A stretch of 64,000 nt of DNA from NCBI GenBank assembly GCA_035506575.1, contig DATJPD010000100.1, forward strand, positions 59,424 through 123,423, written 5' to 3'. The stretch comes from Alphaproteobacteria bacterium (lineage in GTDB: Bacteria; Pseudomonadota; Alphaproteobacteria; CACIAM-22H2). This document shows, in pieces, positions 1-64,000 of this stretch. Below the pieces are notes generated by a model. That model was not told the origin of the DNA, searched no databases, and saw only the letters and a program-made list of their open reading frames with translations. The position numbers were made by a program, and so were the translations under genes. Each line of letters opens with the position of its first letter. Within the stretch, counting starts at the first letter, position 1.

Positions 1-382
1 TCTGTCCTTCCAGGACGTGGACAGCGAGCTCGCCGGGCTTCCCGGCACGTACGCAAGCCCGCGCGGCACGATTCTGCTTGCCCGGGACGGCGCGGGCACT
101 GCGGTGGGCGTCGTGGCACTGCGACCCCGCCCACGGCCCGGCACGTGCGAGATCAAGCGGCTCTACGTCCGGCCTGGCGCGCGACAGCACAATGTCGGCC
201 GGCGGCTCGCCGAGGCGATCGTCGGTGCCGCGAGGACGATGGGCTACACCCGCGCGCTGCTCGACACGCTGCCGTCCATGCAGGCCGCGCAGCAGCTCTA
301 CGCCTCGCTCGGCTTCCGGCCGACGGAGCCGTACTATCCGAACCCTCTGCCGGGGACGGTCTATCTGGCGCTCGACCTGTAG
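1..382 (+). CDS. GNAT family N-acetyltransferase, C-terminal part (5' end outside window)
   Basis: ORF 17..382 is open to the window edge. It has a GNAT motif-A-like RQHNVGRRLAEAIV and a C-terminal LGF motif. Confidence 0.6.
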   Translation, partial: LSFQDVDSELAGLPGTYASPRGTILLARDGAGTAVGVVALRPRPRPGTCEIKRLYVRPGARQHNVGRRLAEAIVGAARTMGYTRALLDTLPSMQAAQQLYASLGFRPTEPYYPNPLPGTVYLALDL

Positions 383-452
383 CCTGGGCCGTTCGCGTCC
401 GAGGAGCCGCCTTTGGCCTCGTGCTGCACCCGTAACGCAAGGGGAGACGCCG

Positions 453-833
453 ATGGGAGATCGCGACATTCGCGCGGCATTGGACGCTCACTGGGCCGCA
501 TCCGATGCGAACGATTTCGAAGTCGAACACCAGATCTACCGCGAGGACGCCGTGCTCGAGTATCCGCAGTCGGCCGAGCGCATCCGGGGCCGGCGCAATA
601 TTCAGGCGTCCCGCTCCGCACAGCCCAACCAGAAGCGCTTCGCCGTGCGGCGCATCCTCGGCACAGGCGATCTCTGGGTGACCGAGTTCGTCCTCACATA
701 TGACGGGCGGCCGTCTTACACCGTGAGCATCATGGAGTTCGAAGACGGGAAGGTGGCCCGCGAAACCCAGTATTTCGCCGACGCGTTCGAGCCGGGGCCT
801 TCCCGCGCGCAATGGGTCGAGCCGATGCGGTGA
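453..833 (+). CDS. SnoaL-like / NTF2-fold protein (ketosteroid-isomerase-like)
   Basis: ATG at ~453 inside ORF 78..833; 126 aa with an NTF2-like W/Y/D pattern. The upstream part of that ORF is Arg/Pro-rich GC artefact. Confidence 0.5.
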   Translation: MGDRDIRAALDAHWAASDANDFEVEHQIYREDAVLEYPQSAERIRGRRNIQASRSAQPNQKRFAVRRILGTGDLWVTEFVLTYDGRPSYTVSIMEFEDGKVARETQYFADAFEPGPSRAQWVEPMR

Positions 834-897
834 TATATTTGGCGCAATCACAGACGACCCCGGCCAAACTGGCGGGGTCCGCGAAAGGGTGGAGACG

Positions 898-1869
898 ATG
901 AAGCGGGCTTTCGCCGGTGCGTTGCTCTGCGCCATTGCGGGTCTGGGGCCGGGGGCAGCACCGGCGGAGCAATTTCCCGCCCGTCCGATCCGCTTCATCG
1001 TGCCGAGCCCGCCCGGCGGCGGCACGGACATCATCGCGCGCAACCTCGCGCAGAAATTCATCGACCGGGCCGGATTCGCGACACTGGTCGAGAACAAGAT
1101 CGGCGCCGGATCCTTGATCGGCACCGACTATGTCGCGAAGGCGCCGCCCGACGGCTATACGCTGATGGTGGGCGGCCTGTTCAACATGGTGATGAACAGC
1201 GCCCTCATCAAAGACCTGCCCTACGACCCGGTCCGCGACTTCACGCCGGTCGGCACCATCTCCGCGTATCCGTTCCTGCTCACCGTCCGCCCGGACATGC
1301 CGGTCTCGACCCTGGCCGAGTTCGTCGCGTTCGCGAAGGAGCGGCCGGGGAAGCTCAACTACGGCTCCGCGGGCCTCGGCACCTTGCAGCACGTGTGGGG
1401 CACCATCCTCGTGAAGAGCCTGGGTCTCGACATGGTGCACGTGCCGTACAAGGGTGCGGCCGCAGCGCAGCAGGATTTGATGGCCGGCCGGATCGATATG
1501 ATGTTCGACAACCTCTCGGCCGCGAAGCAATACGTCGAAAGCGGGCGCTCGAAGGCGCTGGCCGTATCTTCGGCGCAGCGCACGGCGCAGCTTCCCGACG
1601 TGCCGACGATCGACGAGACCGGGCTCGCCAAGTTCGAGGGCGAGAGCTGGTTCGGGCTGTTCGCGCCGGCCGCAACCCCGGCGCCGGTCATCGAAGTGCT
1701 GCGCCGCGCCTTGGACGACGCGATCCGCGATCCCGACTTCGCGGCGCGAATCCAGCGCGACGGCGGACGCGTCCTGGCCATCGCGCCGGCAGACCAGCCG
1801 AAATTTTTGGCGAGCGAGGTCCAGCGGTGGGTGGCGCTGGTGCACAAGTATGTGCCGAGCGCCGACTAG
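898..1869 (+). CDS. Bug/TctC-family tripartite tricarboxylate transporter substrate-binding protein
   Basis: Signal peptide and PIRFIVPxPPGGGTD motif; ~323 aa typical of the Bug family. ATG 898 is preceded by a GGGTGGAG RBS (the ORF opens at GTG 889). Confidence 0.8.
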   Translation: MKRAFAGALLCAIAGLGPGAAPAEQFPARPIRFIVPSPPGGGTDIIARNLAQKFIDRAGFATLVENKIGAGSLIGTDYVAKAPPDGYTLMVGGLFNMVMNSALIKDLPYDPVRDFTPVGTISAYPFLLTVRPDMPVSTLAEFVAFAKERPGKLNYGSAGLGTLQHVWGTILVKSLGLDMVHVPYKGAAAAQQDLMAGRIDMMFDNLSAAKQYVESGRSKALAVSSAQRTAQLPDVPTIDETGLAKFEGESWFGLFAPAATPAPVIEVLRRALDDAIRDPDFAARIQRDGGRVLAIAPADQPKFLASEVQRWVALVHKYVPSAD

Positions 1870-2495
1870 GACCGCCGGTAATGCTTCAGGAACATCGAGA
1901 TCGTCTCGTCGATCGCCTCCTGCGCAGGCACGTGTAGGCTTTTGCGCCCCAGCATCCCGGGCCACAGAGACAACTGGTTGAGCGCACCCATGAACTGGTG
2001 AGCCGCAAGCGCAGGATTGCGGCACTTCAGAACGTCCGCGGCGGTCAGATGCGCGAGATAGCGCGAGAACCGCTCGGTCTGCGGGTCCATGACGGCGGCG
2101 AATTCTTTGGCGATCCAGGGGAACTGGCGGGCATCGGCCATGACCATGCGCAGGAAGCCCATGTATTCGGGCTGCTTGTGCAGATCGAGGATTCTGCGCG
2201 CGATCGCGCGAAGGACCTCTTCTACGTCACCCTTGGTTTCGATGCCCGGCGGAAAAGCGTCCTCGAGCTGGCGCGATACCCGAAGGAGCATGGCGCGGAA
2301 GATCTCCTCCTTGCTCGCGAACTGGTTGTAGAGCGTCCGCCGGGCCACCCCGGCCGCCTCGGCGAGGTCGTCCATGCTGACGGCACCAAAGCCGCGTTCG
2401 AGAAACAGGCGCTGCGCCGCGTCGACGATCGCCTCTCGCGATTCGCCGCGCCGCAGCTTCGCAACACCCGGCTTCGGCCCCATACGAACGGTCAT
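1866..2495 (-). CDS. TetR/AcrR family transcriptional regulator
   Basis: N-terminal HTH (AIVDAAQRLFLERGFGAVSMDDLAEAAGVARRTLYNQF). Divergent from the RND pump operon. Confidence 0.85.
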   Translation of the reverse strand: MTVRMGPKPGVAKLRRGESREAIVDAAQRLFLERGFGAVSMDDLAEAAGVARRTLYNQFASKEEIFRAMLLRVSRQLEDAFPPGIETKGDVEEVLRAIARRILDLHKQPEYMGFLRMVMADARQFPWIAKEFAAVMDPQTERFSRYLAHLTAADVLKCRNPALAAHQFMGALNQLSLWPGMLGRKSLHVPAQEAIDETISMFLKHYRRS

Positions 2496-2505
2496 GTGAA
2501 ATCCT

Positions 2506-2552
2506 ATTGCACTACACAGTGCAATACAGTATATTGCACTACATAGTGCAAT
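2506..2552. promoter_or_regulatory. Two tandem 20-bp palindromes (ATTGCACT-N4-AGTGCAAT), candidate TetR operators
   Basis: ATTGCACTACACAGTGCAAT and ATTGCACTACATAGTGCAAT are 7 bp apart. They lie between the tetR start (2495, minus) and the adaptor start (2569). Confidence 0.6.
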
Positions 2553-2568
2553 TCAAGGACGATCGGTC

Positions 2569-3639
2569 ATGTCCAAGTCCTGGATTTTCGCGGCCATTCT
2601 GATCGCCGCCGGCCTCACCGGGTGCGACAGGTCGGCCCCGCCGGCACCCGAAGTGCGGCCGGTTCGCACGGTCACCGTCCAACGCCCGAGCGCCGGCGAG
2701 ACCTTTTCTCTGACCGGCCAGGTCCGCGCCAAGGACCAGGTCAACCTCGCGTTCCGGATCGACGGGCGCGTGACCGAGCGGGCGGTCGACGTGGGCGACG
2801 CGGTCAAGGCGGGGCAGGTCGTCGCCCGGCTCGATCCGCAGGATCAGGAAAATCTCATGCGCACGGCCAAAGCCGACCTGGCGGCGGCCCAGGCGCAGCT
2901 CACCGATTCGCGCCTCACCTTCGCGCGACAGGCCAAGCTCCTGCCCAACGGCTGGACTCCCCAGGCGAAGTATGACGAAGCGCAACAGAACATGCTCGCG
3001 GCCGAGGCCAAGGTGGAGGCCGCCCAGGCGCGGCTGCGCCTGGCCCAGGATCAGCTGAGCTATACGACCTTGGTCGCCGATGCGGCGGGGTCGGTGACCG
3101 CCAAGGGTGCTGAACCCGGCGAGGTCGTGCGCGCCGGGCAGATGATCGTGCAGCTCGCGCACGAGGGTGCGCGCGATGCGGTGTTCGACGTGCCCGAGCA
3201 GATCATCCGGACCGGCCCGCGGAATCCGCTGGTCACGATCGAGCTCACCAACGATCCGACCGTGAAGGCCACCGGCCGCGTGCGCGAGATCGCACCGCAG
3301 GCGGATCTGCAGACCCGGACCTACCAGGTGAAGGTCGCGATCATCGATCCGCCGCCGGCCATGCGCCTGGGCGCCACGGTCACGGGCCGCGTCACCCTGC
3401 CTGCACCGCCGGGCATCGAAGTTCCGGCGAGCGCGCTCACGCAGTCGGACGACCGCCCCGCGGTGTGGGTGGTCGATCCCAGGACCCAGACCGTGTCCCT
3501 CCGCAGCGTGGATGTCGTGCAATACGACCCCGCGACGGTGGTCGTGGCCAAAGGGCTCGAGACGGGCGACGTGGTGGTCACCGCCGGGGTGCAGACCTTG
3601 CGGCCGGGGCAGAAGGTCCGCGTTCTGGGAGCCGCCTGA
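2569..3639 (+). CDS. RND efflux pump periplasmic adaptor (membrane fusion protein, HlyD family)
   Basis: Lipoprotein-like N-terminus (LTGCD) with lipoyl/β-barrel adaptor motifs. Its stop TGA overlaps the next ATG (ATGA at 3637-3641). Confidence 0.85.
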   Translation: MSKSWIFAAILIAAGLTGCDRSAPPAPEVRPVRTVTVQRPSAGETFSLTGQVRAKDQVNLAFRIDGRVTERAVDVGDAVKAGQVVARLDPQDQENLMRTAKADLAAAQAQLTDSRLTFARQAKLLPNGWTPQAKYDEAQQNMLAAEAKVEAAQARLRLAQDQLSYTTLVADAAGSVTAKGAEPGEVVRAGQMIVQLAHEGARDAVFDVPEQIIRTGPRNPLVTIELTNDPTVKATGRVREIAPQADLQTRTYQVKVAIIDPPPAMRLGATVTGRVTLPAPPGIEVPASALTQSDDRPAVWVVDPRTQTVSLRSVDVVQYDPATVVVAKGLETGDVVVTAGVQTLRPGQKVRVLGAA

Positions 3640-6600
3640 TGCCGCGCTTCAATCTTTCGGAATGGGCCATCTCGCACCGGTCGCTGGTGACCTATTTCAT
3701 GCTGGTCATCGTCGTCGCGGGTATCGGGTCGTACCTGCGGCTCGGGCGCAGCGAGGATCCCGACTTCACGGTCAAGACCATGGTCGTGCAGGCCGAGTGG
3801 CCCGGGGCGACCGTCGGCGACACGCTCGAGCAGATCACCGACCGCATCGAGAGCAAGCTCCAGGCGACGCCGAATCTGGACTACCTCAAGAGCTACACGA
3901 CCGCGGGCAAGGCGACGATCTTCGTCACCCTCAGGGATTCCACGCCGCCGGCCGACGTGCCTGGCATCTGGTACCAGGTGCGCAAGAAGGTCTACGACAT
4001 CCGCTACACGCTGCCGCAGGGTATCATTGGTCCCAATTTCAACGACGAGTTCGGCGACACCTACGGCATCGTCTACGGCTTCACCGCCGACGGGTTCACG
4101 CATCGCGAGCTGCGCGACTACGTCGACGACATCCGCAAGCAGCTGCTGCAGCTGCCGGACATCTCCAAGATCGACGTCCTCGGCGCACAGGACGAGCGCG
4201 TCTACGTGGAGTTCTCGACCGAGCAGCTGGCGGGGCTCGGCATCGACCGGTCGGCGCTGATCTCGGCGCTCAAGTCCCAGAACGCCGTCAGGCCTGCCGG
4301 GATCGTGCAGACCGAGAACGAGAAGATCCTCGTCCGCGTGTCGGGCGCGTTCCGGACCGTGCAGGACATCCTCAAGGTCAACTTCGTCGCGAATGGCCGG
4401 ATCATCCGCCTGGGCGACATCGCCAAGGTCACCCGCGGGCCGGCCGATCCGGCGCAGCCGATGTTCCGGGTCAACGGGCGGGAGGGCATCGGGCTCGCCA
4501 TCGCCATGCGCAAGGGCGGCGACGTCCTGGCGCTGGGGCGCAACATCGAGCACGCGATGACGGAGATCACGGCGAACCTGCCGGTCGGCATCGAGCCGAC
4601 GCTCATCGCCGATCAGCCGGTCACGGTCGAGCATGCGGTGGACGAGTTCATGGAGGCGCTGTGGGAGGCCGTCGCGATCGTGCTCGGCGTGAGCCTGGTG
4701 AGCCTCGGGCTGCGCGCCGGTGCGGTGGTGGCGCTCGCGATCCCGCTCGTGCTGGCCGCCGTGTTCGTCGCCATGGAGGTGACCGGAATCGACCTGCAGC
4801 GCATCTCGCTCGGCGCCCTCATCATCGCCCTAGGCCTGCTAGTCGACGATGCGATGATCACGGTCGAAACGATGGTCACGCGGCTCGAGCACGGCGACGA
4901 CAGCGCGCACGCCGCCACGTTCGCCTACACCTCGACCGCCTTTCCGATGCTCACCGGCACCCTGGTGACGGTCGCAGGCTTCGTGCCCATCGGCTTCGCA
5001 CGCAGCGCCGCCGGCGAATACACGTTCTCGATCTTCGCGGTGGTCGCGATGGCGCTGCTCGTCTCGTGGATCGTGGCGGTCGTGTTTGCGCCCCTGCTCG
5101 GCGTCTGGGTGCTGAAGAAGCCCAAGACCGTGCATTCGGGCGAGCCGGGTCCGATCATGCGCGCCTTCCGCCGTTTCCTCGAGCTCTCCATGCGGACGCG
5201 CTGGATCACGATCGCAGCCACCTTGGCCCTGTTCGGGGCGTCGATCTACGGCACGCGCTTCGTCCCGCAGCAGTTCTTCCCGTCCTCGGACCGGCCCGAG
5301 CTGCTCGTCGACCTACAGCTGCCCGAGAATGCGTCGATCTATGCGAGCCGGGATTTCTCGGCCCGCCTGGACCGGCTCCTCAACGGCGATCCCGACGTGG
5401 ACCACTGGAGCACGTATGTCGGCCAGGGTGCGGTCCGGTTCTATCTGCCGCTGAACGTGCAGCTGCCCAACGATTATTTCTCGCAGTTCGTGGTCGTCAC
5501 CAAGGGGATCGAGCAGCGCGAGCGCGTGAAGGCGAAGCTCGAGCAGGCGCTGGCGAGCGAGTTCCCGAATGCCGTCGGCCGGGTTTATCCGCTGGAGCTC
5601 GGACCTCCCGTCGGATGGCCGCTCCAGTATCGGGTGACCGGGCGCGACCCCGAGCAGGTCCGCGCGATCGCCTTCAAGGTCGCCGGAATCCTCGGATCGG
5701 ACTCCGCCGCCGCCAACATCAACTACAACTGGATGGAGCCGGCGCGCACCGTGAAGATCAAGGTCGACCAGGACCAGGCGCGGCTCCTCGGTCTCAGCTC
5801 GCAGGACCTGGCGCAGTCGCTGAACACGGTGATGTCCGGCATCACGGCGACCCAGGTGCGCAGCGGGATCTATCTCGTCGACGTGCTGGTCCGCGCGTCG
5901 GCCGAGCAGCGGATGTCGCTGTCAACCATCCGCACCCTGCAGGTGCCGCTGTCGAACGGGCGCACCGTGCCGCTGAGCCAGATCGCCTCGGTCGAATACG
6001 GCCAGGAATATCCGATCGTCTGGCGGCGCAACCGCCAGCCGACGGTGACCGTGCAGGCCGACGTCGCCCCGGGCACGCAGGCCGCAACCGTCGTGCAGGC
6101 CCTGGCGCCGAGGATGGCGGAGCTGAACGCCAGCCTTCCCAGCGGCTACCACATCGATCTCGGCGGCACGGTCGAGGAGAGTGCAAAGGCGCAGGCATCG
6201 GTCGAGGCCGTCCTGCCGCTCATGCTTCTCCTGACGCTCACCATCCTGATGGTCCAGCTCCACAGCTTCAGCCGGCTGTTCCTGGTGCTGAGCGTGGCCC
6301 CCCTCGGCCTGATCGGCGTGGTCGCAGCGCTTCTCCTCGCGGACAAGCCCTTGGGCTTCGTCGCCTTGCTCGGCGTCCTGGCGCTCACCGGCATGATCGC
6401 GCGCAATTCGGTGATCCTCATCGACCAGATCGAGACCGAAAAGGCCAAAGGCCGTGCGCCCTGGGACGCCGTGGTCGAAGCCACGGCACACCGCTTCCGT
6501 CCCATCCTGCTTACCGCCGCCGCGGCCATTCTCGGCATGATCCCGATCGCGCCGACGATCTTCTGGGGCCCCATGGCCTACGCGATCATGGGCGGACTGG

Positions 6601-6743
6601 CCGGCGCCACGCTTCTGACGCTGGTGTTCCTGCCCGCACTCTACGTGGCCTGGTTCCGGATCAAAGCTCCGGCATCAAGCTCGGCGACGGTCAGCCGCAC
6701 CAAGAGGCCGGCGGGACAACTCAGCCACGGAGTATCGCCATGA
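3639..6743 (+). CDS. RND efflux transporter permease (AcrB/MdtB-like)
   Basis: 1034 aa with twelve TM helices and two large periplasmic loops; AcrB-like motifs. ATG is coupled to the adaptor stop. Confidence 0.9.
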   Translation: MPRFNLSEWAISHRSLVTYFMLVIVVAGIGSYLRLGRSEDPDFTVKTMVVQAEWPGATVGDTLEQITDRIESKLQATPNLDYLKSYTTAGKATIFVTLRDSTPPADVPGIWYQVRKKVYDIRYTLPQGIIGPNFNDEFGDTYGIVYGFTADGFTHRELRDYVDDIRKQLLQLPDISKIDVLGAQDERVYVEFSTEQLAGLGIDRSALISALKSQNAVRPAGIVQTENEKILVRVSGAFRTVQDILKVNFVANGRIIRLGDIAKVTRGPADPAQPMFRVNGREGIGLAIAMRKGGDVLALGRNIEHAMTEITANLPVGIEPTLIADQPVTVEHAVDEFMEALWEAVAIVLGVSLVSLGLRAGAVVALAIPLVLAAVFVAMEVTGIDLQRISLGALIIALGLLVDDAMITVETMVTRLEHGDDSAHAATFAYTSTAFPMLTGTLVTVAGFVPIGFARSAAGEYTFSIFAVVAMALLVSWIVAVVFAPLLGVWVLKKPKTVHSGEPGPIMRAFRRFLELSMRTRWITIAATLALFGASIYGTRFVPQQFFPSSDRPELLVDLQLPENASIYASRDFSARLDRLLNGDPDVDHWSTYVGQGAVRFYLPLNVQLPNDYFSQFVVVTKGIEQRERVKAKLEQALASEFPNAVGRVYPLELGPPVGWPLQYRVTGRDPEQVRAIAFKVAGILGSDSAAANINYNWMEPARTVKIKVDQDQARLLGLSSQDLAQSLNTVMSGITATQVRSGIYLVDVLVRASAEQRMSLSTIRTLQVPLSNGRTVPLSQIASVEYGQEYPIVWRRNRQPTVTVQADVAPGTQAATVVQALAPRMAELNASLPSGYHIDLGGTVEESAKAQASVEAVLPLMLLLTLTILMVQLHSFSRLFLVLSVAPLGLIGVVAALLLADKPLGFVALLGVLALTGMIARNSVILIDQIETEKAKGRAPWDAVVEATAHRFRPILLTAAAAILGMIPIAPTIFWGPMAYAIMGGLAGATLLTLVFLPALYVAWFRIKAPASSSATVSRTKRPAGQLSHGVSP

Positions 6744-6958
6744 CCACGGACTCGAATGCCAGGCACTTGCGGACGGCGCACGCCGCGTGGTTGCGCGACA
6801 AGGCGGCGCATTTCCGCCGCCTCGCCGGCGGTGCGATTCCGTATGCGGCCGCGCAGGACCTCGAGCGGCTTGCGACCAAATACGAACGGCTGGCCGCGGC
6901 ACTGGAGAGCGGAGCTGCACCCGACGCGCCCGTTCGGGCCACAGATGCGGCGGCGTAG
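6740..6958 (+). CDS. Hypothetical 72-aa protein, translationally coupled to the RND permease
   Basis: Its ATG overlaps the permease TGA (ATGA at 6740-6743). The product is Ala/Arg-rich and coiled-coil-like. It could be a GC artefact. Confidence 0.3.
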   Translation: MTTDSNARHLRTAHAAWLRDKAAHFRRLAGGAIPYAAAQDLERLATKYERLAAALESGAAPDAPVRATDAAA

Positions 6959-6967
6959 CCGGCCGTC

Positions 6968-7672
6968 CTACTCCGCCACGATCTCCTGCAGCAGCTTGCA
7001 CAGCGCCTCGGGGGCGGTGACGTTCGGGCTGTGGCTGGCGTCGAGCTCGAAGCACTGCCAGCCGGGCGTGGTCTTCGCCATGGCCGCAAACGGACCGAAG
7101 GGACCTTTGTCCGCGTAGCGCATGCACTGGATGAAGCTGCGCGGCATGCGCAACGGGGCGCCGAGGCGGATCGGCTGCTCGAAGCAGGCGAGCGACTGCG
7201 GCATGCGGAAGCGCTTGACCCAGTCCACGTCGGCCTCGGACGTGTCGGCCGGCGGCGGATTGGGCGCCACCCGCCAGCCATCGGCCTCGGTGGCGCTGGC
7301 GCGCATGCGCTCGCGCGCCTGCGGCGGCACGAGGTCGCGCAGCGCCTGCCCGTCCGACGGCACGAACGCATCGAGGTAGATCAGCCGCGCGATGCGGTCG
7401 CGGTCCTGGTCGGCGACACCGGTCGCCACCATGCCGCCATAGCTGTGGCCGATCAGCACGACCTCGCGCAGGTCTTCGAACTCCAGGACGTTGTGCACGT
7501 CCTGGATATGGGTCCGGAGATCGTTGGCAGCGCTGGCAAGATGCGCCCGCTCGCCGAGCCCCGTGTAGGTCGGCGTGAACACCTCGTGCCCCTGGGCTGT
7601 CAGCAGGCGGCGCACCCGCTTCCACGCCCACGCGCCGGACCACGCCCCATGCGCCACGACGATCGTTGCCAC
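6968..7672 (-). CDS. Alpha/beta hydrolase (esterase, methylesterase/SABP2-like)
   Basis: GHSYGG nucleophile elbow, Asp and His later in the fold; 234 aa. Confidence 0.7.
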   Translation of the reverse strand: MATIVVAHGAWSGAWAWKRVRRLLTAQGHEVFTPTYTGLGERAHLASAANDLRTHIQDVHNVLEFEDLREVVLIGHSYGGMVATGVADQDRDRIARLIYLDAFVPSDGQALRDLVPPQARERMRASATEADGWRVAPNPPPADTSEADVDWVKRFRMPQSLACFEQPIRLGAPLRMPRSFIQCMRYADKGPFGPFAAMAKTTPGWQCFELDASHSPNVTAPEALCKLLQEIVAE

Positions 7673-7749
7673 AAGCGCCCTCCTTCGAATGACTTTGCCA
7701 TCTTAGGCAAGGCTTGAACCGCAGCGCCACCCCGACCATTCTGCGGGCG

Positions 7750-8535
7750 ATGGCCGAGCTTCCGATCCCCTCAAACGTGCCCCGCGCCGCCCTGGTCACC
7801 GGGGCGGCCCACCGGATCGGCCGCGCGCTGGCGCTGGAGCTGGGGCGCCTGGGCTTCGCCGTGGCCGTCCATTGCCGCGACTCACGCCGCCAGGCCGACG
7901 CGGTCGCCAGCGAGATCGCGCGCGCCGGCGGCCGTGCGGTGGTGGTCCAGGCCGACCTCGCCCGCGAAGCCGAAACTGAGGCCCTGGTGCCGCAGGCCGC
8001 GGCAGCGCTCGGGCCGCTGGGGGTGCTGGTCAACAACGCCTCGGTGTTCGAACGCGACGAGGCGCTGACCGCGACGCGGGAGAGCTGGACCGCGCATCTC
8101 GAAACCAACCTGCGTGCCCCTTTTGTGTTGGCACAAGGCTTCGCGCGCCAGCTTGCCGAACGCAACGACGGCGTGATCGTCAACCTCGTCGATCAACGGG
8201 TGTGGAACCTGACGCCGCATTTCGTCTCGTACACGGTGAGCAAGGCCGGGCTGTGGACGCTCACTCAGACGCTGGCGCTGGCGCTCGCCCCCCGTATCCG
8301 CGTCAACGCCATCGGCCCCGGGCCGGTGCTGCCGAGCCCGCGGCAGACCGACGAGCAGTTCGCCCGCCAGGTGGACTCGGTGCCGCTGCGCCGCGCCCCG
8401 TCGCTCGAGGAGATCGCGGCGACGTTGCGCTTCATCCTCGCCACGCCGTCGTTCACCGGGCAGATGGTGGCGCTCGACGGCGGCCAGCATCTCAACTGGG
8501 GGGCGCCGGGTTCGGCCCCGCCGCATGACGAATAA
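7750..8535 (+). CDS. SDR-family oxidoreductase, pteridine reductase / FolM-like
   Basis: TGAAHRIG Rossmann motif and YxxxK catalytic pair, directly upstream of folB. The ORF opens at TTG 7714; first ATG is 7750. Confidence 0.65.
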   Translation: MAELPIPSNVPRAALVTGAAHRIGRALALELGRLGFAVAVHCRDSRRQADAVASEIARAGGRAVVVQADLAREAETEALVPQAAAALGPLGVLVNNASVFERDEALTATRESWTAHLETNLRAPFVLAQGFARQLAERNDGVIVNLVDQRVWNLTPHFVSYTVSKAGLWTLTQTLALALAPRIRVNAIGPGPVLPSPRQTDEQFARQVDSVPLRRAPSLEEIAATLRFILATPSFTGQMVALDGGQHLNWGAPGSAPPHDE

Positions 8536-8538
8536 GCC

Positions 8539-8928
8539 ATGACGAACAGCGCCGATTATTATCGCGTGCTGGTCCGCGACCTCGTGCTCGGGGTGCAGAT
8601 CGGCGTGTGGAAACGCGAGAAGAACGTCGAGCAGCGCGTGCGCATCAACGTCGAGCTGCTCGCCGGCAAGTCCGGTCCGCTTCTCGGGGCAGAGCCGCGG
8701 CTCGGCCGGCGCGACCGCATCCTGCGCTACGACACGGTCGTGTCCGGAATCCGCAAGATCATCGCCGAAGGGCATTTCGATTTGTGCGAAACTCTGGCCG
8801 AGCGGATCGCCGATCTGTGCCTCGAAAGCCGGCGGGTGAAAACCGTGCGCGTCCGCGTCGAAAAGCTCGACGTCTACCCCGACGCGGCGAGCGTGGGGGC
8901 CGAGATCGAACGGCACCGCGGTGGGTAA
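8539..8928 (+). CDS. folB: Dihydroneopterin aldolase
   Basis: 129-aa FolB-fold protein (YRVLVRDLVL...INVEL) next to the pteridine reductase-like gene. Confidence 0.7.
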   Translation: MTNSADYYRVLVRDLVLGVQIGVWKREKNVEQRVRINVELLAGKSGPLLGAEPRLGRRDRILRYDTVVSGIRKIIAEGHFDLCETLAERIADLCLESRRVKTVRVRVEKLDVYPDAASVGAEIERHRGG

Positions 8929-9307
8929 AAGCGGCCCGCGAAAAGAGGCAAAACGCGTCGCCGTCGCCAGCCCCCTGCGGTGGCATGGTCCGACCCGTTC
9001 AGTTGTGCACAGTTGCCGCAAACCCGCAAAAAATCAGGGAATACCCCGAGCGATTCACAGTTGTGACTACAATGTGACCAAGCGCTTGGCGATTACGTCC
9101 GGATTTCAGTCGCTTAGAAAAATGCCTGTTTTTTGGGCGACATGCAAAGACCCCAGCATATCAGGGATTCCTGGTGTCTCATGACCACGTTTCGAACAGA
9201 GATATCCCCAGGTTCCGTGGATATCGCGGCGGCGCGCCAAAGCCCGTTCCAATCGTCAAATATCTATCCACATATCCCCGGGCCGCGAGCCGTGATGCAA
9301 TTGCCTG

Positions 9308-11269
9308 ATGAGTCAGCCTGAAACCGAATCTCAGCCCTTCGAGGGCAGTTCTCCGACGGCGCTCGGCGACGGGATCGCGGCGATTCGCGCAGCACTGGTC
9401 ACGATGCCCGGCGGCCCTGGCGTGTACCGCATGCTCGCCGCCGACGGCACGGTGTTGTACGTCGGAAAGGCGCGAAATCTTCGCCGCCGCGTCACCAACT
9501 ACACGCAGATCAGCCGGCTGCCGGTGCGCCTGCAACGGATGGTGAACGAAACCCGGCAGATGGAGATCGTCACCACGCACACCGAGGCCGAGGCGCTGCT
9601 GCTCGAGATCAACCTGATCAAGCGCCTGGTGCCGCGGTACAACGTCCAGCTCCGCGACGACAAATCCTTTCCTTACGTCGCGTTGTTCGAAGACCATCCG
9701 TTCCCGCAGATTGCCAAGCACCGTGGCGCCCGCGACCGCAAAGGCACCTATTTCGGCCCCTTCGCCTCGGCGGGGGCCGTCAACGAGACCCTGACCGCCC
9801 TGCAGCGCGCGTTTCTGTTGCGCTCCTGCGCCGACACGGTGTTTTCCGGACGCACCCGGCCGTGCCTGCTCTATCAGATCAAGCGCTGCAGCGGCCCCTG
9901 TGTCGGCCGCGTCTCGGGCGAGGCCTATGGCGAGCTGGTGCGCGAGGCCAAGGAGTTCCTGCGCGGCAAATCGCACGACCTGCAGGCCGAGTTCGCCCGG
10001 AACATGCAGGCGGCGAGCGACGCGCTCGACTTCGAGGGCGCCGCCATGTTCCGCGACCGCATCCGCGCCATCACCACGATCCAGAACCGGCAGGGCATCA
10101 ACGTCGAATCGCTCGACGACGCCGACGTGATCGCCGCCCACCAGGCCGGCGGGTGCACCTGCGTGCAGGTGTTCTTCTTTCGCGGCGGCTTCAACTACGG
10201 CAACCGCTCCTACTTCCCGCGCCACGACAAGCAGCTCGAAGTCGCCGAGGTGCTGAATGCGTTCGTCGGCCAGTTCTATGCCGACCGGCCGCCGCCCAGG
10301 CTCATCCTCCTGAGCCACGACGTGGCCGACCGCGAGCTCCTCGCCGAAGCGCTCTCCGAGCGCGTCGGAAATCGCGTGCAGATCGAGGTGCCGACGCGCG
10401 GCGCCAAGCGCCAGGTGGTCGACCACGCGCTCCTCAATGCGCGCGAGGCGAACGAGCGCCGGCTCGCCGAGAGCACGGCGCAGGGGCAGCTCCTGCAAGG
10501 GGTGGCCGCGACGTTCGGCCTCGAGGCGCCGCCGCGGCGCATCGAGGTCTACGACAACAGCCACATCAGCGGCCGGCAGGCGCTGGGGGCCATGATCGTC
10601 GCGGGGCCGGAGGGCTTCGTCAAAAAGGCCTACCGGAAATTCAACATCCGCGGCGACGTGCCCCCGCCGGGCGAGGTGCCGCCGGCACCCGTTCCGCCTC
10701 CGCCGGAGACCGGCACGCCGGCGCCGATGGGCGGGGACGACTACGCGATGATGCGCGAGGTGCTGATGCGCCGCTTCGGCCGCGCCATGCGCGAGGATCC
10801 CGGCCGCACCTCGGAGAACTGGCCCGACCTGGTGCTGCTCGACGGCGGCCAGGGCCAGCTCAGCGTCGGGCTCGAGGTGTTCGCCGAGCTCGGGATCACC
10901 GACATCCCGCTGGTCGCCATCGCCAAGGGCCCGGACCGCGACGCCGGGCGCGAACGCTTCTTCATGGACGGGCGCGACACGTTCCAGCTCGAGCCGCGCG
11001 ATCCCGTGCTCTACTTCCTGCAGCGCCTGCGCGACGAGGCGCACCGCTTCGCGATCGGCGGGCACCGCACGCGGCGCAGTGCGGCGATCGCCGCCTCGCC
11101 GCTCGACGACATCCCCGGGATCGGCCCGCGCCGCAAGAAGGCGCTCTTGATGCATTTCGGCTCCGGCCAGGCGGTGGGACGGGCGGGCCTGTCGGACCTC
11201 GAGAACGTGGGGGGCATCAGCAAGTCGGTCGCCAAAAAAATTTATGACCACTTCCACGGCGACCGCTAA
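9308..11269 (+). CDS. uvrC: Excinuclease ABC subunit C
   Basis: GIY-YIG N-terminus ([24 protein letters not shown]), UvrBC-interaction domain, C-terminal endonuclease and HhH; 653 aa. Confidence 0.92.
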
Positions 11270-11343
11270 AATCGCTCCCCAGCGCTGCACATCTACCTCT
11301 ATGACGGCAGCGCGCCCTGGCCGGCTGTGGGGATATTTCCAAT

Positions 11344-11973
11344 ATGTTCAAGACCTTGCCGATGATCCTGACGCTCTCCCGGATCGTCGCGATTCCGGTT
11401 TTGGTGGCCTTGTTCTATGTCGACGGCGACTGGGTGCGTTACGTCGCCTGCGCGCTCTATACGTCGGCGGCGGTAACTGATTATTTCGACGGCTATCTCG
11501 CGCGCGCCTGGAAGCAGCAGTCGAAGCTCGGGCGCATTTTCGATCCCATCGCCGACAAGCTCCTGGTCTCGGCCACCATCCTCATGCTGGTCGCGTTCGG
11601 GCGCATCAGCGGCATCATGGTGCTTCCGGCCCTGGTCATCCTCTGCCGCGAGGTGCTGGTCTCGGGCCTGCGCGAGTTCCTGGCCGAGATCCGCGTCGGA
11701 CTGCCGGTGAGCCGGCTCGCCAAGTGGAAGACCGGCATTCAGATGACGGCCCTCGGCTTCCTCATCGTCGGCGACGCGGCCCCTACCGCGTTCGCGCCGA
11801 TCACCCTGATCGGCATCGCAGGCCTGTGGGTCGCGGCGGTGCTCACCCTGATCACCGGCTGGGACTACCTGCAGGCGGGCCTGCGCCACATGGGAGAGGA
11901 CCGGCCCGAGACTCCGGCACGACCGGCCGAAAAGGCGCCGATCGGGCCTGCCGCGGCCCGGCGCGCGGGATAA
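11344..11973 (+). CDS. pgsA: CDP-diacylglycerol--glycerol-3-phosphate 3-phosphatidyltransferase
   Basis: CDP-alcohol phosphatidyltransferase motif DxxDGxxAR...GxxxDxxxD; follows uvrC as in Alphaproteobacteria. Confidence 0.88.
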   Translation: MFKTLPMILTLSRIVAIPVLVALFYVDGDWVRYVACALYTSAAVTDYFDGYLARAWKQQSKLGRIFDPIADKLLVSATILMLVAFGRISGIMVLPALVILCREVLVSGLREFLAEIRVGLPVSRLAKWKTGIQMTALGFLIVGDAAPTAFAPITLIGIAGLWVAAVLTLITGWDYLQAGLRHMGEDRPETPARPAEKAPIGPAAARRAG

Positions 11974-11976
11974 ATT

Positions 11977-12501
11977 TTGAAAGTCTTCGGGCTCGCAGGC
12001 TGGAGCGGCAGCGGCAAGACCACGCTCCTGGTGACCCTCATTCCTGAGCTCGTGCGCCGCGGCGTCGCGGTGTCGACGATCAAGCACGCGCATCACGAGT
12101 TCGACGTCGACCAGCCGGGCAAGGATTCGTACGCGCACCGGGCGGCTGGCGCCTCCGAGGTGATGGTCTCCTCGTCTCGGCGATTCGCGTTGATGCACGA
12201 GCTGCGCGGCGCACCGGAGCCGACCTTGGACGAATTGCTGGCCCGGATGACCCCGGTCGACCTGATCCTGGTCGAGGGCTTCAAGGAATACCCGCACAAC
12301 AAGCTCGAAATCTACCGGGCAGCGCTCGGCAAGCCGCTGCTGTGCGCCGACGACCGCCACGTGGTGGCGGTGGCGAGCGACGCTCCGGTGGCGGGCCTTC
12401 CGGTGCCGCGCCTCAATCTGAACGACGTCGGAGCCATCGCCGACTTCATCATGGCGCATTGCGGGCTGGGGGCAGCGGCGAAGCGCACGGTGAGGGCGTA
12501 G
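11977..12501 (+). CDS. mobB: Molybdopterin-guanine dinucleotide biosynthesis adapter protein
   Basis: Walker A GWSGSGKTT; 174 aa; likely TTG start. Confidence 0.8.
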   Translation: MKVFGLAGWSGSGKTTLLVTLIPELVRRGVAVSTIKHAHHEFDVDQPGKDSYAHRAAGASEVMVSSSRRFALMHELRGAPEPTLDELLARMTPVDLILVEGFKEYPHNKLEIYRAALGKPLLCADDRHVVAVASDAPVAGLPVPRLNLNDVGAIADFIMAHCGLGAAAKRTVRA

Positions 12502-12539
12502 GAACGGCCCATGAGGCGCGCCGTAAAGAATTTTCCCTC

Positions 12540-12700
12540 TCCACCCAATTCCGATTGGGGGGAGAGGGCCAGGGTGAGGGGGGCGCCACCGTACGCGATA
12601 CCGACTATCGCGACCCGGGGAACGACCCTCACCCTCCCGCGCTGGCGCGCGGGCCCCTCCCTCTCCCGCTCCGCGGGCGAGGGGCTGGACGCACGGAGCC
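12540..12700. repeat. Compound intergenic palindromic element (nested inverted repeats CCCTCTCC...GGAGAGGG, GGGTGAGG...CCTCACCC, CGCGATA...TATCGCG)
   Basis: It fills the ~200-bp mobB-moeA gap. The core CCCTCTCC-loop-GGAGAGGG followed by GGGTGAGG recurs at 32805-32850. Confidence 0.55.
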
Positions 12701-12707
12701 TGGCCTG

Positions 12708-13964
12708 ATGGCCCAGCTGTCCGACGACTGCTTCGCGTTTGGCGGCGAGCTGATGCGGGCCGACGAGGCGCTCGGCATCCTGGCCGCGCGCGTGTCGGTG
12801 ATCGCGTCACCGGAGCGCGTGCCCCTCGGAACGGCGCGCGGCCGCATCCTCGCCGAGGATCTGGTGGCCGGACGCAACGTGCCGCCGCACGACAACGCCG
12901 CGGTCGACGGCTACCTCGTCTATTTCGACGATCTCGACCCGGCGGGCGAGACGCGGCTTCCGGTGAGCGGCCGCGTCGCCGCGGGGCAGCACGCGGCGCA
13001 GGCGCCGGCGCGCGGCACCGCCTTGCGCGTGTTCACCGGCGCTCCGCTGCCGGCCGGGCCCGACACCTGCTTCATGCAGGAGGATTGCCGCATCGAGGGG
13101 GATGCGGTGGTTCTGCCGCCCGGCATCAAGCGCGGTGCGAACCGGCGCAAGGCGGGCGAGGACGTGAAGGCCGGCGCCACGATCCTGCGCCGCGGCCACC
13201 GCCTGCGCCCGCAGGACGTGGGGCTCGCGGCCTCGGTGGGAGCGACCCACCTCGACGTCTACCGGTCTTTGCGCGTCGGCGTGTTCTCGACCGGCGATGA
13301 GCTGCGCGAGCCGGGGGCGGCGACACCGCCGGGGGCCGTGTACGATGCCAACCGTTACGTGCTGCTCGCCCTGCTCGGCCAGCTCGGCTGCGAGGTCGCG
13401 GATTTCGGCATCGTGGCGGACCGCCGCGAGGCGGTGCGCGAGGTGCTGGCCAAGGCGGCGGAGAGCTGCGATGCGATCGTCACCTCGGGCGGCATGTCGA
13501 CCGGCGAAGAGGACCACGTGCGCGCCGCGGTCGAATCCCTGGGCTCGATCCATTTCTGGCGGCTGGCCGTGCGGCCGGGCCGCCCGGTCGCGTTCGGCCA
13601 GGTGAAGGGCGTCGCGTTCACCGGCCTGCCGGGCAATCCGGTCGCGATGATGGTGACCTTCCTGCGCTTCGCACGGCCGGTGCTGCTGCGCCTGGGCGGT
13701 GCCGCCGAGATCGAGCCGCATCTCTTCCGCGTGCGCGCCGGCTTCGACGCCAGGAAGAAGCTCGGCCGCCGCGAGTGGGTGCGCGCGCGGCTGACAGCGG
13801 GCGAGGACGGCATGCCGGTGGCGCAGCGCTTCCCGCGCGACGGGGCGGGCATCCTGACGTCGCTCGTCGAATCCGACGGTTTGATCGAGCTCGCCGAGAA
13901 CGTGACACAGGTGACCGCCGGCGCCATGGTCGACTTCCTGCCCTTCAGCGAGGTCGGCGTATGA
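12708..13964 (+). CDS. moeA: Molybdopterin molybdotransferase
   Basis: MoeA N-terminal, MoCF-binding (GGMSTGEEDHV) and C-terminal domains. ATG 12708; the upstream part of ORF 12342 is the translated repeat. Confidence 0.85.
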   Translation: MAQLSDDCFAFGGELMRADEALGILAARVSVIASPERVPLGTARGRILAEDLVAGRNVPPHDNAAVDGYLVYFDDLDPAGETRLPVSGRVAAGQHAAQAPARGTALRVFTGAPLPAGPDTCFMQEDCRIEGDAVVLPPGIKRGANRRKAGEDVKAGATILRRGHRLRPQDVGLAASVGATHLDVYRSLRVGVFSTGDELREPGAATPPGAVYDANRYVLLALLGQLGCEVADFGIVADRREAVREVLAKAAESCDAIVTSGGMSTGEEDHVRAAVESLGSIHFWRLAVRPGRPVAFGQVKGVAFTGLPGNPVAMMVTFLRFARPVLLRLGGAAEIEPHLFRVRAGFDARKKLGRREWVRARLTAGEDGMPVAQRFPRDGAGILTSLVESDGLIELAENVTQVTAGAMVDFLPFSEVGV

Positions 13965-14218
13965 AGATTCTCTACTTCGCCTGGCTCAGGACGCGGGTCG
14001 GCAGCGCCGAGGAAGACGTGACGCCGCCTGCCGGCGTGCGCGACGTCCGCGGTCTCCTCGACTGGCTGAAGACGCGCTCGCCCGGGCATGCCGAGGCCTT
14101 CAAGGATCTCTCGGTCGTGCGCGTGGCGGTGAACCAGACCTACGTGCAGCCCGACCATCCGGTGACGGCGGATGACGAGATCGCCATATTCCCGCCGGTC
14201 ACGGGGGGCTCGTCATGA
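13961..14218 (+). CDS. moaD: Molybdopterin synthase sulfur-carrier subunit
   Basis: 85 aa ending in GG (…PPVTGGSS); ATGA overlap with the moeA stop. Confidence 0.8.
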   Translation: MKILYFAWLRTRVGSAEEDVTPPAGVRDVRGLLDWLKTRSPGHAEAFKDLSVVRVAVNQTYVQPDHPVTADDEIAIFPPVTGGSS

Positions 14219-14667
14219 TCCGCGTGCAGCGCGACGATTTCGACGTCGGCGCCGAGATCGAGCGCCTGACCGCCGGCAAGCACGACATCGGCGGCGTGGT
14301 GAGCTTCATCGGCCTCGTGCGCGATCTGGCGGGCGGTGCGTCCATCAAGGCGATGACGCTCGAACATTATCCCGGCATGACCGAGACGCAGCTCGCCGAA
14401 ATCGAGGCCGAGGCGAACCGCCGCTGGCCGCTCTCCGCCTCGCTGATCATCCACCGCTACGGCCGGCTCGAGCCGGGCGAGCGCATCGTGCTCGTGCTCG
14501 CCGCCTCACCCCATCGGGAGGCCGCGTTCGAGGCCTGCCACTTCCTCATCGACTGGCTCAAGACCAAGGCGCCGTTCTGGAAGCTCGAGGACACGGACAA
14601 GGGCGAGAAGTGGGTCGCGGCCGACGCGCGCGACGATGCCGCCGCGGCACGCTGGGTGAAGGGCTAG
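14215..14667 (+). CDS. moaE: Molybdopterin synthase catalytic subunit
   Basis: 150-aa MoaE fold (EHYPGMTE...WKLED); ATGA overlap with moaD. Confidence 0.85.
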   Translation: MIRVQRDDFDVGAEIERLTAGKHDIGGVVSFIGLVRDLAGGASIKAMTLEHYPGMTETQLAEIEAEANRRWPLSASLIIHRYGRLEPGERIVLVLAASPHREAAFEACHFLIDWLKTKAPFWKLEDTDKGEKWVAADARDDAAAARWVKG

Positions 14668-14861
14668 GCGTCCGGCTTCGGCCGCGGCACCGCGGTGCGC
14701 GGCCGGCGCTGTCGATCGTCCGCGGCATCGCCGTCCGCCGACCTGTCGAGCGCCGCCTGCATATGGTCGAGCGCCCCGTCCTCGGTCAGCATGCTCGGCG
14801 GCAGCTGGCCGAACCGCGCGCGAAACTGGCTCAGAACGCGGACATACTCGATCCACTTCAT
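14664..14861 (-). CDS. Hypothetical 65-aa protein
   Basis: Convergent to moaE (4-nt overlap); G-rich possible RBS. No family recognised. Confidence 0.3.
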   Translation of the reverse strand: MKWIEYVRVLSQFRARFGQLPPSMLTEDGALDHMQAALDRSADGDAADDRQRRPRTAVPRPKPDA

Positions 14862-15027
14862 GGAGACCCCGCCCGTTGGGGTGGAAAGTGCCGGGTTCTA
14901 AAATGGTCGAGGTGACGTTGGAAGCGGCATTAATGTGAACGCGTCCCGCCGGCGGCACCGATGCACGCCGCCGGATGACACAGGACGCGTCGAAACTCTC
15001 CGCGTGTTGCCGCGTTTCCTAAGCATC

Positions 15028-15189
15028 ATGGCCGAAGACCTGGACAAGTTTCGACGCCGCGCCCAACAACTGCGGACGATGCTCGGCAGCGTCACGGATC
15101 CGCGCGCGATCGAGGTGATCAAACGGGAGATCGCGACCCTGGAAACCAAGGCGCAAGAGCTGGAGCTGTCACAGCGCGGAAAGACCTGA
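15028..15189 (+). CDS. Hypothetical 53-aa coiled-coil protein
   Basis: ATG 15028 inside ORF 14935..15189; heptad-like EVIKREIATLETKAQELE. Confidence 0.3.
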   Translation: MAEDLDKFRRRAQQLRTMLGSVTDPRAIEVIKREIATLETKAQELELSQRGKT

Positions 15190-15200
15190 GCGGCTGCGAT

Positions 15201-15395
15201 TCAGCCCGAGGGCGCCTTGCGATGCACAAGTCGCGCGTTGCGCCACAGTTCGATCCCGGAACAGTGGCTGTGCGGTCCTCGTTCGTAGAGGGATTCGGCC
15301 CACGCGACGGCGGCGGCATCGTCGACGAGGGTCGCTTCCGTCACGGCAACGATCCGGTTGTCCCCGGACAGGCAATAGCACCGATAATCGGGCAT
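15201..15395 (-). CDS. Hypothetical 64-aa protein (MPDYRCYCLSGDNRIVAV...ELWRNARLV)
   Basis: Internal ATG of ORF 15201..15458. It resembles short conserved alphaproteobacterial proteins. Last gene of the minus-strand islet 16636→15201. Confidence 0.4.
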   Translation of the reverse strand: MPDYRCYCLSGDNRIVAVTEATLVDDAAAVAWAESLYERGPHSHCSGIELWRNARLVHRKAPSG

Positions 15396-15474
15396 AGACA
15401 AAAAACGGCCGCTCGGCCCGCGGCGTTCTGTGATGTTTCTGGGGTAGCGGTGGGGCAAGATTGGTCGCGCCCGC

Positions 15475-15774
15475 TTATCCGGAAGGCGCGCCGACGCCGT
15501 CCACGATGACGAGGCGCAGGTCGGACGACCCGCGACGGATCTCGTGCGCCACGGCGTATTCCGCGGAGTTGTACCAGCGGCGCGCCGCCTCCACGCTCTC
15601 GAATTCGATGACGAGGAATTTGTGCGCGGGGCCGCCTTCCAGCACCTCGGGCTTCACCCCGCGCGCGAGATATCTGCCGCCGTATTTGCGGACCGCGGCG
15701 GCGACCATGTCGCCATAGCCCTTCATGGACTCGGGCTTGCGGATCTCCACCTCACCGATGACGTAGGCCACCAT
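15475..15774 (-). CDS. DUF1330 domain protein
   Basis: 99 aa from MVAYVIG; dimeric α/β-barrel-like pattern (KYGGRYLARG...FLVIEFESVEAARRWYNSAEY...LVIVDG). The rest of ORF 15475..16353 is artefact. Confidence 0.7.
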   Translation of the reverse strand: MVAYVIGEVEIRKPESMKGYGDMVAAAVRKYGGRYLARGVKPEVLEGGPAHKFLVIEFESVEAARRWYNSAEYAVAHEIRRGSSDLRLVIVDGVGAPSG

Positions 15775-15848
15775 CGCGACACCCTCCTGATTGTCGGAGG
15801 AGCGTGCCATTGCGCCGGCTGGCGAACAACCACCCGCGGCTTCGAACG

Positions 15849-16043
15849 TCAGACCTGGTAGGACAGCTGCTGCCGAAGCTGCGCGCCCGTCCCGTGGCAC
15901 GTTCCGGGAGTTGCGTCCGACAGGGCGGCCAGAACCACAACGACGACCCAGACGGCGACGGGGATCAGCCCTAGCCGCGGTCCCCCGTGCGCCGACACAG
16001 GCCCGAAGGGATTTGAAACCGCCGGCATTGCGATGGCGCTCAT
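15849..16043 (-). CDS. Small membrane protein (64 aa, one TM helix LGLIPVAVWVVVVVLAALS)
   Basis: ATG 16043 preceded by GGGAGG 6 nt upstream; C-terminal part of ORF 15849..16643. Confidence 0.5.
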   Translation of the reverse strand: MSAIAMPAVSNPFGPVSAHGGPRLGLIPVAVWVVVVVLAALSDATPGTCHGTGAQLRQQLSYQV

Positions 16044-16069
16044 GAACGACCTCCCTGTCGCGCCCGATC

Positions 16070-16636
16070 TCAGCAGCGGCCCCGGCCGGCGGCTGTGCGT
16101 TTTCGCACGCGCCGCGGGGAGCGCTTCTCCTGGTGCGCGCACGTACCTCCGTTGCGGTGGCGGCCGTGGTTGCAGTTCGAGCACAGCACCTGGAAGCCGG
16201 GCGGATAGCCGCGCCGGCGCAGCTCGAGGAGGATCGGGATCGAGCTGAACGTGCCATACCTGCGCCGGTGGCGCGCGCCGTCGTTGTTGACGTGGTCGAG
16301 GGTGAGGAATGTCGGCTCGCCCTCCCCGCAGCAGGCGCAGCGATAGCCGCCATAGGCCATGATCGCCTGGTGCCGAAGCCAATAGTAATGATGCGGCGGT
16401 CCGCCGCGCGTCATCCGCCGGCCGTCGGACGGCTGCGTTCCCGTCGCGAACGCGACCGCGCGGTCCACGGTCCGGCCGGCCGACCGGCGCCAGCGGCGCG
16501 CGAATTCGTCGATCCAGCGCCGCGACGCCTCGATCAGAGCGTGCTCGCCGGCGCGGAGGCAAGCGCGGCAGCGGCCGCGGCCGGGCGGAAAGGCGGAGGC
16601 GCGCTTGCGCGCCCCGCACAGGTTGCAGGTTCGCAT
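16070..16636 (-). CDS. HNH endonuclease with N-terminal CxxC...CxxC zinc ribbon
   Basis: MRTCNLCG...CRAC N-terminus. HNH core at YRCACCGEGEPTFLTLDHVNNDGARHRRRYG...LCSNCNHGRH. ATG 16636 with a GAGGA RBS. Confidence 0.75.
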   Translation of the reverse strand: MRTCNLCGARKRASAFPPGRGRCRACLRAGEHALIEASRRWIDEFARRWRRSAGRTVDRAVAFATGTQPSDGRRMTRGGPPHHYYWLRHQAIMAYGGYRCACCGEGEPTFLTLDHVNNDGARHRRRYGTFSSIPILLELRRRGYPPGFQVLCSNCNHGRHRNGGTCAHQEKRSPRRVRKRTAAGRGRC

Positions 16637-16861
16637 CGGACATCCTCGGGGGGTGCGGCGGGGCGCGCCGGAAACGAAAACGGCGCGCGCCCCAAAAGGC
16701 ACGCGCCGCGACGATGAATTTCGGAAGCTTATGCCGCGCCCAGGCCGGCGCAAGCGCGAAAATGTCTAGTAGGCAAAAAAGCGCCCCGCCTCCGCCGGAC
16801 CTCCCCGCGAGCGGCTCGTGCAGGTATGTTTCAGCCGGCCGACATGCGAGGAGCTTCCGCG

Positions 16862-17704
16862 ATGACCATCATCGATTCCCAGGTGCATGCGTATGACGCC
16901 AACACGCCGGAACGGCCCTGGCACACCGTGCCGAACTGGCCCGCGCACGTCACCGGCGACGAAATGGTCGCGGCCATGGACAAGGTCGGGGTCGACGGCG
17001 CCATCTTCATCTCCGCGTTCTCCATGTACCGCTACGACGCGAGCTACGCGGTGGAGGTGCAACGGGCGCACCCCGCGCGGTTCGCCATCGTCAAGCCGGT
17101 CGACCCGGACGATCCGGCGGTGGGCGACATCATCGCCGACTGGAAGAAAACTCCGGGCACGGTCGGAATCCGCATCCGGCTGACCACGGATGCGAACTAT
17201 GCGCCGGACCACCCGGGCCTCGACCGGATCGCCCGCGCGGCCGTGCGTCACGATCTTCCGGTCAACGTCCTCTGCTGGGGCAACCTGGACGCCGGCACGG
17301 CCCTCATCGACCGCCATCCCGACACGCGGTTCATCATCGACCACCTGGGCATCGTACAGCCGCGGGTGCCGCCGGCGCCGCCCGAGCCCTGGGCCGAGCT
17401 GCCGAAGGTGCTGGCGCTCGCCAAGCGCCAGAACGCGGTGATCAAGGTCAGCGGCGCCTGCACCTTGTCCCGCCAGCCGTATCCATTCCCCGATATCTGG
17501 GACCCGCTCGCCCGCGTGTTCGATGCCTGGGGGTTCGAGCGCTGCCTGTGGGGCACGGACTGGACCCGCGCCTTCGCGGTCGTCAACTACGAGCAGGCGG
17601 TCGAGCCCTTCCGCATGACCGACCGCCTGAGCGCCACCGAACGGGCCATGCTGATGGGCGGCGCCTGCGCCAAGGCCTATGGTTGGTCGCCGAAGAAGGG
17701 CTAG
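16862..17704 (+). CDS. Amidohydrolase-2 family metal-dependent hydrolase (PF04909-like)
   Basis: QVHAY N-terminal metal motif, internal HLG, C-terminal D in a TIM-barrel pattern; 280 aa from MTIIDSQVH. Confidence 0.65.
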   Translation: MTIIDSQVHAYDANTPERPWHTVPNWPAHVTGDEMVAAMDKVGVDGAIFISAFSMYRYDASYAVEVQRAHPARFAIVKPVDPDDPAVGDIIADWKKTPGTVGIRIRLTTDANYAPDHPGLDRIARAAVRHDLPVNVLCWGNLDAGTALIDRHPDTRFIIDHLGIVQPRVPPAPPEPWAELPKVLALAKRQNAVIKVSGACTLSRQPYPFPDIWDPLARVFDAWGFERCLWGTDWTRAFAVVNYEQAVEPFRMTDRLSATERAMLMGGACAKAYGWSPKKG

Positions 17705-17717
17705 ACCACAGCCTGCG

Positions 17718-18509
17718 TCACGGCTTGGCCGAGCTGTCTCCGGCCGAGCGGGCCGCTCGTTCGATGACGCGGGCGACGGCGCCGGGGTGGGAGACATAGA
17801 CGAGATGGCTCGCCTTGATCTCGGTCACCTGTGCGCCCGAGCGCTTGTACATCCGGCGCGCAAGCCCCGGGTTGAGGGCGTGGTCTGCCGTGGCGACGAT
17901 GCCGTAGCTGGGCTTGTCGCGCCACGCGGCGACCGTCACCGGCGCGTCGAACGCGGCGGCCGCCACCGGGACCTGGGAATGCGCCATGAACCTTGCTTGC
18001 GCGGGCGGCACGTCGGCCGCGACATCCGCCGCAAACCGGGCCGGATCGAGGAAGACGAAGCCGTCCTTGGTCGGCTTGAGGTCGGCGGCCGGCGTCGAGC
18101 CCGGCATCGACGTGGCGAGCTGGTTGGTCGTTTCGCCCACGTCCGGCTGCAACGCCGCGACGTAGACCAGCGCCCGAACCTTCGGATCGTCACCGGCCAC
18201 CGTGATGATGCTGCCGCCGTAGCTGTGACCGACGAGGACGACCGGTCCATCCTGCTGGTCGATGACCCGCCGGGTGGCCGCGACATCGTCGGCGAGGCCC
18301 GTCAGAGGCTGCTCGACCACGCTCACTCGATATCCGTCCTTGGTCAGGATGTCATAGACCCCGCGCCAGCTCGAGCCGTCGACGAGAGCGCCGTGCACGA
18401 GCACGACGTTTTTCACGGCACCCGCCGGTGCCGCCCCGGCCCCGGACGCGCCGCCGGCCGCGAGCACCAGAGCTGCGAGTGCTGCGCGCAGCGCGTCAGC
18501 CACGGTCAT
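17718..18509 (-). CDS. Secreted alpha/beta hydrolase
   Basis: Ala-rich signal peptide and GHSYGG elbow; 263 aa from MTVADALRAA. The rest of ORF 17718..18866 is artefact. Confidence 0.7.
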   Translation of the reverse strand: MTVADALRAALAALVLAAGGASGAGAAPAGAVKNVVLVHGALVDGSSWRGVYDILTKDGYRVSVVEQPLTGLADDVAATRRVIDQQDGPVVLVGHSYGGSIITVAGDDPKVRALVYVAALQPDVGETTNQLATSMPGSTPAADLKPTKDGFVFLDPARFAADVAADVPPAQARFMAHSQVPVAAAAFDAPVTVAAWRDKPSYGIVATADHALNPGLARRMYKRSGAQVTEIKASHLVYVSHPGAVARVIERAARSAGDSSAKP

Positions 18510-19168
18510 TTCGAGTCTCCTTTGCGCGCCTTGGAGTCGCGGGGGGGCCGGCGCACCGCCCTCACCTTGCCGCTCGAGCCGCCGCCGCAGAAGAAGCGGG
18601 CGCCGCCGTCGGACTCGAGCCCTGACACGGCGATGCCAGACGGCATCTCGAGCCTCTCCAGCACCTCCCCCGTCGCCGGATCGATCCGCCGCAGGTCGCT
18701 CTGCTCGCCCTCCCAGGTGCCGTGCCAGAGCTCGCCGTCGACCCATGTGACCCCGGTGACGAAGCGGTTGGAGTCGATGGTGCGCAGGATGGCTCCGGTC
18801 TCGGGGTCGACCTGGTGGATCTTGCGGCGCCGATGCTGTCCGACCCACAGCATCCCTTCGGCCCACGCCATGCCCGAGGCGCCGCCCTCGGGGGCGGGAA
18901 TCGTGGACAGCACGCGGCCGGTCTCCAGGTCGATCTTCTGGATGCGCTCGTCGCCGATCTGGTACAGGTGCTTGCCGTCGAACGCCGTCCCGGCATGCGC
19001 GGGGACATCCAGCGAGCGCACGGTCTTGCCGCTGTCGGGGTCGAGGGCGTTCAACCTGGCACCGGATGCGAACCAGACGTGCCGGCCGTCATAGCTGACG
19101 CCGCCCACGTTCTCGACACCCGGGAACGGTCCGTACTCCTGGATGATCTCGGCCTCTGATGTTTTCAT
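18506..19168 (-). CDS. Glutaminyl-peptide cyclotransferase-like beta-propeller protein
   Basis: Bacterial-type QC pattern (YDGKHLYQ...DLETGRVL...RIDPATGEVL); 220 aa; 4-nt overlap with the downstream hydrolase. Confidence 0.55.
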   Translation of the reverse strand: MKTSEAEIIQEYGPFPGVENVGGVSYDGRHVWFASGARLNALDPDSGKTVRSLDVPAHAGTAFDGKHLYQIGDERIQKIDLETGRVLSTIPAPEGGASGMAWAEGMLWVGQHRRRKIHQVDPETGAILRTIDSNRFVTGVTWVDGELWHGTWEGEQSDLRRIDPATGEVLERLEMPSGIAVSGLESDGGARFFCGGGSSGKVRAVRRPPRDSKARKGDSK

Positions 19169-19206
19169 GAGTGCATCCTCGCCACTGAACGATTGACGGC
19201 GCGATC

Positions 19207-20427
19207 CTAGCCGCCTGGGAGCGGCGCCGGGAGTAACAAGGTTGTCGCGAATCCCGGCACGGGCGGCGTCGTCCAGCGGCGAACCCGGCCGCGACCGAGC
19301 GACTGCACCTTGCCCGCCGCCGCGAGCGCATCGAGCGCCCGCTGCACGGTCCGCTGGCTGGCACCGAGCGCCAGCGCCAGCGCCGAGCTCGACCACGACT
19401 CGCCGTCGGCGAGGAAGGCGAGCACCGCCGCGTGCTCCTCTTCGACCGGCCGCGCCAGCACGACGGCCTCGCGGGCGCGGCGCGGCAGGAGGGCGAAGCC
19501 GCGCGTGGTCGCGGTCACGCCGGCCAGGCTGCGCAGCGCCGCGCGCAGCCGCGCCACCTCGACCCTGAGCCGCGCGCGGTGCGAGTCGTCGACGAACTTG
19601 CCGCCGAATGCGCGGGCGATCAGCGCGTCCCGCGGCACGTCGCCGGGCCACGCCTCGGCGAGCGCGCGGGCGAGCGCGAACAGCACCGGACGCCTGATCA
19701 GCGACACCACGGTGCCCGCGTTCCGCACCGCATGGCGGCACGCATCCACGACGAGCGCGTCAGAGGCGAGCAGGGTTTCGACCTCCGCCAGCAGGAGCGG
19801 CCGCTCCCGGCCGCGCGCGATCAGGCGCGCCGCCGGCGCCTCCAGAACGCCCGCGGCACTCTCGACCTCGGCCGTGAGCGCCGGAATGCCCGCCTCGCGC
19901 GCGGCGGCCGCGGCGCGGGCGAGGGCCGCGCGCGCCGCCTTGGTCCGCAGGCGCCGCATCGCGATGCCCGCCGCTGCCAGCTCGTGCACGGCCCGCGACG
20001 CCGGAGGAAAGGCGGCGGCGTCGAGCCTCGTGAGATTGCGCTCGGCCTCATCGAGCCGTCCGATCAGAAGGAGTCGCCGGACCTCGAGGGTGCGCGCGTG
20101 CGCGGCATTCACCCGGTCGCCATGCGCATCGAGCGTGGCCCGTGCCGCCTCCAGCGCCTTCGCGGGCCAGGCGAGGTCGCGCGACACGAGCGCCACCTCG
20201 GCCTCGGCGACGACGCAGCGCGCGCGGGCCACCGCCTCCCGCGGTCCGAAGGCGCGCGCCGCCCGCCGCAGAAGGGCCCTGGCCCGGACGAAGTCTCCGA
20301 GCTGCGCCATCGCGATGCCGCGCAGCGCCAGCGCCGGTGCGTCGTCGCGGAGTGCGATCCGCTGCAGCGCGCCAAGCGGGTCACCCGCGGCAAGGGCACG
20401 CGCCCCGGATGTGATCAGCGAATCCAT
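19207..20427 (-). CDS. Putative regulator: Ala-rich helical-repeat N-domain + C-terminal winged HTH
   Basis: C-terminal SSSALALALGASQRTVQRALDALAAAGKV...RGRVRRW; 406 aa. Confidence 0.5.
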   Translation of the reverse strand: MDSLITSGARALAAGDPLGALQRIALRDDAPALALRGIAMAQLGDFVRARALLRRAARAFGPREAVARARCVVAEAEVALVSRDLAWPAKALEAARATLDAHGDRVNAAHARTLEVRRLLLIGRLDEAERNLTRLDAAAFPPASRAVHELAAAGIAMRRLRTKAARAALARAAAAAREAGIPALTAEVESAAGVLEAPAARLIARGRERPLLLAEVETLLASDALVVDACRHAVRNAGTVVSLIRRPVLFALARALAEAWPGDVPRDALIARAFGGKFVDDSHRARLRVEVARLRAALRSLAGVTATTRGFALLPRRAREAVVLARPVEEEHAAVLAFLADGESWSSSALALALGASQRTVQRALDALAAAGKVQSLGRGRVRRWTTPPVPGFATTLLLPAPLPGG

Positions 20428-20566
20428 GGAGGGGCCCCCAATACCGGCACCCGGAATCCCGACACAGTTGTAACTCCCGCCTGTTGCCTGCGCGTCCCTA
20501 CTCTATCCGACAACACTTGGCCACGGGCCAGCCCGGGGCCGACCTCGGGCAGAAGAGGAATGCACG

Positions 20567-20815
20567 ATGACGATCGCCGATATTCCATGTCTCGCGGCGG
20601 CACCCACCTTCGCCGCCATGGGACTCCTGACGGCCCTGTCCGGCAGCGGTCCGCAGGACATCCTCTGCGGCGCCGCGCACGGAGCCTCGCCGCTGAGCGG
20701 GATGGCCGCCATGTACCTCCTGATGAGTGCCGCCCACCTGGCGCCCTGGCTGAAGCTGCTCGCCGGCCGGCCGCGGAACCTGTCCTTCTCCCTCACCCCC
20801 ACCAACAAGGAGTAG
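20567..20815 (+). CDS. Small hydrophobic protein (82 aa)
   Basis: GAGGAA RBS 7 nt upstream; stop is 3 nt before the DUF899 start. Confidence 0.4.
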   Translation: MTIADIPCLAAAPTFAAMGLLTALSGSGPQDILCGAAHGASPLSGMAAMYLLMSAAHLAPWLKLLAGRPRNLSFSLTPTNKE

Positions 20816-20818
20816 CCC

Positions 20819-21595
20819 ATGACGACGCACACCACCGGAACGCGCGAAGACTGGCTGGCCGCGCGGCTCAGCCTGCTCAAGGAGGAAAAGGAGCTGACGC
20901 GGCGGAGCGACGAGCTGGCCCGGCGGCGGCAGGAGTTGCCGTGGGTCCGGGTCGACAAGACCTACCGCTTCGAGACCGACGAGGGGACGACGTCGCTCGA
21001 CGGCCTGTTCCGCGGCCGCTCGCAGCTCCTCGTCTACCATTTCATGTTCGGTCCCGACTGGCAGGCGGGCTGCCCCTCGTGCTCGATGATCGCCGACGGG
21101 TTCAACGGCTTCACCACCCACCTCGCCAACCACGACGTGATGCTGTGGGCGGTGTCGCGGGCGCCGCTCGCCAAGCTGCAGGCCTACAAGAAGCGGATGG
21201 GCTGGAGCTTCCCGTGGGCGTCGTCGGGCGCCAGCGACTTCAATTTCGACTTCAGCGTCTCGTTCACCGAGGAGCAGCAGCGCGAGGGGCGCGTCGAGTA
21301 CAACTACGAGCGCCAGGGCCAGGCGATGCAAGTGGACTCGAAGGTCCTCGCCGCGGTGCCGGCACCGGGCGCTCAGTTTGCCGCGTCCTGCGGAACGGAT
21401 CTGGCGTCGTTCCGGCGCGACCGGCCGGGGCTCAGCGCGTTCGCGCGCGAGGACGGCGCCGTCTATCACACCTATTCCACCTACGCGCGCGGCGTGGACG
21501 GGATCTGGGGCGTCTATCCGTGGCTCGACAGGGCCCCCAAGGGGCGCAACGAGACGGGCGTGTGGTGGAAGCGCCACGACGAGTACGGGCGCTGA
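20819..21595 (+). CDS. DUF899 thioredoxin-like domain protein
   Basis: AAGGAG RBS; HFMFGPDWQAGCPSCS motif typical of DUF899. Confidence 0.75.
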   Translation: MTTHTTGTREDWLAARLSLLKEEKELTRRSDELARRRQELPWVRVDKTYRFETDEGTTSLDGLFRGRSQLLVYHFMFGPDWQAGCPSCSMIADGFNGFTTHLANHDVMLWAVSRAPLAKLQAYKKRMGWSFPWASSGASDFNFDFSVSFTEEQQREGRVEYNYERQGQAMQVDSKVLAAVPAPGAQFAASCGTDLASFRRDRPGLSAFAREDGAVYHTYSTYARGVDGIWGVYPWLDRAPKGRNETGVWWKRHDEYGR

Positions 21596-21607
21596 GGCCG
21601 GGACCGC

Positions 21608-22878
<1,271 letters not shown>

Positions 22879-23823
22879 ATGCCGCTCGACACCGTTCCGA
22901 CCTATGCGCTCTACGGAGAAACCGCCGACAGGGCACAGGAACAATGGCTCCATTGCGAGTCCATCGCCGCCCGCAGCGCGCTCTATGACTGGCAGATCAA
23001 GGCGCACCGCCACCAGCACTTCTTTCAATTTCTGCACATAGGCCGCGGTGCCGCCCACATCTTCCTCGACGGCCGCTGGACGGCAGCACCCGTCCCGGCG
23101 GTGATCACCCTGCCGCCGCAGGTCGTGCACGGGTTCCGCTTCGCGCGCGAGGTCGAGGGGCACGTGGTGACGGTGCCGATCGAACATGTCGAGCGGCTGC
23201 TGGGGGGCAGTCCCCGGGCGCGTGACTGGGTGGTGCGGTCGCGCGTGCTGCCGCTCGGCGGCCACCCCGAGGCCTCGCGCATCGCGGCCGAGGTGGCGGC
23301 CCTGGCGGCGGAGTTCGCAGGCCACGCGGCGTGGCGTTCGCCGCTCATCGAGGCGCATCTGACGGCGCTCCTCCTCCTCTCCGCCCGGCTCGCCGCGGCG
23401 GACACGGCGCGCGACTCCGGCGGCTCGCCGCTCGGCCGGCGCGCCGCTGCGTTCCGCGCACTCGTCGACCGCCACTATCGCCAGCGACTGCCGGTCGCGT
23501 ACTACGCAGCCCAGCTCGGCACGTCGCAGACCCATCTCAACCGGATCTGCCGCGCCGCGTTCCAGGACTCGGCGCTTGGCGTCATCGACCGGCGCGTCGT
23601 GCTCGAGGCGACGCGCGACCTGACCTTCACCGTGCTGTCGGTGAAGGAGATCGCAGGCTCGCTCGGCTTCGACGATCCGGCGTATTTCTCGCGCTTCTTC
23701 ACCAGGCATGTCGGCCTGTCGCCGGCGCGCTTCCGGCGGCGGGAGATGCGCAAGCCGGAGCGGAAGACGGCAGACGCGCCTAGGATCCGGAGGTCGCGGC
23801 GCGCCAGCCCAATCCCGGCGTGA
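22879..23823 (+). CDS. pobR: AraC-family transcriptional activator PobR
   Basis: Two AraC HTH motifs at the C-terminus, divergent from pobA. Start is ambiguous (TTG 22780, ATG 22813, 22834 or 22879). Confidence 0.7.
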   Translation: MPLDTVPTYALYGETADRAQEQWLHCESIAARSALYDWQIKAHRHQHFFQFLHIGRGAAHIFLDGRWTAAPVPAVITLPPQVVHGFRFAREVEGHVVTVPIEHVERLLGGSPRARDWVVRSRVLPLGGHPEASRIAAEVAALAAEFAGHAAWRSPLIEAHLTALLLLSARLAAADTARDSGGSPLGRRAAAFRALVDRHYRQRLPVAYYAAQLGTSQTHLNRICRAAFQDSALGVIDRRVVLEATRDLTFTVLSVKEIAGSLGFDDPAYFSRFFTRHVGLSPARFRRREMRKPERKTADAPRIRRSRRASPIPA

Positions 23824-24892
23824 TCGCGCGCGCATCCCCCTCGCCCAGCGCGACCGGCTGCAGGAGTCCGGTGTCGACCGCCTCCTGGGTGAACTCGCGC
23901 AACGTGCGTACGCGCGCGGCCGGCACGCCGGCCGCGTTCAGCCGCCGCTCCAGATCCGTGGCCGAGTGCGCGGCCAGCTGCGCCGTCAGCAGCTCGCGGA
24001 ACGCCTGCGGGTCGCGCGCGCGGGCAAAGGCCGGGGAACGATCGGATTCCTGGTCCAAAAGGGGTGCGAATTCCGCCGGGGCCACGCCCAGCACCTCCAT
24101 CAGCCGGGCGATGTGCGCCGGCGTGTTCGCGCCGATCGCGAGCCAGCCGCCGCGGCAGGCAAAGATGTCGGCCGCGGGGCTGCCCGAATATCCCTTGTTG
24201 CCGACGCGCGCGATCTCCTGGCCGGAGGCCAGGGTCTCGCAGGCGAAGGGATACATCAGCTGCAAGGCGCTGGCCCACATGCTCACGTCGAGGAAGGAGC
24301 CGGCGCCCGTACGGTCGCGCTCCCGGAGTGCGGTCACGATCGCCAGCGCCCCGATGATGCCGGTGGCGGCGTCGATGACCGGAAACCCGGTCTTGACCGG
24401 CGGATCGCCGTCGCAGCCGGCCAGCATGGTCATGCCGGTCAACGCCTGGATCACGTGATCGTAGGCGCCGTGCGGCGTCCGCTCGGGATCGGCGTAGCCG
24501 TAGCCCGAAATCGCGCAGTAGACGATCCGCGGGTTGACGGACTTGACGTCGTCGTAGGCGAGGCCGTGCCGCGCCAGAACGCCCGGGCGATAATTGTCCA
24601 CCATCACGTCGGCCGCGCGCGCGAGGGCCAGCACCTCCGCGCGGCCGGCGGCAGAGGCGATGTCGATCTCGCGCATCCGCTTGCCGGCATTGAGCGCCGT
24701 GAAGGCGCGGGCGCCGGAGGCGGTGCGCCGCATCACGTCGCCGCCGCCGGGCTTTTCCACCTTCGTGACCTCGGCCCCCATCTGCGCGAGGTAGAAGGTG
24801 GCGAAGGGACCTGCGATCACATGGCTGAAGTCGAGCACGCGCACGCCGCGCAGGGCCTGCGGCGGCGGGTGGAATGCGGGAGCCGCCGTCAC
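23780..24892 (-). CDS. CoA-transferase family III (CaiB/BaiF) protein
   Basis: RVLDFSHVIAGPFATFYLAQMGAEV...GYG motifs. GTG start overlaps the upstream TctC stop (GTGA). The rest of ORF 23780..26728 is artefact. Confidence 0.75.
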   Translation of the reverse strand: MTAAPAFHPPPQALRGVRVLDFSHVIAGPFATFYLAQMGAEVTKVEKPGGGDVMRRTASGARAFTALNAGKRMREIDIASAAGRAEVLALARAADVMVDNYRPGVLARHGLAYDDVKSVNPRIVYCAISGYGYADPERTPHGAYDHVIQALTGMTMLAGCDGDPPVKTGFPVIDAATGIIGALAIVTALRERDRTGAGSFLDVSMWASALQLMYPFACETLASGQEIARVGNKGYSGSPAADIFACRGGWLAIGANTPAHIARLMEVLGVAPAEFAPLLDQESDRSPAFARARDPQAFRELLTAQLAAHSATDLERRLNAAGVPAARVRTLREFTQEAVDTGLLQPVALGEGDARAITPGLGWRAATSGS

Positions 24893-25887
24893 TTGTACCC
24901 GACCAGGCCGGCGCCCTTGACGATGTTCCCGAGCTTCACCGTCTCGGCCTCCATGAACCGCGTGAAGTCGGACGGAGACTCGCTGAGCGCCACAAAGGCG
25001 CCCAGAGTCTCGCTGTCGGCGCGCAAGGTCACGTCGGCATAGGTGTCGACCGTCGCGCGGAAAAGGGCGTCCACGATCTTCGCCGGCGTGCCGGCCGGGG
25101 CCCAAAGGCCGAACCAGGAGTCGAGCTCCAGGTCCCGGGTCTTGAACACCTCGGCGAGCGTGGGGACGTCCGGGAGGGACGGCATGCGCCTGGCGCTCGA
25201 CACGGCCAGCGGCCGCACCGTGCCGGCCTGGATCTGCGGGATCGCCGTGGAGGCGATCGGGAACGCGAACTGCGTGGCGCCGGAGATGATCGAGGGCACG
25301 ATCTCGACCGAGCCCTTGTACGGCACGTGGACCACGTCGATCTTCGCCCGCAACACCATCGCCGCGGCGCATAGATGCGCGGCACTGCCCACGCCACCCG
25401 AGGCATAGTTGAGCTTCCCGGGCTCCCGCTTCGCGGCGGCCACAAGGTCTTCGGCGGTCTTGTAGGGGGAGTCGGCCTTCACCACGAGGATCGAGGGGCT
25501 GAAGGCGGTGCGCGTGACGTGCGCGAAGTCCTTCATCGGATCGAAACCCACGCCCGGGTCCATGGCTCTCTGCACGATGTGCGTGGAGGCGCCCAGAAGA
25601 AGGGTGTAGCCGTCCGGCGGCTTGCGCGCCACGAGCTGGGCCGCGACGATGCCGCCCGCGCCGACGACGTTGTCGACCACGACGTTGCTCTTGCCGAGTG
25701 CCTCGGCGAGCCTGGGCGCCATCTTGCGCGTGAGCACGTCGGGCCCGCCGCCGGCCGCATACGGCACGATGAGCCGGATGGGACGGCTGGGATAGTCGCT
25801 GCCCTGTCCGAAGGCCCGGAGCGGCAGCCCGAGACAAGCGGCCCCGAGGCTGAGGGCGCCCAGATTGAACTGACGGCGCGTCGGCAT
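24889..25887 (-). CDS. Bug/TctC-family substrate-binding protein
   Basis: Signal peptide and PIRLIVPYAAGGGPD motif; 332 aa. Confidence 0.8.
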   Translation of the reverse strand: MPTRRQFNLGALSLGAACLGLPLRAFGQGSDYPSRPIRLIVPYAAGGGPDVLTRKMAPRLAEALGKSNVVVDNVVGAGGIVAAQLVARKPPDGYTLLLGASTHIVQRAMDPGVGFDPMKDFAHVTRTAFSPSILVVKADSPYKTAEDLVAAAKREPGKLNYASGGVGSAAHLCAAAMVLRAKIDVVHVPYKGSVEIVPSIISGATQFAFPIASTAIPQIQAGTVRPLAVSSARRMPSLPDVPTLAEVFKTRDLELDSWFGLWAPAGTPAKIVDALFRATVDTYADVTLRADSETLGAFVALSESPSDFTRFMEAETVKLGNIVKGAGLVGYK

Positions 25888-25904
25888 GTGTCCTCCCCCT
25901 TGGA

Positions 25905-25945
25905 ATTTCTTTATCTGGCAAGTGTAGGACGGCCGGGAGATAAGT
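25905..25945. promoter_or_regulatory. Inverted repeat TTATCT-N21-AGATAA in the LysR/TctC divergent region (candidate LysR-type site)
   Basis: Lies between tctC (start 25887, minus) and lysR (start 25988). Weak. Confidence 0.25.
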
Positions 25946-25987
25946 AGGACTGAAATACTCTGAACGAGTCATTAGAACGCCTAAATC

Positions 25988-26923
25988 ATGGCCGCCTCCC
26001 TTCCCGCCCGCTTCGCGCAGCTCCGGCTGCGCGACCTCATGCTGCTCGAGCACCTGGACGAGCTCGGCTCGCTGACCGGGGCGGCGGCGCGCCTGCACGT
26101 GACGCAATCGGCCGTCACGCAGGCGCTGCAGTCGCTCGAGAAAGCGTTCGGCGCGCGGCTGGTGGCGCGCGGGCGGCGCGGCCAGCGCGGCGTGTCGCTC
26201 CTGCCCGCCGGTGCGGCGGCCCTCATGCACCTGCGCGTCGCCCGCCACGAGCTGGAGGCCGCCCTGGCGGCGGCGTCCGACCCGGGTACGCTGGAGCTGC
26301 GCATCGGGGCGCTGCCGCTGACGCTCGTGCGGCCGCTGCCCGACGCGCTGGCACGGCTGCGCCGGCGGCTGCCGCAGGTGCATGTGCGCCTGACCGAAGA
26401 CACGGTGCCGAATCTGTGGCGGCAGCTCGAGGCGGGCGAGTTCGATGCGATCGCCTGCCGGCTGCCCGCGCTCAGCGAGCACCAGCGGCTGCCCGACGGC
26501 GTCGCCCACCGGACGATCGGCCACGAATCGCTGGTCCTGGTCTGCGGCCGCGGTCATCCGGTGGCGCGCCGGCGCAAGCCGGCGCTCGCCGTGCTCCGCG
26601 ACTACGACTGGGTGCTTCCGCCCGAGGGCTCCTACACGCGCCTCGCGATCGAGCAGGCGTTCCTGCGCGCCGGGCTCAACGGCCCGCGCGCCGCCGTCAC
26701 GTCGATGAGCTTCCACGCCAACCTGCACCTGGTGGCCGAGGGCAGCCTGCTCGCCGTGGCGCCGCGCTCGGCCGCACTCGCGGTGCGGGAGGTGCTCGAC
26801 CTGGTGCTGTTCCCGATGGACTGGGGCCGCGAGGACACCGACGTGACCTTGGTCTGGCGCGAGGCCAGCCTCGGCAACCCGGCGCTCGTGGCCCTGCTCG
26901 ACTGCGTCAAACCGCAGCCGTGA
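25988..26923 (+). CDS. LysR-family transcriptional regulator
   Basis: N-terminal HTH LGSLTGAAARLHVTQSAVTQALQSLE plus a substrate-binding domain; 311 aa. Confidence 0.85.
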   Translation: MAASLPARFAQLRLRDLMLLEHLDELGSLTGAAARLHVTQSAVTQALQSLEKAFGARLVARGRRGQRGVSLLPAGAAALMHLRVARHELEAALAAASDPGTLELRIGALPLTLVRPLPDALARLRRRLPQVHVRLTEDTVPNLWRQLEAGEFDAIACRLPALSEHQRLPDGVAHRTIGHESLVLVCGRGHPVARRRKPALAVLRDYDWVLPPEGSYTRLAIEQAFLRAGLNGPRAAVTSMSFHANLHLVAEGSLLAVAPRSAALAVREVLDLVLFPMDWGREDTDVTLVWREASLGNPALVALLDCVKPQP

Positions 26924-26956
26924 CCGATGGCGCGGCGGCGGGCGAGGCGCCTGTGG

Positions 26957-27307
26957 CTAGCGGCCGGCGTCGTCCGCGTCGCCCGCGAGGTTGCTCTCCG
27001 CCATCGGGATGATCGTGCGCGAGAGCTCGCTCGCGACCATGCGGCCGGGATGCTCCTTGGACTCGCACGACGCGGACCGCAGGCGGACGACCAGGCCGTT
27101 CGAGAGCGGGCGATCCCAGTTGAAGACGACGCAGCGCTCGCCGGAAGGGCCGCGCATCTCGCCGTCCGTCCGCGCGGCGTAGTTGCCGCGCTCGCTGCCG
27201 AGGCCGTGCTCGACGCTCAACGGACGAGGGGCGGGCGGCGGCGCGGCCGCGCAAGCGCACAACATAAGCCCGATCGTTCCCGCGCAGCCCGCGACCGGCA
27301 GCCGCAT
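26957..27307 (-). CDS. Hypothetical lipoprotein (116 aa)
   Basis: MRLPVAGCAGTIGLMLCAC signal/lipobox-like N-terminus; internal start of ORF 26957..27472. Confidence 0.4.
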   Translation of the reverse strand: MRLPVAGCAGTIGLMLCACAAAPPPAPRPLSVEHGLGSERGNYAARTDGEMRGPSGERCVVFNWDRPLSNGLVVRLRSASCESKEHPGRMVASELSRTIIPMAESNLAGDADDAGR

Positions 27308-27464
27308 CGGCGTCCCCTCGCCCAGTTCGCGCGCAGCCTGACCGGCGAATGCGGCATTTTTGCGAGCACCGCGCGCAAACGCCGGCGCGGCGCGGCACCT
27401 TGACCCCTCAAAATAATATAACCTGGGCGCGAGTGCTGAGAGGCCTCTCTGGGCGGTTTTGCTA

Positions 27465-27525
27465 GCCATCAATAAAAACGATCAATCTCAACTTGATTAT
27501 CAATTAGAGCGATTCAAAACCGCCC
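27465..27525. promoter_or_regulatory. AT-rich katG upstream region with three direct ATCAAT repeats and one inverted TTGAT
   Basis: ccATCAATaaaaacgATCAATctcaacTTGATtATCAATtagagcGATTcaaaac, about 50-110 bp upstream of the katG ATG. Confidence 0.35.
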
Positions 27526-27535
27526 GCTAGAGTGA

Positions 27536-29746
<2,211 letters not shown>

Positions 29747-29857
29747 CCTCCGCGCCGACGCGGGTGGCGGCGCCGCGCGCACGGGTTCGCCCGCGGGCCG
29801 GCGCCGCCGGGTCGTCCCAGTCGACAATCGGCGCAATCGCGCTTAACACTTCGCCTC

Positions 29858-30904
29858 GTGCTCACGGTCTCAGCACCCCCGCAGCTCGCGTTCCTGCAGC
29901 GCAGCCGGTACTCCGACCTGACGCCGGTGACCTTGACCGTGACCGGACCGGCCGGGACGGTGATCGACGTGTCATGGCGCACGGCCGAGGGCGAGGCGGC
30001 ACCGCTCAGCGACTGGCAGCCAGCCGCGGGGCTGGCCGGGTCGCGACTGCCGCCGTCCGGAACCGCCGAAATCACGCTGCCGATCCCGACCGGCGGGCCT
30101 TTTGTCGCGGCGGTGCGCGACCACGCCGCACCGGCGGACCAGGCGGTGGCGGCCGCGCCAGTCATCGCGGGCGACATCCATCTCTGGGCCGGCCAGTCGC
30201 TCGGCGAGCACATGTACGCGAGCGCCGACAACCGCACGCCTCCGCCCCCGCCCACCTCGCGCATGTGGACGCCGGGCGCCACATCGTGGGCCGTGCCGAC
30301 CGGCAGCGGCGCCAATACGTTTCTGCAGCTCCTGTCCCTGATGACTCCCGGCGTGCCGCACGCGATCCAGTTCGCGACGTTCGGCGGCCGGGCCTTGACC
30401 CCAGAGGCCTACAAGGCCTGGGGCGAGCAGGGGCCGCAGCCCGGGTTTTTCCTCGATCCCGACGGCGCCCTGTTGCGGCGTATCGAGGACGACCTGCGCG
30501 CGAGCCGGAATGGCGCGGCGGGCTTCGATGCCTGCGACATCATCTGGGACCAGGGACAGCACGATACGCTCAGCTACCTGACGCCGACGACCGGCGTGCG
30601 CGCGGACACCTACGCGCGCGCGGTGGCCGAGATCGTTGCGCGGCTCAGATCCCTGATCGTCCGCCCCAACCCGTTCGTGTTCATCGCCCCCATCGGGGTC
30701 ACGCTTTACAACGTGCAGGGCCAGGTGCCGAACGCGCTCGAGATCCGCCACGGCCAGGAGCAGGCGGCAAAGCTGATCCCCAACGCGCGGCTGCTGCCGC
30801 GCTCGAGCGATCTCGAGGTCCCCGACCTCGTGCACCACTCGGCGGCGGCCAATGCGGTCCGCGGCGCCCGCTTCGCCGCGGCAGTGTACGTCGCGGAATA
30901 CTGA
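29858..30904 (+). CDS. Hypothetical protein with SASA/DUF303-like carbohydrate-esterase GQS motif
   Basis: HLWAGQSLGEHMY resembles the sialate O-acetylesterase GQSN block. GTG start is uncertain. Confidence 0.4.
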   Translation: MLTVSAPPQLAFLQRSRYSDLTPVTLTVTGPAGTVIDVSWRTAEGEAAPLSDWQPAAGLAGSRLPPSGTAEITLPIPTGGPFVAAVRDHAAPADQAVAAAPVIAGDIHLWAGQSLGEHMYASADNRTPPPPPTSRMWTPGATSWAVPTGSGANTFLQLLSLMTPGVPHAIQFATFGGRALTPEAYKAWGEQGPQPGFFLDPDGALLRRIEDDLRASRNGAAGFDACDIIWDQGQHDTLSYLTPTTGVRADTYARAVAEIVARLRSLIVRPNPFVFIAPIGVTLYNVQGQVPNALEIRHGQEQAAKLIPNARLLPRSSDLEVPDLVHHSAAANAVRGARFAAAVYVAEY

Positions 30905-30917
30905 GTGAGACCTGCGC

Positions 30918-32252
30918 CTATGGCGCCAGCCACACCGCCCCGATCAGAAGCGTGATCACCGTCAGCGGCACGCCGACCCGGCAGTAATCCCACAGGCCGA
31001 TCTCGACCCCTGATGCCGCGGCGCGCTGCACGACGATCAAATTGGCGATCGAGCCGAGCACCGTCAGGTTGCCCGCGAGGGTCGACGCCATGGCGACGAC
31101 GAGCCACGCCCGGTCGTGATCGGCCAGCGGAGCGATGAACGGCTTCATCATCAAGACCGCGGGCACGTTGCTGACCACGTTCGACAGCACGGCCGTGACG
31201 AGGGTCAGCATCGGCACGTCGTCCAGGTGCAGCCGGCCGATCGCCGCGACGGCGTCGGGCGTGAGCAGGGTGCGCTCGGCCCCGGCGACGATGATGAAGA
31301 GGCCCGCGAACATCAGGAGCAGCGACCAGTCGATCTCGTCATAGATGCGCCGGCTCTTGAGCCTGCGGGTGAGCAGCAACAGGCCGCCGATGATGATCGC
31401 GGCCTTGGCCGGCACCACGCCCGCGAAGAACAGCGCGATCATGATCGATGTGGCAAACAGGGTGCGCACCAGGATGGCGCGGTTGGGGCGCATGTCGAGC
31501 TTCGGGGGGACCAGCCCCGCGGCTCCCGCGAACTCGTGGCGGTGCAGGAGCACGATGAGGCCGACGGTCACGACGAGCCCCGCGAGTGCCACCGGCCCCA
31601 AGGCTGCGGCGAAGCTCGCATAGGGAATATGCGAGAAGCTGCCGATCATGATGTTTTGCGGATTGCCGGTGACGGTCGCGGTCGAGCCGACATTCGAGGC
31701 CATGGCCACCGCCAGCAGGTAGGGCACGGGCTTGCGGCCGGTCGCCACGGTCAATTCGACGACCAGCGGCGCCAGGACCAGGCAGATCGCGTCGTTCACC
31801 AGGAAGGCCGAGAACACGCCGGAGATCGCGACCACGGCGCAGAGGAGGAGGAACGGCCGGCGGGCGCGCTCGGTCAGCCAGGCCGTGGCGACCGCGAAGA
31901 AGCCGGAGAGCCTGAGGCTCGCGACCACGATCATCATGCCGAGGAGCAAGGTGATCGTGTCGAGGTCGATCGCCGCATAGGCATCGGCGAGCGGCAAGGC
32001 GCCCGAGGCCACCATCAGCCCGGCCCCCGCAAGGGCGATGCCCGCGCGGTCGATGCGCAGGCCGGGGATGCGGCCGATGGCGAGGGCCGCGTAGCTGGCG
32101 ACGAAGATGACGGCGGCGGCGATCCGCACCCCGTCGGGCAGCAGCCCCGCGGCCAGGGCGACCGCGACCACGAGCGTCACGAGCAAGAGGCTCACGACGC
32201 CGCGCCAGCGTCGCGGCTCCCCTTGAGTCCCGCTCACGGTGTCTTGAACCAA
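30918..32252 (-). CDS. ArsB/NhaD-superfamily anion permease
   Basis: 444 aa, ~12 TM helices with the conserved GNPQNIMIGS motif. Confidence 0.75.
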   Translation of the reverse strand: MVQDTVSGTQGEPRRWRGVVSLLLVTLVVAVALAAGLLPDGVRIAAAVIFVASYAALAIGRIPGLRIDRAGIALAGAGLMVASGALPLADAYAAIDLDTITLLLGMMIVVASLRLSGFFAVATAWLTERARRPFLLLCAVVAISGVFSAFLVNDAICLVLAPLVVELTVATGRKPVPYLLAVAMASNVGSTATVTGNPQNIMIGSFSHIPYASFAAALGPVALAGLVVTVGLIVLLHRHEFAGAAGLVPPKLDMRPNRAILVRTLFATSIMIALFFAGVVPAKAAIIIGGLLLLTRRLKSRRIYDEIDWSLLLMFAGLFIIVAGAERTLLTPDAVAAIGRLHLDDVPMLTLVTAVLSNVVSNVPAVLMMKPFIAPLADHDRAWLVVAMASTLAGNLTVLGSIANLIVVQRAAASGVEIGLWDYCRVGVPLTVITLLIGAVWLAP

Positions 32253-32800
32253 TCGCGCGCGCGCTGTTCGTAGGCACGCTCCACGGCCTCGGCCCAGGCG
32301 CGCGGATCGTTCGCCATCAAGGGCGGCGGCGCCTGCCCTGTCTGCTCGACCAGGCGCCGCTCCACCGACTCATGCTCCTCGATCCTCCCGTCGGCCAGGA
32401 TGTGGCGGATGGCAAGGCCGGACGACTTCAGATGGCGCGCGACCAGGATGGTGCGGTGACAGTCGAGCGGCTCGCGCTCGGCGCACATGAAGGCGACGCG
32501 GTAGCGCTCCGCCCCTTCGCGCAGGCGCTGAAGGCCGCGCCGGAAGGAGTCGCTGCGCGCGATCTCGTCCCGCGTCACGCCCTGGCGCTTGCCGCCCAGC
32601 TCTTCGCCCAGGAACACGTAGGCGATTCCGGCCGCCTGCAGATGTGCCGCCAGGCTTTCGCGCCGGAACTGCGGGTTGAAGCGCGAGTACGGCGTGGTGC
32701 GCACGTCGGCGAGTGCGGTGATGCCGTGCCGGCCCAGCAGCGACAGGAAATGCCCGGCCGGATGGTTCGAGTGGCCGATGGTGAAGATGTCGGTTGCCAC
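32234..32800 (-). CDS. DUF488 domain protein
   Basis: GTG start giving VATDIFTIGHSNH, the typical DUF488 N-terminus. The track ORF N-extension (to 32854) is the translated hairpin repeat. Confidence 0.6.
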   Translation of the reverse strand: MATDIFTIGHSNHPAGHFLSLLGRHGITALADVRTTPYSRFNPQFRRESLAAHLQAAGIAYVFLGEELGGKRQGVTRDEIARSDSFRRGLQRLREGAERYRVAFMCAEREPLDCHRTILVARHLKSSGLAIRHILADGRIEEHESVERRLVEQTGQAPPPLMANDPRAWAEAVERAYEQRARDWFKTP

Positions 32801-32804
32801 GGAC

Positions 32805-32850
32805 GCGAGCTTAAGCCCCTCTCCCGTGAAACGGGAGAGGGTGAGGCTCC
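32805..32850. repeat. Hairpin repeat CCCCTCTCCCG-TGAAA-CGGGAGAGGG followed by TGAGG
   Basis: Perfect 10-bp stem just 3' of ilvE; same core as the element at 12540-12700. Confidence 0.55.
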
Positions 32851-32854
32851 GCAA

Positions 32855-33733
32855 TTACGCCCGCGTCAGCGCCTCGAAGTCGGCCAGCAGGTTCTTGGTG
32901 ATCGTGCCGGGCGTGAACTTGTAGTCACCGATGGAGGCGATGGGCGTGATCTCGGCGGCCGTCCCGGTGAGGAACGCCTCGGTTGCCTTGCCCATTTCCT
33001 GCGGCATGATCGCGCGCTCGACGACCTTGTACTGGCGCTGACGCGCGAGGCCCATCACGGTGCGCCGGGTGATGCCGTCGAGGAAGCAATCGGCCTTGGG
33101 CGTGTGGATCTCGCCGTCCATGACGAAGAACACGTTGGCCCCGGTGGTCTCGGCCACCTGGCCGCGCCAGTCGAGCATCAGCGCATCCGAGTAGCCGGCG
33201 GCCTCGGCCGCGTGCTTCTCGAGCGTGCAGATCATGTAGAGACCGGTCGCCTTGGCGAGGCAGGGCGAGGTCGCGGGATCGGGCCGCCGGTATTTCGCCA
33301 TGCACAGCTTGAGACCCTTCATCTTGGCCTCGGTGCCGAAATAAGCGCCCCAGTCCCACGACGCGATGGCAACGTGGATCTTGGTCTGCTGGGCGGCGAC
33401 CCCCATCTGCTCGGCGCCGCGCCAGGCGATCGGCCGCACATAGCCGTCCTTCATCTTGTTGGCGGCCACGACCTCGTTGGTGGCGGAGTCGATCTGCTCG
33501 ACCGTCATCGGCACGTCGAAGCCGAGGATCTTGCCGGAATCGATCAGGCGCTGGCTGTGCTCGCGCAGCTTGAAGACCTTGCCGCCGTAGATGCGCTCGC
33601 CCTCGAACACGGCGCTGCCGTAATGGAGCGCGTGCGTCAGGACGTGGATCTTCGCCTCGCGCCAGGGGACGAGCTTCCCGTCCATCCAGATCCAGCCGTC
33701 GCGATCATCATAGGGTTGGCTTGTGGCGACCAT
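32855..33733 (-). CDS. ilvE: Branched-chain amino acid aminotransferase
   Basis: Class-IV aminotransferase pattern with conserved blocks matching IlvE (…EVVAANKMKDGYVRP…GEIHTPKADCFLDGITRR…); 292 aa. Confidence 0.9.
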   Translation of the reverse strand: MVATSQPYDDRDGWIWMDGKLVPWREAKIHVLTHALHYGSAVFEGERIYGGKVFKLREHSQRLIDSGKILGFDVPMTVEQIDSATNEVVAANKMKDGYVRPIAWRGAEQMGVAAQQTKIHVAIASWDWGAYFGTEAKMKGLKLCMAKYRRPDPATSPCLAKATGLYMICTLEKHAAEAAGYSDALMLDWRGQVAETTGANVFFVMDGEIHTPKADCFLDGITRRTVMGLARQRQYKVVERAIMPQEMGKATEAFLTGTAAEITPIASIGDYKFTPGTITKNLLADFEALTRA

Positions 33734-33855
33734 GGCGCATCCTCGCCGTTAACGCTTGCTGTTACTTCTTCTCCTGCCGCCCCACGGTACTCTACGCATC
33801 GGGCGGGCGGGTAGTTCCAAAGCGGTGACCGGTAACTTTATCTCCGCCTGGGCTT

Positions 33856-33900
33856 GCAAAAGGAAACACTTTTGCGCGATTATGTCAATAACACTGACAT
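33856..33900. promoter_or_regulatory. Two palindromes upstream of marR (GCAAAAG-gaaacac-CTTTTGC and ATGTCA-ataacac-TGACAT)
   Basis: Both dyads carry an AACAC centre, 24-68 bp upstream of the marR ATG. Candidate MarR operators. Confidence 0.45.
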
Positions 33901-33923
33901 AGTTTCAGGATTGCGAGAACCGC

Positions 33924-34475
33924 ATGGCGACCCCGAGACCGCGGGCCCGTCCCGACCCAGGCGCCCCATGGAGCGAGGAGCAGATCCGCGAGGGGATCGA
34001 ACTCCTGTTCTTCGCCTATCGTGATTTCACCTCGGACCCGGACCGCATCCTCGCCCCGCTCGGCATGGGCCGCGCGCATCACCGGGTGGTGCATTTCGTC
34101 GGCCGCACCCCGGACATGACGGTGGGCGAGCTCCTGGCCATCCTCAAGATCACCAAGCAAAGCCTCGCCCGCGTGCTGGGGCAGCTGGTCCGCGAGGGGT
34201 ACATCGTCCAGCGCCCGGGTGCGACCGACCGGCGCGAGCGGCGGCTGCATCTGACCCCATCCGGCCAGGCGCTGGAGCGGCGCCTGTCCGAGCCGCAGCG
34301 CCAGCGCGTGGGCGCCGCCTACCGGGCGGCCGGACCCGCCGCCGTCGAGGCCTTCCGCCGCGTGCTGACCGCCCTCAGGACCCCCGAGCCGGCTCCCGGG
34401 ACGCCCGCCAATAAAGCAAACGTGAGGCAAAGCCCGCGCCGCACGCCTGGCGGGCGGCTTTCCGGCAAGTCGTAG
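33924..34475 (+). CDS. MarR family transcriptional regulator
   Basis: wHTH (MTVGELLAILKITKQSLARVLGQLVREGYIVQRP...DRRERRLHLT); 183 aa. Confidence 0.85.
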   Translation: MATPRPRARPDPGAPWSEEQIREGIELLFFAYRDFTSDPDRILAPLGMGRAHHRVVHFVGRTPDMTVGELLAILKITKQSLARVLGQLVREGYIVQRPGATDRRERRLHLTPSGQALERRLSEPQRQRVGAAYRAAGPAAVEAFRRVLTALRTPEPAPGTPANKANVRQSPRRTPGGRLSGKS

Positions 34476-34485
34476 CTGGGCTACC

Positions 34486-35196
34486 TTGCCGGCCATGACA
34501 GGCTCCGACGCCGCCCATATCCTGGTCGTCGACGACGATTCACGGCTGCGGGAGCTGCTGCGCAAATTCCTCAGCGAGCGCGGGTTCCGCGTCACGACGG
34601 CGGCGAATGCCGCCGATGCCGAGGCGAAGCTGGGCTCTCTCGAATTCGACCTGATGATCCTGGACGTGATGATGCCGGGCGAAGACGGCGTTGCGCTGAC
34701 GCGGCGGCTGCGCCAGAGCCGCGTGCTGCCCATCCTCCTGCTGACCGCCCGCGCCGAAGCGCAGGACCGCATCGCGGGCCTCGCCAGCGGCGCCGACGAT
34801 TACCTGCCCAAGCCCTTCGAGCCCGACGAGCTCCTGCTGCGGGTGAAGGCGATCCTGAGACGCGCCCCGCCGCCGTCGGCGGCGCCGGCCGAGATCCGCT
34901 TCGGGCCGTTCCGCTTCGACCTCGGCCGCGAGGAGCTGCTGCAGGCAACCGACGGCAGCGCCGAGCAGCCCGTCCGGCTGACGGCGGCCGAGGCGTCGCT
35001 GCTGAAGGTGCTGGCCGCGAGCCCGGATGCGCCGGTGTCGCGCCAGGAGCTGTTGCAACACTCGCGCATTTCCGGCAATGAGCGCACGGTCGACGTCCAG
35101 GTGACACGGTTGCGGCGTAAGATCGAAGCCGATCCGCGCCTGCCGCGCTACTTGCAGACGGTGCGGGGCGCCGGCTACGTGCTGCGGACAGGCTGA
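34486..35196 (+). CDS. OmpR-family response regulator
   Basis: REC domain (LVVDDD...D...LLTAR) plus C-terminal winged-helix trans_reg_C (RLTAAEASLLKVL...GAGYVL). Confidence 0.9.
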   Translation: MPAMTGSDAAHILVVDDDSRLRELLRKFLSERGFRVTTAANAADAEAKLGSLEFDLMILDVMMPGEDGVALTRRLRQSRVLPILLLTARAEAQDRIAGLASGADDYLPKPFEPDELLLRVKAILRRAPPPSAAPAEIRFGPFRFDLGREELLQATDGSAEQPVRLTAAEASLLKVLAASPDAPVSRQELLQHSRISGNERTVDVQVTRLRRKIEADPRLPRYLQTVRGAGYVLRTG

Positions 35197-35202
35197 GGCT
35201 TC

Positions 35203-36519
35203 ATGGCTTTCTCGCTCAAGAACTACCTGCCGCACTCGCTGTTCGGGCGCGCGATCCTGATCCTGGTGATGCCGCTCATCATCGTCCAGGGGATCGCCGC
35301 CTTCGTCTTCTACGACCGCGTGTGGGACGTGGTGACGCGGCGCCTCACCACGGCGGTCGCGGGCGAGATCGGCATGGTGGTGCAGCTCCTCGGCCGCTAT
35401 CCCGACCCGGCGACGCGCAACTGGATCTTCGAGACCGTCGCCAACGAAAACGAGCTGCGCTTCAACCTTCGGCCCAACGCCATCCTCAGCAACGACGGAC
35501 CGGTACTCGGCAACGGCATCCTCGAGCAGCGCCTGGTGAACGCGATGAACGAGCGCGTGCGCCGGCCCTTCCGCCTCAACGTGTGGGGCGATCCCGCCGA
35601 CGTGCTCATCGACGTGCAGCTGCCCGAGGGCGTGCTCTACGTGCGCACGCCGCGCGGCCGGCTGTTCACCACCACCTCCTACGTGTTCATCCTGTGGATG
35701 GTGGGCTCGTCGCTGATCATGTTCGCGATCGCGTCCGTCTTCATGCGCAACCAGGTACGGCCGATCCAGCAGCTCGCGACCGCGGCCGAGGAGTTCGGCA
35801 AGGGCCGCGACACGCCGGAGTTCAAGCCCTACGGGGCGGCCGAGGTGCGGCGGGCGGCCGCGGCGTTCGTGATCATGCGCGAGCGCATCCGGCGGTTCGT
35901 CGCGCAACGGACCGAAATGCTGGCCGGCGTCAGCCACGATCTCAGGACGCCGCTCACCCGCATGAAGCTCGAGCTCGCGATGCTCGGCGATTCCCCCTCG
36001 GTCGCCGGGCTCAAGACCGACGTTGGCGACATGGAGCGGATGGTCGAAAGCTACCTCGCCTTCGTGCGCGGCGAGGGCGAGGAGCAGACGGAATCGACCG
36101 ACCTTTCCAAGCTGCTCGAGGACATCGCCGCCAACGCGCGGCGCGACGGGAATTCCGTGTCGCTCACGACGGTGGGCGATCTCGTCCTGCCGCTGCGGCC
36201 GCAGGCGATCAAGCGCAGCCTGACCAACCTCGTCGCCAACGCGACGCGGCACGCGGCCCAGGTGTCGATCGCGGCCGAGCGCCACAACCGCGCGGTCGAG
36301 GTGGTGATCGACGATGACGGCCCCGGCATCCCCGAGCAGGCGCGCGAGGAGGTGTTCAAGCCGTTCTACCGGCTCGATCCCTCGCGCAACCCCGACACCG
36401 GCGGCGTCGGCCTGGGCCTCACCATCGCGCGCGACGTGGTGAGCAGCCACGGCGGCAATATCCAGCTCGACTCGTCGCCGATGGGCGGCCTGCGTGCCCG
36501 CATCCGGCTTCCGGTTTGA
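35203..36519 (+). CDS. EnvZ-like sensor histidine kinase (2 TM, HAMP, HisKA, HATPase_c)
   Basis: H-box VSHDLRTPLTRM and N/G1/G2 boxes; 438 aa. Confidence 0.88.
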   Translation: MAFSLKNYLPHSLFGRAILILVMPLIIVQGIAAFVFYDRVWDVVTRRLTTAVAGEIGMVVQLLGRYPDPATRNWIFETVANENELRFNLRPNAILSNDGPVLGNGILEQRLVNAMNERVRRPFRLNVWGDPADVLIDVQLPEGVLYVRTPRGRLFTTTSYVFILWMVGSSLIMFAIASVFMRNQVRPIQQLATAAEEFGKGRDTPEFKPYGAAEVRRAAAAFVIMRERIRRFVAQRTEMLAGVSHDLRTPLTRMKLELAMLGDSPSVAGLKTDVGDMERMVESYLAFVRGEGEEQTESTDLSKLLEDIAANARRDGNSVSLTTVGDLVLPLRPQAIKRSLTNLVANATRHAAQVSIAAERHNRAVEVVIDDDGPGIPEQAREEVFKPFYRLDPSRNPDTGGVGLGLTIARDVVSSHGGNIQLDSSPMGGLRARIRLPV

Positions 36520-36553
36520 TTTCAGGACTCATCCGTCGTATGAAGCGCCCGTC

Positions 36554-37183
36554 ATGACGTCTTCGCTCGATCTCGACGCGCTGGCCGCCACCGAGCTGCG
36601 CCGGCAACCCTACGACTACGTGGTCGTGCCGAATTTCGTCCGCGCTGCGGCGTTCGAGGAGATCGTCGCCGACTATCCCGAGATCGCGCGCACCGGCTCC
36701 TACCCGCCGTCGGAGCTGCGCTACGGCCGGCGCTTCGCCTCGTTCCTGGCCGAGCTCGAAGGCCCCGGGTTCCGCCACGCGATCGAGCGGAAATTCGGCC
36801 TCAGCCTCGACGGCCGGCCGACCATGATCACGGTGCGCGGCCGCACCGGCGGCGGCGACGGCTATATCCACACCGACACGGCGACCAAGATCATCACCGT
36901 GCTCATCTACTTCAACCGCGGCTGGGAGGCCGACGGCGGCCGGCTGCGCATCCTGCGGGGCCCCAGCGATCTCAACGACTACGCCGAGGAGGTGAGCCCG
37001 TACGGCGGCACGCTCCTCGCCTTCCGCCGCTCCGAGACCTCCTGGCATGGCCACGAAAAGTTCGACGGCCAGCGCCGCGCCATCCAGCTCAACTGGGTCA
37101 CCGACATGAACGTCGTCAACCGCGAGCTGGCGCGCCACCGCGTCTCGGCGTTTTTCAAGAAGCTGAACCCCTTCGCGGCCTGA
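36554..37183 (+). CDS. 2OG-Fe(II) oxygenase superfamily protein
   Basis: YDYVVVPNF N-terminal block and HTD…H metal triad pattern; internal ATG of ORF 36494..37183. Confidence 0.6.
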   Translation: MTSSLDLDALAATELRRQPYDYVVVPNFVRAAAFEEIVADYPEIARTGSYPPSELRYGRRFASFLAELEGPGFRHAIERKFGLSLDGRPTMITVRGRTGGGDGYIHTDTATKIITVLIYFNRGWEADGGRLRILRGPSDLNDYAEEVSPYGGTLLAFRRSETSWHGHEKFDGQRRAIQLNWVTDMNVVNRELARHRVSAFFKKLNPFAA

Positions 37184-37204
37184 GCCCGGCCCGCGGCGGG
37201 GCCA

Positions 37205-37399
37205 TCACAGGGCGGCGTGGTCGTGGCCGAGCCGGCCCAGCCCGTGCTCCGCTTCGATGGCCGCTGCCAGCTTGTCGTATTCCTGGGCCACGGCGAGCCG
37301 CACCCGGCGCTTTTCCGCGTCGGCGATCCTGAGGGCCTGTTCTCGCTGACGGTGGGCCTCGGCGCGCAAGGTCGCGGGGGTCGGCAGGCGTTTCGCCAT
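37205..37399 (-). CDS. Hypothetical 64-aa protein
   Basis: AGGAG RBS upstream of the ATG; same strand as, and downstream of, the XRE regulator. Confidence 0.35.
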   Translation of the reverse strand: MAKRLPTPATLRAEAHRQREQALRIADAEKRRVRLAVAQEYDKLAAAIEAEHGLGRLGHDHAAL

Positions 37400-37538
37400 A
37401 CCCTGTTGCTCCTGATGACGTCCCATTGCCCGGCACCCATGCCACCAGACGGCGCGCCTTGAGGCAAGCAGGCAGCCGGCGCGTCTTGCGCAAAATGTTC
37501 AGAAGTAAATCGACCGTCCGGCAGCCTGCCGGGCGCGC

Positions 37539-37970
37539 TCAGGCGATGACCGCGCCCGCCGGCGCGGCGTACTGCGCCTTGCCCTGGTATTCCCGCGCGA
37601 GGCTCAAAAGGCCGATGCGGATGTCGCGGTTGGCAGGTCTTCGCGCCAGCCAGGCGATGAGCTGGGCCTGGCTCAGGTAGAACTCGCGATCGAAGGCGAA
37701 CGGACGGACGGATGGCTGCACGTACCGGACCACGCCTTCGCCCCCCTCGTCATCGGGGGGCATGAACTGCAGGCCGGCCTGCTCGAACGCCTCGCGGAAC
37801 TGACGGCGGGTGGAGGCGCGGACCGTGTAGCCGCGTTCGAAGCGCACCACGGTCATCCGAATCGCGCCGGCGTGGCGCGCGAGGTCGCTCTGCGTCCACT
37901 CGAGCAGCGCCCGCGCCGCCCGGCACTGGGCCGCCGAAATCAATCCCGTGCGTGCCATCGCCCGCGTCAT
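37539..37970 (-). CDS. XRE-family HTH transcriptional regulator
   Basis: HTH_XRE: ISAAQCRAARALLEWTQSDLARHAGAIRMTVVRFERG; 143 aa. Confidence 0.7.
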   Translation of the reverse strand: MTRAMARTGLISAAQCRAARALLEWTQSDLARHAGAIRMTVVRFERGYTVRASTRRQFREAFEQAGLQFMPPDDEGGEGVVRYVQPSVRPFAFDREFYLSQAQLIAWLARRPANRDIRIGLLSLAREYQGKAQYAAPAGAVIA

Positions 37971-38051
37971 GACCTTACTATTATAAGGTGACTTTGCTGG
38001 ACGAACTCAAGGGCTTCGGTGAGCGGACGAGCCGCCTTGCGCCGGGTGCCA

Positions 38052-39719
38052 TCAGCCGTCGATGACGCTGCGCAGGCGGCCGGCCAGATCGGCGACCGCG
38101 TAGGGCTTCGGCAGGTAGGCCACGTCCGGCGCGGGGTCGGCGCCGGCGGCGACATCGCCCGCAAACCCTGATGTGACCAGGACCTTCAGGCCGGGACGCA
38201 GCTCACGGGCCAGCCGGACCAGCTCGATCCCGCTGATCCCCTCCGGCATGACCACATCGGTGAACAGCACGTCGATCGCCTCGGGACCGCGCAGGATGGT
38301 CAGGGCGAGCGGGCCGTTCGCGGCGTGGAGAACGCGATACCCAAGCTCACCGATGACCTGGATCGCGGAATCGCGGACCAGGTCGTTGTCCTCGACGACC
38401 AGGATCGTCTCGCTCCCGCCGCTGGCCTCGCCCGCGGTCGCCTGACCTGCGGCGGCAGAGGGAGACTCGTGGGTCCGCGCGAGGTACAGGTGGACGCGCG
38501 TCCCCGTGCCGGGGGCGGTGTCGATCGCGACCGCGCCCTGCGCCTGCTTGACGAAGCCGTAGACCTGGCTGAGGCCGAGACCGCTACCCTTGCCGACATC
38601 CTTCGTGGTGAAGAACGGCTCGACGGCCCGCGCGACGATCTCGGGGGCCATGCCCGCCCCCGTATCCGCAACCGTGATGCACACGTACTGCCCCGGTTCC
38701 AGACCGGCCGGGTGCTGCACGCCCGCCGCGGCGGCCGAACCGATGTCGGCGTTGGATGTCCTGATCTCGATCGTGCCTCCCTCGGGCATCGCATCGCGCG
38801 CGTTGACCACCAGGTTGAGGACCGCGGCTTCGAGCTGGCCGGCATCGAGCCAACACGGCCACACGCCGGCGCCGAGCCGGAGCTGCAGTGCCGCGCGCTC
38901 TCCGGCGGCACGACGCAGCAGCGGCTCGAAGCGGTCTATCGCCGCGTTCACCTCCACGGCTTCGAACCGCAGGGGATCGCGGCGCCCGAACGCCAGCATC
39001 TGGTTCGTGAGGTGGCTGCATTCCTGCGTCGCGTTCAGCGCCAGGGTCACGGCCTTCAACAGCTTGTCGCGGCTGCCCGCATCCCATTTGAGGATGCCCC
39101 GCTCCAGTCGTTCGACGGCGCCGACGATGACCGTCAGCAGATTGTTGAAGTCGTGGGCGATGCCGCCGGTGAGGCGCCCCAGCGCGTCGAGCTTCTGGGC
39201 GTGACGCAGCGCCTCCTCGGTCTCGGCGCGCTGGCGCATTTCCTCGACCAGACGTTGGCCCACGTCCGCGATCTCTTGCGTCCGTTCGGCCACCCTCTGC
39301 TCCAGAATCTCGTTCTGCCGGCGCAGATCGAGCTCGGCACGCCGAAGCCGGAACATGGCACGTACGGTGGCGACGAGCTCCTCCGGCTCCATCGGCTCGA
39401 CAAGATACGAATCGGCACCGCCCTCCAGCGCCACGGCGCGATCGTCGGGGCCGGTGAACGCCGCCGATGTCTGCAGCACGAGCACGCTCGGATCGTCCGC
39501 CTTGAGCTGCCGGCAGACTTCGATGCCGCCGATGTCGGGCAGCTTCACATCCAGCAGCACGAGGCCTGGCGTGTCCGCCCGTACGCTGTCAAGCGCTTGG
39601 CCGCCGCGCTCCGCCTCGGCCACCTGGTAGCCGGCGCGCTCGAGCACCCGGCGCTTGAAGTAACGCTGGCCATCGTCGTCGTCGACGACCAGGACGGTTT
39701 CGCGACCGGTGGTGTTCAT
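38052..39719 (-). CDS. Hybrid sensor histidine kinase/response regulator (REC-HisKA-HATPase_c-REC)
   Basis: N-terminal REC (VLVVDDDDGQ), H-box GGIAHDFNNLL, ATPase G-boxes, C-terminal REC (ILVVEDNDLV). Start overlaps the upstream stop by 4 nt. Confidence 0.88.
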   Translation of the reverse strand: MNTTGRETVLVVDDDDGQRYFKRRVLERAGYQVAEAERGGQALDSVRADTPGLVLLDVKLPDIGGIEVCRQLKADDPSVLVLQTSAAFTGPDDRAVALEGGADSYLVEPMEPEELVATVRAMFRLRRAELDLRRQNEILEQRVAERTQEIADVGQRLVEEMRQRAETEEALRHAQKLDALGRLTGGIAHDFNNLLTVIVGAVERLERGILKWDAGSRDKLLKAVTLALNATQECSHLTNQMLAFGRRDPLRFEAVEVNAAIDRFEPLLRRAAGERAALQLRLGAGVWPCWLDAGQLEAAVLNLVVNARDAMPEGGTIEIRTSNADIGSAAAAGVQHPAGLEPGQYVCITVADTGAGMAPEIVARAVEPFFTTKDVGKGSGLGLSQVYGFVKQAQGAVAIDTAPGTGTRVHLYLARTHESPSAAAGQATAGEASGGSETILVVEDNDLVRDSAIQVIGELGYRVLHAANGPLALTILRGPEAIDVLFTDVVMPEGISGIELVRLARELRPGLKVLVTSGFAGDVAAGADPAPDVAYLPKPYAVADLAGRLRSVIDG

Positions 39720-41845
39720 GGCGCCGGCGGCGGGTGCGGCTGCAGCGCCTCGCGGATGGCCCCTACCAGCCGGTCCGCCGTCAGGTCGAACTTCGACAAG
39801 ATGCCGGATGCGTGCGCGACCCGTTCCTTCTGCGCCTCGTCGAGTACCAGCGAGGTCAGGATGATGGCCGGCGGCGCTCCCGCCCCTTCCCCGTTGTGCA
39901 GGCGGTCGAGGAACTCGAAGCCGTCGACCATGTCCATGTTCAGGTCGAGGAGGATGACGTCGGGTGGGTCCGCCTTCGCCTGCTCGAGCCCGTCGATCGC
40001 GTTGGCGGCCTCGCGAAGCTCGTAGGCGCCGCGCGGCAGCAGCTGGCGGACCACGTAGCGCGAGACCTCCTCGTCGTCGACCAGCAGCACCTTGGTCATG
40101 CCACGGGCGCCGGTCATCTCATCGAGCCACCGCACGAGGCCCGCCGGGTCGACTGGCTTGACCATGAATTCGTCGGCGCCGAAGCTGCGCGCCTTCTGCT
40201 CATCGGCGGTACTCGAGACGAGGACCGCCGGAACGTCCTGCGTCCGCTCATCGTGCTTCGCGTCGATCAAGAAGCGCCAGCATTCCTCGCCCTGGAGCAC
40301 GATATCGAGGACGAAGGCGGCCGGCGTGATCCGCTCCAACGCGCGTTTTGCCTCGGCGACGCTGCGGACGGAAATCGGCTGATAACGCGAGTACGCCAGC
40401 GAGCGCTCGAGGCTGAACGCGTCGGCGGGATCGTCTTCGAGGATCAGCACCGGCAACCGGCCCGGCTCGACCGTCCACGAGCCCTCGTCCGGCGCGCCGG
40501 CCAGCTCGCAGTAACGGCGCGGAATCCTGACCCAGAACAGCGAGCCCTGGCCCACGACGCTCTCGACCCCGGCCTCGCCGCCCAAAAGCTCGGCGAGGCG
40601 CTTGGACAGCGGCAGGCCGAGCCCCGTGCCCTTCACCCGTCCCTGGAGCCGGTTCGCGACCTGCGTGAATTCCTGCCAGATCCGGTCGAGGTCGGCCGCG
40701 GCGATCCCGACGCCCGTGTCGCGGACGTTCCAGGTCACCGTGTCGGTCTCGCGGTCGTAGACTGCCCACACGCGGACCTCGCCGCGCTCGGTGAACTTGA
40801 TCGCGTTGGAGATGAAGTTGCGCAGGATCTGCGAGACCTTGCCCTCGTCGGTGAAGAGGGTCGGGATATCGTCGGGGTCGTCGAACACGAGGTTGAGGGC
40901 GTTGCCGACCAGGAGCGGACGCAGCATGCCGCGCAAGGTGCTGAACAGCTCGCCGGCCTCGAATTCCTTCGACGTCACGACGACCTTGCCCGCCTCGACG
41001 CGCGCGATGTCGAGGAGGTTGTCGACCAGCTCCGCCAGGCTCTCCGCCGCCTTGCGCACGAACAGCACCTGCTTTTCCTGCTCGGGCGTCAGCTCCCCGT
41101 CGGTGCGGCCGAGCAGGAGACGGGACAGCGACAGGATCGAGTTCAACGGCGTGCGGAACTCGTGGCTCATGTTCGAGAGAAACCGCGACTTGAGCTGGTC
41201 GGCGCGGCGCAGATGGTCGGCGCGCTCCTCGAGCTCGGCGTAGAGGGCCACGACCCCGCGGTTCGTGTCCTGCAGCTCGTCGTTCAGCTGCGCGAGCTCC
41301 TGCTGACGCGCCTGAAGCTCCTGCAGCTGCAGCATCATCTCGCGGTTCTGGTTGCGGATCTCGGCCACGGGGTCGCCGCTCTCCGCCGTCGCCAGCGCCT
41401 GCATGATCGGCTTCAGCTGGTCCTTGTAGATCGCGGGCGCCCGCTTCGGCAGGCATTTCACCATTCGCACCGTCGTGCCCTGGCCGCGGTGGCTCTGCAG
41501 CTCGAACTCGTCCATCAGCCGCCGGGCGCCAAGGATTCCGACGCCCATGCCGGTCGTCGAGCGGTGGCGCCCGGACAGGACCGCTTCCGGGTCGGCCATG
41601 CCCGGGCCGGAATCCTGGACCACGATTTCGAGGCACTGCGGATCCCGGCCCGTGATCTTGTATTCGATGCGGCCGCCGCCGCCGTAATCGAGCGCGTTGC
41701 GCACGATCTCCGACACGGCGGTCGTGATACGCGTCTGATCCTGCGCATCGAACCCCAGAAGTGCCGCGATCTGGCGCGTGCGCTGGCGGGCGGCGATGAT
41801 GTCCGTCTCGCGCTCGATGGCCACGGTGAGGAGCCGTGCGTCCAC
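39716..41845 (-). CDS. RsbT-like GHKL domain::HisKA::HATPase_c::REC::REC hybrid kinase
   Basis: N-terminal 130 aa align with B. subtilis RsbT (DIIAARQ..TRITTAVSEIVRNAL..GQGTTVRMVKCL). Then H-box SHEFRTPLNS, ATPase and two receivers. Confidence 0.85.
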   Translation of the reverse strand: MDARLLTVAIERETDIIAARQRTRQIAALLGFDAQDQTRITTAVSEIVRNALDYGGGGRIEYKITGRDPQCLEIVVQDSGPGMADPEAVLSGRHRSTTGMGVGILGARRLMDEFELQSHRGQGTTVRMVKCLPKRAPAIYKDQLKPIMQALATAESGDPVAEIRNQNREMMLQLQELQARQQELAQLNDELQDTNRGVVALYAELEERADHLRRADQLKSRFLSNMSHEFRTPLNSILSLSRLLLGRTDGELTPEQEKQVLFVRKAAESLAELVDNLLDIARVEAGKVVVTSKEFEAGELFSTLRGMLRPLLVGNALNLVFDDPDDIPTLFTDEGKVSQILRNFISNAIKFTERGEVRVWAVYDRETDTVTWNVRDTGVGIAAADLDRIWQEFTQVANRLQGRVKGTGLGLPLSKRLAELLGGEAGVESVVGQGSLFWVRIPRRYCELAGAPDEGSWTVEPGRLPVLILEDDPADAFSLERSLAYSRYQPISVRSVAEAKRALERITPAAFVLDIVLQGEECWRFLIDAKHDERTQDVPAVLVSSTADEQKARSFGADEFMVKPVDPAGLVRWLDEMTGARGMTKVLLVDDEEVSRYVVRQLLPRGAYELREAANAIDGLEQAKADPPDVILLDLNMDMVDGFEFLDRLHNGEGAGAPPAIILTSLVLDEAQKERVAHASGILSKFDLTADRLVGAIREALQPHPPPAP

Positions 41846-41848
41846 CGG

Positions 41849-42835
41849 TCAGACCCTCAGGGCTACGACGGTCGCGTCGTCGTTCTTGCGCCGGAAGTCG
41901 CGGAATAGGATTCCGGCGATCAGGCTGGGATGGCTCGCCGCGAGGCCCGGGTAGGCCGTGAAATCCCACTTCGCGGACAGCCCGTCCGAGTGCATGATGA
42001 CGACGGATCCGTCCGCCCAGGGGTAGCTGAACTCGCGGATGCGCAGGGCCACGTGTCCCACCGTGCCGTTGTGCGACACCATCCGCCGGACGCTGCCGGC
42101 GGGCGCCACGATCGCGCCCGCGATATTGCCCACGCCCGCGAACCGGACCACCCGCGCCTCCCCATTCACGCGGGCAATGGCGATGGCGGCCCCTCGCGTC
42201 GGGGCGAGCTCCCGGTGCATCCGGGCCAGGATCTCCGTGCAGTCCTCGTCGGCGCAATTCTCGAACGTCCGCAGCGCCGCCTGGGTGGCCGCGCCTGCCG
42301 CCGGACCATGACCGGAGCCGTCGGCGACCATCAGGGTCGCGCCTTTGGTCGACCTCGCGAACGCCCAGCCGTCGCCGCTGACGCGCTCTCCATGCAACGG
42401 CATGGCGATCGCGCCGAGAACGGGAGTGCCGTCGATCTTGGAATGACGGCCATTGCCGATGCGCGCGGCGATCGCGGTGCCGAGGTTGGGGCGAGTGAAC
42501 ACGTTGAGCTGATCAGCCTGGCGGCGGATCGCGCCGAGGCCATTGCCCGGGCTGCCGGCGGTCGACACCCCGTCTTCGAACGCGCGCCCGAGATCGGCGA
42601 TCCCTTCGCCCTTGTCCAGAGCGAGGAGCTCGATACCGCTGCCCGAGGCGTCGGCGTAGGTGCCGATGACGATCTCGCCGCGCGAAGCATGCTTGATGAG
42701 ATTGGTGGCAAGCTCGGTTGCGACCAGGGCGACCCGGCCGGTGCTCTTCTCGTCGAACCCGCGCGCCTCTGCCGCGTCCGCGGCGGCGCGGCGCGCCACC
42801 GAAACCTGGCTGGAATCCGCGACCTCGATGAGCAT
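41849..42835 (-). CDS. RsbT/RsbW-like ATPase domain fused to PP2C (SpoIIE-type) phosphatase
   Basis: N-terminal VATELATNLIKHA...NGLGAIRRQADQLN (HATPase_c_2-like). C-terminal PP2C with metal-binding Asp motifs MVADGSGHG and IMHSDGL. Confidence 0.8.
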   Translation of the reverse strand: MLIEVADSSQVSVARRAAADAAEARGFDEKSTGRVALVATELATNLIKHASRGEIVIGTYADASGSGIELLALDKGEGIADLGRAFEDGVSTAGSPGNGLGAIRRQADQLNVFTRPNLGTAIAARIGNGRHSKIDGTPVLGAIAMPLHGERVSGDGWAFARSTKGATLMVADGSGHGPAAGAATQAALRTFENCADEDCTEILARMHRELAPTRGAAIAIARVNGEARVVRFAGVGNIAGAIVAPAGSVRRMVSHNGTVGHVALRIREFSYPWADGSVVIMHSDGLSAKWDFTAYPGLAASHPSLIAGILFRDFRRKNDDATVVALRV

Positions 42836-42847
42836 GCCGGCGCCGCC

Positions 42848-43270
42848 TCACTTCCAGCGGATCAGGGTGACGGTGGTGCCTTCGCCGGGGGTCGACTTGA
42901 TGTCGAACTCGTTGGACAGGCGCTTGGAGCCGCTGAGGCCGAGGCCCAGGCCGCCTCTGGTGGTGTAGCCGTCCGTCATGGCCCGCGCGATATCGGGGAT
43001 TCCGGGCCCCTTGTCGGTAAAGACCAGCCTGAGCCCCACGCGCCCGCCCTGCCGTACGGTATCCATGTCCATCCTGCCGCCGCCGCCATGCAAGATCGTG
43101 TTGCGGCCGATCTCGCTCGCAGCCGTGACGATCTTCGTCTGATCGACGAGGCTGAACCCAAGGGCCACGGCTTGCGCCCGAACCTTCTGCCGGACCTTGA
43201 CCACGTCCTCGGACGTACTGACCGATATTGTGTCACTCGCCTCGACGATCAAGCGACCCCTCCTCGCCAT
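42848..43270 (-). CDS. rsbT: RsbT-type serine kinase (stressosome partner)
   Basis: Aligns along its length with B. subtilis RsbT (TAASEIGRNTILHGGGG...GPGI...GGLGLGLSGSKRL...PGEGTTVTL). Start uncertain (ATG 43270 overlaps rsbS; alternative TTG 43252). Confidence 0.85.
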   Translation of the reverse strand: MARRGRLIVEASDTISVSTSEDVVKVRQKVRAQAVALGFSLVDQTKIVTAASEIGRNTILHGGGGRMDMDTVRQGGRVGLRLVFTDKGPGIPDIARAMTDGYTTRGGLGLGLSGSKRLSNEFDIKSTPGEGTTVTLIRWK

Positions 43271-43622
43271 CGATCATCTGGCGAATCAGGGCGAGCCCCT
43301 TGTCGACGTTGAGCGCGGTCTTCACGCCGGTCAGGGACAGGCCGAGCTCGACCAGGGTGATGGCGACCGCCGGCCGCATGCCGACGACCACCGTGACCGC
43401 GTCGAGAATGCGCGACATCGCCGCGATGTTGTTCAACATGCGGCCGATGAAGGAGTCGACGATCTCAAGAGAGGAGATGTCGATCATCACGCCGCGGGCG
43501 CGGGTCTCCACGATCTTCGCTGTCAGGTCGTCCTGCAGCGCCAACGCCAGCCGGTCGTGCATGTCGACCTGGATGCTGACCAGGAGCGTGTCGCCGATCT
43601 TCAGGATCGGGATCTGGTCCAT
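43233..43622 (-). CDS. rsbS: RsbS-type STAS-domain protein (stressosome scaffold)
   Basis: IPILKIGDTLLVSIQ...VMIDISSLEIVDSFIG...AITLVELG, including the DSF phosphorylatable-Ser context; 129 aa. Confidence 0.88.
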   Translation of the reverse strand: MDQIPILKIGDTLLVSIQVDMHDRLALALQDDLTAKIVETRARGVMIDISSLEIVDSFIGRMLNNIAAMSRILDAVTVVVGMRPAVAITLVELGLSLTGVKTALNVDKGLALIRQMIDGEEGSLDRRGE

Positions 43623-43628
43623 GGCGGT

Positions 43629-44519
43629 TTAAGCCTCTTCCGCCGCTGCCGCGTCCTGCGGCTTTTTCTTTTCGCCGTTCGACTGCTCGCGGTCCCTGAC
43701 CGTCTTGCCGATCCGCCGCAAGGCCAGCGCGAAGGCATCCGCCATCGTGGCCTTGGTCATGACGTTGAGCTCGACGCCGAGATGCACGATGGTTTGCGCG
43801 ATCTGCGGCCTGATACCGCTGATGATGCAGTCGGCCCCCATCAGACGCGCAGCGGACACGGTCTTCAGCAGGTGCTGCGCCACGAGCGTGTCGACTGTCG
43901 GCACGCCGGTGATGTCGATGATCGCGGTCTCGGCGCCCGAGGTGACGATCTGCTGCAAAAGGCTCTCCATCACGACCTGGGTGCGGGCGCTGTCCAAGGT
44001 GCCGATCAGCGGCAGGGCCAGGATGCCGTCCCACAGCTTCACCACGGGGGTCGACAGCTCCAGCATCTCCTCCTGCTGGCGCGCGATCACCTCTTCGCGG
44101 TTCTTCTGGAACACCTCGGTCGTGTAGAGGCCGAGCTTGTCGAGCAGCAGGGTTGCCGTCCAAATCTCGCGCGCAAGCGTCGGCGCGTCCTTGATTTCGC
44201 GCCCGAGCAGGGAGAACAGCGGAGATTTCAGCGAGAACACGAACGTCGCGGTCTGCGCCGGCGTGGCGCCCTTGATCGCACGCTCGCGCGAGAGCTCTTC
44301 GAGGATTCCGCGCGCCGGGGCCCAGGCTGGGCCGCTGATGTCATCGAACTGCCCCGAGGCGATGCCTTGCCGCAGTGCCGTGAAGAACCGCGCGCCGACT
44401 TCGTTGAGATCGTCGCCGACCGCAATCGTGACCGCCGATATCTGCGCAGCCCAGTCCTTCATCACCTGGGTGCTGTATTTGTCCAGGATCTGCGGGATGA
44501 TGCTGTCGGTCTTGGTCAT
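43629..44519 (-). CDS. rsbR: RsbR-type stressosome sensor (N-terminal non-haem-globin-like domain + C-terminal STAS)
   Basis: C-terminal STAS aligns with RsbRA (IIDITGVPTVDTLVAQHLL...GADCIISGIRPQIAQT), conserving both phosphorylatable Thr positions; 296 aa. Confidence 0.85.
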   Translation of the reverse strand: MTKTDSIIPQILDKYSTQVMKDWAAQISAVTIAVGDDLNEVGARFFTALRQGIASGQFDDISGPAWAPARGILEELSRERAIKGATPAQTATFVFSLKSPLFSLLGREIKDAPTLAREIWTATLLLDKLGLYTTEVFQKNREEVIARQQEEMLELSTPVVKLWDGILALPLIGTLDSARTQVVMESLLQQIVTSGAETAIIDITGVPTVDTLVAQHLLKTVSAARLMGADCIISGIRPQIAQTIVHLGVELNVMTKATMADAFALALRRIGKTVRDREQSNGEKKKPQDAAAAEEA

Positions 44520-44754
44520 CTTTTTCCCTCATTTTCTTTTCCAAGCGCGAGCGGCCCGCCACGCGGGTCACTCTCGCATGGACGGTCACGGAGATTGCGT
44601 CAGGTAGATGACGCCCAAAGCGGTCTTTTTGAGTTATTCCGAGCTGCCGGCCGCGCGATCGGTTGTTTCGCGTACACGCCTGGATTATTTAACCAACACG
44701 ATATCGAAAACACGAATCGTTTTACTGATCCAGGCAGGACTTGGGGAGCGTGCC

Positions 44755-45129
44755 ATGGCGAACAACGGGCCGACATCTGAGAAAGGACGGATCCTGCTCG
44801 TCGATGACGAGGACGGGTTCCGCTACACGGCCGAGAAGGCGCTGCGCGAGGCCGGCTATGACGTGAGGATCGCCGGCGATTATCAGAAGGCGCTCGACAT
44901 CCTCGCCGGGCCCGAGCGTCTCGACCTGATGCTGACCGACATCGTGATGCCCAAGGGCATCAACGGCTTTGCCCTGGCGCGCATGGCACGCATGCGCCGG
45001 CTCGACCTGAAGTTGCTCTACGTCACGTCGTACGACGTGCCCGCAAACGAAGCGGTCGCCAAGATCCTGCGCAAGCCGATCACCGAGACCGAGCTGGTGC
45101 ACGAGGTCGAGCAGGCGCTGGCGGCTTAG
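44755..45129 (+). CDS. Single-domain response regulator (receiver only)
   Basis: 124 aa with ILLVDDEDG...DLMLTDIVMP; divergent from rsbR. Internal ATG of ORF 44608..45129. Confidence 0.75.
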   Translation: MANNGPTSEKGRILLVDDEDGFRYTAEKALREAGYDVRIAGDYQKALDILAGPERLDLMLTDIVMPKGINGFALARMARMRRLDLKLLYVTSYDVPANEAVAKILRKPITETELVHEVEQALAA

Positions 45130-45170
45130 CTTGGGCCCAGTAAGGGGGGCGTTTCATCGCGTGGTGCGGG

Positions 45171-47291
45171 TCAGGCCGATGCTTCGGCCGGCGCCGTCAC
45201 TGCACCGATATCGCTGCGCCGCAGCCGCTGTCGCGGCAAATGCACCGTCATCCGGGTGCCGACATCCGGCGTACTGACGATCTCGAGTCTTCCCCCGTGC
45301 AGCTCGACCAGACGCTTGGCCAGCGGCAGTCCCAGCCCGGTGCCCTGCTGGCCGCGGCTGAAGGTGAGATTCGCCTGCCCGAACGGTTGCACCGCGGTTT
45401 CGATTTGCCCCGGGGTCATGCCGATTCCGGTGTCATGAACCACAAGCGCCAGCTCGCCGGATTCCTCGACGCCTGCGCTCAGCGACACCCGCCCGCCCGC
45501 TGGCGTGAACTTGATGGCATTCGACAGGAGATTGGTCAGGATCTGGCGTATCCGCAGGGGATCCGCCCACAGGTCCGGAAGGCTGACCGGAACGTCGATG
45601 CTCAGGAACAGATTTTTCTTGCCGGCCTCGCCGCGCAGGATGTTTACGGTTGAGGCGACCAGATCAGCCACGATGCACGACTGCTCGCGGAGTTGAAGCT
45701 TGGCCGCATCGAGCTTCGACAAATCGAGAATGTCGTTCACGATCTCCAGCAGATGGCGGCCCGCGCCGTTGATGTCGGCGGCATACTCGCGATAGCGCGC
45801 GGTGCCGACAGGCCCCAGGACCTCGCCGCGGATGATCTCGGAAAACCCGATCACGGCATTGAGCGGCGTCCGCAGCTCGTGACTCATGTTCGCAAGGAAC
45901 GCCGATTTTGCCTGGCTCCCGGCCTCGGCGGCGGCCTTCGCCCGCTCCAAGGCGGCCTCGATCTGCTTGCGCGCGGTGATGTCGCGCGAGTTGATCACGA
46001 TGCCCCCGACACCCGGGACGTCGAACGCATTGCGGGCCGTCCACCCGATGTCGCGCCACGTGCCGTCCACGTGCCGTACCCGCGCGCACCCGCTCGCACG
46101 GCGCCCCGGCCCGGCGGCAACGCCGCGCAGCGCATCGGCGAGCCCGGCCTTGTCCTCGGGATGTATGCGCTCCGACAACGGACGCCCGACGACCTCCTCC
46201 GGAGGAACTCCGAGCACCTCGATAGAAGAAGGACTGCGATAGGTCACCATGCCCTGCGGGTCGACGACGGTGATCATGTCGTTGGACTGCTCGATGAGCG
46301 CGCGGAACCGGCGCTCGCTGGTCTTGACGGCCGCCTCCGCCGCCTCGCGCCGGGCCTCCTGCCCCACCAGATAGGCGGCGAAAGCGGCGATGATGGCGGC
46401 GCAGGCGAGAAAGATCGCGCCTAGAACGCGGAGATCGCGCTTCCACGGGGCGAGCACGTCATCGACGGCGCGCGAGACGTAGACGACCAAGCCGAGGCTT
46501 GGGATCGCCCGATAGGAGACGATGCGATCGATCCCATCGATGATCGTGCTGGTCCGGTACGTTCCGACGGGGGTCTGCGGCAGGTAATGCGTCAGAAGCG
46601 GACCTTTCGCCAGCGACGCTCCGATGGCACCGCCCTTTGGCTGCCGCATGAGGATCGGCCCGTCGATTCGAACGACGCCGACCACCGCATTCTCGCCGAC
46701 CTGAAGCGATCGGAAGAAGTCGTGGAATGTGTTCAACGGGAGCGTCGCCACTATGACGCCGGCAAAGCTGCCGTCCGCCGCCACGAGACGCCGGCTCGCC
46801 GGGATGAGCCACTCGCCGGATGCCCGGCCGACGATCGGCATGCCGATGAAAAGACCTGCTTGCGAGTTTTTCCGATGCGCGTCGAAATAATCGCGATCGC
46901 TTAGATCGACCCCTACCGGTCCGGTCGCGAAGGTGGAATAGGTCATCCGGCCGGTCGGATCGATCAATCCCAGACTTCTCACGTGATACGTGTCGATGGC
47001 CCGCGACGAAATCTCGCCACCGTCCGGCCCCGTGCCGCCAGCGCGCGGCGCCTCGGCCAGGCGCTCCCCCGTGGTCACGAGCGCATGGTCGACCGCGTCG
47101 AATACGGAACGCGTATGCTCGTCGAGCGCAAGCGCGAGCCGCGCGTTCAGATCGCTGCCGTTCGTCAGATAAGCCCGGTATTCGATCAGCAGATGCGCAC
47201 CGAAGCCCAGGGCGAGAGCGAAAATCGCGAGCGCTGCGAACGCGATCAAACCGGGGCGGCTGCGGATGGTGGCGGACGTCATGTGACCCAT
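45171..47291 (-). CDS. Sensor histidine kinase with periplasmic Cache-like domain, PAS, HisKA, HATPase_c
   Basis: TM, ~270-aa periplasmic domain, second TM, PAS (ITVVDPQGMVTYRSP), H-box SHELRTPLNAV, G-boxes. Start is MGHM 47291 (or 47282). Confidence 0.85.
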   Translation of the reverse strand: MGHMTSATIRSRPGLIAFAALAIFALALGFGAHLLIEYRAYLTNGSDLNARLALALDEHTRSVFDAVDHALVTTGERLAEAPRAGGTGPDGGEISSRAIDTYHVRSLGLIDPTGRMTYSTFATGPVGVDLSDRDYFDAHRKNSQAGLFIGMPIVGRASGEWLIPASRRLVAADGSFAGVIVATLPLNTFHDFFRSLQVGENAVVGVVRIDGPILMRQPKGGAIGASLAKGPLLTHYLPQTPVGTYRTSTIIDGIDRIVSYRAIPSLGLVVYVSRAVDDVLAPWKRDLRVLGAIFLACAAIIAAFAAYLVGQEARREAAEAAVKTSERRFRALIEQSNDMITVVDPQGMVTYRSPSSIEVLGVPPEEVVGRPLSERIHPEDKAGLADALRGVAAGPGRRASGCARVRHVDGTWRDIGWTARNAFDVPGVGGIVINSRDITARKQIEAALERAKAAAEAGSQAKSAFLANMSHELRTPLNAVIGFSEIIRGEVLGPVGTARYREYAADINGAGRHLLEIVNDILDLSKLDAAKLQLREQSCIVADLVASTVNILRGEAGKKNLFLSIDVPVSLPDLWADPLRIRQILTNLLSNAIKFTPAGGRVSLSAGVEESGELALVVHDTGIGMTPGQIETAVQPFGQANLTFSRGQQGTGLGLPLAKRLVELHGGRLEIVSTPDVGTRMTVHLPRQRLRRSDIGAVTAPAEASA

Positions 47292-47592
47292 CAATTCGCG
47301 TCCCCGAGATCGGATCAAAAAGCGCCTGTGCCGCAGTGGAACCCACGAGAGCCCGCAGACGGCGCGCCGCGCCGATGGGGCGCGGCGGCATCGCACGGAC
47401 CTCTGCGTGACAGGACGCTCGTTGGCGACTCTGCGGACGAGTAAGCCGCAGTCTTCGTGGTGTCGCCGATCCGTCCACTAACGGGACGTGAGCCAAACGC
47501 CGCTTATGCAGCAGACTCTAAATATATGGAGTGGTTGTTAATAGAACGTTGACAAAGGCTTAACGGCGCGATGCGGGCCCTGTGCGTGGAGA

Positions 47593-48864
47593 TCACGTAC
47601 TGCCGAGCGGCATCAGCAGCTCGCGCTTCAACTCGCCCAGCGCGTTGATGCCCAGCAGCGCCATGTCGCGGTTGATCTCCTGCGACAGGATGCCCGCGGC
47701 GTGCTCGACGCCGGCCTGCCCGGCGATCGAAGCCGCGAACAGGAACGGCCGGCCGACGAACACGAAGCGGGCGCCGAGCGCCAGCGCCTTCAGCACGTCG
47801 GTGCCGCGGCGCACGCCGCTGTCGAACATCACGGTCATGGGCCCGGCCAAATCGGCGATCTCCGGCAGGACGCGCAAGGGGGATACCGTGCCGTCGAGCT
47901 GCCGGCCGCCGTGGTTGGAGACGAGCACGCCGTCCACTCCGCTGTCGCGCGCGATGCGTGCGTCCTCCTTGTTCATCACCCCTTTGAGCGCCAGCTTTCC
48001 CTGCCAGCGCTTGCGGATCAGCTCGAGATGGCGCCAGTTCAGGTGGTCGCGCATGCCGAAATCGCGCGCCACGGCGCGCGACAGGATCGGCGCGCCGCGG
48101 GTCGCGTAGGAGTTCTCGAAATACGGCATGCCGTGCCGCACCAGCGTGCGGAACCACGTATTGATCAGCCAGTCTGGACGGATGAGGCCGTCCCAGGCCA
48201 GGCGCAGGCTGGGCTTGAGTGGCGTGGTGAAGCCGTTGCGGATGTTGTTCTCGCGGTTGGCCGACACCGGCACGTCGATGGTCACGACCAGGGTCTTGAA
48301 TCCGGCCGCGGCCACCCGGTCCACGAGGCCCAGGATGCGCGCATCCTCGCCCGGCAGATAGGCCTGGAACCAGGAGTCCGGATTTTCGCGGATCACGTCC
48401 TCGAGCCGGATCAGCGACGATCCGCTGAGGATGAACGGGATGTTGCAGCGCGCGGCGGCCCGCGCAAGAACGAGGTCTGCACGATATGCCGCGATCGCAG
48501 CGATGCCCATCGGCGGGATGCCGAACGGTGCCGCGTAACGCTGGCCGAACAACTCGGTCGCCTGGCCGCGCTTGGACGTATCGACGAGGCCGCGCGGCAC
48601 GAAGCCGTAGTCCTGGAAGGCCGCGCGGTTGTCGCGCCACGTTGCGTTCGTCTCCGCCGCCCCGGCGACGAAGCCGAAGATCGGCCGCGGGAGATGCCGC
48701 CTGGCGGCGACCTCGAAATCGTCGAGCGACAGGATGCGCCGGAGCTTGCGCGGGCCGGCGCTGGGCAGGCCCTGCAGCATGGCTCCGCCCGTGACAGGCG
48801 CCACGGCCGGGGCGACCGGAGCGTCGGGCACGGCCCTGGCGGTCGAGCTCATCTCATTGGGCAT
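47593..48864 (-). CDS. FMN-dependent alpha-hydroxy acid dehydrogenase (L-lactate dehydrogenase/LldD family)
   Basis: TIM-barrel FMN motifs (LSNHGGRQLDG, GRPFLF); 423 aa with a GAGAGGAA RBS. Confidence 0.8.
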   Translation of the reverse strand: MPNEMSSTARAVPDAPVAPAVAPVTGGAMLQGLPSAGPRKLRRILSLDDFEVAARRHLPRPIFGFVAGAAETNATWRDNRAAFQDYGFVPRGLVDTSKRGQATELFGQRYAAPFGIPPMGIAAIAAYRADLVLARAAARCNIPFILSGSSLIRLEDVIRENPDSWFQAYLPGEDARILGLVDRVAAAGFKTLVVTIDVPVSANRENNIRNGFTTPLKPSLRLAWDGLIRPDWLINTWFRTLVRHGMPYFENSYATRGAPILSRAVARDFGMRDHLNWRHLELIRKRWQGKLALKGVMNKEDARIARDSGVDGVLVSNHGGRQLDGTVSPLRVLPEIADLAGPMTVMFDSGVRRGTDVLKALALGARFVFVGRPFLFAASIAGQAGVEHAAGILSQEINRDMALLGINALGELKRELLMPLGST

Positions 48865-48942
48865 GGGTCGGCGTTCCTCTCGGCCTTTTCGTTCATTTTA
48901 GGCCAAATGTGCCGCCGCGCGTAGGCCAGGGCTCGCGCAGCG

Positions 48943-50715
48943 CTAGGCGGCCGATACGGTGCGGCCCGTTGCCGCCTGGTCGCCGTAGGCCTGGACCGGC
49001 ATCCCCTTGGGAAGGTAAATCGTGACCGTCGTGCCGCGCCCAACTTCGCTCTCGATCGACACGCCGCCGCCCGACTGGCGCGCGAACCCGTACACCATCG
49101 ACAGGCCCAGCCCGGTGCCCTTGCCGGCCGGCTTCGTGGTGAAGAACGGCTCCCACACGCGCTGCAAGGCCTCGGGAGGGATCCCGGCGCCATTGTCGGT
49201 GACCTTGACGGCCACGAACGGGCCGTCGAGTTCGCCCGCCGCACCATTCAATATGACATTCGAGGTCTCCACCGTGACCACGCCTTCGACATGCGTGATC
49301 GAATCGCGCGCGTTCACGACAAGGTTCAGGATCGCGAGGTCGAGCTGTCCGGCATCCGATTCCACCGGCCACAAATCCGGCGCGGTCACGATCTTCAGCG
49401 CCACCAGCGGCGCGCTCTGGTGCAGCAATTCGCGCAACGCCTCCAGCCGCGCGTTGGCGTCGAACACCTCGTATTGGAGCGGCTGGCGCCGTGCGAACGC
49501 CAGCAGCTTCTGGACCAGCGCCTGCCCTCGCTCGACCGTCCGTTCGCAGCCGTCCAGGGCCCGGCGCACGCGCTCGTCCGCCGTCCGCGACAGCGCCAGG
49601 CGCAGATTGCCGCCGAGCGCCTGCAGCAGATTGTTGAAGTCGTGCGCCACGCCGCCCGTCAGCTGTCCCAGGGCTTCGAGCTTGCGCGTCTCGACCAGGG
49701 CAGCCTCCGCGTGCTTACGCCGCCGCTCCTCCTCGATCAGGCTCGCGTAGGTCTCCTGCTGGCGGGCGACCGCGTCCGCTTCGCGGCGCATCCAAGAGAG
49801 CGCGATCAACGCGAGGCCGAGCAGTGCCACGGCGCTCACGCCGGCGAGCGCGCCCCAGCGCACCACGTACCGGAGCCACGCATTGCGGATGCTCGTGTCG
49901 GCCACGCTGATCGCGACGTAAGCCGGATAGCTCGCCAGGCGCTGGAACGCGACGATGCGCTGGCCTCCGGATGCCGGATCCGCATCGGTGAACAATCCCG
50001 ACGGCGACGGCGGGATGGGCTCCGCGCGTGCGGCCTGCCCCGGCGGGTATTGGGCCAGGATCTCCCCGCTGTCGTGGACGAGCGACACCGCGAACCCGTC
50101 GGGCATGAGGTCGCGGCCGTAGAATCTCTCGAAGTAATCGGAGATCGACACGCCCACCACCCCGTCGAACCCACCCGCGGCACTCTGCCGCCGCACGCTC
50201 ATATTGAAGATCGCGTGATGGCTGATCAGCCCGGTGACCGAGCCGCCGAGATACGTGCCAAGGCCGTCCCGGAGCTGCGCCTTGAAGTAGTCGCGCTGCG
50301 AGAAATCCACCGGCGGCGAGGGGAAGACCCGCGTCGTCAGCGCGCCGATGCCCTTCGCATCGACGACGAAGATGGCATCGACCTCCGGGACCTGCTTGTC
50401 GAGCCGGCTCAGGTCCTCCCACAACGGCCGTGACGTCCGGATCTCATCCCACGACAGGCCGGAGATCCGCTGGTTGGCCTGTTCGATCACCAGCTCGGCG
50501 GATTGCAGCGTCTTCTCGGCATGCTCGGCGAAGCCGGCGGCCTGGCGCTTGGCGGTTTCCTCCGCCTGCTCGTACAGCTGCGCATGACTTTGCCAGGCGC
50601 CGACAGCAAACAGCGCAACCGGGCCGAGAACGGCACCCGCGAGCAGAAACCCGAACGGCCAGAACCGGGAGCTGACCATCGGCCACATCCCTTTTGCGAT
50701 AAATGAGCGCGACAT
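48943..50715 (-). CDS. Sensor histidine kinase with periplasmic Cache-like domain
   Basis: Two TM flanking a ~250-aa periplasmic domain, H-box GGVAHDFNNLL, G1/G2 boxes; 590 aa. Confidence 0.85.
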   Translation of the reverse strand: MSRSFIAKGMWPMVSSRFWPFGFLLAGAVLGPVALFAVGAWQSHAQLYEQAEETAKRQAAGFAEHAEKTLQSAELVIEQANQRISGLSWDEIRTSRPLWEDLSRLDKQVPEVDAIFVVDAKGIGALTTRVFPSPPVDFSQRDYFKAQLRDGLGTYLGGSVTGLISHHAIFNMSVRRQSAAGGFDGVVGVSISDYFERFYGRDLMPDGFAVSLVHDSGEILAQYPPGQAARAEPIPPSPSGLFTDADPASGGQRIVAFQRLASYPAYVAISVADTSIRNAWLRYVVRWGALAGVSAVALLGLALIALSWMRREADAVARQQETYASLIEEERRRKHAEAALVETRKLEALGQLTGGVAHDFNNLLQALGGNLRLALSRTADERVRRALDGCERTVERGQALVQKLLAFARRQPLQYEVFDANARLEALRELLHQSAPLVALKIVTAPDLWPVESDAGQLDLAILNLVVNARDSITHVEGVVTVETSNVILNGAAGELDGPFVAVKVTDNGAGIPPEALQRVWEPFFTTKPAGKGTGLGLSMVYGFARQSGGGVSIESEVGRGTTVTIYLPKGMPVQAYGDQAATGRTVSAA

Positions 50716-50787
50716 GTATCGCGGCCGTCAGCGCCCGCGCAAGCAACCATCGCGAATGATCGCGCGCGGTATCCACAGGTGATTCGC

Positions 50788-52002
50788 CTAGGCGATCGCC
50801 TTCGCCTTGCGCACGCTTTCGATGAGCGAGGTGCGCATCAGGAACGCGCGGTGCGCAGCCGGATCGGCGGCGGTCTTGCGCAAAGTCTCGAAATTCGCCT
50901 GGCGCACCGCCGGATCCTTCTCCTCGAGGCGCTTCTTGTTGGCGATGGTCTGCTGCTGCACGAACTCGATGTTGATCGGCCGGCGGCGGCGGTCGTAACG
51001 GTCGAGTGCGGCGTCGGGCTGTTCGCCGCGGGATACGCTCACCAGCAGCGAGGCCAGCTCCATCGCGTCGTGGATACCGCAATTGAGGCCGAGGCCGCCG
51101 ATCGGGTTGTTGACGTGTGCCGCGTCGCCGGCGAGGAAGGCGCGGCCTTTGCGGAAGCTCTGCGCCACGCGCTGGTGCACGTTGTAGAGATTGCGGTGCA
51201 CGATGTCGTAGGCGCCGCGCTTGGGGAAGAATTTTTGCATGCGCCCCTGCACGGCCGCATCGTTCAGAACCTGCTCGTCGGTCTCGCCCGGCAGGGTCGG
51301 GAACACCGCACGCCACAGGCCGCGCCCGTCGTCGCCCGCCACCTTGAACAGGTTGGTCCACGCCTCCGGGTCCGCGATGTAGTTGCGGAAGCAGAAGCCC
51401 TGCTCGGCCTCGAAGTCGTAGGGCGTGGTCAACACCAGGAAGCGCTCGGGGAACGTATAGCCCGTGAACTCGATGCCGAGCGCCTTGCGCACGCTCGACC
51501 GGCCGCCGTCGGCGCCGATCAGATAGCTGCCCTCGACCTCGCGAGCGCCCTTGGCGCCGGCGACCGTCAGGCGCACCCGCATGTCCGAGAGCTCGACCGC
51601 ATCCACCCGGCAGCCGAAATGCACCGGGACGCCGAGTGAAGTCAGCCGCGCGATCGCCATGCGCGCGAGCTTGTGCTGCTCGGTCTGGACGACGAACGGG
51701 AATTTCGCGTCGCCTTTCAGCACCTCGTGGTCGAACTCGGCGACCTTGCGCCCGGTCGGCCGGTCCCAGAATTGGAACATGCGCGCGACCAGGCCGCGCG
51801 AGATGTACTCATCGATCAAGCCGAGCTCGGCGATCATCTCGAGCGTCGCCGGATGCGTCGTGGCGGCGCGCGGGCTGGTGTCGACGTCGGCTTGCGCCTC
51901 GAACACCTCGACCGGAAGCCCTGCCCGCGCGAGCGCCAGCGCGCTGACCACGCCCACGGGGCCGGCGCCCGCGATCAGGATCGGCGCTTGTCCTGCGGCC
52001 AT
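50788..52002 (-). CDS. FAD-dependent aromatic-ring monooxygenase (PF01494-type)
   Basis: GAGPVG FAD site, GADGGRSSVR, GDAAHVNNPIGGLGLN; 404 aa. Confidence 0.8.
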   Translation of the reverse strand: MAAGQAPILIAGAGPVGVVSALALARAGLPVEVFEAQADVDTSPRAATTHPATLEMIAELGLIDEYISRGLVARMFQFWDRPTGRKVAEFDHEVLKGDAKFPFVVQTEQHKLARMAIARLTSLGVPVHFGCRVDAVELSDMRVRLTVAGAKGAREVEGSYLIGADGGRSSVRKALGIEFTGYTFPERFLVLTTPYDFEAEQGFCFRNYIADPEAWTNLFKVAGDDGRGLWRAVFPTLPGETDEQVLNDAAVQGRMQKFFPKRGAYDIVHRNLYNVHQRVAQSFRKGRAFLAGDAAHVNNPIGGLGLNCGIHDAMELASLLVSVSRGEQPDAALDRYDRRRRPINIEFVQQQTIANKKRLEEKDPAVRQANFETLRKTAADPAAHRAFLMRTSLIESVRKAKAIA

Positions 52003-52005
52003 GCC

Positions 52006-52929
52006 CTACGCGGTCCAGTGCTTCTTGAATTGCGTCGCCACGACCTGCTCGTAGGCGACCTGACCTTTCAGGATGCCGACATCGCGTGCGAACTGGTTCA
52101 TCCCGGCGACGAACGGCTCGGAGATCGTGGCATCGTAATAGGGAAGGTCGCGGCGGATAAGCTCGGCGATCAGCTCGGCCTCCGATGGGGGGAAAAGCTT
52201 TCGCCCGACCTCGGCCGCACGCTCGGGGTTCTGCTTGAGGGCTTTCTGCGTCTTGACGATGGCGCGCACCGCGGCGGCCGCCGCGTCCGACTGGGCCTGG
52301 ATCAGCCGATCGGTGGTCGCAATGGAGGCCATCGTGTAGTTGAACGCGGGCTTGGGCCCGTCGCCGCGGCGCACGTCGAGCACCACCGTGCCGACCCCGC
52401 GCCGCACCGCAACCTCGGTGCCCATGCCGTTCGCCCAGAAGCCGTCGATCTTGCCGTCCTCGAGCGCCTTGGCCGCGGTAAGGCCGAAATTGACGCCCGC
52501 ACCTTGCGCTCCCGGCACCGGTGCGATCTTCACCTGGTCGCGCGCGAGATCGATGCCGGCCTCGGCCAGCAGGCGGCGCAGGCCCATCTCGACCCAGGGG
52601 GCAGCACCGATGCTGCGTCCCTTCACCACCTCGAGATCGCCGCGCCTGGCCCCCAGCTTCTTCGCCATGACGAGAAACCAGTACATCCCCTGTCCTTGCG
52701 CGCAGAGGAGCTTCGCCCCCTGCCACTCCGGGAACGCCGCGAGCGCCGAATGCGCGGAGCCGCCCACGAAGTCGACGGCACCGTCGCGCATCGCGGCATA
52801 CGCCTTGTCGACCGGAAAAATCAGCTCGAGCGACACGTCGAGCCCTTCCTCCTTGAAGAAGCCGAGCTCGACCGCGGCCGCGGCCGGGAAATACGAGTTC
52901 GAGATGAGGTCCGGGACCGCGATCTTCAT
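52006..52929 (-). CDS. ABC-transporter substrate-binding protein, NMT1/SsuA-like
   Basis: 307 aa with NMT1/THI5-like periplasmic fold pattern. No obvious signal peptide. Confidence 0.55.
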   Translation of the reverse strand: MKIAVPDLISNSYFPAAAAVELGFFKEEGLDVSLELIFPVDKAYAAMRDGAVDFVGGSAHSALAAFPEWQGAKLLCAQGQGMYWFLVMAKKLGARRGDLEVVKGRSIGAAPWVEMGLRRLLAEAGIDLARDQVKIAPVPGAQGAGVNFGLTAAKALEDGKIDGFWANGMGTEVAVRRGVGTVVLDVRRGDGPKPAFNYTMASIATTDRLIQAQSDAAAAAVRAIVKTQKALKQNPERAAEVGRKLFPPSEAELIAELIRRDLPYYDATISEPFVAGMNQFARDVGILKGQVAYEQVVATQFKKHWTA

Positions 52930-52953
52930 CGCCGCGATCTCCCGCGCCGCCGC

Positions 52954-53343
52954 CTACTTCTTGGTACTCTCATCGTAGTAATGAATCTCATAGAGCATGC
53001 AGCCGCGCTCGGACTTGAACGGGCCGTGCGCCGCACCCGGCGGGCGGCAGGCATAGGTCGGCGCCTTGAACGACTCACCACCCTTGCCTTGCGCGTCGTT
53101 GCCGACCGTGAGGTCGCCTTCGACCAGATAGACCTCTTCCCAGTGGTCGTGCACGAACGGGGCCGTGGTATAGACGCCCGGCTGAAAGCGCAGGAGCCGC
53201 GTGCGACTGCCCATCTTGCGCCGCTCGTCGAGATCGCTCGCCAGAATCTTCTGCTGGATGCCCGACGGATAGCCCTCGGGCGTGACCCAGCCGCTGGCAA
53301 GGTCCAGACGGTGGAATTCCAGATGCGGCTTGTTGAACGGCAT
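52954..53343 (-). CDS. Cupin-domain protein
   Basis: 129 aa with a β-barrel His/Glu pattern (HDHWEEVYLVEGDL…H). Confidence 0.6.
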   Translation of the reverse strand: MPFNKPHLEFHRLDLASGWVTPEGYPSGIQQKILASDLDERRKMGSRTRLLRFQPGVYTTAPFVHDHWEEVYLVEGDLTVGNDAQGKGGESFKAPTYACRPPGAAHGPFKSERGCMLYEIHYYDESTKK

Positions 53344-53358
53344 CGCGCGTCTCCAGTC

Positions 53359-54051
53359 TCAGCCCAGAACGGGCAGTGTCTCGATACTATAGCCGTGGCG
53401 GATCTTCTGGCCACGCACCGGATCCTCGAGCTCGAACTCGAAGCGATCCGACGGGCGGATACCGCCTTTGGCCGCCAGGGTGCCGCCGAACATCAAGGTG
53501 CCCTCGGGCAGGCGACCGTTCGCGGCGTAGCGGATGATGAGGGCCGGCGGGATCATCATGGTGGCGACCGGCCCTTCCTGATAGAGCGTCATCTGTCCGC
53601 CCTCGCGGATGAACGAGCGCAGGATCAGCTTGTCCCAGTGGCCAACCACCTCGTCGTGCGGCCAGAACACCGGGGCGATCGGCTTGTCGCACATCTGCTT
53701 CGAGACGGTGACGCCGTAGGTCTCGACCTGACGGTCGGTGTGATCGGAGCCGACGCCCACCCACAGGCGGCCTTCGGCCTGCAGGATCACGAACTCGACC
53801 TCGCCGCTCGAGTGGGGCCCGACCGCTTCGATCGTCTCGTCGATCGTAAGGCGGGCGGTGCTCACGCGGTAGAAAATCGGGGTCGAAGCCGGGCGCTTGA
53901 CCCCGATCGCCTCAAGCTCGGTGATGTGCTTTTCGACCGCGACGGGATCGCGCCCGGTCCACCCGGCGATCACGGCATGGCGGATGGGGACTGGGCGCGG
54001 TGAGGACGTTTTCCCGGCCTGCAAGGTCAGGGACAGATTGCGTTCCGGCAC
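53359..54051 (-). CDS. Conserved hypothetical protein (possibly DUF2848-like; family name recalled from memory, unverified)
   Basis: GTG start 54051 with GGAGAG 8 nt upstream. The upstream portion of ORF 53359..54210 would collide with the divergent tctC start. Confidence 0.45.
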   Translation of the reverse strand: MPERNLSLTLQAGKTSSPRPVPIRHAVIAGWTGRDPVAVEKHITELEAIGVKRPASTPIFYRVSTARLTIDETIEAVGPHSSGEVEFVILQAEGRLWVGVGSDHTDRQVETYGVTVSKQMCDKPIAPVFWPHDEVVGHWDKLILRSFIREGGQMTLYQEGPVATMMIPPALIIRYAANGRLPEGTLMFGGTLAAKGGIRPSDRFEFELEDPVRGQKIRHGYSIETLPVLG

Positions 54052-54208
54052 GCGACACACTCTCCGCAGAAGAAGGGCATCAAGACTTACGTAGGTATAG
54101 CGGCGGATTCGATGGACGGCCAGGGCCGCGCCGACGATAATTGCCCTGCAAAAAGCGAGGGCCGCCGACTCAACGCGCGGCCCGGTGAACACGGAGGTGG
54201 GAGGCCCC

Positions 54209-55189
54209 ATGAAGCTGTCGTCATTGCGGGCGATTGTCGCTCTGTTTGCGGCCGCCGTTTTCCTGTTGCCGCTGGGCGCCGCGGCGCAGGCCTATCCTGA
54301 AAAGCCCATCCACCTGATCGTCGGCTTCCAGCCCGGCGGTGTCACCGACATCGCGGCCCGGGTCGTCGGCCAGAAGCTTTCGGATGCGTGGAAGCAGCAG
54401 GTGGTGGTCGAGAACCGTACCGGTGCCGCCGGCCTCGTAGCGGTCGAACTGGTCCAGCACGCCTCGCCGGACGGCTACACGCTGCTGGTCACGTCGACCG
54501 ACTTTCTGACGATCAACCCGTCGGCGTTCGCGAAACTGCCCTACGATCCTGATCGCAGCTTCACCCCGATCGCCAGCCTCACGTTCACGCCGCTGGTTTT
54601 CGTCACCGGCATGAGCACGGGCATCAATAGCCTCAAGGAACTGATCGCCGCGGCCAAGGCCAAGCCCGGCACCGTGGCGTTCTCCTCGCCAGGCGTCGGC
54701 AGCACGAACCACCTCACCGGCGAGCTGTTCGCAGATGCGATCGGCACCAAGCTCGTGCACGTCGCCTACCGCGGCGGTGTCCCAGCGGCGCAGGCGGTCG
54801 TCTCAGGCGAAGTGCAGATGGGCATCATCGCGGTGTCTTCGGCGCAGCCCTTCGTCAAAGGGAGCAAGATGAAGATCCTGGGCATCGCCTCGCCGCAGCG
54901 CATCTCGCTGGTCCCGGACTGGCCGACGATCGCCGAACAGGGCGTGCCCGGGTTCGACGCCGCACTGCGGGTCGGCATGTGGGGCCCGGCCGGTGTGCCG
55001 CAGCCGGTCGTCGCTAAGCTCCGGGGCGAGATCGCGAAGGCGCTGCAGGACAAGGACGTCCTCGATCACTTCGCCACGCTCGGCAACCTGCCGGCGCCGA
55101 TGCCGGTCGCAGACTTCAACGCCCAGATCAAGACCGAAGAGGGACGCTTCGCCAAGGTCGTGAAGCAGGAGGGGATCAAGATCGAGTAG
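54209..55189 (+). CDS. Bug/TctC-family substrate-binding protein
   Basis: MKLSSLRAIVALFAAAVFLLPLGAAAQA signal peptide, PIHLIVGFQPGGVTD motif, GGAGGTGGGAGG RBS. Confidence 0.8.
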   Translation: MKLSSLRAIVALFAAAVFLLPLGAAAQAYPEKPIHLIVGFQPGGVTDIAARVVGQKLSDAWKQQVVVENRTGAAGLVAVELVQHASPDGYTLLVTSTDFLTINPSAFAKLPYDPDRSFTPIASLTFTPLVFVTGMSTGINSLKELIAAAKAKPGTVAFSSPGVGSTNHLTGELFADAIGTKLVHVAYRGGVPAAQAVVSGEVQMGIIAVSSAQPFVKGSKMKILGIASPQRISLVPDWPTIAEQGVPGFDAALRVGMWGPAGVPQPVVAKLRGEIAKALQDKDVLDHFATLGNLPAPMPVADFNAQIKTEEGRFAKVVKQEGIKIE

Positions 55190-55225
55190 CGGCAAAACGC
55201 GCGGGCTTACGCTTTACCCTGGTCA

Positions 55226-55319
55226 TCGCCGGGCTTGTCCCGGCGATCCACGTCGGCGAGCAAGTACGAATGCCGGGCACGTTCGGCCCGGCGCGGATGC
55301 CCGCGACAAGGGCGGGCAT
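55226..55319. terminator. Cluster of three GC-rich hairpins in a convergent intergenic region (possible bidirectional terminators or REP-like)
   Basis: TCGCCGGG-cttgt-CCCGGCGA, GCCGGGC-acgttc-GGCCCGGC and ATGCCCGC-gacaagg-GCGGGCAT between tctC (+) and the phasin gene (-). No clear U-tracts. Confidence 0.35.
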
Positions 55320-55349
55320 GACGTTCGCTACCGCCCCGGCGCGCTTCGC

Positions 55350-55823
55350 TCAGCGCGCCTGGTTCTTCTTGGCGATGAGGGTCTTGATCTCGTCGAGGCT
55401 GTCGGTGACGCGCTTGTTGATCACGTCGAAGGCCTCGCCCTGGGATTTGGAGACCATTTCGGCGAGCTCGCGCATGTTGGCGATGGCGCGCTTGAAGCCC
55501 TCTTTCAGCATCTCGGTCTGGCGGCTCGCCTTGTCCTCGGGGCTGCCGGCGGCCATCATATCCCGCATCGCCTGCGAGGTTTCTTCCATCATCTGACGGA
55601 AAATCTCGCTCTGCCGCTTGGCCACGGCCTGCATGCCTTCCACGGCCAGCTGGTTCGCCTCGCTCAGGGCCTCGAGATTGCGCCGCTGGCTGGCGACGAC
55701 CGCCTCGACGTCCACGCCGGGAACCTTGAAGTCCCCCATCAGCTTGGGGAAGTCCCCCATCAGCTTCGATGGATCCATCATCTTGGTGAAGTCGAAGTCG
55801 CCGAACGGGTTTGGTTTGGCCAT
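55350..55823 (-). CDS. Phasin-family PHA-granule-associated protein
   Basis: 157-aa amphipathic helical protein with the typical phasin N-terminus and Q/A/E-rich repeats. Confidence 0.75.
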   Translation of the reverse strand: MAKPNPFGDFDFTKMMDPSKLMGDFPKLMGDFKVPGVDVEAVVASQRRNLEALSEANQLAVEGMQAVAKRQSEIFRQMMEETSQAMRDMMAAGSPEDKASRQTEMLKEGFKRAIANMRELAEMVSKSQGEAFDVINKRVTDSLDEIKTLIAKKNQAR

Positions 55824-55934
55824 GGGGCGCTCCTTCGCGAGGCCTCAGGCCTCATGAGACGGGTGACCGAAGCTGCCGAAGTCTTATTCCCGGCAACCTG
55901 CCACGTCAATGACATTGCCCCGAAGGCGGGGCCT

Positions 55935-56582
55935 TTACGCGGCGGCGCGCCTGCCGGGGCGCGGGATGCTGTTGGCGAACATCTCGGCGCGCGACAGCGC
56001 CTGGTCGAGGGCGGCCATGGTCTTCGCGTGATCTTCGCTCTCGTCGCGCAACCAGATGCGCATCGTGTAAAGGTAGATCGCGGCCAGCGCCTTGGCGCGC
56101 AGCAGGCCGAAAGGGCCGCCGCCGGGAAGCCCCGCCACGCTCGCCATCCAGGCCATCGACCGGCACAACCGCGCCCCGGTGCACAGCGCCGCCAGCGGAT
56201 GCAGCGGCAGATCGCGCGCGAGCGCGGCCACGGCACCTTTGTATGGCTGGAGCGCATCGAAGCGGCGCATGAACAGGTCGAACAGCCGGTCGCGCGGCGA
56301 GGATTCGTCCCCGCCGGCCTCGGCCCCCTCCAGGGTCGCGAGGTCGATCCGGCGCACGAACGCGTCGAGGATGGCGCCCTTGGAGCGGAAACGCCGGTAG
56401 AGTTCGGCTATGCCGAGGCCGGCTTCCTGGGCGATATCGGCGAAGCTGGTGCGCCGCCAGCCCTGGGTTTCGGCCAGCTTCAGGGCGGCGTCGATGACGG
56501 CATCGTCGCCCCCGGCCCGGCGCTCCGCCGATGCGGCAGGACGTGCTGCCGCTTTGCGTCGCTGCGTCGTCTTGCGCGCCAT
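55935..56582 (-). CDS. TetR/AcrR family transcriptional regulator
   Basis: HTH: VIDAALKLAETQGWRRTSFADIAQEAGLGIAELYRRF; 215 aa. Confidence 0.8.
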   Translation of the reverse strand: MARKTTQRRKAAARPAASAERRAGGDDAVIDAALKLAETQGWRRTSFADIAQEAGLGIAELYRRFRSKGAILDAFVRRIDLATLEGAEAGGDESSPRDRLFDLFMRRFDALQPYKGAVAALARDLPLHPLAALCTGARLCRSMAWMASVAGLPGGGPFGLLRAKALAAIYLYTMRIWLRDESEDHAKTMAALDQALSRAEMFANSIPRPGRRAAA

Positions 56583-56647
56583 GGCCGTCCTCCTCAGATG
56601 GTCCTGAAGTATCTGGGGAGGAGCAGGGAAAAGTCAAAACGCCGGGA

Positions 56648-57466
56648 TCAGCCGGCCAGCTCACGCGAGCGCCGCGTGGCCGCGGCCACGGCGCGCTTCA
56701 GAAGCCCCGACAGCCCGCCGCGCCTGGCCATCAGGACTTCGAGGGCGGCGGCGGTGGTGCCGCCGGGCGAGGTCACGTTGCGGCGCAGCTGTTCCGCCGG
56801 TTCAGGCGCCTGGTGCAAGAGCTCGCCCGATCCGACGACGGTGGCGCGGGCCAGCCGCATCGCGAGCTCGGCCGGCAGGCCGGCCGCCTCGCCGGCCTCG
56901 GCGAGCGCTTCCACGAGCAGGAACACGTAGGCCGGCCCGCTGCCGGAGACGGCGGTCACGGGATCGAGCAGGCGCTCATCCTCGACCCAGGCCACCTCGC
57001 CCACCGCAGAGAGCAGCCGCCCGCAGATGTCGCGCTGCTCTCGCGAGACATGCGCATTCGCGCAGGCGACGGTGATCCCCCGGCCGACCGCGGCTGGCGT
57101 GTTCGGCATCGAGCGCACCATGGCCGCATCGGGTCCAAGCTGGCGCCCGAAGAACGCGAGCGGCCGCCCGGCGGCGATCGACAGGAACACGGTCGAGGGC
57201 GAGACGAAGCGGCGATAGGCCGGCACGACATTGTCCATGCCTTGCGGCTTGACCGCGAACACGACCACGCGCGGCACAACGCCGGCGGGCAGGTCTTTGG
57301 CGTCATCGACGATTGTGATGCCGGGCTTGCCGCGAAAGGCGGCGGTGGCGGCGGATGCGGGCTCGATGATGATGACGGGCGCGTCAGCGCCCGCTGTGCC
57401 GCGGGCGAGCCAGCCGGAGAGCATGGCGCCGCCCATCTTGCCGCAGCCGACCAGGAGCGCAGTCAT
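56648..57466 (-). CDS. proC: Pyrroline-5-carboxylate reductase
   Basis: GCGKMGGAML NADP site and the P5CR C-terminal dimerisation domain (SPGGTTAAAL). Confidence 0.88.
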   Translation of the reverse strand: MTALLVGCGKMGGAMLSGWLARGTAGADAPVIIIEPASAATAAFRGKPGITIVDDAKDLPAGVVPRVVVFAVKPQGMDNVVPAYRRFVSPSTVFLSIAAGRPLAFFGRQLGPDAAMVRSMPNTPAAVGRGITVACANAHVSREQRDICGRLLSAVGEVAWVEDERLLDPVTAVSGSGPAYVFLLVEALAEAGEAAGLPAELAMRLARATVVGSGELLHQAPEPAEQLRRNVTSPGGTTAAALEVLMARRGGLSGLLKRAVAAATRRSRELAG

Positions 57467-57544
57467 GCGCCTTCGCTCCTCGCGGAGCTACGGCGCACAG
57501 GCTCGCGCAACAGGCTTGCCCGCCGCAGCTGCAGCGAACGCGGG

Positions 57545-58051
57545 CTAGGCTTCGCCGATCGGATCGAGGCAGGCGGCGGTGACCGCCTCAGCGGGATTCT
57601 TCCCGCCCCACACCACGTACTGGAACGCGGGATAGAAGCGCTCGCACTCGTTGAGCGCCACGTCGACGAGGTCTTCGAGCTGCTCGACCGCCGCACCCCG
57701 CGCGCCGCGCAGGGGAACCGCGTGGCGGAACGTCGGCTGGTTGTCCTCCGAGGACAGGTCGAAGTGACCGAGCCAGAGACGCTCGTTGGTGAGGGCGAGG
57801 AGCTCATTGATCGGCGGGCGGCGGTGATTGGGGACCTTGAGGTCGAGGGCGCAGGAGAAGTGTAGCGCGCTCATGTCGGAGCTCCACGCGAAGTAGAGCC
57901 GGTAGTCGCACCACTTGCCGGGGATCTGCGCCATCAGCTCGTCGTCGTTGGCGCGGTCGAACGGCCATTCGTGGGCGTTGATGATCTCTTCGATGATGTC
58001 GAGGGGGTTGGGGATCGATTCTCTGGAGGTCGAGACCGAAACTTCGGGCAT
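57545..58051 (-). CDS. YbjN-domain protein
   Basis: 168 aa from MPEVSVS. YbjN-like fold pattern; conserved neighbour of proC in Alphaproteobacteria. The upstream 90 codons of the track ORF are rejected. Confidence 0.6.
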   Translation of the reverse strand: MPEVSVSTSRESIPNPLDIIEEIINAHEWPFDRANDDELMAQIPGKWCDYRLYFAWSSDMSALHFSCALDLKVPNHRRPPINELLALTNERLWLGHFDLSSEDNQPTFRHAVPLRGARGAAVEQLEDLVDVALNECERFYPAFQYVVWGGKNPAEAVTAACLDPIGEA

Positions 58052-58280
58052 GTAGACAGCCTCCCAAGGCGCGACGGCTGTCGGATCGTATTCCTGGGCG
58101 TGAGGATAAAATCCGCGGCCCCCAGGAAATATTGTGTGCGACGCGACCCGACACACTACAAATAGGTTGCCATAGCCGGATTCGCGCAAGCAAGGAAATA
58201 AATGCGGCCGTGAAAATAATTGTGGAAAAATGCCCCACTTAACTCCCGTTCCTCGCGATTTACGCGAGACAGGACCGGTT

Positions 58281-58538
58281 TCAGGGGTTTTTTTCCGCGA
58301 GCCGCCGCTCGAGTTCGGCAACCCGCGCGGCGAGGTTTTCGTTCTCCAGCCGGGCTTTGGCCGCCATCGCCTTCACGGCCTCGAACTCCTCGCGGGCCAC
58401 GAGGTTCTGCGACTTGAACCAGGCTTCGAGGCGGCTCTTGATCTGCGCCTCGGCTTCGGCGCGCATGCCGGAGAGGGCGCCCAGCGCCCCGCTCGCGGCA
58501 CGCGCCAGATCGTCGAGAAACGGATTTTCGCTTTGCAT
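58281..58538 (-). CDS. ubiK: UbiK/YqiC-family accessory protein (BMFP)
   Basis: 85 aa: MQSENPFLDDLARAASGALG...LVAREEFEAVKAM...LE, characteristic of this family. Confidence 0.7.
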   Translation of the reverse strand: MQSENPFLDDLARAASGALGALSGMRAEAEAQIKSRLEAWFKSQNLVAREEFEAVKAMAAKARLENENLAARVAELERRLAEKNP

Positions 58539-58603
58539 ACGTCTTATTATGGAAAGCCGGAGGCGCCGTTGCAACGGTCGGGTCCCACTCCTATAACCCC
58601 GAG

Positions 58604-59596
58604 ATGCAGATGATCGTCATCACCGGCGGCGCGGGCTTCATCGGCTCGAATCTCGTGGCCGCGCTCGAGCGGCGCGGCGGCGCCGACCTCGTGGTGTGCG
58701 ACCGGCTGGGCAGCGGCGACAAGTGGCGCAACATCGCCAAGCGCGAGCTGGCGGATCTCGTGGCGCCCGAGCGGCTGTTCGATTTCCTCGGCACGCATGC
58801 GCGCGAGGTCGAGACGATCTTCCATCTCGGCGCCATCTCCTCGACCACCGAGACCGACGTCGACCTCATCGCGCAGGAGAATTTCCGCCTCAGCCTGGCG
58901 CTGTGGGCGTGGTGCGCCCGCCACGGCAAGCGCTTCATCTACGCCTCCTCCGCCGCGACCTACGGCGACGGCTCGGCCGGGTTCGACGACGATCCCTCGC
59001 CCGCAGCGCTCGCGAAGCTGCGGCCGCTCAATCCCTATGGATGGAGCAAGCACCTGTTCGACCGCCGGGTGGCGCGGCTCCTGGCCCGGGAGGCGCCGCG
59101 GCCCGCCCAGCATGTCGGCCTCAAGTTCTTCAACGTCTACGGGCCCAACGAGTATCACAAGGGCGGCCAGCGCTCGGTCGCCCATCAGCTCTACCCGCGC
59201 GCCGTCGCGGGCGAGCCCGCGCGCCTGTTCAAGTCGCACAATCCGGCCTATCCGGACGGCGGCCAGAAGCGCGATTTCGTGTGGGCCGGCGACTGCGTGT
59301 CGGTGATGCTGTGGCTGTTCGACCACCCGCACGTGAACGGCCTGTTCAATCTGGGCAGCGGGGCGGCGCGCAGCTTCGCCGACCTCGCGCGCGCGGTCTA
59401 CGCGGCGGCGGGCAAGGAGGCCCGGCTCGAGTTCGTCGACACGCCCGTGGAGATCCGCGACAAGTACCAGTACTTCACCGAGGCGAAGATGGAGCGGCTG
59501 CGCGCGGCCGGCTACGCGCTGCCGATGACCACGCTCGAAGACGGCGTGCGGCAATACGTGCAGACTTACCTCTCGGCGGGCGACCCATACCTCTGA
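58604..59596 (+). CDS. hldD: ADP-L-glycero-D-manno-heptose 6-epimerase
   Basis: GGAGFIGSN, FNVYGPNEYHKG and RDFVWAGD blocks align with E. coli HldD/RfaD. Confidence 0.85.
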   Translation: MQMIVITGGAGFIGSNLVAALERRGGADLVVCDRLGSGDKWRNIAKRELADLVAPERLFDFLGTHAREVETIFHLGAISSTTETDVDLIAQENFRLSLALWAWCARHGKRFIYASSAATYGDGSAGFDDDPSPAALAKLRPLNPYGWSKHLFDRRVARLLAREAPRPAQHVGLKFFNVYGPNEYHKGGQRSVAHQLYPRAVAGEPARLFKSHNPAYPDGGQKRDFVWAGDCVSVMLWLFDHPHVNGLFNLGSGAARSFADLARAVYAAAGKEARLEFVDTPVEIRDKYQYFTEAKMERLRAAGYALPMTTLEDGVRQYVQTYLSAGDPYL

Positions 59597-60418
59597 ATGA
59601 TCACCCTCAGCCTCTTGTTCCCCGACTTCGATCCGGTCGCCGTCCATCTCGGGCCGTTCGCCATCCGCTGGTACGCGCTCGCCTACATCGCCGGGATCCT
59701 GCTCGGCTGGCGCTACGCGCTGCGGCTGATCGATCAGAAGCCTCGGTTCATGAGCCGGGTGGCGCTCGACGATTTCATCGTGTGGGTGACGCTCGGCATC
59801 ATCCTGGGCGGCCGGCTCGGCTACGTGCTCTTCTACAAGCCGAGCGCCTATCTCGCCGATCCATGGGAGATCCCCAAGCTCTACCACGGTGGCATGAGCT
59901 TTCATGGGGGATTGCTCGGCGTGACGGCGGCGATCCTCCTGTTCGCGCGCAAGCGCGCGATTCCGGTGCTGGCGCTCTCCGACGTGGTCGCGGCGGTGGC
60001 GCCGATCGGCCTGTTCTTCGGCCGCATCGCCAACTTCATCAACGGCGAGCTCTACGGGCGCGTGACCGACGTGCCGTGGGGCATGATCTTCCCGCACTCG
60101 GACGGCCTGCCGCGCCATCCGAGCCAGCTCTACGAGGCGACGTTCGAGGGCCTGATCCTCTTCTGCGTGATGACCTGGTTCGCCCGCCGGCGCGACTGGC
60201 GCGAGCGCCCCGGCCGGCTCACCGGCCTGTTCCTCGCGGGCTATGCGGTCGCGCGCATGTCGGGCGAGCTGTTCCGCGAGCCCGACTCCTTCCTCGGCTT
60301 CATCGTCGGCCCGTTCACCATGGGCCAGCTCCTGTCGCTGCCGCTCCTGATCGCCGGCATCTGGCTGATCGTGGCCTGCGCCAGGCGCAAACCGCTGCCG
60401 GACGCGCCGGCCGCGTGA
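59597..60418 (+). CDS. lgt: Prolipoprotein diacylglyceryl transferase
   Basis: Lgt signature HGGLLG...GRIANFINGELYGR; 273 aa. Confidence 0.9.
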   Translation: MITLSLLFPDFDPVAVHLGPFAIRWYALAYIAGILLGWRYALRLIDQKPRFMSRVALDDFIVWVTLGIILGGRLGYVLFYKPSAYLADPWEIPKLYHGGMSFHGGLLGVTAAILLFARKRAIPVLALSDVVAAVAPIGLFFGRIANFINGELYGRVTDVPWGMIFPHSDGLPRHPSQLYEATFEGLILFCVMTWFARRRDWRERPGRLTGLFLAGYAVARMSGELFREPDSFLGFIVGPFTMGQLLSLPLLIAGIWLIVACARRKPLPDAPAA

Positions 60419-61473
60419 GCCGGGCGCTGGCCGAGGAGATCCTCGCCCGCATCCGCGAGCACGGGCCGCTGCCGGTCTCCGAGTACATGCGCCTGGCGCT
60501 GTTCCATCCCGAGCACGGCTATTACCGCACGCACGCCGCGATCGGCGCGCGCGGGGACTTCATCACGGCACCCGAGATCAGCCAGATGTTCGGCGAGCTG
60601 ATCGGGCTGTGGGCGGCGGAGCTGTGGGCGGCCCTCGGCCGGCCGCCGACGCTGCATCTGGTCGAGCTCGGGCCCGGCCGCGGCACCTTGATGGCCGACG
60701 CTCTGCGCGCCGCGGCCAAGGCCAGCCCGGACTTCCGCGCCGCGATCGACCTGCATCTGGTCGAGATCAATCCCGAGCTGCGCCGCCGTCAGGGCGAGGC
60801 GCTCGCGGCCGCCCGGCCGCATTGGCATGACGATCTCGGCACGGTGCCAACAGGGCCCGCGATCGTCATCGCCAACGAGTTCTTCGACGCCCTGCCCGTC
60901 GATCAGGTGGTGCGCACGGAAGCAGGATGGCGCCAGCGCGTGGTCGAGCACGCGGACGGGCGGCTGGTCTTCGGCCACGGCGATCCGGTGGCCAAGCCTG
61001 CGGAGGCGCCGGTCGGCTCGGTCTTCGAGCTTTCGCCGGAGCGCGAGATGATCGCGGCCCGGCTCTTTGAACGTATCGCGAGCCAGCGCGGGGCGGCCCT
61101 GATCATCGATTACGGTTCGATGTCGGCGCTGGGCGACAGCCTGCAGGCCGTGCGCGCCCACCAAAAGGTCGAGCCGCTGGCCGAGCCGGGAGACGCCGAC
61201 CTCACGGCGCATGTCGATTTCTCGCGGCTTACGGCGCTCGCCGGCGCCGCCGGTGCCGTCGCTCACGGTCCGGTGCCGCAAGGCGCCTTCCTGCGCCGGC
61301 TGGGCATCGCGGCGCGTGCCGCAACCCTCCTGCGCGCCGCAACCCCAGCGCAAAAACGTGACATCGAGCAGGCCATGCGCCGCTTGATCGAGCCCGACGA
61401 AATGGGCACCCTGTTCCAGGCCCTGGCCGTGACGGCGCCGGGCCTTCCGATACCGCCGGGATTCGATGTCTGA
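60415..61473 (+). CDS. SAM-dependent methyltransferase, MidA/NDUFAF7 (DUF185) family
   Basis: GTG start overlapping the lgt stop (GTGA). FHPEHGYY...DFITAPEIS...LVELGPGRG motifs. C-terminal part of track ORF 58696..61473. Confidence 0.75.
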   Translation: MSRALAEEILARIREHGPLPVSEYMRLALFHPEHGYYRTHAAIGARGDFITAPEISQMFGELIGLWAAELWAALGRPPTLHLVELGPGRGTLMADALRAAAKASPDFRAAIDLHLVEINPELRRRQGEALAAARPHWHDDLGTVPTGPAIVIANEFFDALPVDQVVRTEAGWRQRVVEHADGRLVFGHGDPVAKPAEAPVGSVFELSPEREMIAARLFERIASQRGAALIIDYGSMSALGDSLQAVRAHQKVEPLAEPGDADLTAHVDFSRLTALAGAAGAVAHGPVPQGAFLRRLGIAARAATLLRAATPAQKRDIEQAMRRLIEPDEMGTLFQALAVTAPGLPIPPGFDV

Positions 61474-62263
61474 CAGCTGCCGCATGCTGACTCTGGGTCC
61501 GCTGAACCGCCTCGACGGCGTCCGTCACGGATTCTTCAGCCGCGAGGGCGGGGTGAGCGGCGGCGTCTACGCGACCTTGAACTGCGGGCTCGGCTCGGGC
61601 GATGCGATCGACAACGTCCAGACGAACCGCGCGCGCGCCGCGGGCGAGATCGACGTCGCCCCCGGCTCGCTGCTCACCTGCTACCAGATCCACAGCGCCG
61701 AGGTGGTCGAGGTCGAGGGACCGTGGCCGCACGACACGCGCCCGAAGGCGGATGCGATGGTGACGCGCAAGCCGGGCGTGGCGCTCGGGATCCTGACCGC
61801 CGACTGCGCGCCGGTGCTGCTGGCCGACGCGGAGGCGCGGGTGATCGGTGCCGCGCATGCCGGCTGGCGCGGCGCGCTCAGCGGGGTGATCGGCGCCACG
61901 GTCGCGGCGATGGTCAAGCTCGGCGCCAGGCCGGCGCGAATCGTCGCCGGCACCGGCCCGTGCATCGCCCAACGGTCCTACGAGGTGGGCCCCGAATTCC
62001 CGGCCCCGTTCCTGGCCGCCGATCCGGCCCACGAGACGCTGTTTGCCCCCTGTGCGGCCGCGGCGGCGCGCGGGGAGACCAAGTACCTCTTCGACCTGCG
62101 CGGCTTCGTCGCCGCGCAGCTCGCCAAGGCGGGCGTTGCGCAAAGCTACGACCTGCCGCACGACACCTGCCGCGAAGAGCGGTTCTTCAGCTACCGCCGA
62201 ACCTGCCAGCGCGGCGAAAAGGACTACGGGCGCGCGCTGTCGGCGATCGCGTTGGAACCATGA
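61466..62263 (+). CDS. pgeF: Purine nucleoside phosphorylase/laccase-domain protein YfiH/PgeF (DUF152)
   Basis: H...C...H pattern (HSAEV...TADCAPVLL...AHAGWRG); 265 aa. Confidence 0.85.
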   Translation: MSDSCRMLTLGPLNRLDGVRHGFFSREGGVSGGVYATLNCGLGSGDAIDNVQTNRARAAGEIDVAPGSLLTCYQIHSAEVVEVEGPWPHDTRPKADAMVTRKPGVALGILTADCAPVLLADAEARVIGAAHAGWRGALSGVIGATVAAMVKLGARPARIVAGTGPCIAQRSYEVGPEFPAPFLAADPAHETLFAPCAAAAARGETKYLFDLRGFVAAQLAKAGVAQSYDLPHDTCREERFFSYRRTCQRGEKDYGRALSAIALEP

Positions 62264-63114
62264 GCCTGTTGCGCCTCCCGTTGCTCGCCACCTTCGTCGT
62301 CCTGGCGACGCTCGCCGGATGCGGCGAGCTGCCGCGGCCGTTCGAATCGGCGCACGACAGCAACGACGATCTGCGGCTCATGCCAGTCGACAAGGCCGGC
62401 ATGGTGGTCCATCCGCCCGCGGGCATGCCGGGCCCGGCGGCCGATGCGCTGACCCGCGCCCTGATCGACGCGCTGCGCAACGAAGACGTGGCCGCCATGA
62501 CCCCTCCCGGCAACGCGGCGAGCCTGGTGCTGGACGGCACGGCCACGGCGGAGCCTGCCGGCTGGTCCATCCGCCTGGCGCTCGCGGACGCGAACAAGAC
62601 AGCACTCGGCTCGGTGACCTCGCACGCCGCTCCGACGGCCGTCGACGACCCCCAGGCCTGGTCTCCCTTCGCCAAGGCGATGGCGAAATCGATCGCAGCG
62701 ATGCTGCAGACCGACGGCACCACGCCGCGCACCGACCAGCCGAACGTGGTGATCGGCGACGTGCGCGGGTTGCCGGACGGCGAGCGGCGCATGCTGGTGC
62801 ACGCGCTCGAATTCGCGCTGCAACGGGCGCGCGTTCAGGTCTCATCGACCCCGGACAAGGCGACGCACGTGATCAGCGGCGACATTCTCATCTCCCCGCC
62901 GCACGGCTCGGGCACCCGGCAGCAGAGCAGCGTCGACGTCAAATGGACTGTCGCGCGCGCCGACAAGAGCGAGGTCGGGCAGCTCCACCAGGCCAACGAC
63001 GTGCCGGTCGACATGCTCAGCCACGACTGGCCGGACATCGCCATGGCGGTGGCTGACGCGGCCGTGGACGGCATCGTCGACCTGGTCAACCGCCGGGACG
63101 CGGCGGCGCAATAG
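62260..63114 (+). CDS. Hypothetical lipoprotein
   Basis: ATGA overlap with pgeF; LATLAGC lipobox; 284 aa. Confidence 0.6.
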   Translation: MSLLRLPLLATFVVLATLAGCGELPRPFESAHDSNDDLRLMPVDKAGMVVHPPAGMPGPAADALTRALIDALRNEDVAAMTPPGNAASLVLDGTATAEPAGWSIRLALADANKTALGSVTSHAAPTAVDDPQAWSPFAKAMAKSIAAMLQTDGTTPRTDQPNVVIGDVRGLPDGERRMLVHALEFALQRARVQVSSTPDKATHVISGDILISPPHGSGTRQQSSVDVKWTVARADKSEVGQLHQANDVPVDMLSHDWPDIAMAVADAAVDGIVDLVNRRDAAAQ

Positions 63115-63185
63115 CGCAGATTTCGGCGGGACTCAGGCTGGTTTACAGGCTTGTGACGCCCTGATAAATTCCGCCCCGCCCGCGG

Positions 63186-63226
63186 TGCGGGACCGTTGGG
63201 TCCGCCGCGGGTTTCGTTATTTCTCC
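63186..63226 (+). terminator. Candidate rho-independent terminator (GC hairpin GGACC-gttg-GGTCC with flanking CCCGCGG/CCGCGGG, then T-rich GTTTCGTTATTTCTCCTTTC)
   Basis: Downstream of the lipoprotein gene and upstream of prs. Confidence 0.4.
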
Positions 63227-63276
63227 TTTCGGATCAGGCTCTTGCGAGCGCGAGAGGACTTGGGGTCAGGGAATCG

Positions 63277-64000
<724 letters not shown>

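Follow-up and report, generated by a model that had tools for sequence, protein, structure and literature searches.

The interval 37539-47291 of the window (the whole stretch of alphaproteobacterial DNA analysed here, 64,000 nucleotides) raises the question of where a stress signal goes when no obvious output is encoded beside its sensors. The first-pass annotation had described one signalling island with a stressosome, three histidine kinases and six receiver domains. The kinases are evident: 38052-39719, 39716-41845 and 45171-47291 all encode HisKA and HATPase_c domains (Pfam), and the H-box histidine is retained in each. So is the stressosome, of which Pfam recognizes RsbR, RsbS, RsbT and a PP2C protein. 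The conserved unit is a six-gene operon on the minus strand (38052-44519) with the order rsbR, rsbS, rsbT, X, D1, D2, together with a divergent lone receiver gene (44755-45129). The first four genes of the operon are:

43629-44519, minus strand: rsbR, stressosome co-antagonist (Pfam RsbRD_N sensor domain, 1.1e-19; C-terminal STAS, 1.4e-14)
43233-43622, minus strand: rsbS, single-STAS antagonist (Pfam STAS, 3.1e-07)
42848-43270, minus strand: rsbT, stand-alone RsbT-type serine kinase (Pfam HATPase_c, 4.2e-11; HATPase_c_2, 1.8e-08)
41849-42835, minus strand: X, an RsbT-like kinase domain (42470-42820; Pfam HATPase_c_2, 1.1e-12) joined to a PP2C domain (41852-42400; Pfam SpoIIE, 1.8e-13)

RsbR, the product of the first gene of the conserved operon, contains two candidate phospho-threonines, T174 (GTLD) and T211 (VDTL), and Ser57 of RsbS lies in a VDSF motif at the position matching the phosphorylated serine of RsbS. 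RsbS is 65-74% identical to its counterpart in most proteobacterial, cyanobacterial, myxobacterial and acidobacterial loci. RsbT has all of the N, G1 and G2 boxes and matches SpoIIAB in NCBIfam (2.9e-14). The N-terminal domain of X shares 31% identity with RsbT (E 2e-19), and the best solved relatives of its PP2C part are 3zt9 (5.9e-14), which is labelled SpoIIE in the database and which we take to be the MtX structure, and RsbX 3w40 (1.1e-12). By these matches the phosphatase appears to be of the RsbX/MtX type, and X is probably the reset phosphatase, docked on the stressosome through its RsbT-like domain. RsbU_N has no match in any ORF (Pfam, E<=0.01 on whole proteins and E<=10 on linkers). 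The remaining genes of the conserved unit and their domains are:

39716-41845, minus strand: D1, a hybrid histidine kinase with an RsbT paralogue (Pfam; HATPase_c, E 9e-40)
41456-41803, minus strand: D1 N-terminal RsbT paralogue domain, followed by a coiled-coil linker
40988-41191, minus strand: D1 HisKA, His228 (Pfam)
40517-40849, minus strand: D1 HATPase_c (Pfam)
40100-40480, minus strand: D1 receiver 1 (receiver HMM, six-frame translation)
39731-40111, minus strand: D1 receiver 2 (receiver HMM, six-frame translation)
38052-39719, minus strand: D2, receiver-HisKA-HATPase_c-receiver, 555 aa (Pfam; HATPase_c, E 8e-18)
39339-39719, minus strand: D2 input receiver with Asp57 and Glu108, without the conserved lysine (receiver HMM), followed by a coiled coil
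38976-39182, minus strand: D2 HisKA, His189 (Pfam)
38478-38846, minus strand: D2 HATPase_c (Pfam)
38055-38429, minus strand: D2 C-terminal receiver (receiver HMM, six-frame translation)
44755-45129, plus strand: lone single-domain response regulator, divergent from rsbR (Pfam Response_reg, 2.2e-13; receiver HMM match in six-frame translation at 44755-45126)

Both X and D1 open with an RsbT paralogue. The D1 paralogue shares 37% identity with RsbT (E 8e-31), and a comparison with solved structures matches it to SpoIIAB. With the N-terminal 215 aa of D1 as query, 428 clusters (50% identity) are retrieved at E<=1e-30, most of them proteins 590-720 aa long. Rather than marking a gap in the pathway, PP2C and the three RsbT-like kinase domains supply the enzymatic parts of a partner-switching layer. 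Packing within the operon is tight, the ATG of D2 overlapping the stop codon of D1 (ATGA) and the remaining gaps being 3-12 nt. In D2, the otherwise invariant receiver lysine is missing from the input receiver (K-to-E).

The same arrangement is found far beyond this genome. R-S-T-X-D1 with a receiver-first gene behind it is the order found in 49 of the 59 genome loci and in 9 metagenome loci (about 58 loci), drawn from Alpha-, Beta- and Gammaproteobacteria, Myxococcota, Cyanobacteria, Acidobacteriota, Armatimonadota and Clostridium; the fusion of an RsbT-like domain to PP2C seen in X is common to 58 related loci. Because gene order is conserved across phyla, the clustering of the operon genes is not due to chance. 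Depending on the locus, D1 has 1-2 receivers and D2 may or may not have a C-terminal one; the D2 input receiver is constant. All 11 Pfam-annotated D2 homologues are receiver-first, ten with the architecture receiver-(PAS/GAF)-HisKA-HATPase, in some followed by a C-terminal receiver, and one (L001) with a 210-aa stand-alone receiver followed by a HisKA-HATPase kinase. Where D2 lacks the C-terminal receiver (L010, L029 and L045), a free receiver is found beside the module. Six related alphaproteobacterial loci (L060, L061, L062, L064, L065 and L066) have the lone receiver in the same divergent position, as do two of Acidobacteria (L029 and L045), and in the host's alphaproteobacterial clade it too is part of the module. 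A stressosome wired to two histidine kinases in series, with a bare receiver at the end, is a widespread class of bacterial stress-sensing operon, known though little studied.

A search of the whole window, translated in six frames, with a receiver HMM places five receivers in the interval, not the six first counted. The only other match (34495-34869) falls outside it, in an OmpR-type regulator ORF (34486-35196) that carries a Trans_reg_C output domain. The receivers had also been described as unfused to any output domain. This is correct for DNA-binding and c-di-GMP domains: at both Pfam thresholds given above, the receiver-bearing ORFs of the interval contain no Hpt, GGDEF, EAL, HD-GYP, RsbU_N or DNA-binding domain, so that the profile search named as a possible refutation found no Hpt or classical effector. 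It does not apply to the N-terminal receiver of D2, which sits in the input position and whose own output domain is the HisKA-HATPase kinase. Each of the examined loci has a bare receiver, whether fused or free, as the last element of the chain, and no conserved effector regulator is present among the neighbours, which differ between lineages. The absence of an obviously encoded output, which had been noted for this locus, is real and is the rule for the whole family, not a peculiarity of the host genome.

The domain architecture, intact catalytic motifs, tight packing, cross-phylum gene order and effector-less terminal receiver are all directly observed. They are best explained by a conserved module that leads from the stressosome to D1 and from D1 to D2, an explanation that, with its mechanistic steps included, we hold to be somewhat better than an even bet. 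RsbR and RsbS would form a STAS scaffold with RsbT bound to it. As the paralogy of their N-domains suggests, X and D1 would dock on the same scaffold through these RsbT-like domains, which would take the place of the RsbU_N adaptor of Bacillus. Phosphorylation of RsbS and RsbR upon stress would alter this docking and switch the D1 kinase via its coiled-coil linker. D1 could then transfer phosphate directly from His to Asp onto the D2 input receiver, its own receivers serving as sinks or regulators, and D2 would pass phosphate to its own C-terminal receiver and to the lone receiver. The latter, which has the full set of catalytic residues and is 37% identical to the C-terminal receiver of D2, is proposed to be the terminal phospho-acceptor of the cascade and would work via protein contacts, as a single-domain regulator. 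Dephosphorylation of the STAS proteins by X would reset the system. Ordinary phosphotransfer from D1 to D2 is uncertain, given that the D2 input receiver has no conserved lysine.

The operon could instead be the upstream part of a multi-step phosphorelay, in which the C-terminal receivers of D1 and D2, or the lone receiver, donate phosphate via an unlinked Hpt/ChpT-like protein to a distant DNA-binding or c-di-GMP regulator. This was also the suggestion of the first-pass annotation, and we regard it as possible but rather unlikely. Both kinases are hybrids with intact receiver aspartates, and the D2 core scores 406 bits against PRK13557 and 361 bits against Brucella CckA, both NCBIfam matches below cut-off. 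The CckA receiver signals through ChpT, a hybrid architecture of this kind usually signals through an Hpt protein, and the 64 kb inspected are only part of a genome. The solved structures nearest to the lone receiver are receivers of hybrid kinases, and in NCBIfam it matches CpdR (68.7 bits). However, all of these NCBIfam scores are far below the equivalog cut-offs, and neither the interval ORFs nor the 10 unannotated ORFs scanned in the window gave an Hpt or HPTransfase match; nor did the annotated flanking regions (up to 10 kb per side) of 10 related loci. Moreover, the gene after D1 is always receiver-first, a sign that at least the initial step is a direct His-to-Asp transfer inside the operon.

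The lysine position bears on a different alternative, that the D2 input receiver is a pseudo-receiver which, instead of being phosphorylated on Asp, mediates docking or dimerisation or is a target of the RsbT-like serine kinases, so that D1 and D2 would be coupled by binding and not by His-to-Asp transfer. In 36 of the 37 D2 homologues the equivalent of CheY K109 is E or Q, and in 36 of the 37 the CheY T87 position is serine. Among the 120 closest database homologues of this receiver, about 90 have E, A, Q, H, N, S or T in place of the lysine, which is back only in ordinary NarL/OmpR regulators. Yet all 37 retain the phospho-acceptor Asp and the three acidic residues of the pocket, and the switch Tyr/Phe is kept. 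An intact Asp pocket is unusual among receivers that gave up phosphorylation, and we consider the pseudo-receiver unlikely, both as an account of the domain and as an account of the coupling.

A transcriptional output next to the cascade had also been considered, in the form of the small protein encoded downstream of D2. The genes concerned are:

37539-37970, minus strand: XRE-type helix-turn-helix protein, 143 aa (AlphaFold2 fold, Foldseek, sub-threshold HTH_3)
37205-37399, minus strand: small helical ORF of about 64 aa, downstream of the XRE gene (ORF list)

Although its HTH_3 score is below the Pfam cut-off (15.8 bits vs 23), homologues of the XRE protein carry PF01381, and its AlphaFold2 model (mean pLDDT 81.5) has a Cro/C1 helix-turn-helix fold that Foldseek matches to C.Kpn2I, HipB and 434 Cro over about 52-75 residues. 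Judged by this predicted fold, it is a genuine helix-turn-helix protein, and its C-terminus, modelled as a beta-hairpin and a helical hairpin, is subclade-specific. Full-length homologues form only about 15 clusters and are seen only beside D2. The gene lies 81 nt downstream of D2 and directly follows D2 in six loci with DNA (L061, L066, L067/L068 and L069/L070), from three genomic contexts and regardless of which genes lie beyond it; in a seventh contig it stands behind a truncated, unannotated upstream ORF. Homologues of the small ORF, of 59-65 aa, come after it in L066, L067 and L069. The XRE gene is absent from relatives with a 61-64% identical D1 and from every beta-, gamma-, myxo-, cyano- and acidobacterial locus that keeps the operon. 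The first-pass annotation was right to see in it a candidate regulator, but confined to a narrow subclade it cannot be the general output; it is an accessory gene and a candidate local transcriptional output or autoregulator. Its narrow family, private C-terminal domain and constant place after D2 could be explained if, within the subclade, the phosphorylated lone receiver or D2 bound the C-terminal helical domain and altered DNA binding. We think this improbable: besides its patchy occurrence, the protein contains no receiver or other known phospho-acceptor domain, a TATAAT-like box in the 81-nt gap suggests a promoter of its own, and an autoregulator or an unrelated passenger gene is equally possible.

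The third kinase does not belong to the conserved module:

45171-47291, minus strand: membrane dCache-PAS-HisKA-HATPase_c kinase, 706 aa from Met36 (Pfam; HATPase_c, E 3e-27)

Window positions 45130-47604 give way to 143 bp (a 2.5-kb indel) in L061, a collinear relative with a 90% identical first kinase, and the dCache-PAS kinase gene is also missing from the relatives with a 61-64% identical D1. It is a separate gene, recently gained or lost at strain level, and the single signalling island originally described is not upheld. That all three kinases form one network, in which this kinase is cognate to the lone receiver and feeds an extracellular signal in, is very unlikely: it has no adjacent regulator of its own, its stop codon is 42 nt from that of the lone receiver, both genes have a lower GC3 (0.80 for the kinase, 0.79-0.80 with the lone receiver) than the operon (0.87-0.92) and the two are adjacent in L066 as well, but they are convergent and therefore not co-transcribed, the lone receiver is kept without the kinase beside it in L061, L060, L062, L064 and L065, and in Acidobacteria free receivers accompany the operon without such a kinase.

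The module of stressosome, D1 and D2 can be compared with several known systems. As in CckA-ChpT-CtrA/CpdR signalling of Alphaproteobacteria, the D2 core consists of HisKA with an HDFNN H-box, HATPase_c and a receiver, with CckA as best NCBIfam match, and CpdR is the best match of the lone receiver; on the other hand, the scores fall far short of the equivalog cut-offs (361 vs 1000 and 68.7 vs 180), D2 is devoid of PAS and transmembrane sensor parts, and the window contains no ChpT. With RsbRST-RsbU-RsbV-RsbW-SigB-RsbX of Bacillus subtilis the module shares the RsbR/RsbS STAS scaffold, an RsbX-type feedback phosphatase, an RsbT with intact ATP-binding boxes, the conserved RsbS serine and the RsbR threonines. 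It differs from it in having no RsbU_N adaptor, RsbV/RsbW pair or sigma factor (within the 64-kb window), a histidine-kinase cascade as output, and two extra RsbT paralogues fused to X and D1.

HsbR of Pseudomonas aeruginosa combines an RsbW/RsbT-like kinase, PP2C and a receiver in one polypeptide and has a STAS-protein target. SypE of Vibrio fischeri likewise has an RsbW-like kinase, a receiver and PP2C (PMC12826045). X resembles both in uniting an RsbW/RsbT-like serine kinase and PP2C that would act on a STAS protein, and in all of them partner switching is linked to two-component signalling. In SypE and HsbR, however, a receiver controls both activities, whereas X has none, and the two-component part precedes the partner switch, whereas here, as the domain order suggests, it follows. 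Myxococcus RedCDEF is another receiver-first kinase-to-kinase cascade. In CheA3/CheS3 of Rhodospirillum centenum, as proposed here, a hybrid kinase feeds a second kinase via an N-terminal input receiver (PMC3868531). Bare receivers serve as end points or sinks in CheA3/CheS3-type cascades, as in the host module, but for their input these cascades and RedCDEF rely on chemotaxis-like or other sensors and not on a stressosome. We know of no input receiver in cascades of these two types that lacks the conserved lysine.

Our literature search found no study of the RSTX-D1-D2 architecture and no biochemical data on any member with D1 and D2, though stressosomes with downstream two-component modules are known. 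Another stressosome with a non-sigma output is MtR-MtS-MtT-MtX-MtG of Moorella thermoacetica, where, as cited in PMC4976288, the RsbT homologue phosphorylates a diguanylate cyclase that serves as output; relative to that account, the present locus differs in having no GGDEF domain. A further likeness is the Vibrio vulnificus locus rsbR-rsbS-rsbT-rsbX with VvD1 and VvD2 (PMC9237108, PMC10014275), in which RSTX is also followed directly by two presumed-output two-component proteins, and SigB, RsbU, RsbV and RsbW are absent from both. In V. vulnificus, an interaction of RsbT with the downstream kinase could not be shown (PMC9237108). The RsbR sensor there is a globin and here RsbRD_N; RsbX is described as a single-domain PP2C and here carries an added RsbT-like N-domain. 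VvD1 is described with a PAS domain, in an account that mentions no RsbT-like N-domain, and VvD2 is predicted to act on c-di-GMP, whereas D2 is a receiver-kinase-receiver protein.

Genes in the window, whose G+C content is about 69%, were picked by third-position G+C together with domain matches. Seven genes lie on the minus strand from 44519 to 37539, in the transcription order rsbR, rsbS, rsbT, X (a PP2C fusion protein), D1 and D2 (the two operon kinases) and the gene of a 143-aa protein, with domains assigned by Pfam. These genes, their neighbors and two flanking features are located as follows.

34486-36519, flank: OmpR-type regulator and HAMP kinase
37539-37970, minus strand: 143-aa protein (XRE), after an 81-nt gap following D2
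38052-39719, minus strand: D2, 555 aa; receiver, HisKA, HATPase_c, receiver (Pfam)
39716-41845, minus strand: D1, 709 aa; HATPase_c_2, HisKA, HATPase_c, two receivers (Pfam)
41849-42835, minus strand: X, 328 aa; N-terminal HATPase_c_2 and SpoIIE-type PP2C, 1.8e-13 (Pfam)
42848-43270, minus strand: rsbT; HATPase_c_2 and HATPase_c (Pfam)
43233-43622, minus strand: rsbS; STAS, 3.1e-07 (Pfam)
43629-44519, minus strand: rsbR; RsbRD_N, 1.1e-19, and STAS, 1.4e-14 (Pfam)
44755-45129, plus strand: lone single-domain receiver, 124 aa, divergent from rsbR
45171-47291, minus strand: dCache-PAS-HisKA-HATPase_c membrane kinase, convergent with the lone receiver
48943-50715, flank: further dCache kinase

The first six genes of the operon are tightly packed, with gaps of 3-12 nt, an overlap between rsbS and rsbT, and the ATG of D2 lying over the stop codon of D1 as ATGA. 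RsbR has its sensor domain at the N-terminus and its STAS domain at the C-terminus, with the candidate phospho-threonines T174 (GTLD) and T211 (VDTL). RsbS is a single STAS domain with a phosphorylatable-type Ser57 within VDSF, and in RsbT, encoded after rsbS, the ExxxN, DxGxG and GxGxG motifs (N, G1 and G2 boxes) can be seen in the sequence. Together with X, encoded directly after rsbT, these proteins make up an RSTX module at the gene level. H-box histidines are found in D1 (His228), in D2 (His189) and in the third kinase, the dCache-PAS kinase. By residues and Pfam matches, the hybrid kinases combine HisKA and HATPase_c with a receiver that has an acidic pocket and a phospho-Asp. The three histidine kinases and the stressosome genes of the first-pass annotation are therefore real: their E-values are strong, and the residues named above (H-box histidines, RsbS serine, RsbR threonines) are in place. 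A receiver HMM, built from the window's own receivers and E. coli CheY and applied to the six-frame translation of the window, found exactly five receivers in the interval 37539-47291, where six had been counted; the sixth belongs to an OmpR regulator (34495-34869) outside the interval and is accompanied by a DNA-binding domain. D12, D13, D57 and T/S87 (CheY numbering) are kept by all five receivers.

Hpt, GGDEF, EAL, HD-GYP, RsbU_N and DNA-binding domains are absent from the receiver-bearing proteins at Pfam E≤0.01, and at Pfam E≤10 the linkers and unassigned segments, all of which were scanned, yielded no Hpt and nothing beyond HisKA and coiled-coil noise. The unassigned stretches, of 88 aa ahead of the HisKA domain in D1 and of about 60 aa within D2, are mostly coiled-coil-like and too short to hold the four-helix bundle of an Hpt. 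Ten more unannotated ORFs in the window match unrelated families or nothing, with no Hpt among them. A hidden Hpt or output domain is thus excluded by the searches of the linkers at E≤10 and of these ten ORFs, and the earlier expectation that these ORFs contain neither an Hpt nor an effector domain has withstood a sensitive profile search. As for an output of the Bacillus SigB type, no RsbU_N, additional STAS/anti-sigma pair or sigma factor was found with Pfam in window 30918-52953. The claim that no receiver is joined to an output domain holds for DNA-binding and c-di-GMP effectors but fails for the N-terminal (input) receiver of D2, which does have an output domain, namely the kinase.

The absence of an effector is shared by many genomes. 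Using D1 as the query against species-representative genomes yielded 59 loci, which span Beta- and Gammaproteobacteria (Janthinobacterium, Pseudoduganella, Ramlibacter, Cellvibrio), Myxococcota (Archangium), Cyanobacteria (Scytonema), Acidobacteriota (Paracidobacterium), Armatimonadota, Gemmatimonadota, Clostridium and others. An X-type phosphatase is encoded beside the D1 homolog in 49 of the 59 genome loci and in nine metagenome loci, and most X-bearing loci have the full R-S-T-X-D1 order followed by a gene whose leading receiver shares 44-61% identity with the input receiver of D2. In alphaproteobacterial relatives the unit consists of the divergent lone receiver and rsbR-rsbS-rsbT-X-D1-D2. 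Ten of the 11 Pfam-annotated genes downstream of D1 encode receiver-(PAS or GAF)-HisKA-HATPase_c proteins with or without a C-terminal receiver, and no DNA-binding or c-di-GMP domain was found among the 11. The eleventh, at locus L001 of an uncultured bacterium (12149-12781), encodes an extra stand-alone D2-type receiver of 210 aa, located between D1 and a full D2-type kinase gene. In other phyla the genes flanking the module differ completely from lineage to lineage, and no effector regulator is conserved among them; a conserved neighboring effector gene was rejected, since the neighbors encode a metallophosphatase, hemerythrin, flavohaemoglobin, Kelch protein, glyoxalase or unrelated HAMP kinase. 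When the N-terminal 215 residues of D1 were searched against a library of 1.84 billion representatives, 428 clusters (50% identity) were matched at E≤1e-30 and 2706 at E≤1e-10, and the best matches are mostly proteins of 590-720 aa aligned at their very N-terminus. As judged from these matches, the D1 family is large and coherent. The interpretation of the missing output is thus right in part: no effector is encoded, but this is an arrangement conserved throughout a large family that itself falls in a known class.

The dCache-PAS kinase had been counted with the operon as one signaling island. In the close relative L061, whose D1 is 90% identical, the DNA is collinear with about 29.8-52.6 kb of the window at 87-92% nucleotide identity, and window 45130-47604 (2.5 kb, including the whole dCache-PAS kinase) corresponds to 143 bp. 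The kinase is present in L066 (D1 95% identical), and the genes beside the lone receiver are unrelated in four loci with 61-64% identical D1 (L060, L062, L064 and L065). Its GC3 is 0.80, versus 0.87-0.92 in the operon. These comparisons of related loci identify the dCache-PAS kinase as a strain-level indel adjoining the module and no part of it; its membership is ruled out by the indel in L061 and by its absence from the other relatives. Apart from the receiver count and this treatment of the interval as one unit, the original observation was largely right.

The flanks also hold a MarR regulator, a 2OG oxygenase and an FMN dehydrogenase. The order MarR, OmpR-type regulator, HAMP histidine kinase and 2OG-Fe(II) oxygenase (window 33924-37183) is the same in L061, L066 and the contig encoding P0277, a relative's protein. 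Counting the dCache kinase at 48943-50715, five histidine kinases lie within 16 kb of window sequence. Between this dCache kinase and the FMN dehydrogenase, L061 has an ECF sigma factor, a ChrR-like (Cupin_7) anti-sigma factor and a 73-aa ORF (3701-5345); only 74 bp are found at this site in the window (48868-48941). A lone Cupin_7 ORF with no adjacent sigma factor is located at window 52954-53358.

The 143-aa protein had been put forward as the sole candidate transcriptional output. Its HTH_3 score of 15.8 bits is below the Pfam cut-off of 23 bits. Residues 12-64 of its AlphaFold2 model (mean pLDDT 81.5) match C.Kpn2I, HipB and 434 Cro at an rmsd of 0.8-2.8 Å, and its N-terminal half aligns with PF01381-annotated proteins; by predicted fold and alignment it fits an XRE HTH protein, although HTH_3 is sub-threshold. 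Residues 70-143 (window 37539-37749, minus strand) are predicted with good confidence to form a beta-hairpin and a helical hairpin, and a structure search with the model found no solved structure matching the protein beyond its HTH part. Full-length homologs fall into only about 15 clusters. A homolog directly follows D2 in L061, L066, L067/L068 and L069/L070, that is, in all such loci with DNA, and the adjacency holds even with other genes further downstream (GT87 and MscL in place of the 2OG oxygenase); in one further contig the ORF upstream of XRE is unannotated and truncated where the contig stops, and D2 can only be presumed to be the adjacent gene. The XRE gene is absent from the 61-64% identical D1 relatives and from all other phyla. 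A family-wide output role was rejected because the protein occurs in a narrow subclade only; the gene is a linked accessory of this subclade, and its product is a plausible local regulator.

Just upstream of the XRE start there is an AT-rich imperfect palindrome, CCTTATAATAGTAAGG (about 37973-37990, minus strand), which includes a TATAAT box. It may serve as promoter or operator; a conserved operator was rejected because the palindrome is retained only in the two closest relatives. Next after the XRE gene comes a small helical ORF of about 64 aa (37205-37399, minus strand), and weakly similar ORFs of 59-65 aa follow the XRE homologs in L066, L067 and L069. On the P0277 contig (genes 1833-5378), the XRE gene and two small ORFs are immediately followed by a gene for an 1181-aa protein, GAF-HisKA-HATPase_c-receiver-HisKA-HATPase_c-receiver, with two kinase-receiver units in a single polypeptide.

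RsbT-like domains are found at the N-termini of both D1 and X. The D1 domain is 37% identical to the operon's RsbT (E 8e-31) and the X domain 31% identical (E 2e-19), and the ATP-binding boxes are kept in all three. Among solved structures, SpoIIAB is the only match of the D1 domain. The structures closest to the phosphatase domain of X are entry 3zt9, which we take to be the Moorella stressosome phosphatase MtX, and then B. subtilis RsbX (3w40). The N-terminal region of a histidine kinase is its input. Since this is the position of the RsbT-like domain in D1, and since RsbU_N is absent, we infer from paralogy and domain order that the domain would couple D1 to the RsbR/RsbS scaffold; in X, it would bring the reset phosphatase to its STAS substrates.

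Downstream of D1, the signal would pass to the input receiver of D2 by direct His-to-Asp transfer. Direct transfer is suggested by the position of this receiver, invariably right after D1, by the variability of the other receivers and by the start/stop overlap of the two genes. In related loci D1 has one or two receivers, and the C-terminal receiver of D2 is optional. The D2 input receiver (39339-39719, minus strand) has Glu108 (YLVEP) at the position of CheY Lys109, at the end of beta-5, which appears as a K-to-E change in the alignment to MtrA. The receiver lysine, which contacts the phosphoryl group, is one of the residues best conserved in receivers; the four other receivers keep it. E or Q occupies this position in 36 of 37 non-identical D2 homologs across phyla, with lysine only in a Clostridium protein. 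Among the best 120 database homologs of the D2 input receiver, the residue is E in 62, A in 16, Q in 7 and H, N, S or T in 5; lysine is found only in the 17 most distant of the 120, which are ordinary NarL- or OmpR-type regulators. The Asp pocket is invariant in the homologs of the D2 input receiver, which form a lysine-less subfamily (E, A, Q and others) with the pocket retained. As far as sequence can tell, this subfamily may have an unusual phosphorylation chemistry, and the glutamate lowers our confidence in a simple D1-to-D2 transfer. In locus L064 (a Stellaceae MAG), the D2 C-terminal receiver (13466-13780) is out of frame with the rest of D2, which could reflect a frameshift or a misassembly; in the near-identical L065, D2 is intact at 554 aa.

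The lone receiver would be the terminal acceptor of D2. Where D2 is without a C-terminal receiver (L010, L029 and L045), a free receiver is encoded directly after D2 or divergently from rsbR; Janthinobacterium and Archangium have D2 with a fused receiver and no free one, and in the clade of the window both forms occur together. The lone receiver shares 37% identity with the C-terminal receiver of D2, and the solved structures nearest to it are hybrid-kinase receivers. The main rival explanation is that it passes the phosphate to an unlinked Hpt protein. No Hpt or ChpT, of which a relay of the ArcB/BarA/TorS or the CckA-ChpT type would need one, was found in the other scanned window ORFs or in the annotated flanks of relatives. 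The known equivalogs are not matched at their NCBIfam cut-offs either, with D2 at 361 bits against 1000 for CckA and the lone receiver at 68.7 bits against 180 for CpdR. We prefer the reading in which the lone receiver, as terminal acceptor of D2, would act as a single-domain regulator over an Hpt relay. A stress promoter shared by the lone receiver gene and rsbR was ruled out because the intergenic region between them, aligned from five loci, has no conserved motif; no convincing GGAAC-N16-17-CGTT box was seen by eye, a sigma-70 scan was empty and a terminator scan gave weak matches.

The locus bears on two questions (PMC9237108): the targets of Gram-negative stressosomes, and the route from RsbT to downstream proteins without the RsbU_N adaptor. 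The domain layout suggests testable answers: RsbT-like domains in the phosphatase and the first kinase, an unusual receiver gating D2 and a bare receiver as end point. On the most far-reaching reading, the RsbT paralogs fused to the phosphatase and to the first kinase would physically connect Gram-negative stressosomes with their two-component outputs, a link long sought, with D1 as a stressosome client; the lysine-less D2 receiver would belong to a non-canonical class with altered or absent Asp phosphorylation, possibly under the control of RsbT-like serine kinases; and a hybrid Ser/Thr-His-Asp cascade would end in a bare receiver. We consider this complete scheme improbable as it stands. The family occurs in cultured genera, among them Janthinobacterium, Pseudoduganella, Archangium, Paracidobacterium and Scytonema, which makes the wiring testable. 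For annotation, the missing output should be read as a conserved design rather than as the mark of an incomplete or odd locus, and the neighboring dCache kinase should be kept apart from the module. What gives the locus its value is the wiring hypothesis and the lysine-less receiver, rather than the missing output domain itself.

According to citations in PMC10014275 and PMC3360785, a 2005 survey by Pane-Farre and colleagues listed stressosome modules that have two-component proteins encoded after them. Outside that survey, which lay beyond our search, the literature searched contained no study of this architecture and nothing relevant on RsbT-like fusions to histidine kinases. SypE combines an RsbW-like kinase with PP2C and includes a receiver (PMC12826045); X, unlike SypE and HsbR, has the kinase-like and PP2C domains without a receiver. 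D2 is receiver-first, as in the kinase-to-kinase cascades of R. centenum Che3 (PMC3868531). In Vibrio vulnificus, rsbRSTX is followed by VvD1 and VvD2, the latter predicted to control c-di-GMP (PMC9237108, PMC10014275), and an interaction between RsbT and VvD1 could not be demonstrated (PMC9237108). This RSTX-D1-D2 arrangement is the same kind of system as the window locus, where Pfam found neither a globin RsbR nor a c-di-GMP regulator downstream. The sensor of RsbR is a globin in Vibrio and RsbRD_N in the window, and the c-di-GMP output regulator of Vibrio is replaced by a second kinase, D2, with no HD-GYP, EAL or GGDEF domain. The window locus further differs from the Vibrio type in the RsbT-like domains carried by X and D1 and in its receiver-only end point.

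Follow-up and report, generated by a model that had tools for sequence, protein, structure and literature searches.

A stressosome-type signalling cassette with a two-tier histidine-kinase cascade, and no sigma factor, as its very probable output

Introduction

In the stressosome systems of Bacillus subtilis and Listeria (RsbR-S-T-U-V-W-σB-X), RsbR joins a non-haem N-terminal domain to a STAS domain, RsbS carries the serine of a DSF motif, RsbT is a GHKL kinase and RsbX a PP2C phosphatase. All of these elements recur in the locus described here. However, it lacks RsbU_N, RsbV, RsbW and a sigma factor, its RsbX counterpart directly follows RsbT and bears an extra RsbT-like domain, its output is a histidine kinase with another RsbT-like domain, and its first RsbR phospho-acceptor is a serine.

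RSTX modules with two-component outputs are already known (PMC9237108). The Vibrio vulnificus RSTX module with VvD1 and VvD2 (PMC9237108, PMC10014275) shares with our cassette the RSTX order, the absence of a sigma factor, a two-component output encoded directly downstream and the serine at the first RsbR acceptor. In contrast, its RsbR sensor is a haem globin-coupled domain and not RsbRD_N, RsbX as described for Vibrio-type clusters is single-domain and not GHKL-fused (PMC9237108), and its output is linked to c-di-GMP, whereas Pfam searches of the cassette found no GGDEF, EAL or HD-GYP domain. An interaction of VvRsbT with VvD1 was not detected, and the route from RsbT to a kinase that has no RsbU_N domain is unsolved (PMC9237108). 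In RsbU_N-bearing kinase and GGDEF operons, i.e., Moorella MtG and proteobacterial NreB-like kinases (PMC12143880, PMC9237108), the stressosome controls a dimeric effector via an input domain at the N-terminus and a helical linker, as it would here; there the input domain is the RsbU_N four-helix bundle, whereas in our cassette it is an RsbT paralogue of the GHKL fold.

Fusions of a GHKL serine kinase and a PP2C phosphatase that act on STAS proteins are found in partner-switching systems, namely Mycobacterium tuberculosis Rv1364c, Streptomyces OsaC and mycobacterial RsbUW (PMC8115616). Their domain order and context differ, as in the cassette a small RsbT-clade domain precedes a minimal RsbX-type PP2C, and this fusion is always encoded directly after rsbT. 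The same six-gene design and the same kinase linker motif occur on megaplasmid MP1 of Deinococcus radiodurans R1 (DR_RS15570-15595: RsbRD_N-STAS, STAS, RsbT, GHKL-PP2C, GHKL-HisKA-HATPase-REC and REC-HisKA-HATPase), although at ~38% identity and with one REC fewer in each kinase. The kinases of this locus, formerly tagged DR_B0028 and DR_B0029, have been noted to be co-regulated with an 'antisigma factor-regulation' operon (PMC6501615, citing Makarova 2001); a literature search found no mechanistic study of the locus.

Results

Gene content of the cassette

The window, i.e., the whole 64,000-nucleotide stretch of alphaproteobacterial DNA that was analysed, contains six co-directional genes and one divergent receiver gene. 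A sequence-only reading had proposed here a stressosome-type RsbR-RsbS-RsbT module wired to hybrid kinases, and all six open reading frames lie where it had placed them. By Pfam domains, the minus-strand order is R-S-T-[T-PP2C]-[T-HK], then a REC-led HK:

43629..44519, minus strand: RsbR, RsbRD_N sensor domain (residues 8-105) and STAS domain (160-262), Pfam
43233..43622, minus strand: RsbS, single STAS protein, phospho-acceptor S57 within a VDSF motif
42848..43252, minus strand: free RsbT serine kinase, 134 aa from TTG 43252, Pfam HATPase_c and HATPase_c_2
41849..42835, minus strand: GHKL-PP2C fusion, RsbT-like GHKL (residues 1-125) and RsbX-type PP2C (140-328)
39716..41845, minus strand: first-tier hybrid kinase, RsbT-like GHKL (1-135), helical linker (141-222), HisKA-HATPase_c-REC-REC
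38052..39719, minus strand: second-tier kinase, REC-HisKA-HATPase_c-REC (Pfam), translationally coupled to the first kinase
44755..45129, plus strand: divergent single-domain receiver, CpdR-like, 124 aa, Pfam REC 50.8 bits
44520..44754, no strand: 235-bp intergenic stretch that separates rsbR from the receiver gene, presumed promoter region, read from the sequence

Every domain claimed earlier scored above its Pfam gathering score, including the STAS domains of 43233-44519 and the GHKL domains at the N-termini of the two fusion proteins. The most likely start of RsbT is TTG 43252 and not ATG 43270 of the longest reading frame (42848-43270; HATPase_c 43.7 and HATPase_c_2 34.9 bits), since GGAGG stands upstream and every gene call of its relatives uses the same start. 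From this TTG, rsbT overlaps rsbS by 20 nt. The GTG start of the first kinase gene lies 3 nt past the stop of the phosphatase gene, and a 4-bp ATGA overlap with the second kinase gene bears out the translational coupling proposed before.

The operon starts at the divergent promoter region and finishes within the window, which leaves no σB/RsbV/RsbW set in the same operon beyond it. The 2-kb bin around 44520..44754 has the lowest GC content of the window (0.637); no match to the sigma-70 consensus was found in this region. Window scans with Pfam, HMMs and BLAST were empty for RsbU_N, RsbV, RsbW and a sigma factor, in line with the claimed absence of RsbU-RsbV-RsbW-σB genes. When all ORFs of the window were scanned with HMMs and BLAST, likewise no SigB-, RsbV- or ECF-like protein and, beyond the cassette, no further STAS, RsbT-like or PP2C protein turned up.

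Downstream of the operon lies one more reading frame that the earlier description had singled out as the only DNA-binding protein nearby:

37539..37970, minus strand: XRE/C-protein-like HTH reading frame, PDB controller protein 4yba at E 4e-6

Pfam HTH_3 stays under its cutoff here. The gene probably does not belong to the system, since among the relatives only the closest two, L001 and L003, have it. It is also not alone, as an OmpR-type regulator (34486-35196) and a MarR protein (33924-34475) are encoded 3-4 kb away.

Conservation of the gene order

The five-gene order is retained in 71 of the 72 related loci with enough flanking sequence. A REC-led kinase, of varying family, comes next after the first kinase in 61/68 loci; the divergent receiver is present in 32 of the 72, and free RsbT in every complete locus. 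These loci belong to Alpha- and Gammaproteobacteria, Acidobacteriota, Chloroflexota and Deinococcus, with D. radiodurans R1 and Phaeobacter inhibens DSM 17395 among the carriers, and the first kinase alone matches 428 clusters (50% identity) at E<=1e-30. That the kinase genes merely adjoin the RsbRST genes without functional coupling is hence barely credible. Two-component genes are abundant in the window, but nothing specific speaks for such chance adjacency. A gene order shared by several phyla, junctions that overlap or lie 3 nt apart and an RsbT paralogue as the only input domain of the first kinase argue against it, and the conservation data have effectively refuted it already.

Three domains of the RsbT clade

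The N-box E/N, G1 DxGxG and G2 GxGxG motifs are invariant across 85 free RsbT sequences. We built three family HMMs, each from 81-86 orthologues, for free RsbT, the phosphatase-fused and the kinase-fused domain. Against an unverified B. subtilis RsbT sequence (BsRsbT), they scored 144, 97 and 129 bits, respectively, compared with none, 15 and 28 bits against RsbW and 31, 25 and 50 bits against SpoIIAB. Judged by these comparisons, all three families belong to the RsbT clade, each monophyletic and with intact N-box, G1 and G2. Together with the Pfam scores of the fused domains (HATPase_c_2 48.4 bits in the phosphatase; 68.9 bits over residues 15-130 of the kinase), this confirms the extra RsbT-like domains. 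The kinase-fused domain is 36.5% identical to free RsbT (E 2e-29).

In all three families, the arginine aligned with R20 of SpoIIAB, the residue that there contacts the STAS partner, is invariant (85/85, 86/86 and 81/81). The kinase-fused domain has the RsbT-specific helix 1/2 residues D16, R25, Q38, T43 and R50 (free-RsbT numbering) in common with free RsbT and the BsRsbT sequence; the phosphatase-fused domain lacks them. The lid aspartate is kept in 99% of free RsbT (D94) and 98% of phosphatase-fused sequences. At this position the kinase-fused domain has glycine (98%), so its kinase activity may differ, and all ATP-binding motifs are present in at least 79 of 81 kinase-fused domains.

In the phosphatase fusion (SpoIIE 51.3 bits), the ATP-binding motifs and the PP2C metal-binding aspartates are invariant among orthologues, and more than 4251 homologues share the GHKL-PP2C architecture. 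Its PP2C is of the RsbX/MtX type, as the best PDB matches by sequence are MtX (3zt9, E 6e-14) and RsbX (3w40, E 1e-12), and those by fold agree (AF2 model, pLDDT 90.5, pTM 0.90; Foldseek TM 0.89 to MtX and 0.81 to RsbX). Rv1364c (3ke6) is also among the fold matches.

Scaffold proteins

RsbR scored 71.5 bits for RsbRD_N and 54.1 bits for STAS, and its STAS region matched V. vulnificus RsbR (7o0i, E 7e-32) and Listeria RsbR (~E 2e-29). RsbS (STAS 30.5 bits) matched Listeria RsbS (6qcm, E 1e-32), B. subtilis RsbS (6jhk, E 4e-30) and Moorella MtS (E 2e-25). Pfam domains and matches to stressosome chains in the PDB thus uphold the stressosome-type module. The acceptor positions align with T175 and T209 of Listeria and with S59, the serine of the DSF motif in B. 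subtilis RsbS. The VDSF motif of RsbS held up, with S57 invariant in 81/81 orthologues. Of the two acceptor threonines claimed for RsbR, T211 (VDTLV) is Thr in 80/80 orthologues, whereas the first is in fact a serine, S177 (LDSAR), again in 80/80.

Three kinase-competent domains facing three invariant acceptors (RsbS S57, RsbR S177 and T211) would also fit a simple partner switch without a large complex. RsbR and RsbS would then be soluble antagonists, and the three GHKL domains independent serine kinases with different substrates, e.g., a separate acceptor site for each domain, or else the receivers and kinases; the fusions would form a futile-cycle timer and not docking modules. Serine kinase-PP2C fusions are known elsewhere, as in Rv1364c. 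However, RsbR and RsbS resemble the subunits of solved stressosomes no less than these resemble one another, and the STAS surfaces of RsbR and RsbS show extreme conservation across phyla, as expected of an assembling scaffold. We consider a simple switch quite improbable.

Kinases and receiver

The first kinase comprises HisKA (219-286, with His228), HATPase_c (333-443) and two REC domains (about 465-577 and 586-696). In an AF2 model of residues 1-300 (pLDDT 85.9), helix 159-245 runs unbroken into the DHp domain. The linker motif ELxDTNRGVVALYAEL is invariant, as are E162, Q166 and N167. The second kinase scored 406 bits for PRK13557 and 361 bits for CckA (NCBIfam), both under cutoff, and the lone receiver 67 bits for CpdR, likewise under cutoff. 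Its acceptor Asp, Ser/Thr and Lys are kept in 42 orthologues. The receiver had rightly been called divergent, but its start is most likely ATG 44755 and not 44608, where the longer frame 44608-45129 begins; gene callers give 122-124 aa in relatives. This receiver is a candidate for the last acceptor in the cascade; neither an HPt domain nor a DNA-binding output was found for the pathway.

Discussion

The locus is very probably a complete stressosome-type signalling cassette controlling a two-tier histidine-kinase cascade and not a sigma factor. With the same high confidence, RsbR and RsbS are assigned as its STAS scaffold and free RsbT as the switch kinase for RsbS S57 and RsbR S177/T211, and the RsbX-type PP2C very likely resets this scaffold.

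For the coupling step, we tentatively propose, knowing that it may well prove otherwise, that the triplicated RsbT-family domain gives each scaffold partner a docking module of its own. In the first kinase, the RsbT-like domain at the N-terminus would bind the unphosphorylated STAS scaffold in the manner of RsbT, which would lock the kinase in one signalling state. A signal would lead to scaffold phosphorylation and release of this domain, and the resulting change along the long conserved helix into the DHp domain would switch autophosphorylation at His228. Phosphate might then pass to the second kinase, first to the receiver at its N-terminus and next to the one at its C-terminus and/or to the lone divergent receiver, which would act through protein–protein contact. 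The phosphatase's RsbT-like domain would bring PP2C to the same scaffold, a post-translational reset that could replace the σB-driven rsbX feedback of Bacillus. The single continuous helix predicted to join the fused domain to DHp, with its invariant residues, is consistent with docking.

Docking leaves the invariable retention of free RsbT unexplained, however, unless free RsbT is the sole efficient kinase. Furthermore, the exposed linker residues are so strongly conserved that a binding site explains them at least as well, which favours capture of RsbT by the kinase, a somewhat less likely alternative. Here, the scaffold would sequester free RsbT alone, and released RsbT would bind the RsbT-like domain and linker of the first kinase as a paralogue heterodimer, with the fused domain taking the place of RsbU_N. 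Bound RsbT would order the coiled coil and turn the kinase on, as with RsbU, and might also activate the phosphatase via its RsbT-like domain in a negative feedback loop. In the published RsbU mechanism, RsbT acts on the linker (PMC12143880); a salt bridge is predicted between D92, the lid aspartate of B. subtilis RsbT, and R91 of RsbU, and RsbU with the charge swap R91E is no longer activated by RsbT (PMC12143880). The distribution of this aspartate, kept in free RsbT and replaced by glycine in the kinase-fused domain, agrees with capture. So does the recurrence of the linker motif in D. radiodurans and Sphingomonas kinases and in a Streptomyces GAF-PP2C output protein, whose degenerate N-domain has lost the ATP-binding motifs; this last protein also speaks against docking. 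On the other hand, the kinase-fused domain keeps the ATP-binding motifs, the RsbT-specific helix 1/2 residues and the R20-equivalent arginine, none of which would be needed if it only served RsbT as a platform for docking. The TNRGVVALYAEL motif is missing from the P. inhibens version, and we know of no GHKL serine kinase heterodimer.

Whichever way the first kinase is coupled, the triplicated RsbT-like domain is not the rare wiring that it had been taken for. A scan of species genomes found a relative of the fused phosphatase in at least 576 of them, and with the order kept in all but one of the 72 loci, the three-fold RsbT design is the standard, invariant architecture of a widespread cassette. 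A stressosome-type cassette with a chain of histidine kinases as its very probable output is encoded in hundreds of bacterial species.

Gene content and junctions of the cassette

The sequence-only reading of this locus proved right as an observation and largely right as an interpretation. The minus-strand genes that it had claimed were all found at their coordinates, and every claimed domain scored above the Pfam gathering score.

Genes of the stressosome-type cassette and their Pfam domains
44608-45129, plus strand: single receiver ORF, one REC
43629-44519, minus strand: gene 1, RsbR, RsbRD_N and STAS
43233-43622, minus strand: gene 2, RsbS, STAS
42848-43270 (longest ORF), minus strand: gene 3, RsbT, a small HATPase_c / HATPase_c_2 protein
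41849-42835, minus strand: gene 4, fused phosphatase (T-PP2C), HATPase_c_2 and SpoIIE (PP2C)
39716-41845, minus strand: gene 5, first kinase (T-HK), HATPase_c_2 (residues 15-130), HisKA, HATPase_c and two REC
38052-39719, minus strand: gene 6, second-tier kinase, REC-HisKA-HATPase_c-REC

The rsbT and rsbS genes share 20 nt, the stop of gene 4 precedes the start of gene 5 by 3 nt, and the proposed coupling of the two kinase genes is borne out by a 4-nt overlap, ATGA. With these junctions of 3 nt and -4 nt, the two-component genes 5 and 6 directly follow rsbX, a trait shared with the Vibrio-type stressosome. RsbT probably starts at TTG 43252 with GGAGG ahead of it, which yields 134 aa as in the gene calls of all relatives, and a probable receiver start at ATG 44755 yields 124 aa. 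A sigma-70 promoter scan of the region between rsbR and the receiver gene (44520-44754) returned no match, and terminator-like matches were no more frequent than chance. GC content is even over the locus and hence gives no indication of recent acquisition.

Three GHKL domains of the RsbT type

In agreement with the earlier claim, the PP2C phosphatase and the hybrid kinase each carry an extra RsbT-like GHKL domain, with Pfam HATPase_c_2 found in both. The kinase-fused domain aligned with free RsbT over its full length at 36.5% identity (E 2e-29) and the phosphatase-fused domain at 31% (E 1e-14), while the mutual identity of the two fused domains is only 20%. Family alignments, HMMs and a neighbour-joining tree were built for the three domains from 81-86 orthologues, and each family was monophyletic in the tree. 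B. subtilis RsbT scored 144 bits with the HMM of the free protein, 97 bits with that of the phosphatase-fused domain and 129 bits with that of the kinase-fused domain; RsbW and SpoIIAB reached at most 50 bits (the three comparison sequences are taken to be correct). Since RsbT stands far above RsbW and SpoIIAB and the families are monophyletic, all three domains are, as judged from sequence, members of the RsbT clade, with the free protein as the RsbT orthologue. An RsbW-like nature of the phosphatase-fused domain was rejected, as RsbW gave 15 bits versus the 97 bits of RsbT.

The N-box Glu/Asn and the G1 DxGxG and G2 GxGxG motifs are kept in all three families (at least 79/81 to 86/86), and so is an Arg aligned with SpoIIAB R20, the residue that contacts the STAS partner SpoIIAA. 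Further RsbT-specific residues in helices 1 and 2 are common to the kinase-fused domain and free RsbT and are not found in the phosphatase-fused domain.

Spread and variants of the cassette

Scanning one genome per species, we found at least 576 relatives of T-PP2C; homologues of like architecture and length number more than 4251. The domains of the window were mapped onto the ORFs of the best 80 of the at least 576 loci, 72 of which had enough flank. The order RsbR > RsbS > RsbT > T-PP2C > T-HK was kept in 71 of these 72, and the sole exception resembles a split gene. The RsbT triplication had been considered an unusual wiring. Because the order is kept across loci, with T-PP2C in at least 576 species genomes, and because the cassette is present on model-strain replicons, the triplication is instead the norm of a large family and not a local oddity. 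The locus in the window is an ordinary, intact member of this widespread cassette, not a one-off.

Among the matches listed, the closest genomes were Alphaproteobacteria MAGs with 84-91% identity for T-PP2C; the matches listed further include Acetobacteraceae, Stellaceae, Methylobacterium, Methylocystis, Microvirga and Rhodoplanes, as well as Gammaproteobacteria, Acidobacteriota, 'delta' proteobacteria, Dehalococcoidia, a Heliomicrobium MAG and others. An identical RsbS sequence is present in soil metagenome contigs, and an exact-sequence search with gene 5 gave no match. Residues 1-215 of the first kinase, searched against 1.84 billion representatives, retrieved 428 clusters at E<=1e-30, whose lengths fit T-HK, T-HK-REC and T-HK-REC-REC. 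Directly after the first kinase, 61/68 loci have a REC-led kinase. The family of the kinase in this second position is variable (HisKA, HWE/HisKA_2 with PAS, HisKA_3 or GAF-HisKA), and Methylocystis and Microvirga have a REC-PAS-HWE_HK protein as their second-tier kinase. The divergent single receiver occurs in 32/72 loci.

Model strains are among the carriers. D. radiodurans R1 has the cassette on MP1 (DR_RS15570-15595), and its kinases bear the old tags DR_B0028 and DR_B0029; co-regulation of these two with an operon for anti-sigma regulation has been noted (PMC6501615). On pPGA1_262 of Phaeobacter inhibens DSM 17395, an RsbT-like domain is joined to a HisKA_2/HWE-type kinase of 386 aa (L095:8297-9457), and a Sphingomonas aliaeris plasmid also carries the cassette. 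Plasmid p1 of Streptomyces fungicidicus (locus L096, 439507-452445) encodes STAS, RsbR, RsbS, RsbT and GHKL-PP2C proteins followed by a GAF-PP2C output; it thus shares the reset phosphatase fusion, whereas its output class is different. Upstream of this actinobacterial cassette, another large SpoIIE phosphatase and a HAMP protein are encoded.

Scaffold and reset phosphatase

Both the Pfam domains and PDB matches to solved stressosome subunits support the RsbR-RsbS-RsbT stressosome-type module. In the PDB sequence search, RsbR matched V. vulnificus RsbR (7o0i) with E 7e-32 and Listeria RsbR with about 2e-29, and RsbS matched Listeria RsbS (1e-32), B. subtilis RsbS (4e-30) and Moorella MtS (2e-25). 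From this similarity to the subunits of solved stressosomes, we infer that RsbR and RsbS would form a complex of about 1.5-1.8 MDa with pseudo-icosahedral symmetry and sequester RsbT in it. The RsbS VDSF motif held up, with S57 invariant in 81/81 orthologues. Of the two Thr acceptors assigned to RsbR, both positions are kept and T211 is a Thr, but the first is a Ser, S177, the same residue as in V. vulnificus RsbR. In the alignment, S177 and T211 correspond to Listeria T175 and T209, and neither varies among 80 orthologues. For the N-domain of RsbR, which had been described as globin-like, Pfam reported no globin or protoglobin family; its match was RsbRD_N (PF14361). The oxygen-sensing stressosome of the Vibrio type, in contrast, has a haem-binding globin-coupled RsbR sensor.

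The C-terminal domain of the fused phosphatase had Moorella MtX (3zt9) and B. subtilis RsbX (3w40) as its sole PDB sequence matches. The AF2 model of T-PP2C (pLDDT 90.5, pTM 0.90) superposed best on MtX (TM 0.89) and RsbX (TM 0.81), and the metal-binding Asp residues of the PP2C domain are invariant. Sequence and model together assign gene 4 as an RsbX-type minimal PP2C with an additional N-terminal GHKL domain.

Kinases, receivers and modes of coupling

As in a hybrid kinase phosphorelay, HisKA and HATPase_c are both present, His228 of the first kinase is invariant and the acceptor Asp residues of the receivers are conserved. The AF2 model of residues 1-300 (pLDDT 85.9) shows a GHKL fold at 2-131, a short helix at 141-153 and a single helix at 159-245 that enters DHp helix 1, the bearer of His228. 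Because this helix joins the GHKL side straight to the DHp, the fused RsbT-like domain sits, according to the model, where a sensor domain would be.

The linker itself is strongly constrained: E162, Q166, N167 and E190-L205 (ELxDTNRGVVALYAEL) are invariant in 60 homologues. The D. radiodurans and Sphingomonas kinases share the motif TN(R/Q)GV(V/L)AL(Y/H)AEL, as does the Streptomyces GAF-PP2C protein (L096:6963-8681), which has the equivalent operon position and a degenerate N-terminal domain. Residues 141-222 (window 41180-41425), which contain the motif, matched no Pfam family, and the motif may be a binding site. Released RsbT may be captured by the fused domain together with the linker. Besides the invariant linker motif, this reading is supported by the obligatory presence of free RsbT and by its lid Asp, which is kept in 99% of the free proteins and in 98% of the phosphatase fusions, while 98% of the kinase fusions have Gly. 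For B. subtilis, a salt bridge is predicted between the lid Asp of RsbT, D92, and R91 in the linker of RsbU, and activation was abolished by an RsbU R91E charge swap (PMC12143880). We nevertheless tentatively favour the second of the two coupling modes, in which the fused domains would dock directly on the scaffold, since both the ATP site and the partner-binding helices specific to RsbT are retained in the kinase-fused domain.

Catalytic and acceptor residues are intact and the five genes are strictly co-conserved. The STAS scaffold would control the first kinase via the kinase's own RsbT-like domain, and the phosphatase would likewise be targeted or regulated via its RsbT-like domain. Phosphate could then move from the first kinase onto the receiver of the second one, and from there either to that kinase's C-terminal receiver or to the divergent single-domain receiver. 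Pfam found no Hpt family in any cassette protein, and we hence assume direct transfer from kinase to receiver.

The first receiver of the second-tier kinase (window 39363-39695) has Glu in place of the conserved Lys at the CheY K109 position (YLVEP), and this position is E, Q or D in 51/51 orthologues. The domain keeps the acidic pocket, the acceptor Asp57 and Ser85. All remaining cassette receivers retain the Lys.

Sigma factors and neighbouring genes

As proposed, the operon lacks a sigma factor: Pfam found no RsbU_N, RsbV, RsbW or sigma-factor domain in the cassette proteins, and the operon therefore differs from the σB cascade with its RsbU-RsbV-RsbW-σB set and group-3 sigma factor. A sigma factor elsewhere in the window was rejected, as the scan of its ORFs, with a BLAST sigma-factor search of limited sensitivity, detected nothing SigB-, RsbV- or ECF-like. 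The window also holds no further STAS, RsbT-like/GHKL serine kinase or PP2C ORF.

The XRE-like ORF at 37539-37970 had been taken for the only DNA-binding protein nearby, which does not hold, as an OmpR-type regulator and a MarR protein are encoded at 33924-35196. As an output regulator the XRE-like ORF was rejected; among the loci mapped, it is present only in the two closest relatives. The ORF encodes 143 aa, resembles restriction-modification controller (C) proteins (4yba, E 4e-6) and falls below the Pfam HTH_3 threshold. Downstream of the cassette, 33924-37183 encodes MarR, the OmpR-type response regulator, a HAMP histidine kinase and a 2OG-Fe(II) oxygenase, syntenic in the two loci of the closest relatives, L001 and L003. 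The minus strand upstream of the cassette encodes two dCache-type sensor histidine kinases (45171-47396 and 48943-50715), one with PAS and the other with an H-box (GGxAHDFNNLL) resembling the one in the second-tier kinase, and between them an FMN-dependent dehydrogenase (47593-48864). The first dCache kinase lies beside the cassette only in the closest relatives. One of these, at 85% identity, has an insertion upstream of the cassette (L003:4991-6198) that places genes for an ECF sigma factor and a ChrR-like Cupin_7 protein between those for the FMN dehydrogenase and a sensor kinase; ECF and Cupin_7 are absent from the window.

Implications for stressosome output

Stressosomes are well understood only where σB is controlled through RsbU. 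RSTX modules joined to two-component systems have been noted in surveys since 2005. Such modules have been studied in V. vulnificus (PMC9237108, PMC10014275), and stressosome operons with kinases bearing an RsbU_N input domain have also been described (PMC12143880). How RsbT reaches downstream two-component proteins without RsbU_N has been called unknown, and no interaction was found in Vibrio (PMC9237108). In the accessible literature, we found no description of RsbT paralogues fused to RsbX and a kinase, and no test of this cassette. The cassette is a widespread stressosome variant that is mechanistically unstudied in this literature. It offers a concrete, testable answer to the question of σB-less stressosome output, with the output kinase and the reset phosphatase each having their own RsbT paralogue. 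The design is invariant over several phyla, and D. radiodurans R1 and P. inhibens DSM 17395 are tractable carriers.

In Alphaproteobacteria, the kinases of PhyR are usually of the HWE/HisKA_2 type. As the cassette kinases of P. inhibens and of Methylocystis and Microvirga are of this type, a link of the cassette to the PhyR general stress response is conceivable.

Scaffold docking of the fused domains, if it occurs, would make the stressosome more than an RsbT store, namely a general platform to which effector enzymes are directly bound. We may tentatively go further and speculate, with some doubt, that the RsbT-family GHKL domain serves as a portable module for docking on the stressosome and that its fusion puts an effector directly under STAS scaffold control. 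Candidate effectors would then be HisKA kinases, HisKA_2 kinases of the PhyR-kinase type, PP2C and GAF-PP2C proteins, and in Alphaproteobacteria the system might feed the PhyR general stress response. If true, Ser/Thr partner switching would be directly coupled to His-Asp phosphorelays in a way not described so far; this would explain σB-less stressosome signalling and be at work in hundreds of soil and aquatic species.

Follow-up and report, generated by a model that had tools for sequence, protein, structure and literature searches.

An RsbX-type phosphatase fused to an RsbT-like ATP-binding domain in a stressosome operon with histidine kinases

Genes of the operon and its flanks

The window, a 64,000-nucleotide stretch of contig DATJPD010000100.1 from an Alphaproteobacteria MAG, carries a tightly packed minus-strand operon in the order rsbR, rsbS, rsbT, a fused ATPase-phosphatase gene, a gene for a 709-aa hybrid histidine kinase, and a gene for a protein of REC-HisKA-HATPase_c-REC architecture. 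The fused gene occupies 41849..42835 (minus strand) and encodes 328 aa from an ATG start to a TGA stop. Its product, an RsbT-like GHKL domain followed by an RsbX-type PP2C domain, is deposited in GenBank as HTY67761.1 under the name "SpoIIE family protein phosphatase." The gene begins 12 nt from the rsbT stop and ends 3 nt before the GTG of its downstream neighbor, and GAGG-like sites closely precede the starts of both genes.

The first gene, rsbR (43629..44519, minus), encodes an RsbRD_N sensor domain and a STAS domain in which both acceptor positions, in the motifs LDSAR and VDTLV, are kept. This STAS domain matches Vibrio RsbR with an E-value of 7e-32 and Listeria RsbR with an E-value of 2e-29. 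The product of rsbS (43233..43622, minus) is a single STAS domain that retains its phospho-acceptor Ser in the motif VDSF; sequence matches to the RsbS proteins of Listeria (6qcm, E 1.1e-32) and Bacillus (E 4e-30) identify it as a clear orthologue of both. A stand-alone GHKL serine kinase is encoded by rsbT (42848..43270, minus). The longest rsbT ORF spans 140 aa and overlaps rsbS by 38 nt, while close relatives have 134 aa and a 20-nt overlap; the true start probably lies near 43252.

The hybrid histidine kinase (39716..41845, minus) contains an RsbT-like GHKL domain, a coiled-coil linker, HisKA and HATPase_c domains, and two REC domains. Its RsbT-like input domain comprises the first ~135 aa (41441..41845, minus), with a HATPase_c_2 match at aa 15-130 and intact N, G1, and G2 boxes, and is joined to HisKA by a long helical linker. 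Other stressosome-linked kinases have been reported to carry an RsbU_N input instead. The second hybrid kinase, the REC-HisKA-HATPase_c-REC protein, is encoded at 38052..39719 (minus), with a 4-nt overlap between its start and the preceding gene. Directly after it lies an ORF of 143 aa (37539..37970, minus) with no Pfam match, followed by a weak terminator-like site at 37526..37512. Three close relatives (L088, L089, and L090) have an unannotated ORF of 140-153 aa at this position, and the operon may end with the 143-aa ORF. Terminator-like sites in the operon showed no excess over shuffled sequences, and a scan of the operon for consensus sigma-70 promoters found none, although such a scan is uninformative at 68% G+C. 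The ~68% G+C also explains the long ORFs at 39734..41908 (plus), 40248..42257 (minus), and 41930..43312 (plus), which span 460-724 aa, overlap real genes in another frame or on the opposite strand, and were rejected as genes.

A single-domain response regulator is encoded divergently from rsbR at 44608..45129 (plus). Its longest ORF is 173 aa long, relatives have 122-124 aa, and its true start is probably M50 at 44755, which would leave a divergent intergenic region of ~235 bp before rsbR. Genes for a sigma factor, RsbV, or RsbW were not found within about 8 kb of the fused gene. Other signaling genes near the module encode two dCache-type sensor histidine kinases (45171..47396 and 48943..50715, both minus) and a pair consisting of an OmpR-type regulator and a HAMP kinase (34486..36519, plus). 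The first dCache kinase recurs in the close relative L088 and is absent from L089 and L090; since it is found in only one of the three, it is probably not a member of the module.

Two domains in one chain

Both halves of the fused protein are recognized by Pfam with scores far above chance: HATPase_c_2 at aa 6-122 (E 1.1e-12; 48.4 bits, cut-off 27.4) and SpoIIE at aa 166-328 (E 1.8e-13; 51.3 bits, cut-off 25). NCBIfam returns nothing more than weak, sub-threshold matches to anti-sigma kinase models. The chain divides into an N-terminal GHKL domain (aa 1-127; 42455..42835, minus), a variable linker (aa 128-140; 42416..42454, minus) with low pLDDT at residues 133-135, and a C-terminal minimal PP2C domain (aa 141-328; 41852..42415, minus). 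The peptides on which an earlier note, written from the sequence alone, had based its reading are all found in the protein: LVATELATNLIKHA at aa 37-50 and GNGLGAIRRQ at aa 97-106 in the N-terminal domain, and SGDGWAF (153-159), MVADGSGHG (169-177), and IMHSDGL (280-286) in the phosphatase.

That note had proposed an RsbT/RsbW-type ATPase at the N terminus, and Pfam, motifs, and predicted fold agree on a GHKL domain of ~127 aa at this position. By sequence, the isolated domain finds only a marginal histidine-kinase match in the PDB (E 0.45), and its fold was therefore settled by structure prediction and fold search. The predicted structure (pLDDT 92) is a Bergerat fold that most resembles SpoIIAB and RsbW, and the fold search ranked the anti-sigma factors SpoIIAB, RsbW, and UsfX highest. 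The earlier note had recommended inspection of the ATP-binding residues and had named a missing Bergerat fold as grounds for abandoning its proposal. The fold is present in the model, and the residues are all in place: E41, N45, and H49 in the N box, D74-G76-G78 in G1, G97-G99-G101 in G2, and, in addition, R105 and R15. The N, G1, and G2 boxes are thus intact, and the domain is a GHKL domain of the RsbT/RsbW/SpoIIAB type. Aligned via RsbT R27, R15 pairs with SpoIIAB R20, a partner-binding residue that makes contact with SpoIIAA and sigma-F; each of the three RsbT-like domains in the operon has this Arg. The domain is an ancient RsbT paralogue whose ATP-binding pocket is complete.

The C-terminal half had been described as a SpoIIE-type PP2C with intact metal-binding Asp residues, and these residues (D155, D172, D284, and D319/D320) are indeed kept in the protein and its homologues. 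Sequence comparison of this domain with the PDB returns only RsbX and MtX, which are also its best structural matches. It contains, at G236-N237, the Group II GN motif (PMC4524716), which is typical of RsbX-type PP2Cs. Together these features identify the domain as a minimal PP2C of the RsbX/MtX type that is catalytically intact, with a fold of ~190 aa.

RsbX of Bacillus subtilis (PDB 3W40) and MtX of Moorella thermoacetica (PDB 3ZT9) are stressosome feedback phosphatases, both single-domain proteins of ~190-200 aa. The fused protein shares with RsbX the minimal PP2C fold, the Asp residues, the GN motif, and the rsbRST neighbors, but not the single-domain state, as it is extended at the N terminus by an RsbT-like ATP-binding domain of 127 aa and a linker of 13 aa. 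PP2C and RsbW-like kinase domains also occur in one chain in Rv1364c of Mycobacterium tuberculosis (PDB 3KE6) and in actinobacterial PP2C-HATPase_c_2 proteins. Those proteins, however, have the reversed order PAS-PP2C-kinase-STAS, an RsbU-like PP2C, and no stressosome context, and the superposition of Rv1364c on the fused protein covers the PP2C part only.

Conservation, distribution, and synteny

Relatives of the protein number 4,251 in a word-indexed search, and an exhaustive search of 1.84 billion cluster representatives yielded 1,225 clusters (50% identity) at E≤1e-30. In a scan of one genome per species, a relative is present in 446 species from several phyla. Carriers among the Alphaproteobacteria include Stellaceae, Acetobacteraceae, Rhodospirillaceae, and Methylocystis; others belong to Gemmatimonas, Verrucomicrobiia, Marinimicrobia, Acidobacteriota, and Steroidobacteraceae. 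All but one of the 120 best homologues from the word-indexed search are 323-340 aa long, the sole exception being a fragment; 109 of the 120 have both domains in precomputed Pfam annotation, and nearly all of the best 150 representatives of 50%-identity clusters align to the query end to end. Retention of length and architecture in hundreds of independent sequences rules out a frameshift or mis-assembly as the origin of the fusion. Databases already name homologues "ATP-binding SpoIIE family protein phosphatase" and, in many JGI entries, "anti-sigma regulatory factor (Ser/Thr protein kinase)." The rarity implied by the earlier note is thus not borne out: the fusion is widespread, strongly conserved, and already named. 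A description of a GHKL::RsbX fusion was not found in the searchable full-text literature, although a mention in older comparative or review work is possible.

Conservation was assessed in 147 representatives of 50%-identity clusters, each 40-55% identical to the query. In this sample, E41, N45, D74, G78, and G99 are conserved in 100% of sequences and G76, G97, G101, and R105 in 98-99%; in the phosphatase, D155, D172, D284, and D319 are conserved in 100%, and the metal-binding Asp set overall in 99-100%. Among 61 close homologues, the invariant positions are E41, N45, K48, H49, D74, G78, G97, G99, G101, and R105 in the N-terminal domain and D155, D172, D284, D319, D320, and G236-N237 in the PP2C domain. 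Mean pairwise identity across the 147 representatives is 43.4% for the N-terminal domain, 42.9% for PP2C, and 11% for the linker, which usually spans 13-19 aa. In four close relatives, dN/dS is 0.07-0.17 for the N-terminal domain, 0.14-0.22 for PP2C, and 0.5-1.9 for the linker. The N-terminal domain is not decaying, and the constraint on it at least equals that on the phosphatase domain. The earlier note had offered, as an alternative, a degenerate ATPase acting as a docking domain. Conservation of the ATP-site residues at 98-100% disfavors this proposal and, taken together with the dN/dS of the domain, rules out degeneracy itself.

Gene order is nearly invariant. Among 80 loci, rsbT lies immediately upstream of the fused gene in 79, and rsbS and rsbR are each present in 77; where one of these genes is missing upstream, the fused gene stands at a contig end. 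A histidine kinase with an N-terminal RsbT-like domain follows downstream in all 80 loci, the second kinase comes next in 73, and the divergent REC gene is found in 59. Four homologues at 40-42% identity all keep rsbR-rsbS-rsbT upstream, and at least three have a downstream kinase that likewise opens with an RsbT-like domain.

Three proteins encoded in the operon have paralogous GHKL domains: RsbT, the fused protein at its N terminus, and the hybrid kinase in its first ~135 aa. In the 80 loci these domains form three separate groups, with mean identities of 68% within the RsbT group, 52% within that of the fused protein, and 57% within that of the kinase, compared with 24-35% between any two groups; the N, G1, and G2 motifs are kept in each. 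Whereas RsbT, RsbW, and SpoIIAB are stand-alone proteins, the N-terminal domain of the fused protein constitutes its own orthologous group and is always joined to PP2C.

Function and competing interpretations

The fused protein most likely sits at the RsbX position of an rsbR-rsbS-rsbT-rsbX stressosome whose output is a two-component phosphorelay and not a sigma factor. Outside the Bacillales, the usual unit is the four-gene rsbRSTX module followed by variable output genes (PMC9237108). On balance, the protein is probably an RsbX feedback phosphatase in which the RsbT-paralogous ATP-binding domain docks on the STAS domains of RsbR and RsbS and may also phosphorylate them. By analogy with RsbX, the PP2C domain would remove the phosphates that RsbT puts on the STAS domains of RsbS and RsbR, resetting the complex. 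Retention of the phospho-acceptors in both proteins indicates that these partners are intact, which counts in favor of a reset phosphatase. The feedback role of RsbX has been described for a single-domain protein (PMC9237108), so the role of the domain added here is conjecture.

The N-terminal domain might bind the STAS domains of the stressosome in a nucleotide-dependent manner and thereby tether the phosphatase to its multi-subunit substrate. RsbT and the RsbT-like input of the downstream histidine kinase could be competitors in such docking. Recruitment to the very subunit that is to be dephosphorylated would be awkward, because kinases of this family prefer unphosphorylated STAS domains and PP2C needs a phosphorylated one; a neighboring unphosphorylated subunit could serve as the anchor instead. 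If the domain also phosphorylates RsbR or RsbS, the protein would, like SypE, both write and erase phosphate marks.

SypE of Vibrio fischeri, a working kinase-plus-PP2C protein that acts on the STAS protein SypA and whose kinase needs the N-box Asn, is the closest characterized precedent (PMC3610818). The SypE Asn corresponds to N45, and with its motifs intact the fused protein could, as the earlier note suggested, hold kinase and phosphatase activity toward STAS partners in one polypeptide. The two proteins differ in their control and context. In SypE a central REC domain switches between the two activities, whereas the fused protein has only a short, variable linker and no REC. SypE works on a single STAS protein at a biofilm locus, whereas the fused protein belongs to a stressosome operon in which RsbT already provides a separate kinase.

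The lack of such a switch leads to a possible, though less probable, interpretation, in which the N-terminal domain is a regulatory pseudo-kinase that binds a partner, and perhaps nucleotide, without phosphotransfer. The partner could be a STAS domain, RsbT, or the RsbT-like domain of the kinase, and binding would localize or gate the phosphatase; variants include a sensor of ATP/ADP and SpoIIAB-like dimerization. A constitutively active kinase coupled to an antagonistic phosphatase, with no REC or other switch between them, would burn ATP in a futile cycle, and kinase activity is already supplied by the RsbT of the same operon. In SpoIIAB-type proteins, binding of the STAS partner depends on nucleotide. 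Nucleotide-dependent partner binding would also account for the conserved ATP site, and ATP-site conservation is equally compatible with binding of this kind that involves no phosphotransfer. Control of bacterial PPM phosphatases by N-terminal partner or dimerization domains is, moreover, established (PMC12143880). Against this stands the preservation of the catalytic-type residues, which pure docking domains usually lose and which are kept here as well as in the RsbT of the operon (E41 and N45 at 100%, G1/G2 and R105 at 98-100%). SypE further shows that a fused kinase of the same type can be active (PMC3610818). The missing switch domain thus favors docking somewhat, and catalytic conservation of RsbT grade favors an active kinase.

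Two further proposals are disfavored. The earlier note placed it exactly where B. subtilis has RsbU, and it is indeed the fourth gene, directly after rsbT; on this reading it would be an output phosphatase activated by RsbT, and its RsbT-like domain, standing in place of RsbU_N, could conceivably pair with RsbT. This equivalence is very unlikely. RsbU is likewise a PP2C whose gene follows rsbT, but it binds RsbT through a four-helix RsbU_N domain, and its larger PP2C has RsbV as substrate. The fused protein shows none of these features; its PP2C is of the RsbX/MtX type by sequence and structure and carries the GN motif. The RsbU module includes RsbV, RsbW, and a sigma factor, none of which is encoded within the ~8 kb noted above, and histidine kinases stand in their place. 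The fourth position is, in any case, the ordinary one for rsbX in rsbRSTX modules outside the Bacillales, where outputs are encoded after rsbX (PMC9237108). More improbable still is an anti-sigma factor whose N-terminal domain sequesters a sigma factor, as the JGI name on many homologues would suggest and as the structural matches to SpoIIAB, RsbW, and UsfX might be taken to imply. That name is a generic COG-type label, and no sigma factor gene is present in the operon or its flanks or among the conserved neighbors in sampled loci with called genes. An ECF sigma gene in the close relative L089 stands apart from the module, unlinked and on the opposite strand, ~3.8 kb upstream.

If the RsbX-type feedback phosphatase favored here does contain an active kinase, RsbX would write and erase the same marks, which would change how stressosome feedback is modeled; if its added domain serves for nucleotide-dependent docking only, the reset of the complex would be tied to the ATP/ADP state of the cell. 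Stressosome signaling operates in many bacteria without SigB and RsbU, and for these the module offers a different, testable wiring, in which RsbT-like domains are fused to both the reset phosphatase and the output histidine kinase, suggesting a link between stressosome and two-component signaling. The family is large and strongly conserved, and cultured carriers exist among Methylocystis spp.

A more speculative and distinctly doubtful extension is that RsbT, the N-terminal domain of the fused protein, and that of the kinase all occupy the same STAS sites in the stressosome. Were this so, the stressosome would sequester its own reset phosphatase and histidine kinase and free both upon stress or phosphorylation. 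The arrangement would provide a route from stressosome to two-component system that needs neither RsbU_N nor a sigma factor, and it would account for the constant co-occurrence of the fused RsbX and a kinase with an RsbT-like input.

Known couplings of stressosomes to their outputs run through RsbU_N, carried by phosphatases, diguanylate cyclases, or histidine kinases (PMC9237108, PMC12143880); in many systems, that of Vibrio among them, a coupling has not been found. Most proteins encoded downstream of stressosome modules lack RsbU_N, and in the Vibrio stressosome an interaction between RsbT and the downstream kinase could not be shown (PMC9237108). A stressosome-linked histidine kinase with an RsbT-like input was not found described in the searchable full-text literature, though older work may mention one. 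The output of this module type varies: in locus L084 (1625..3644), which encodes a homologue of 40% identity, the RsbT-like input belongs to a non-hybrid histidine kinase, followed by a REC-GerE (LuxR-type) DNA-binding regulator.
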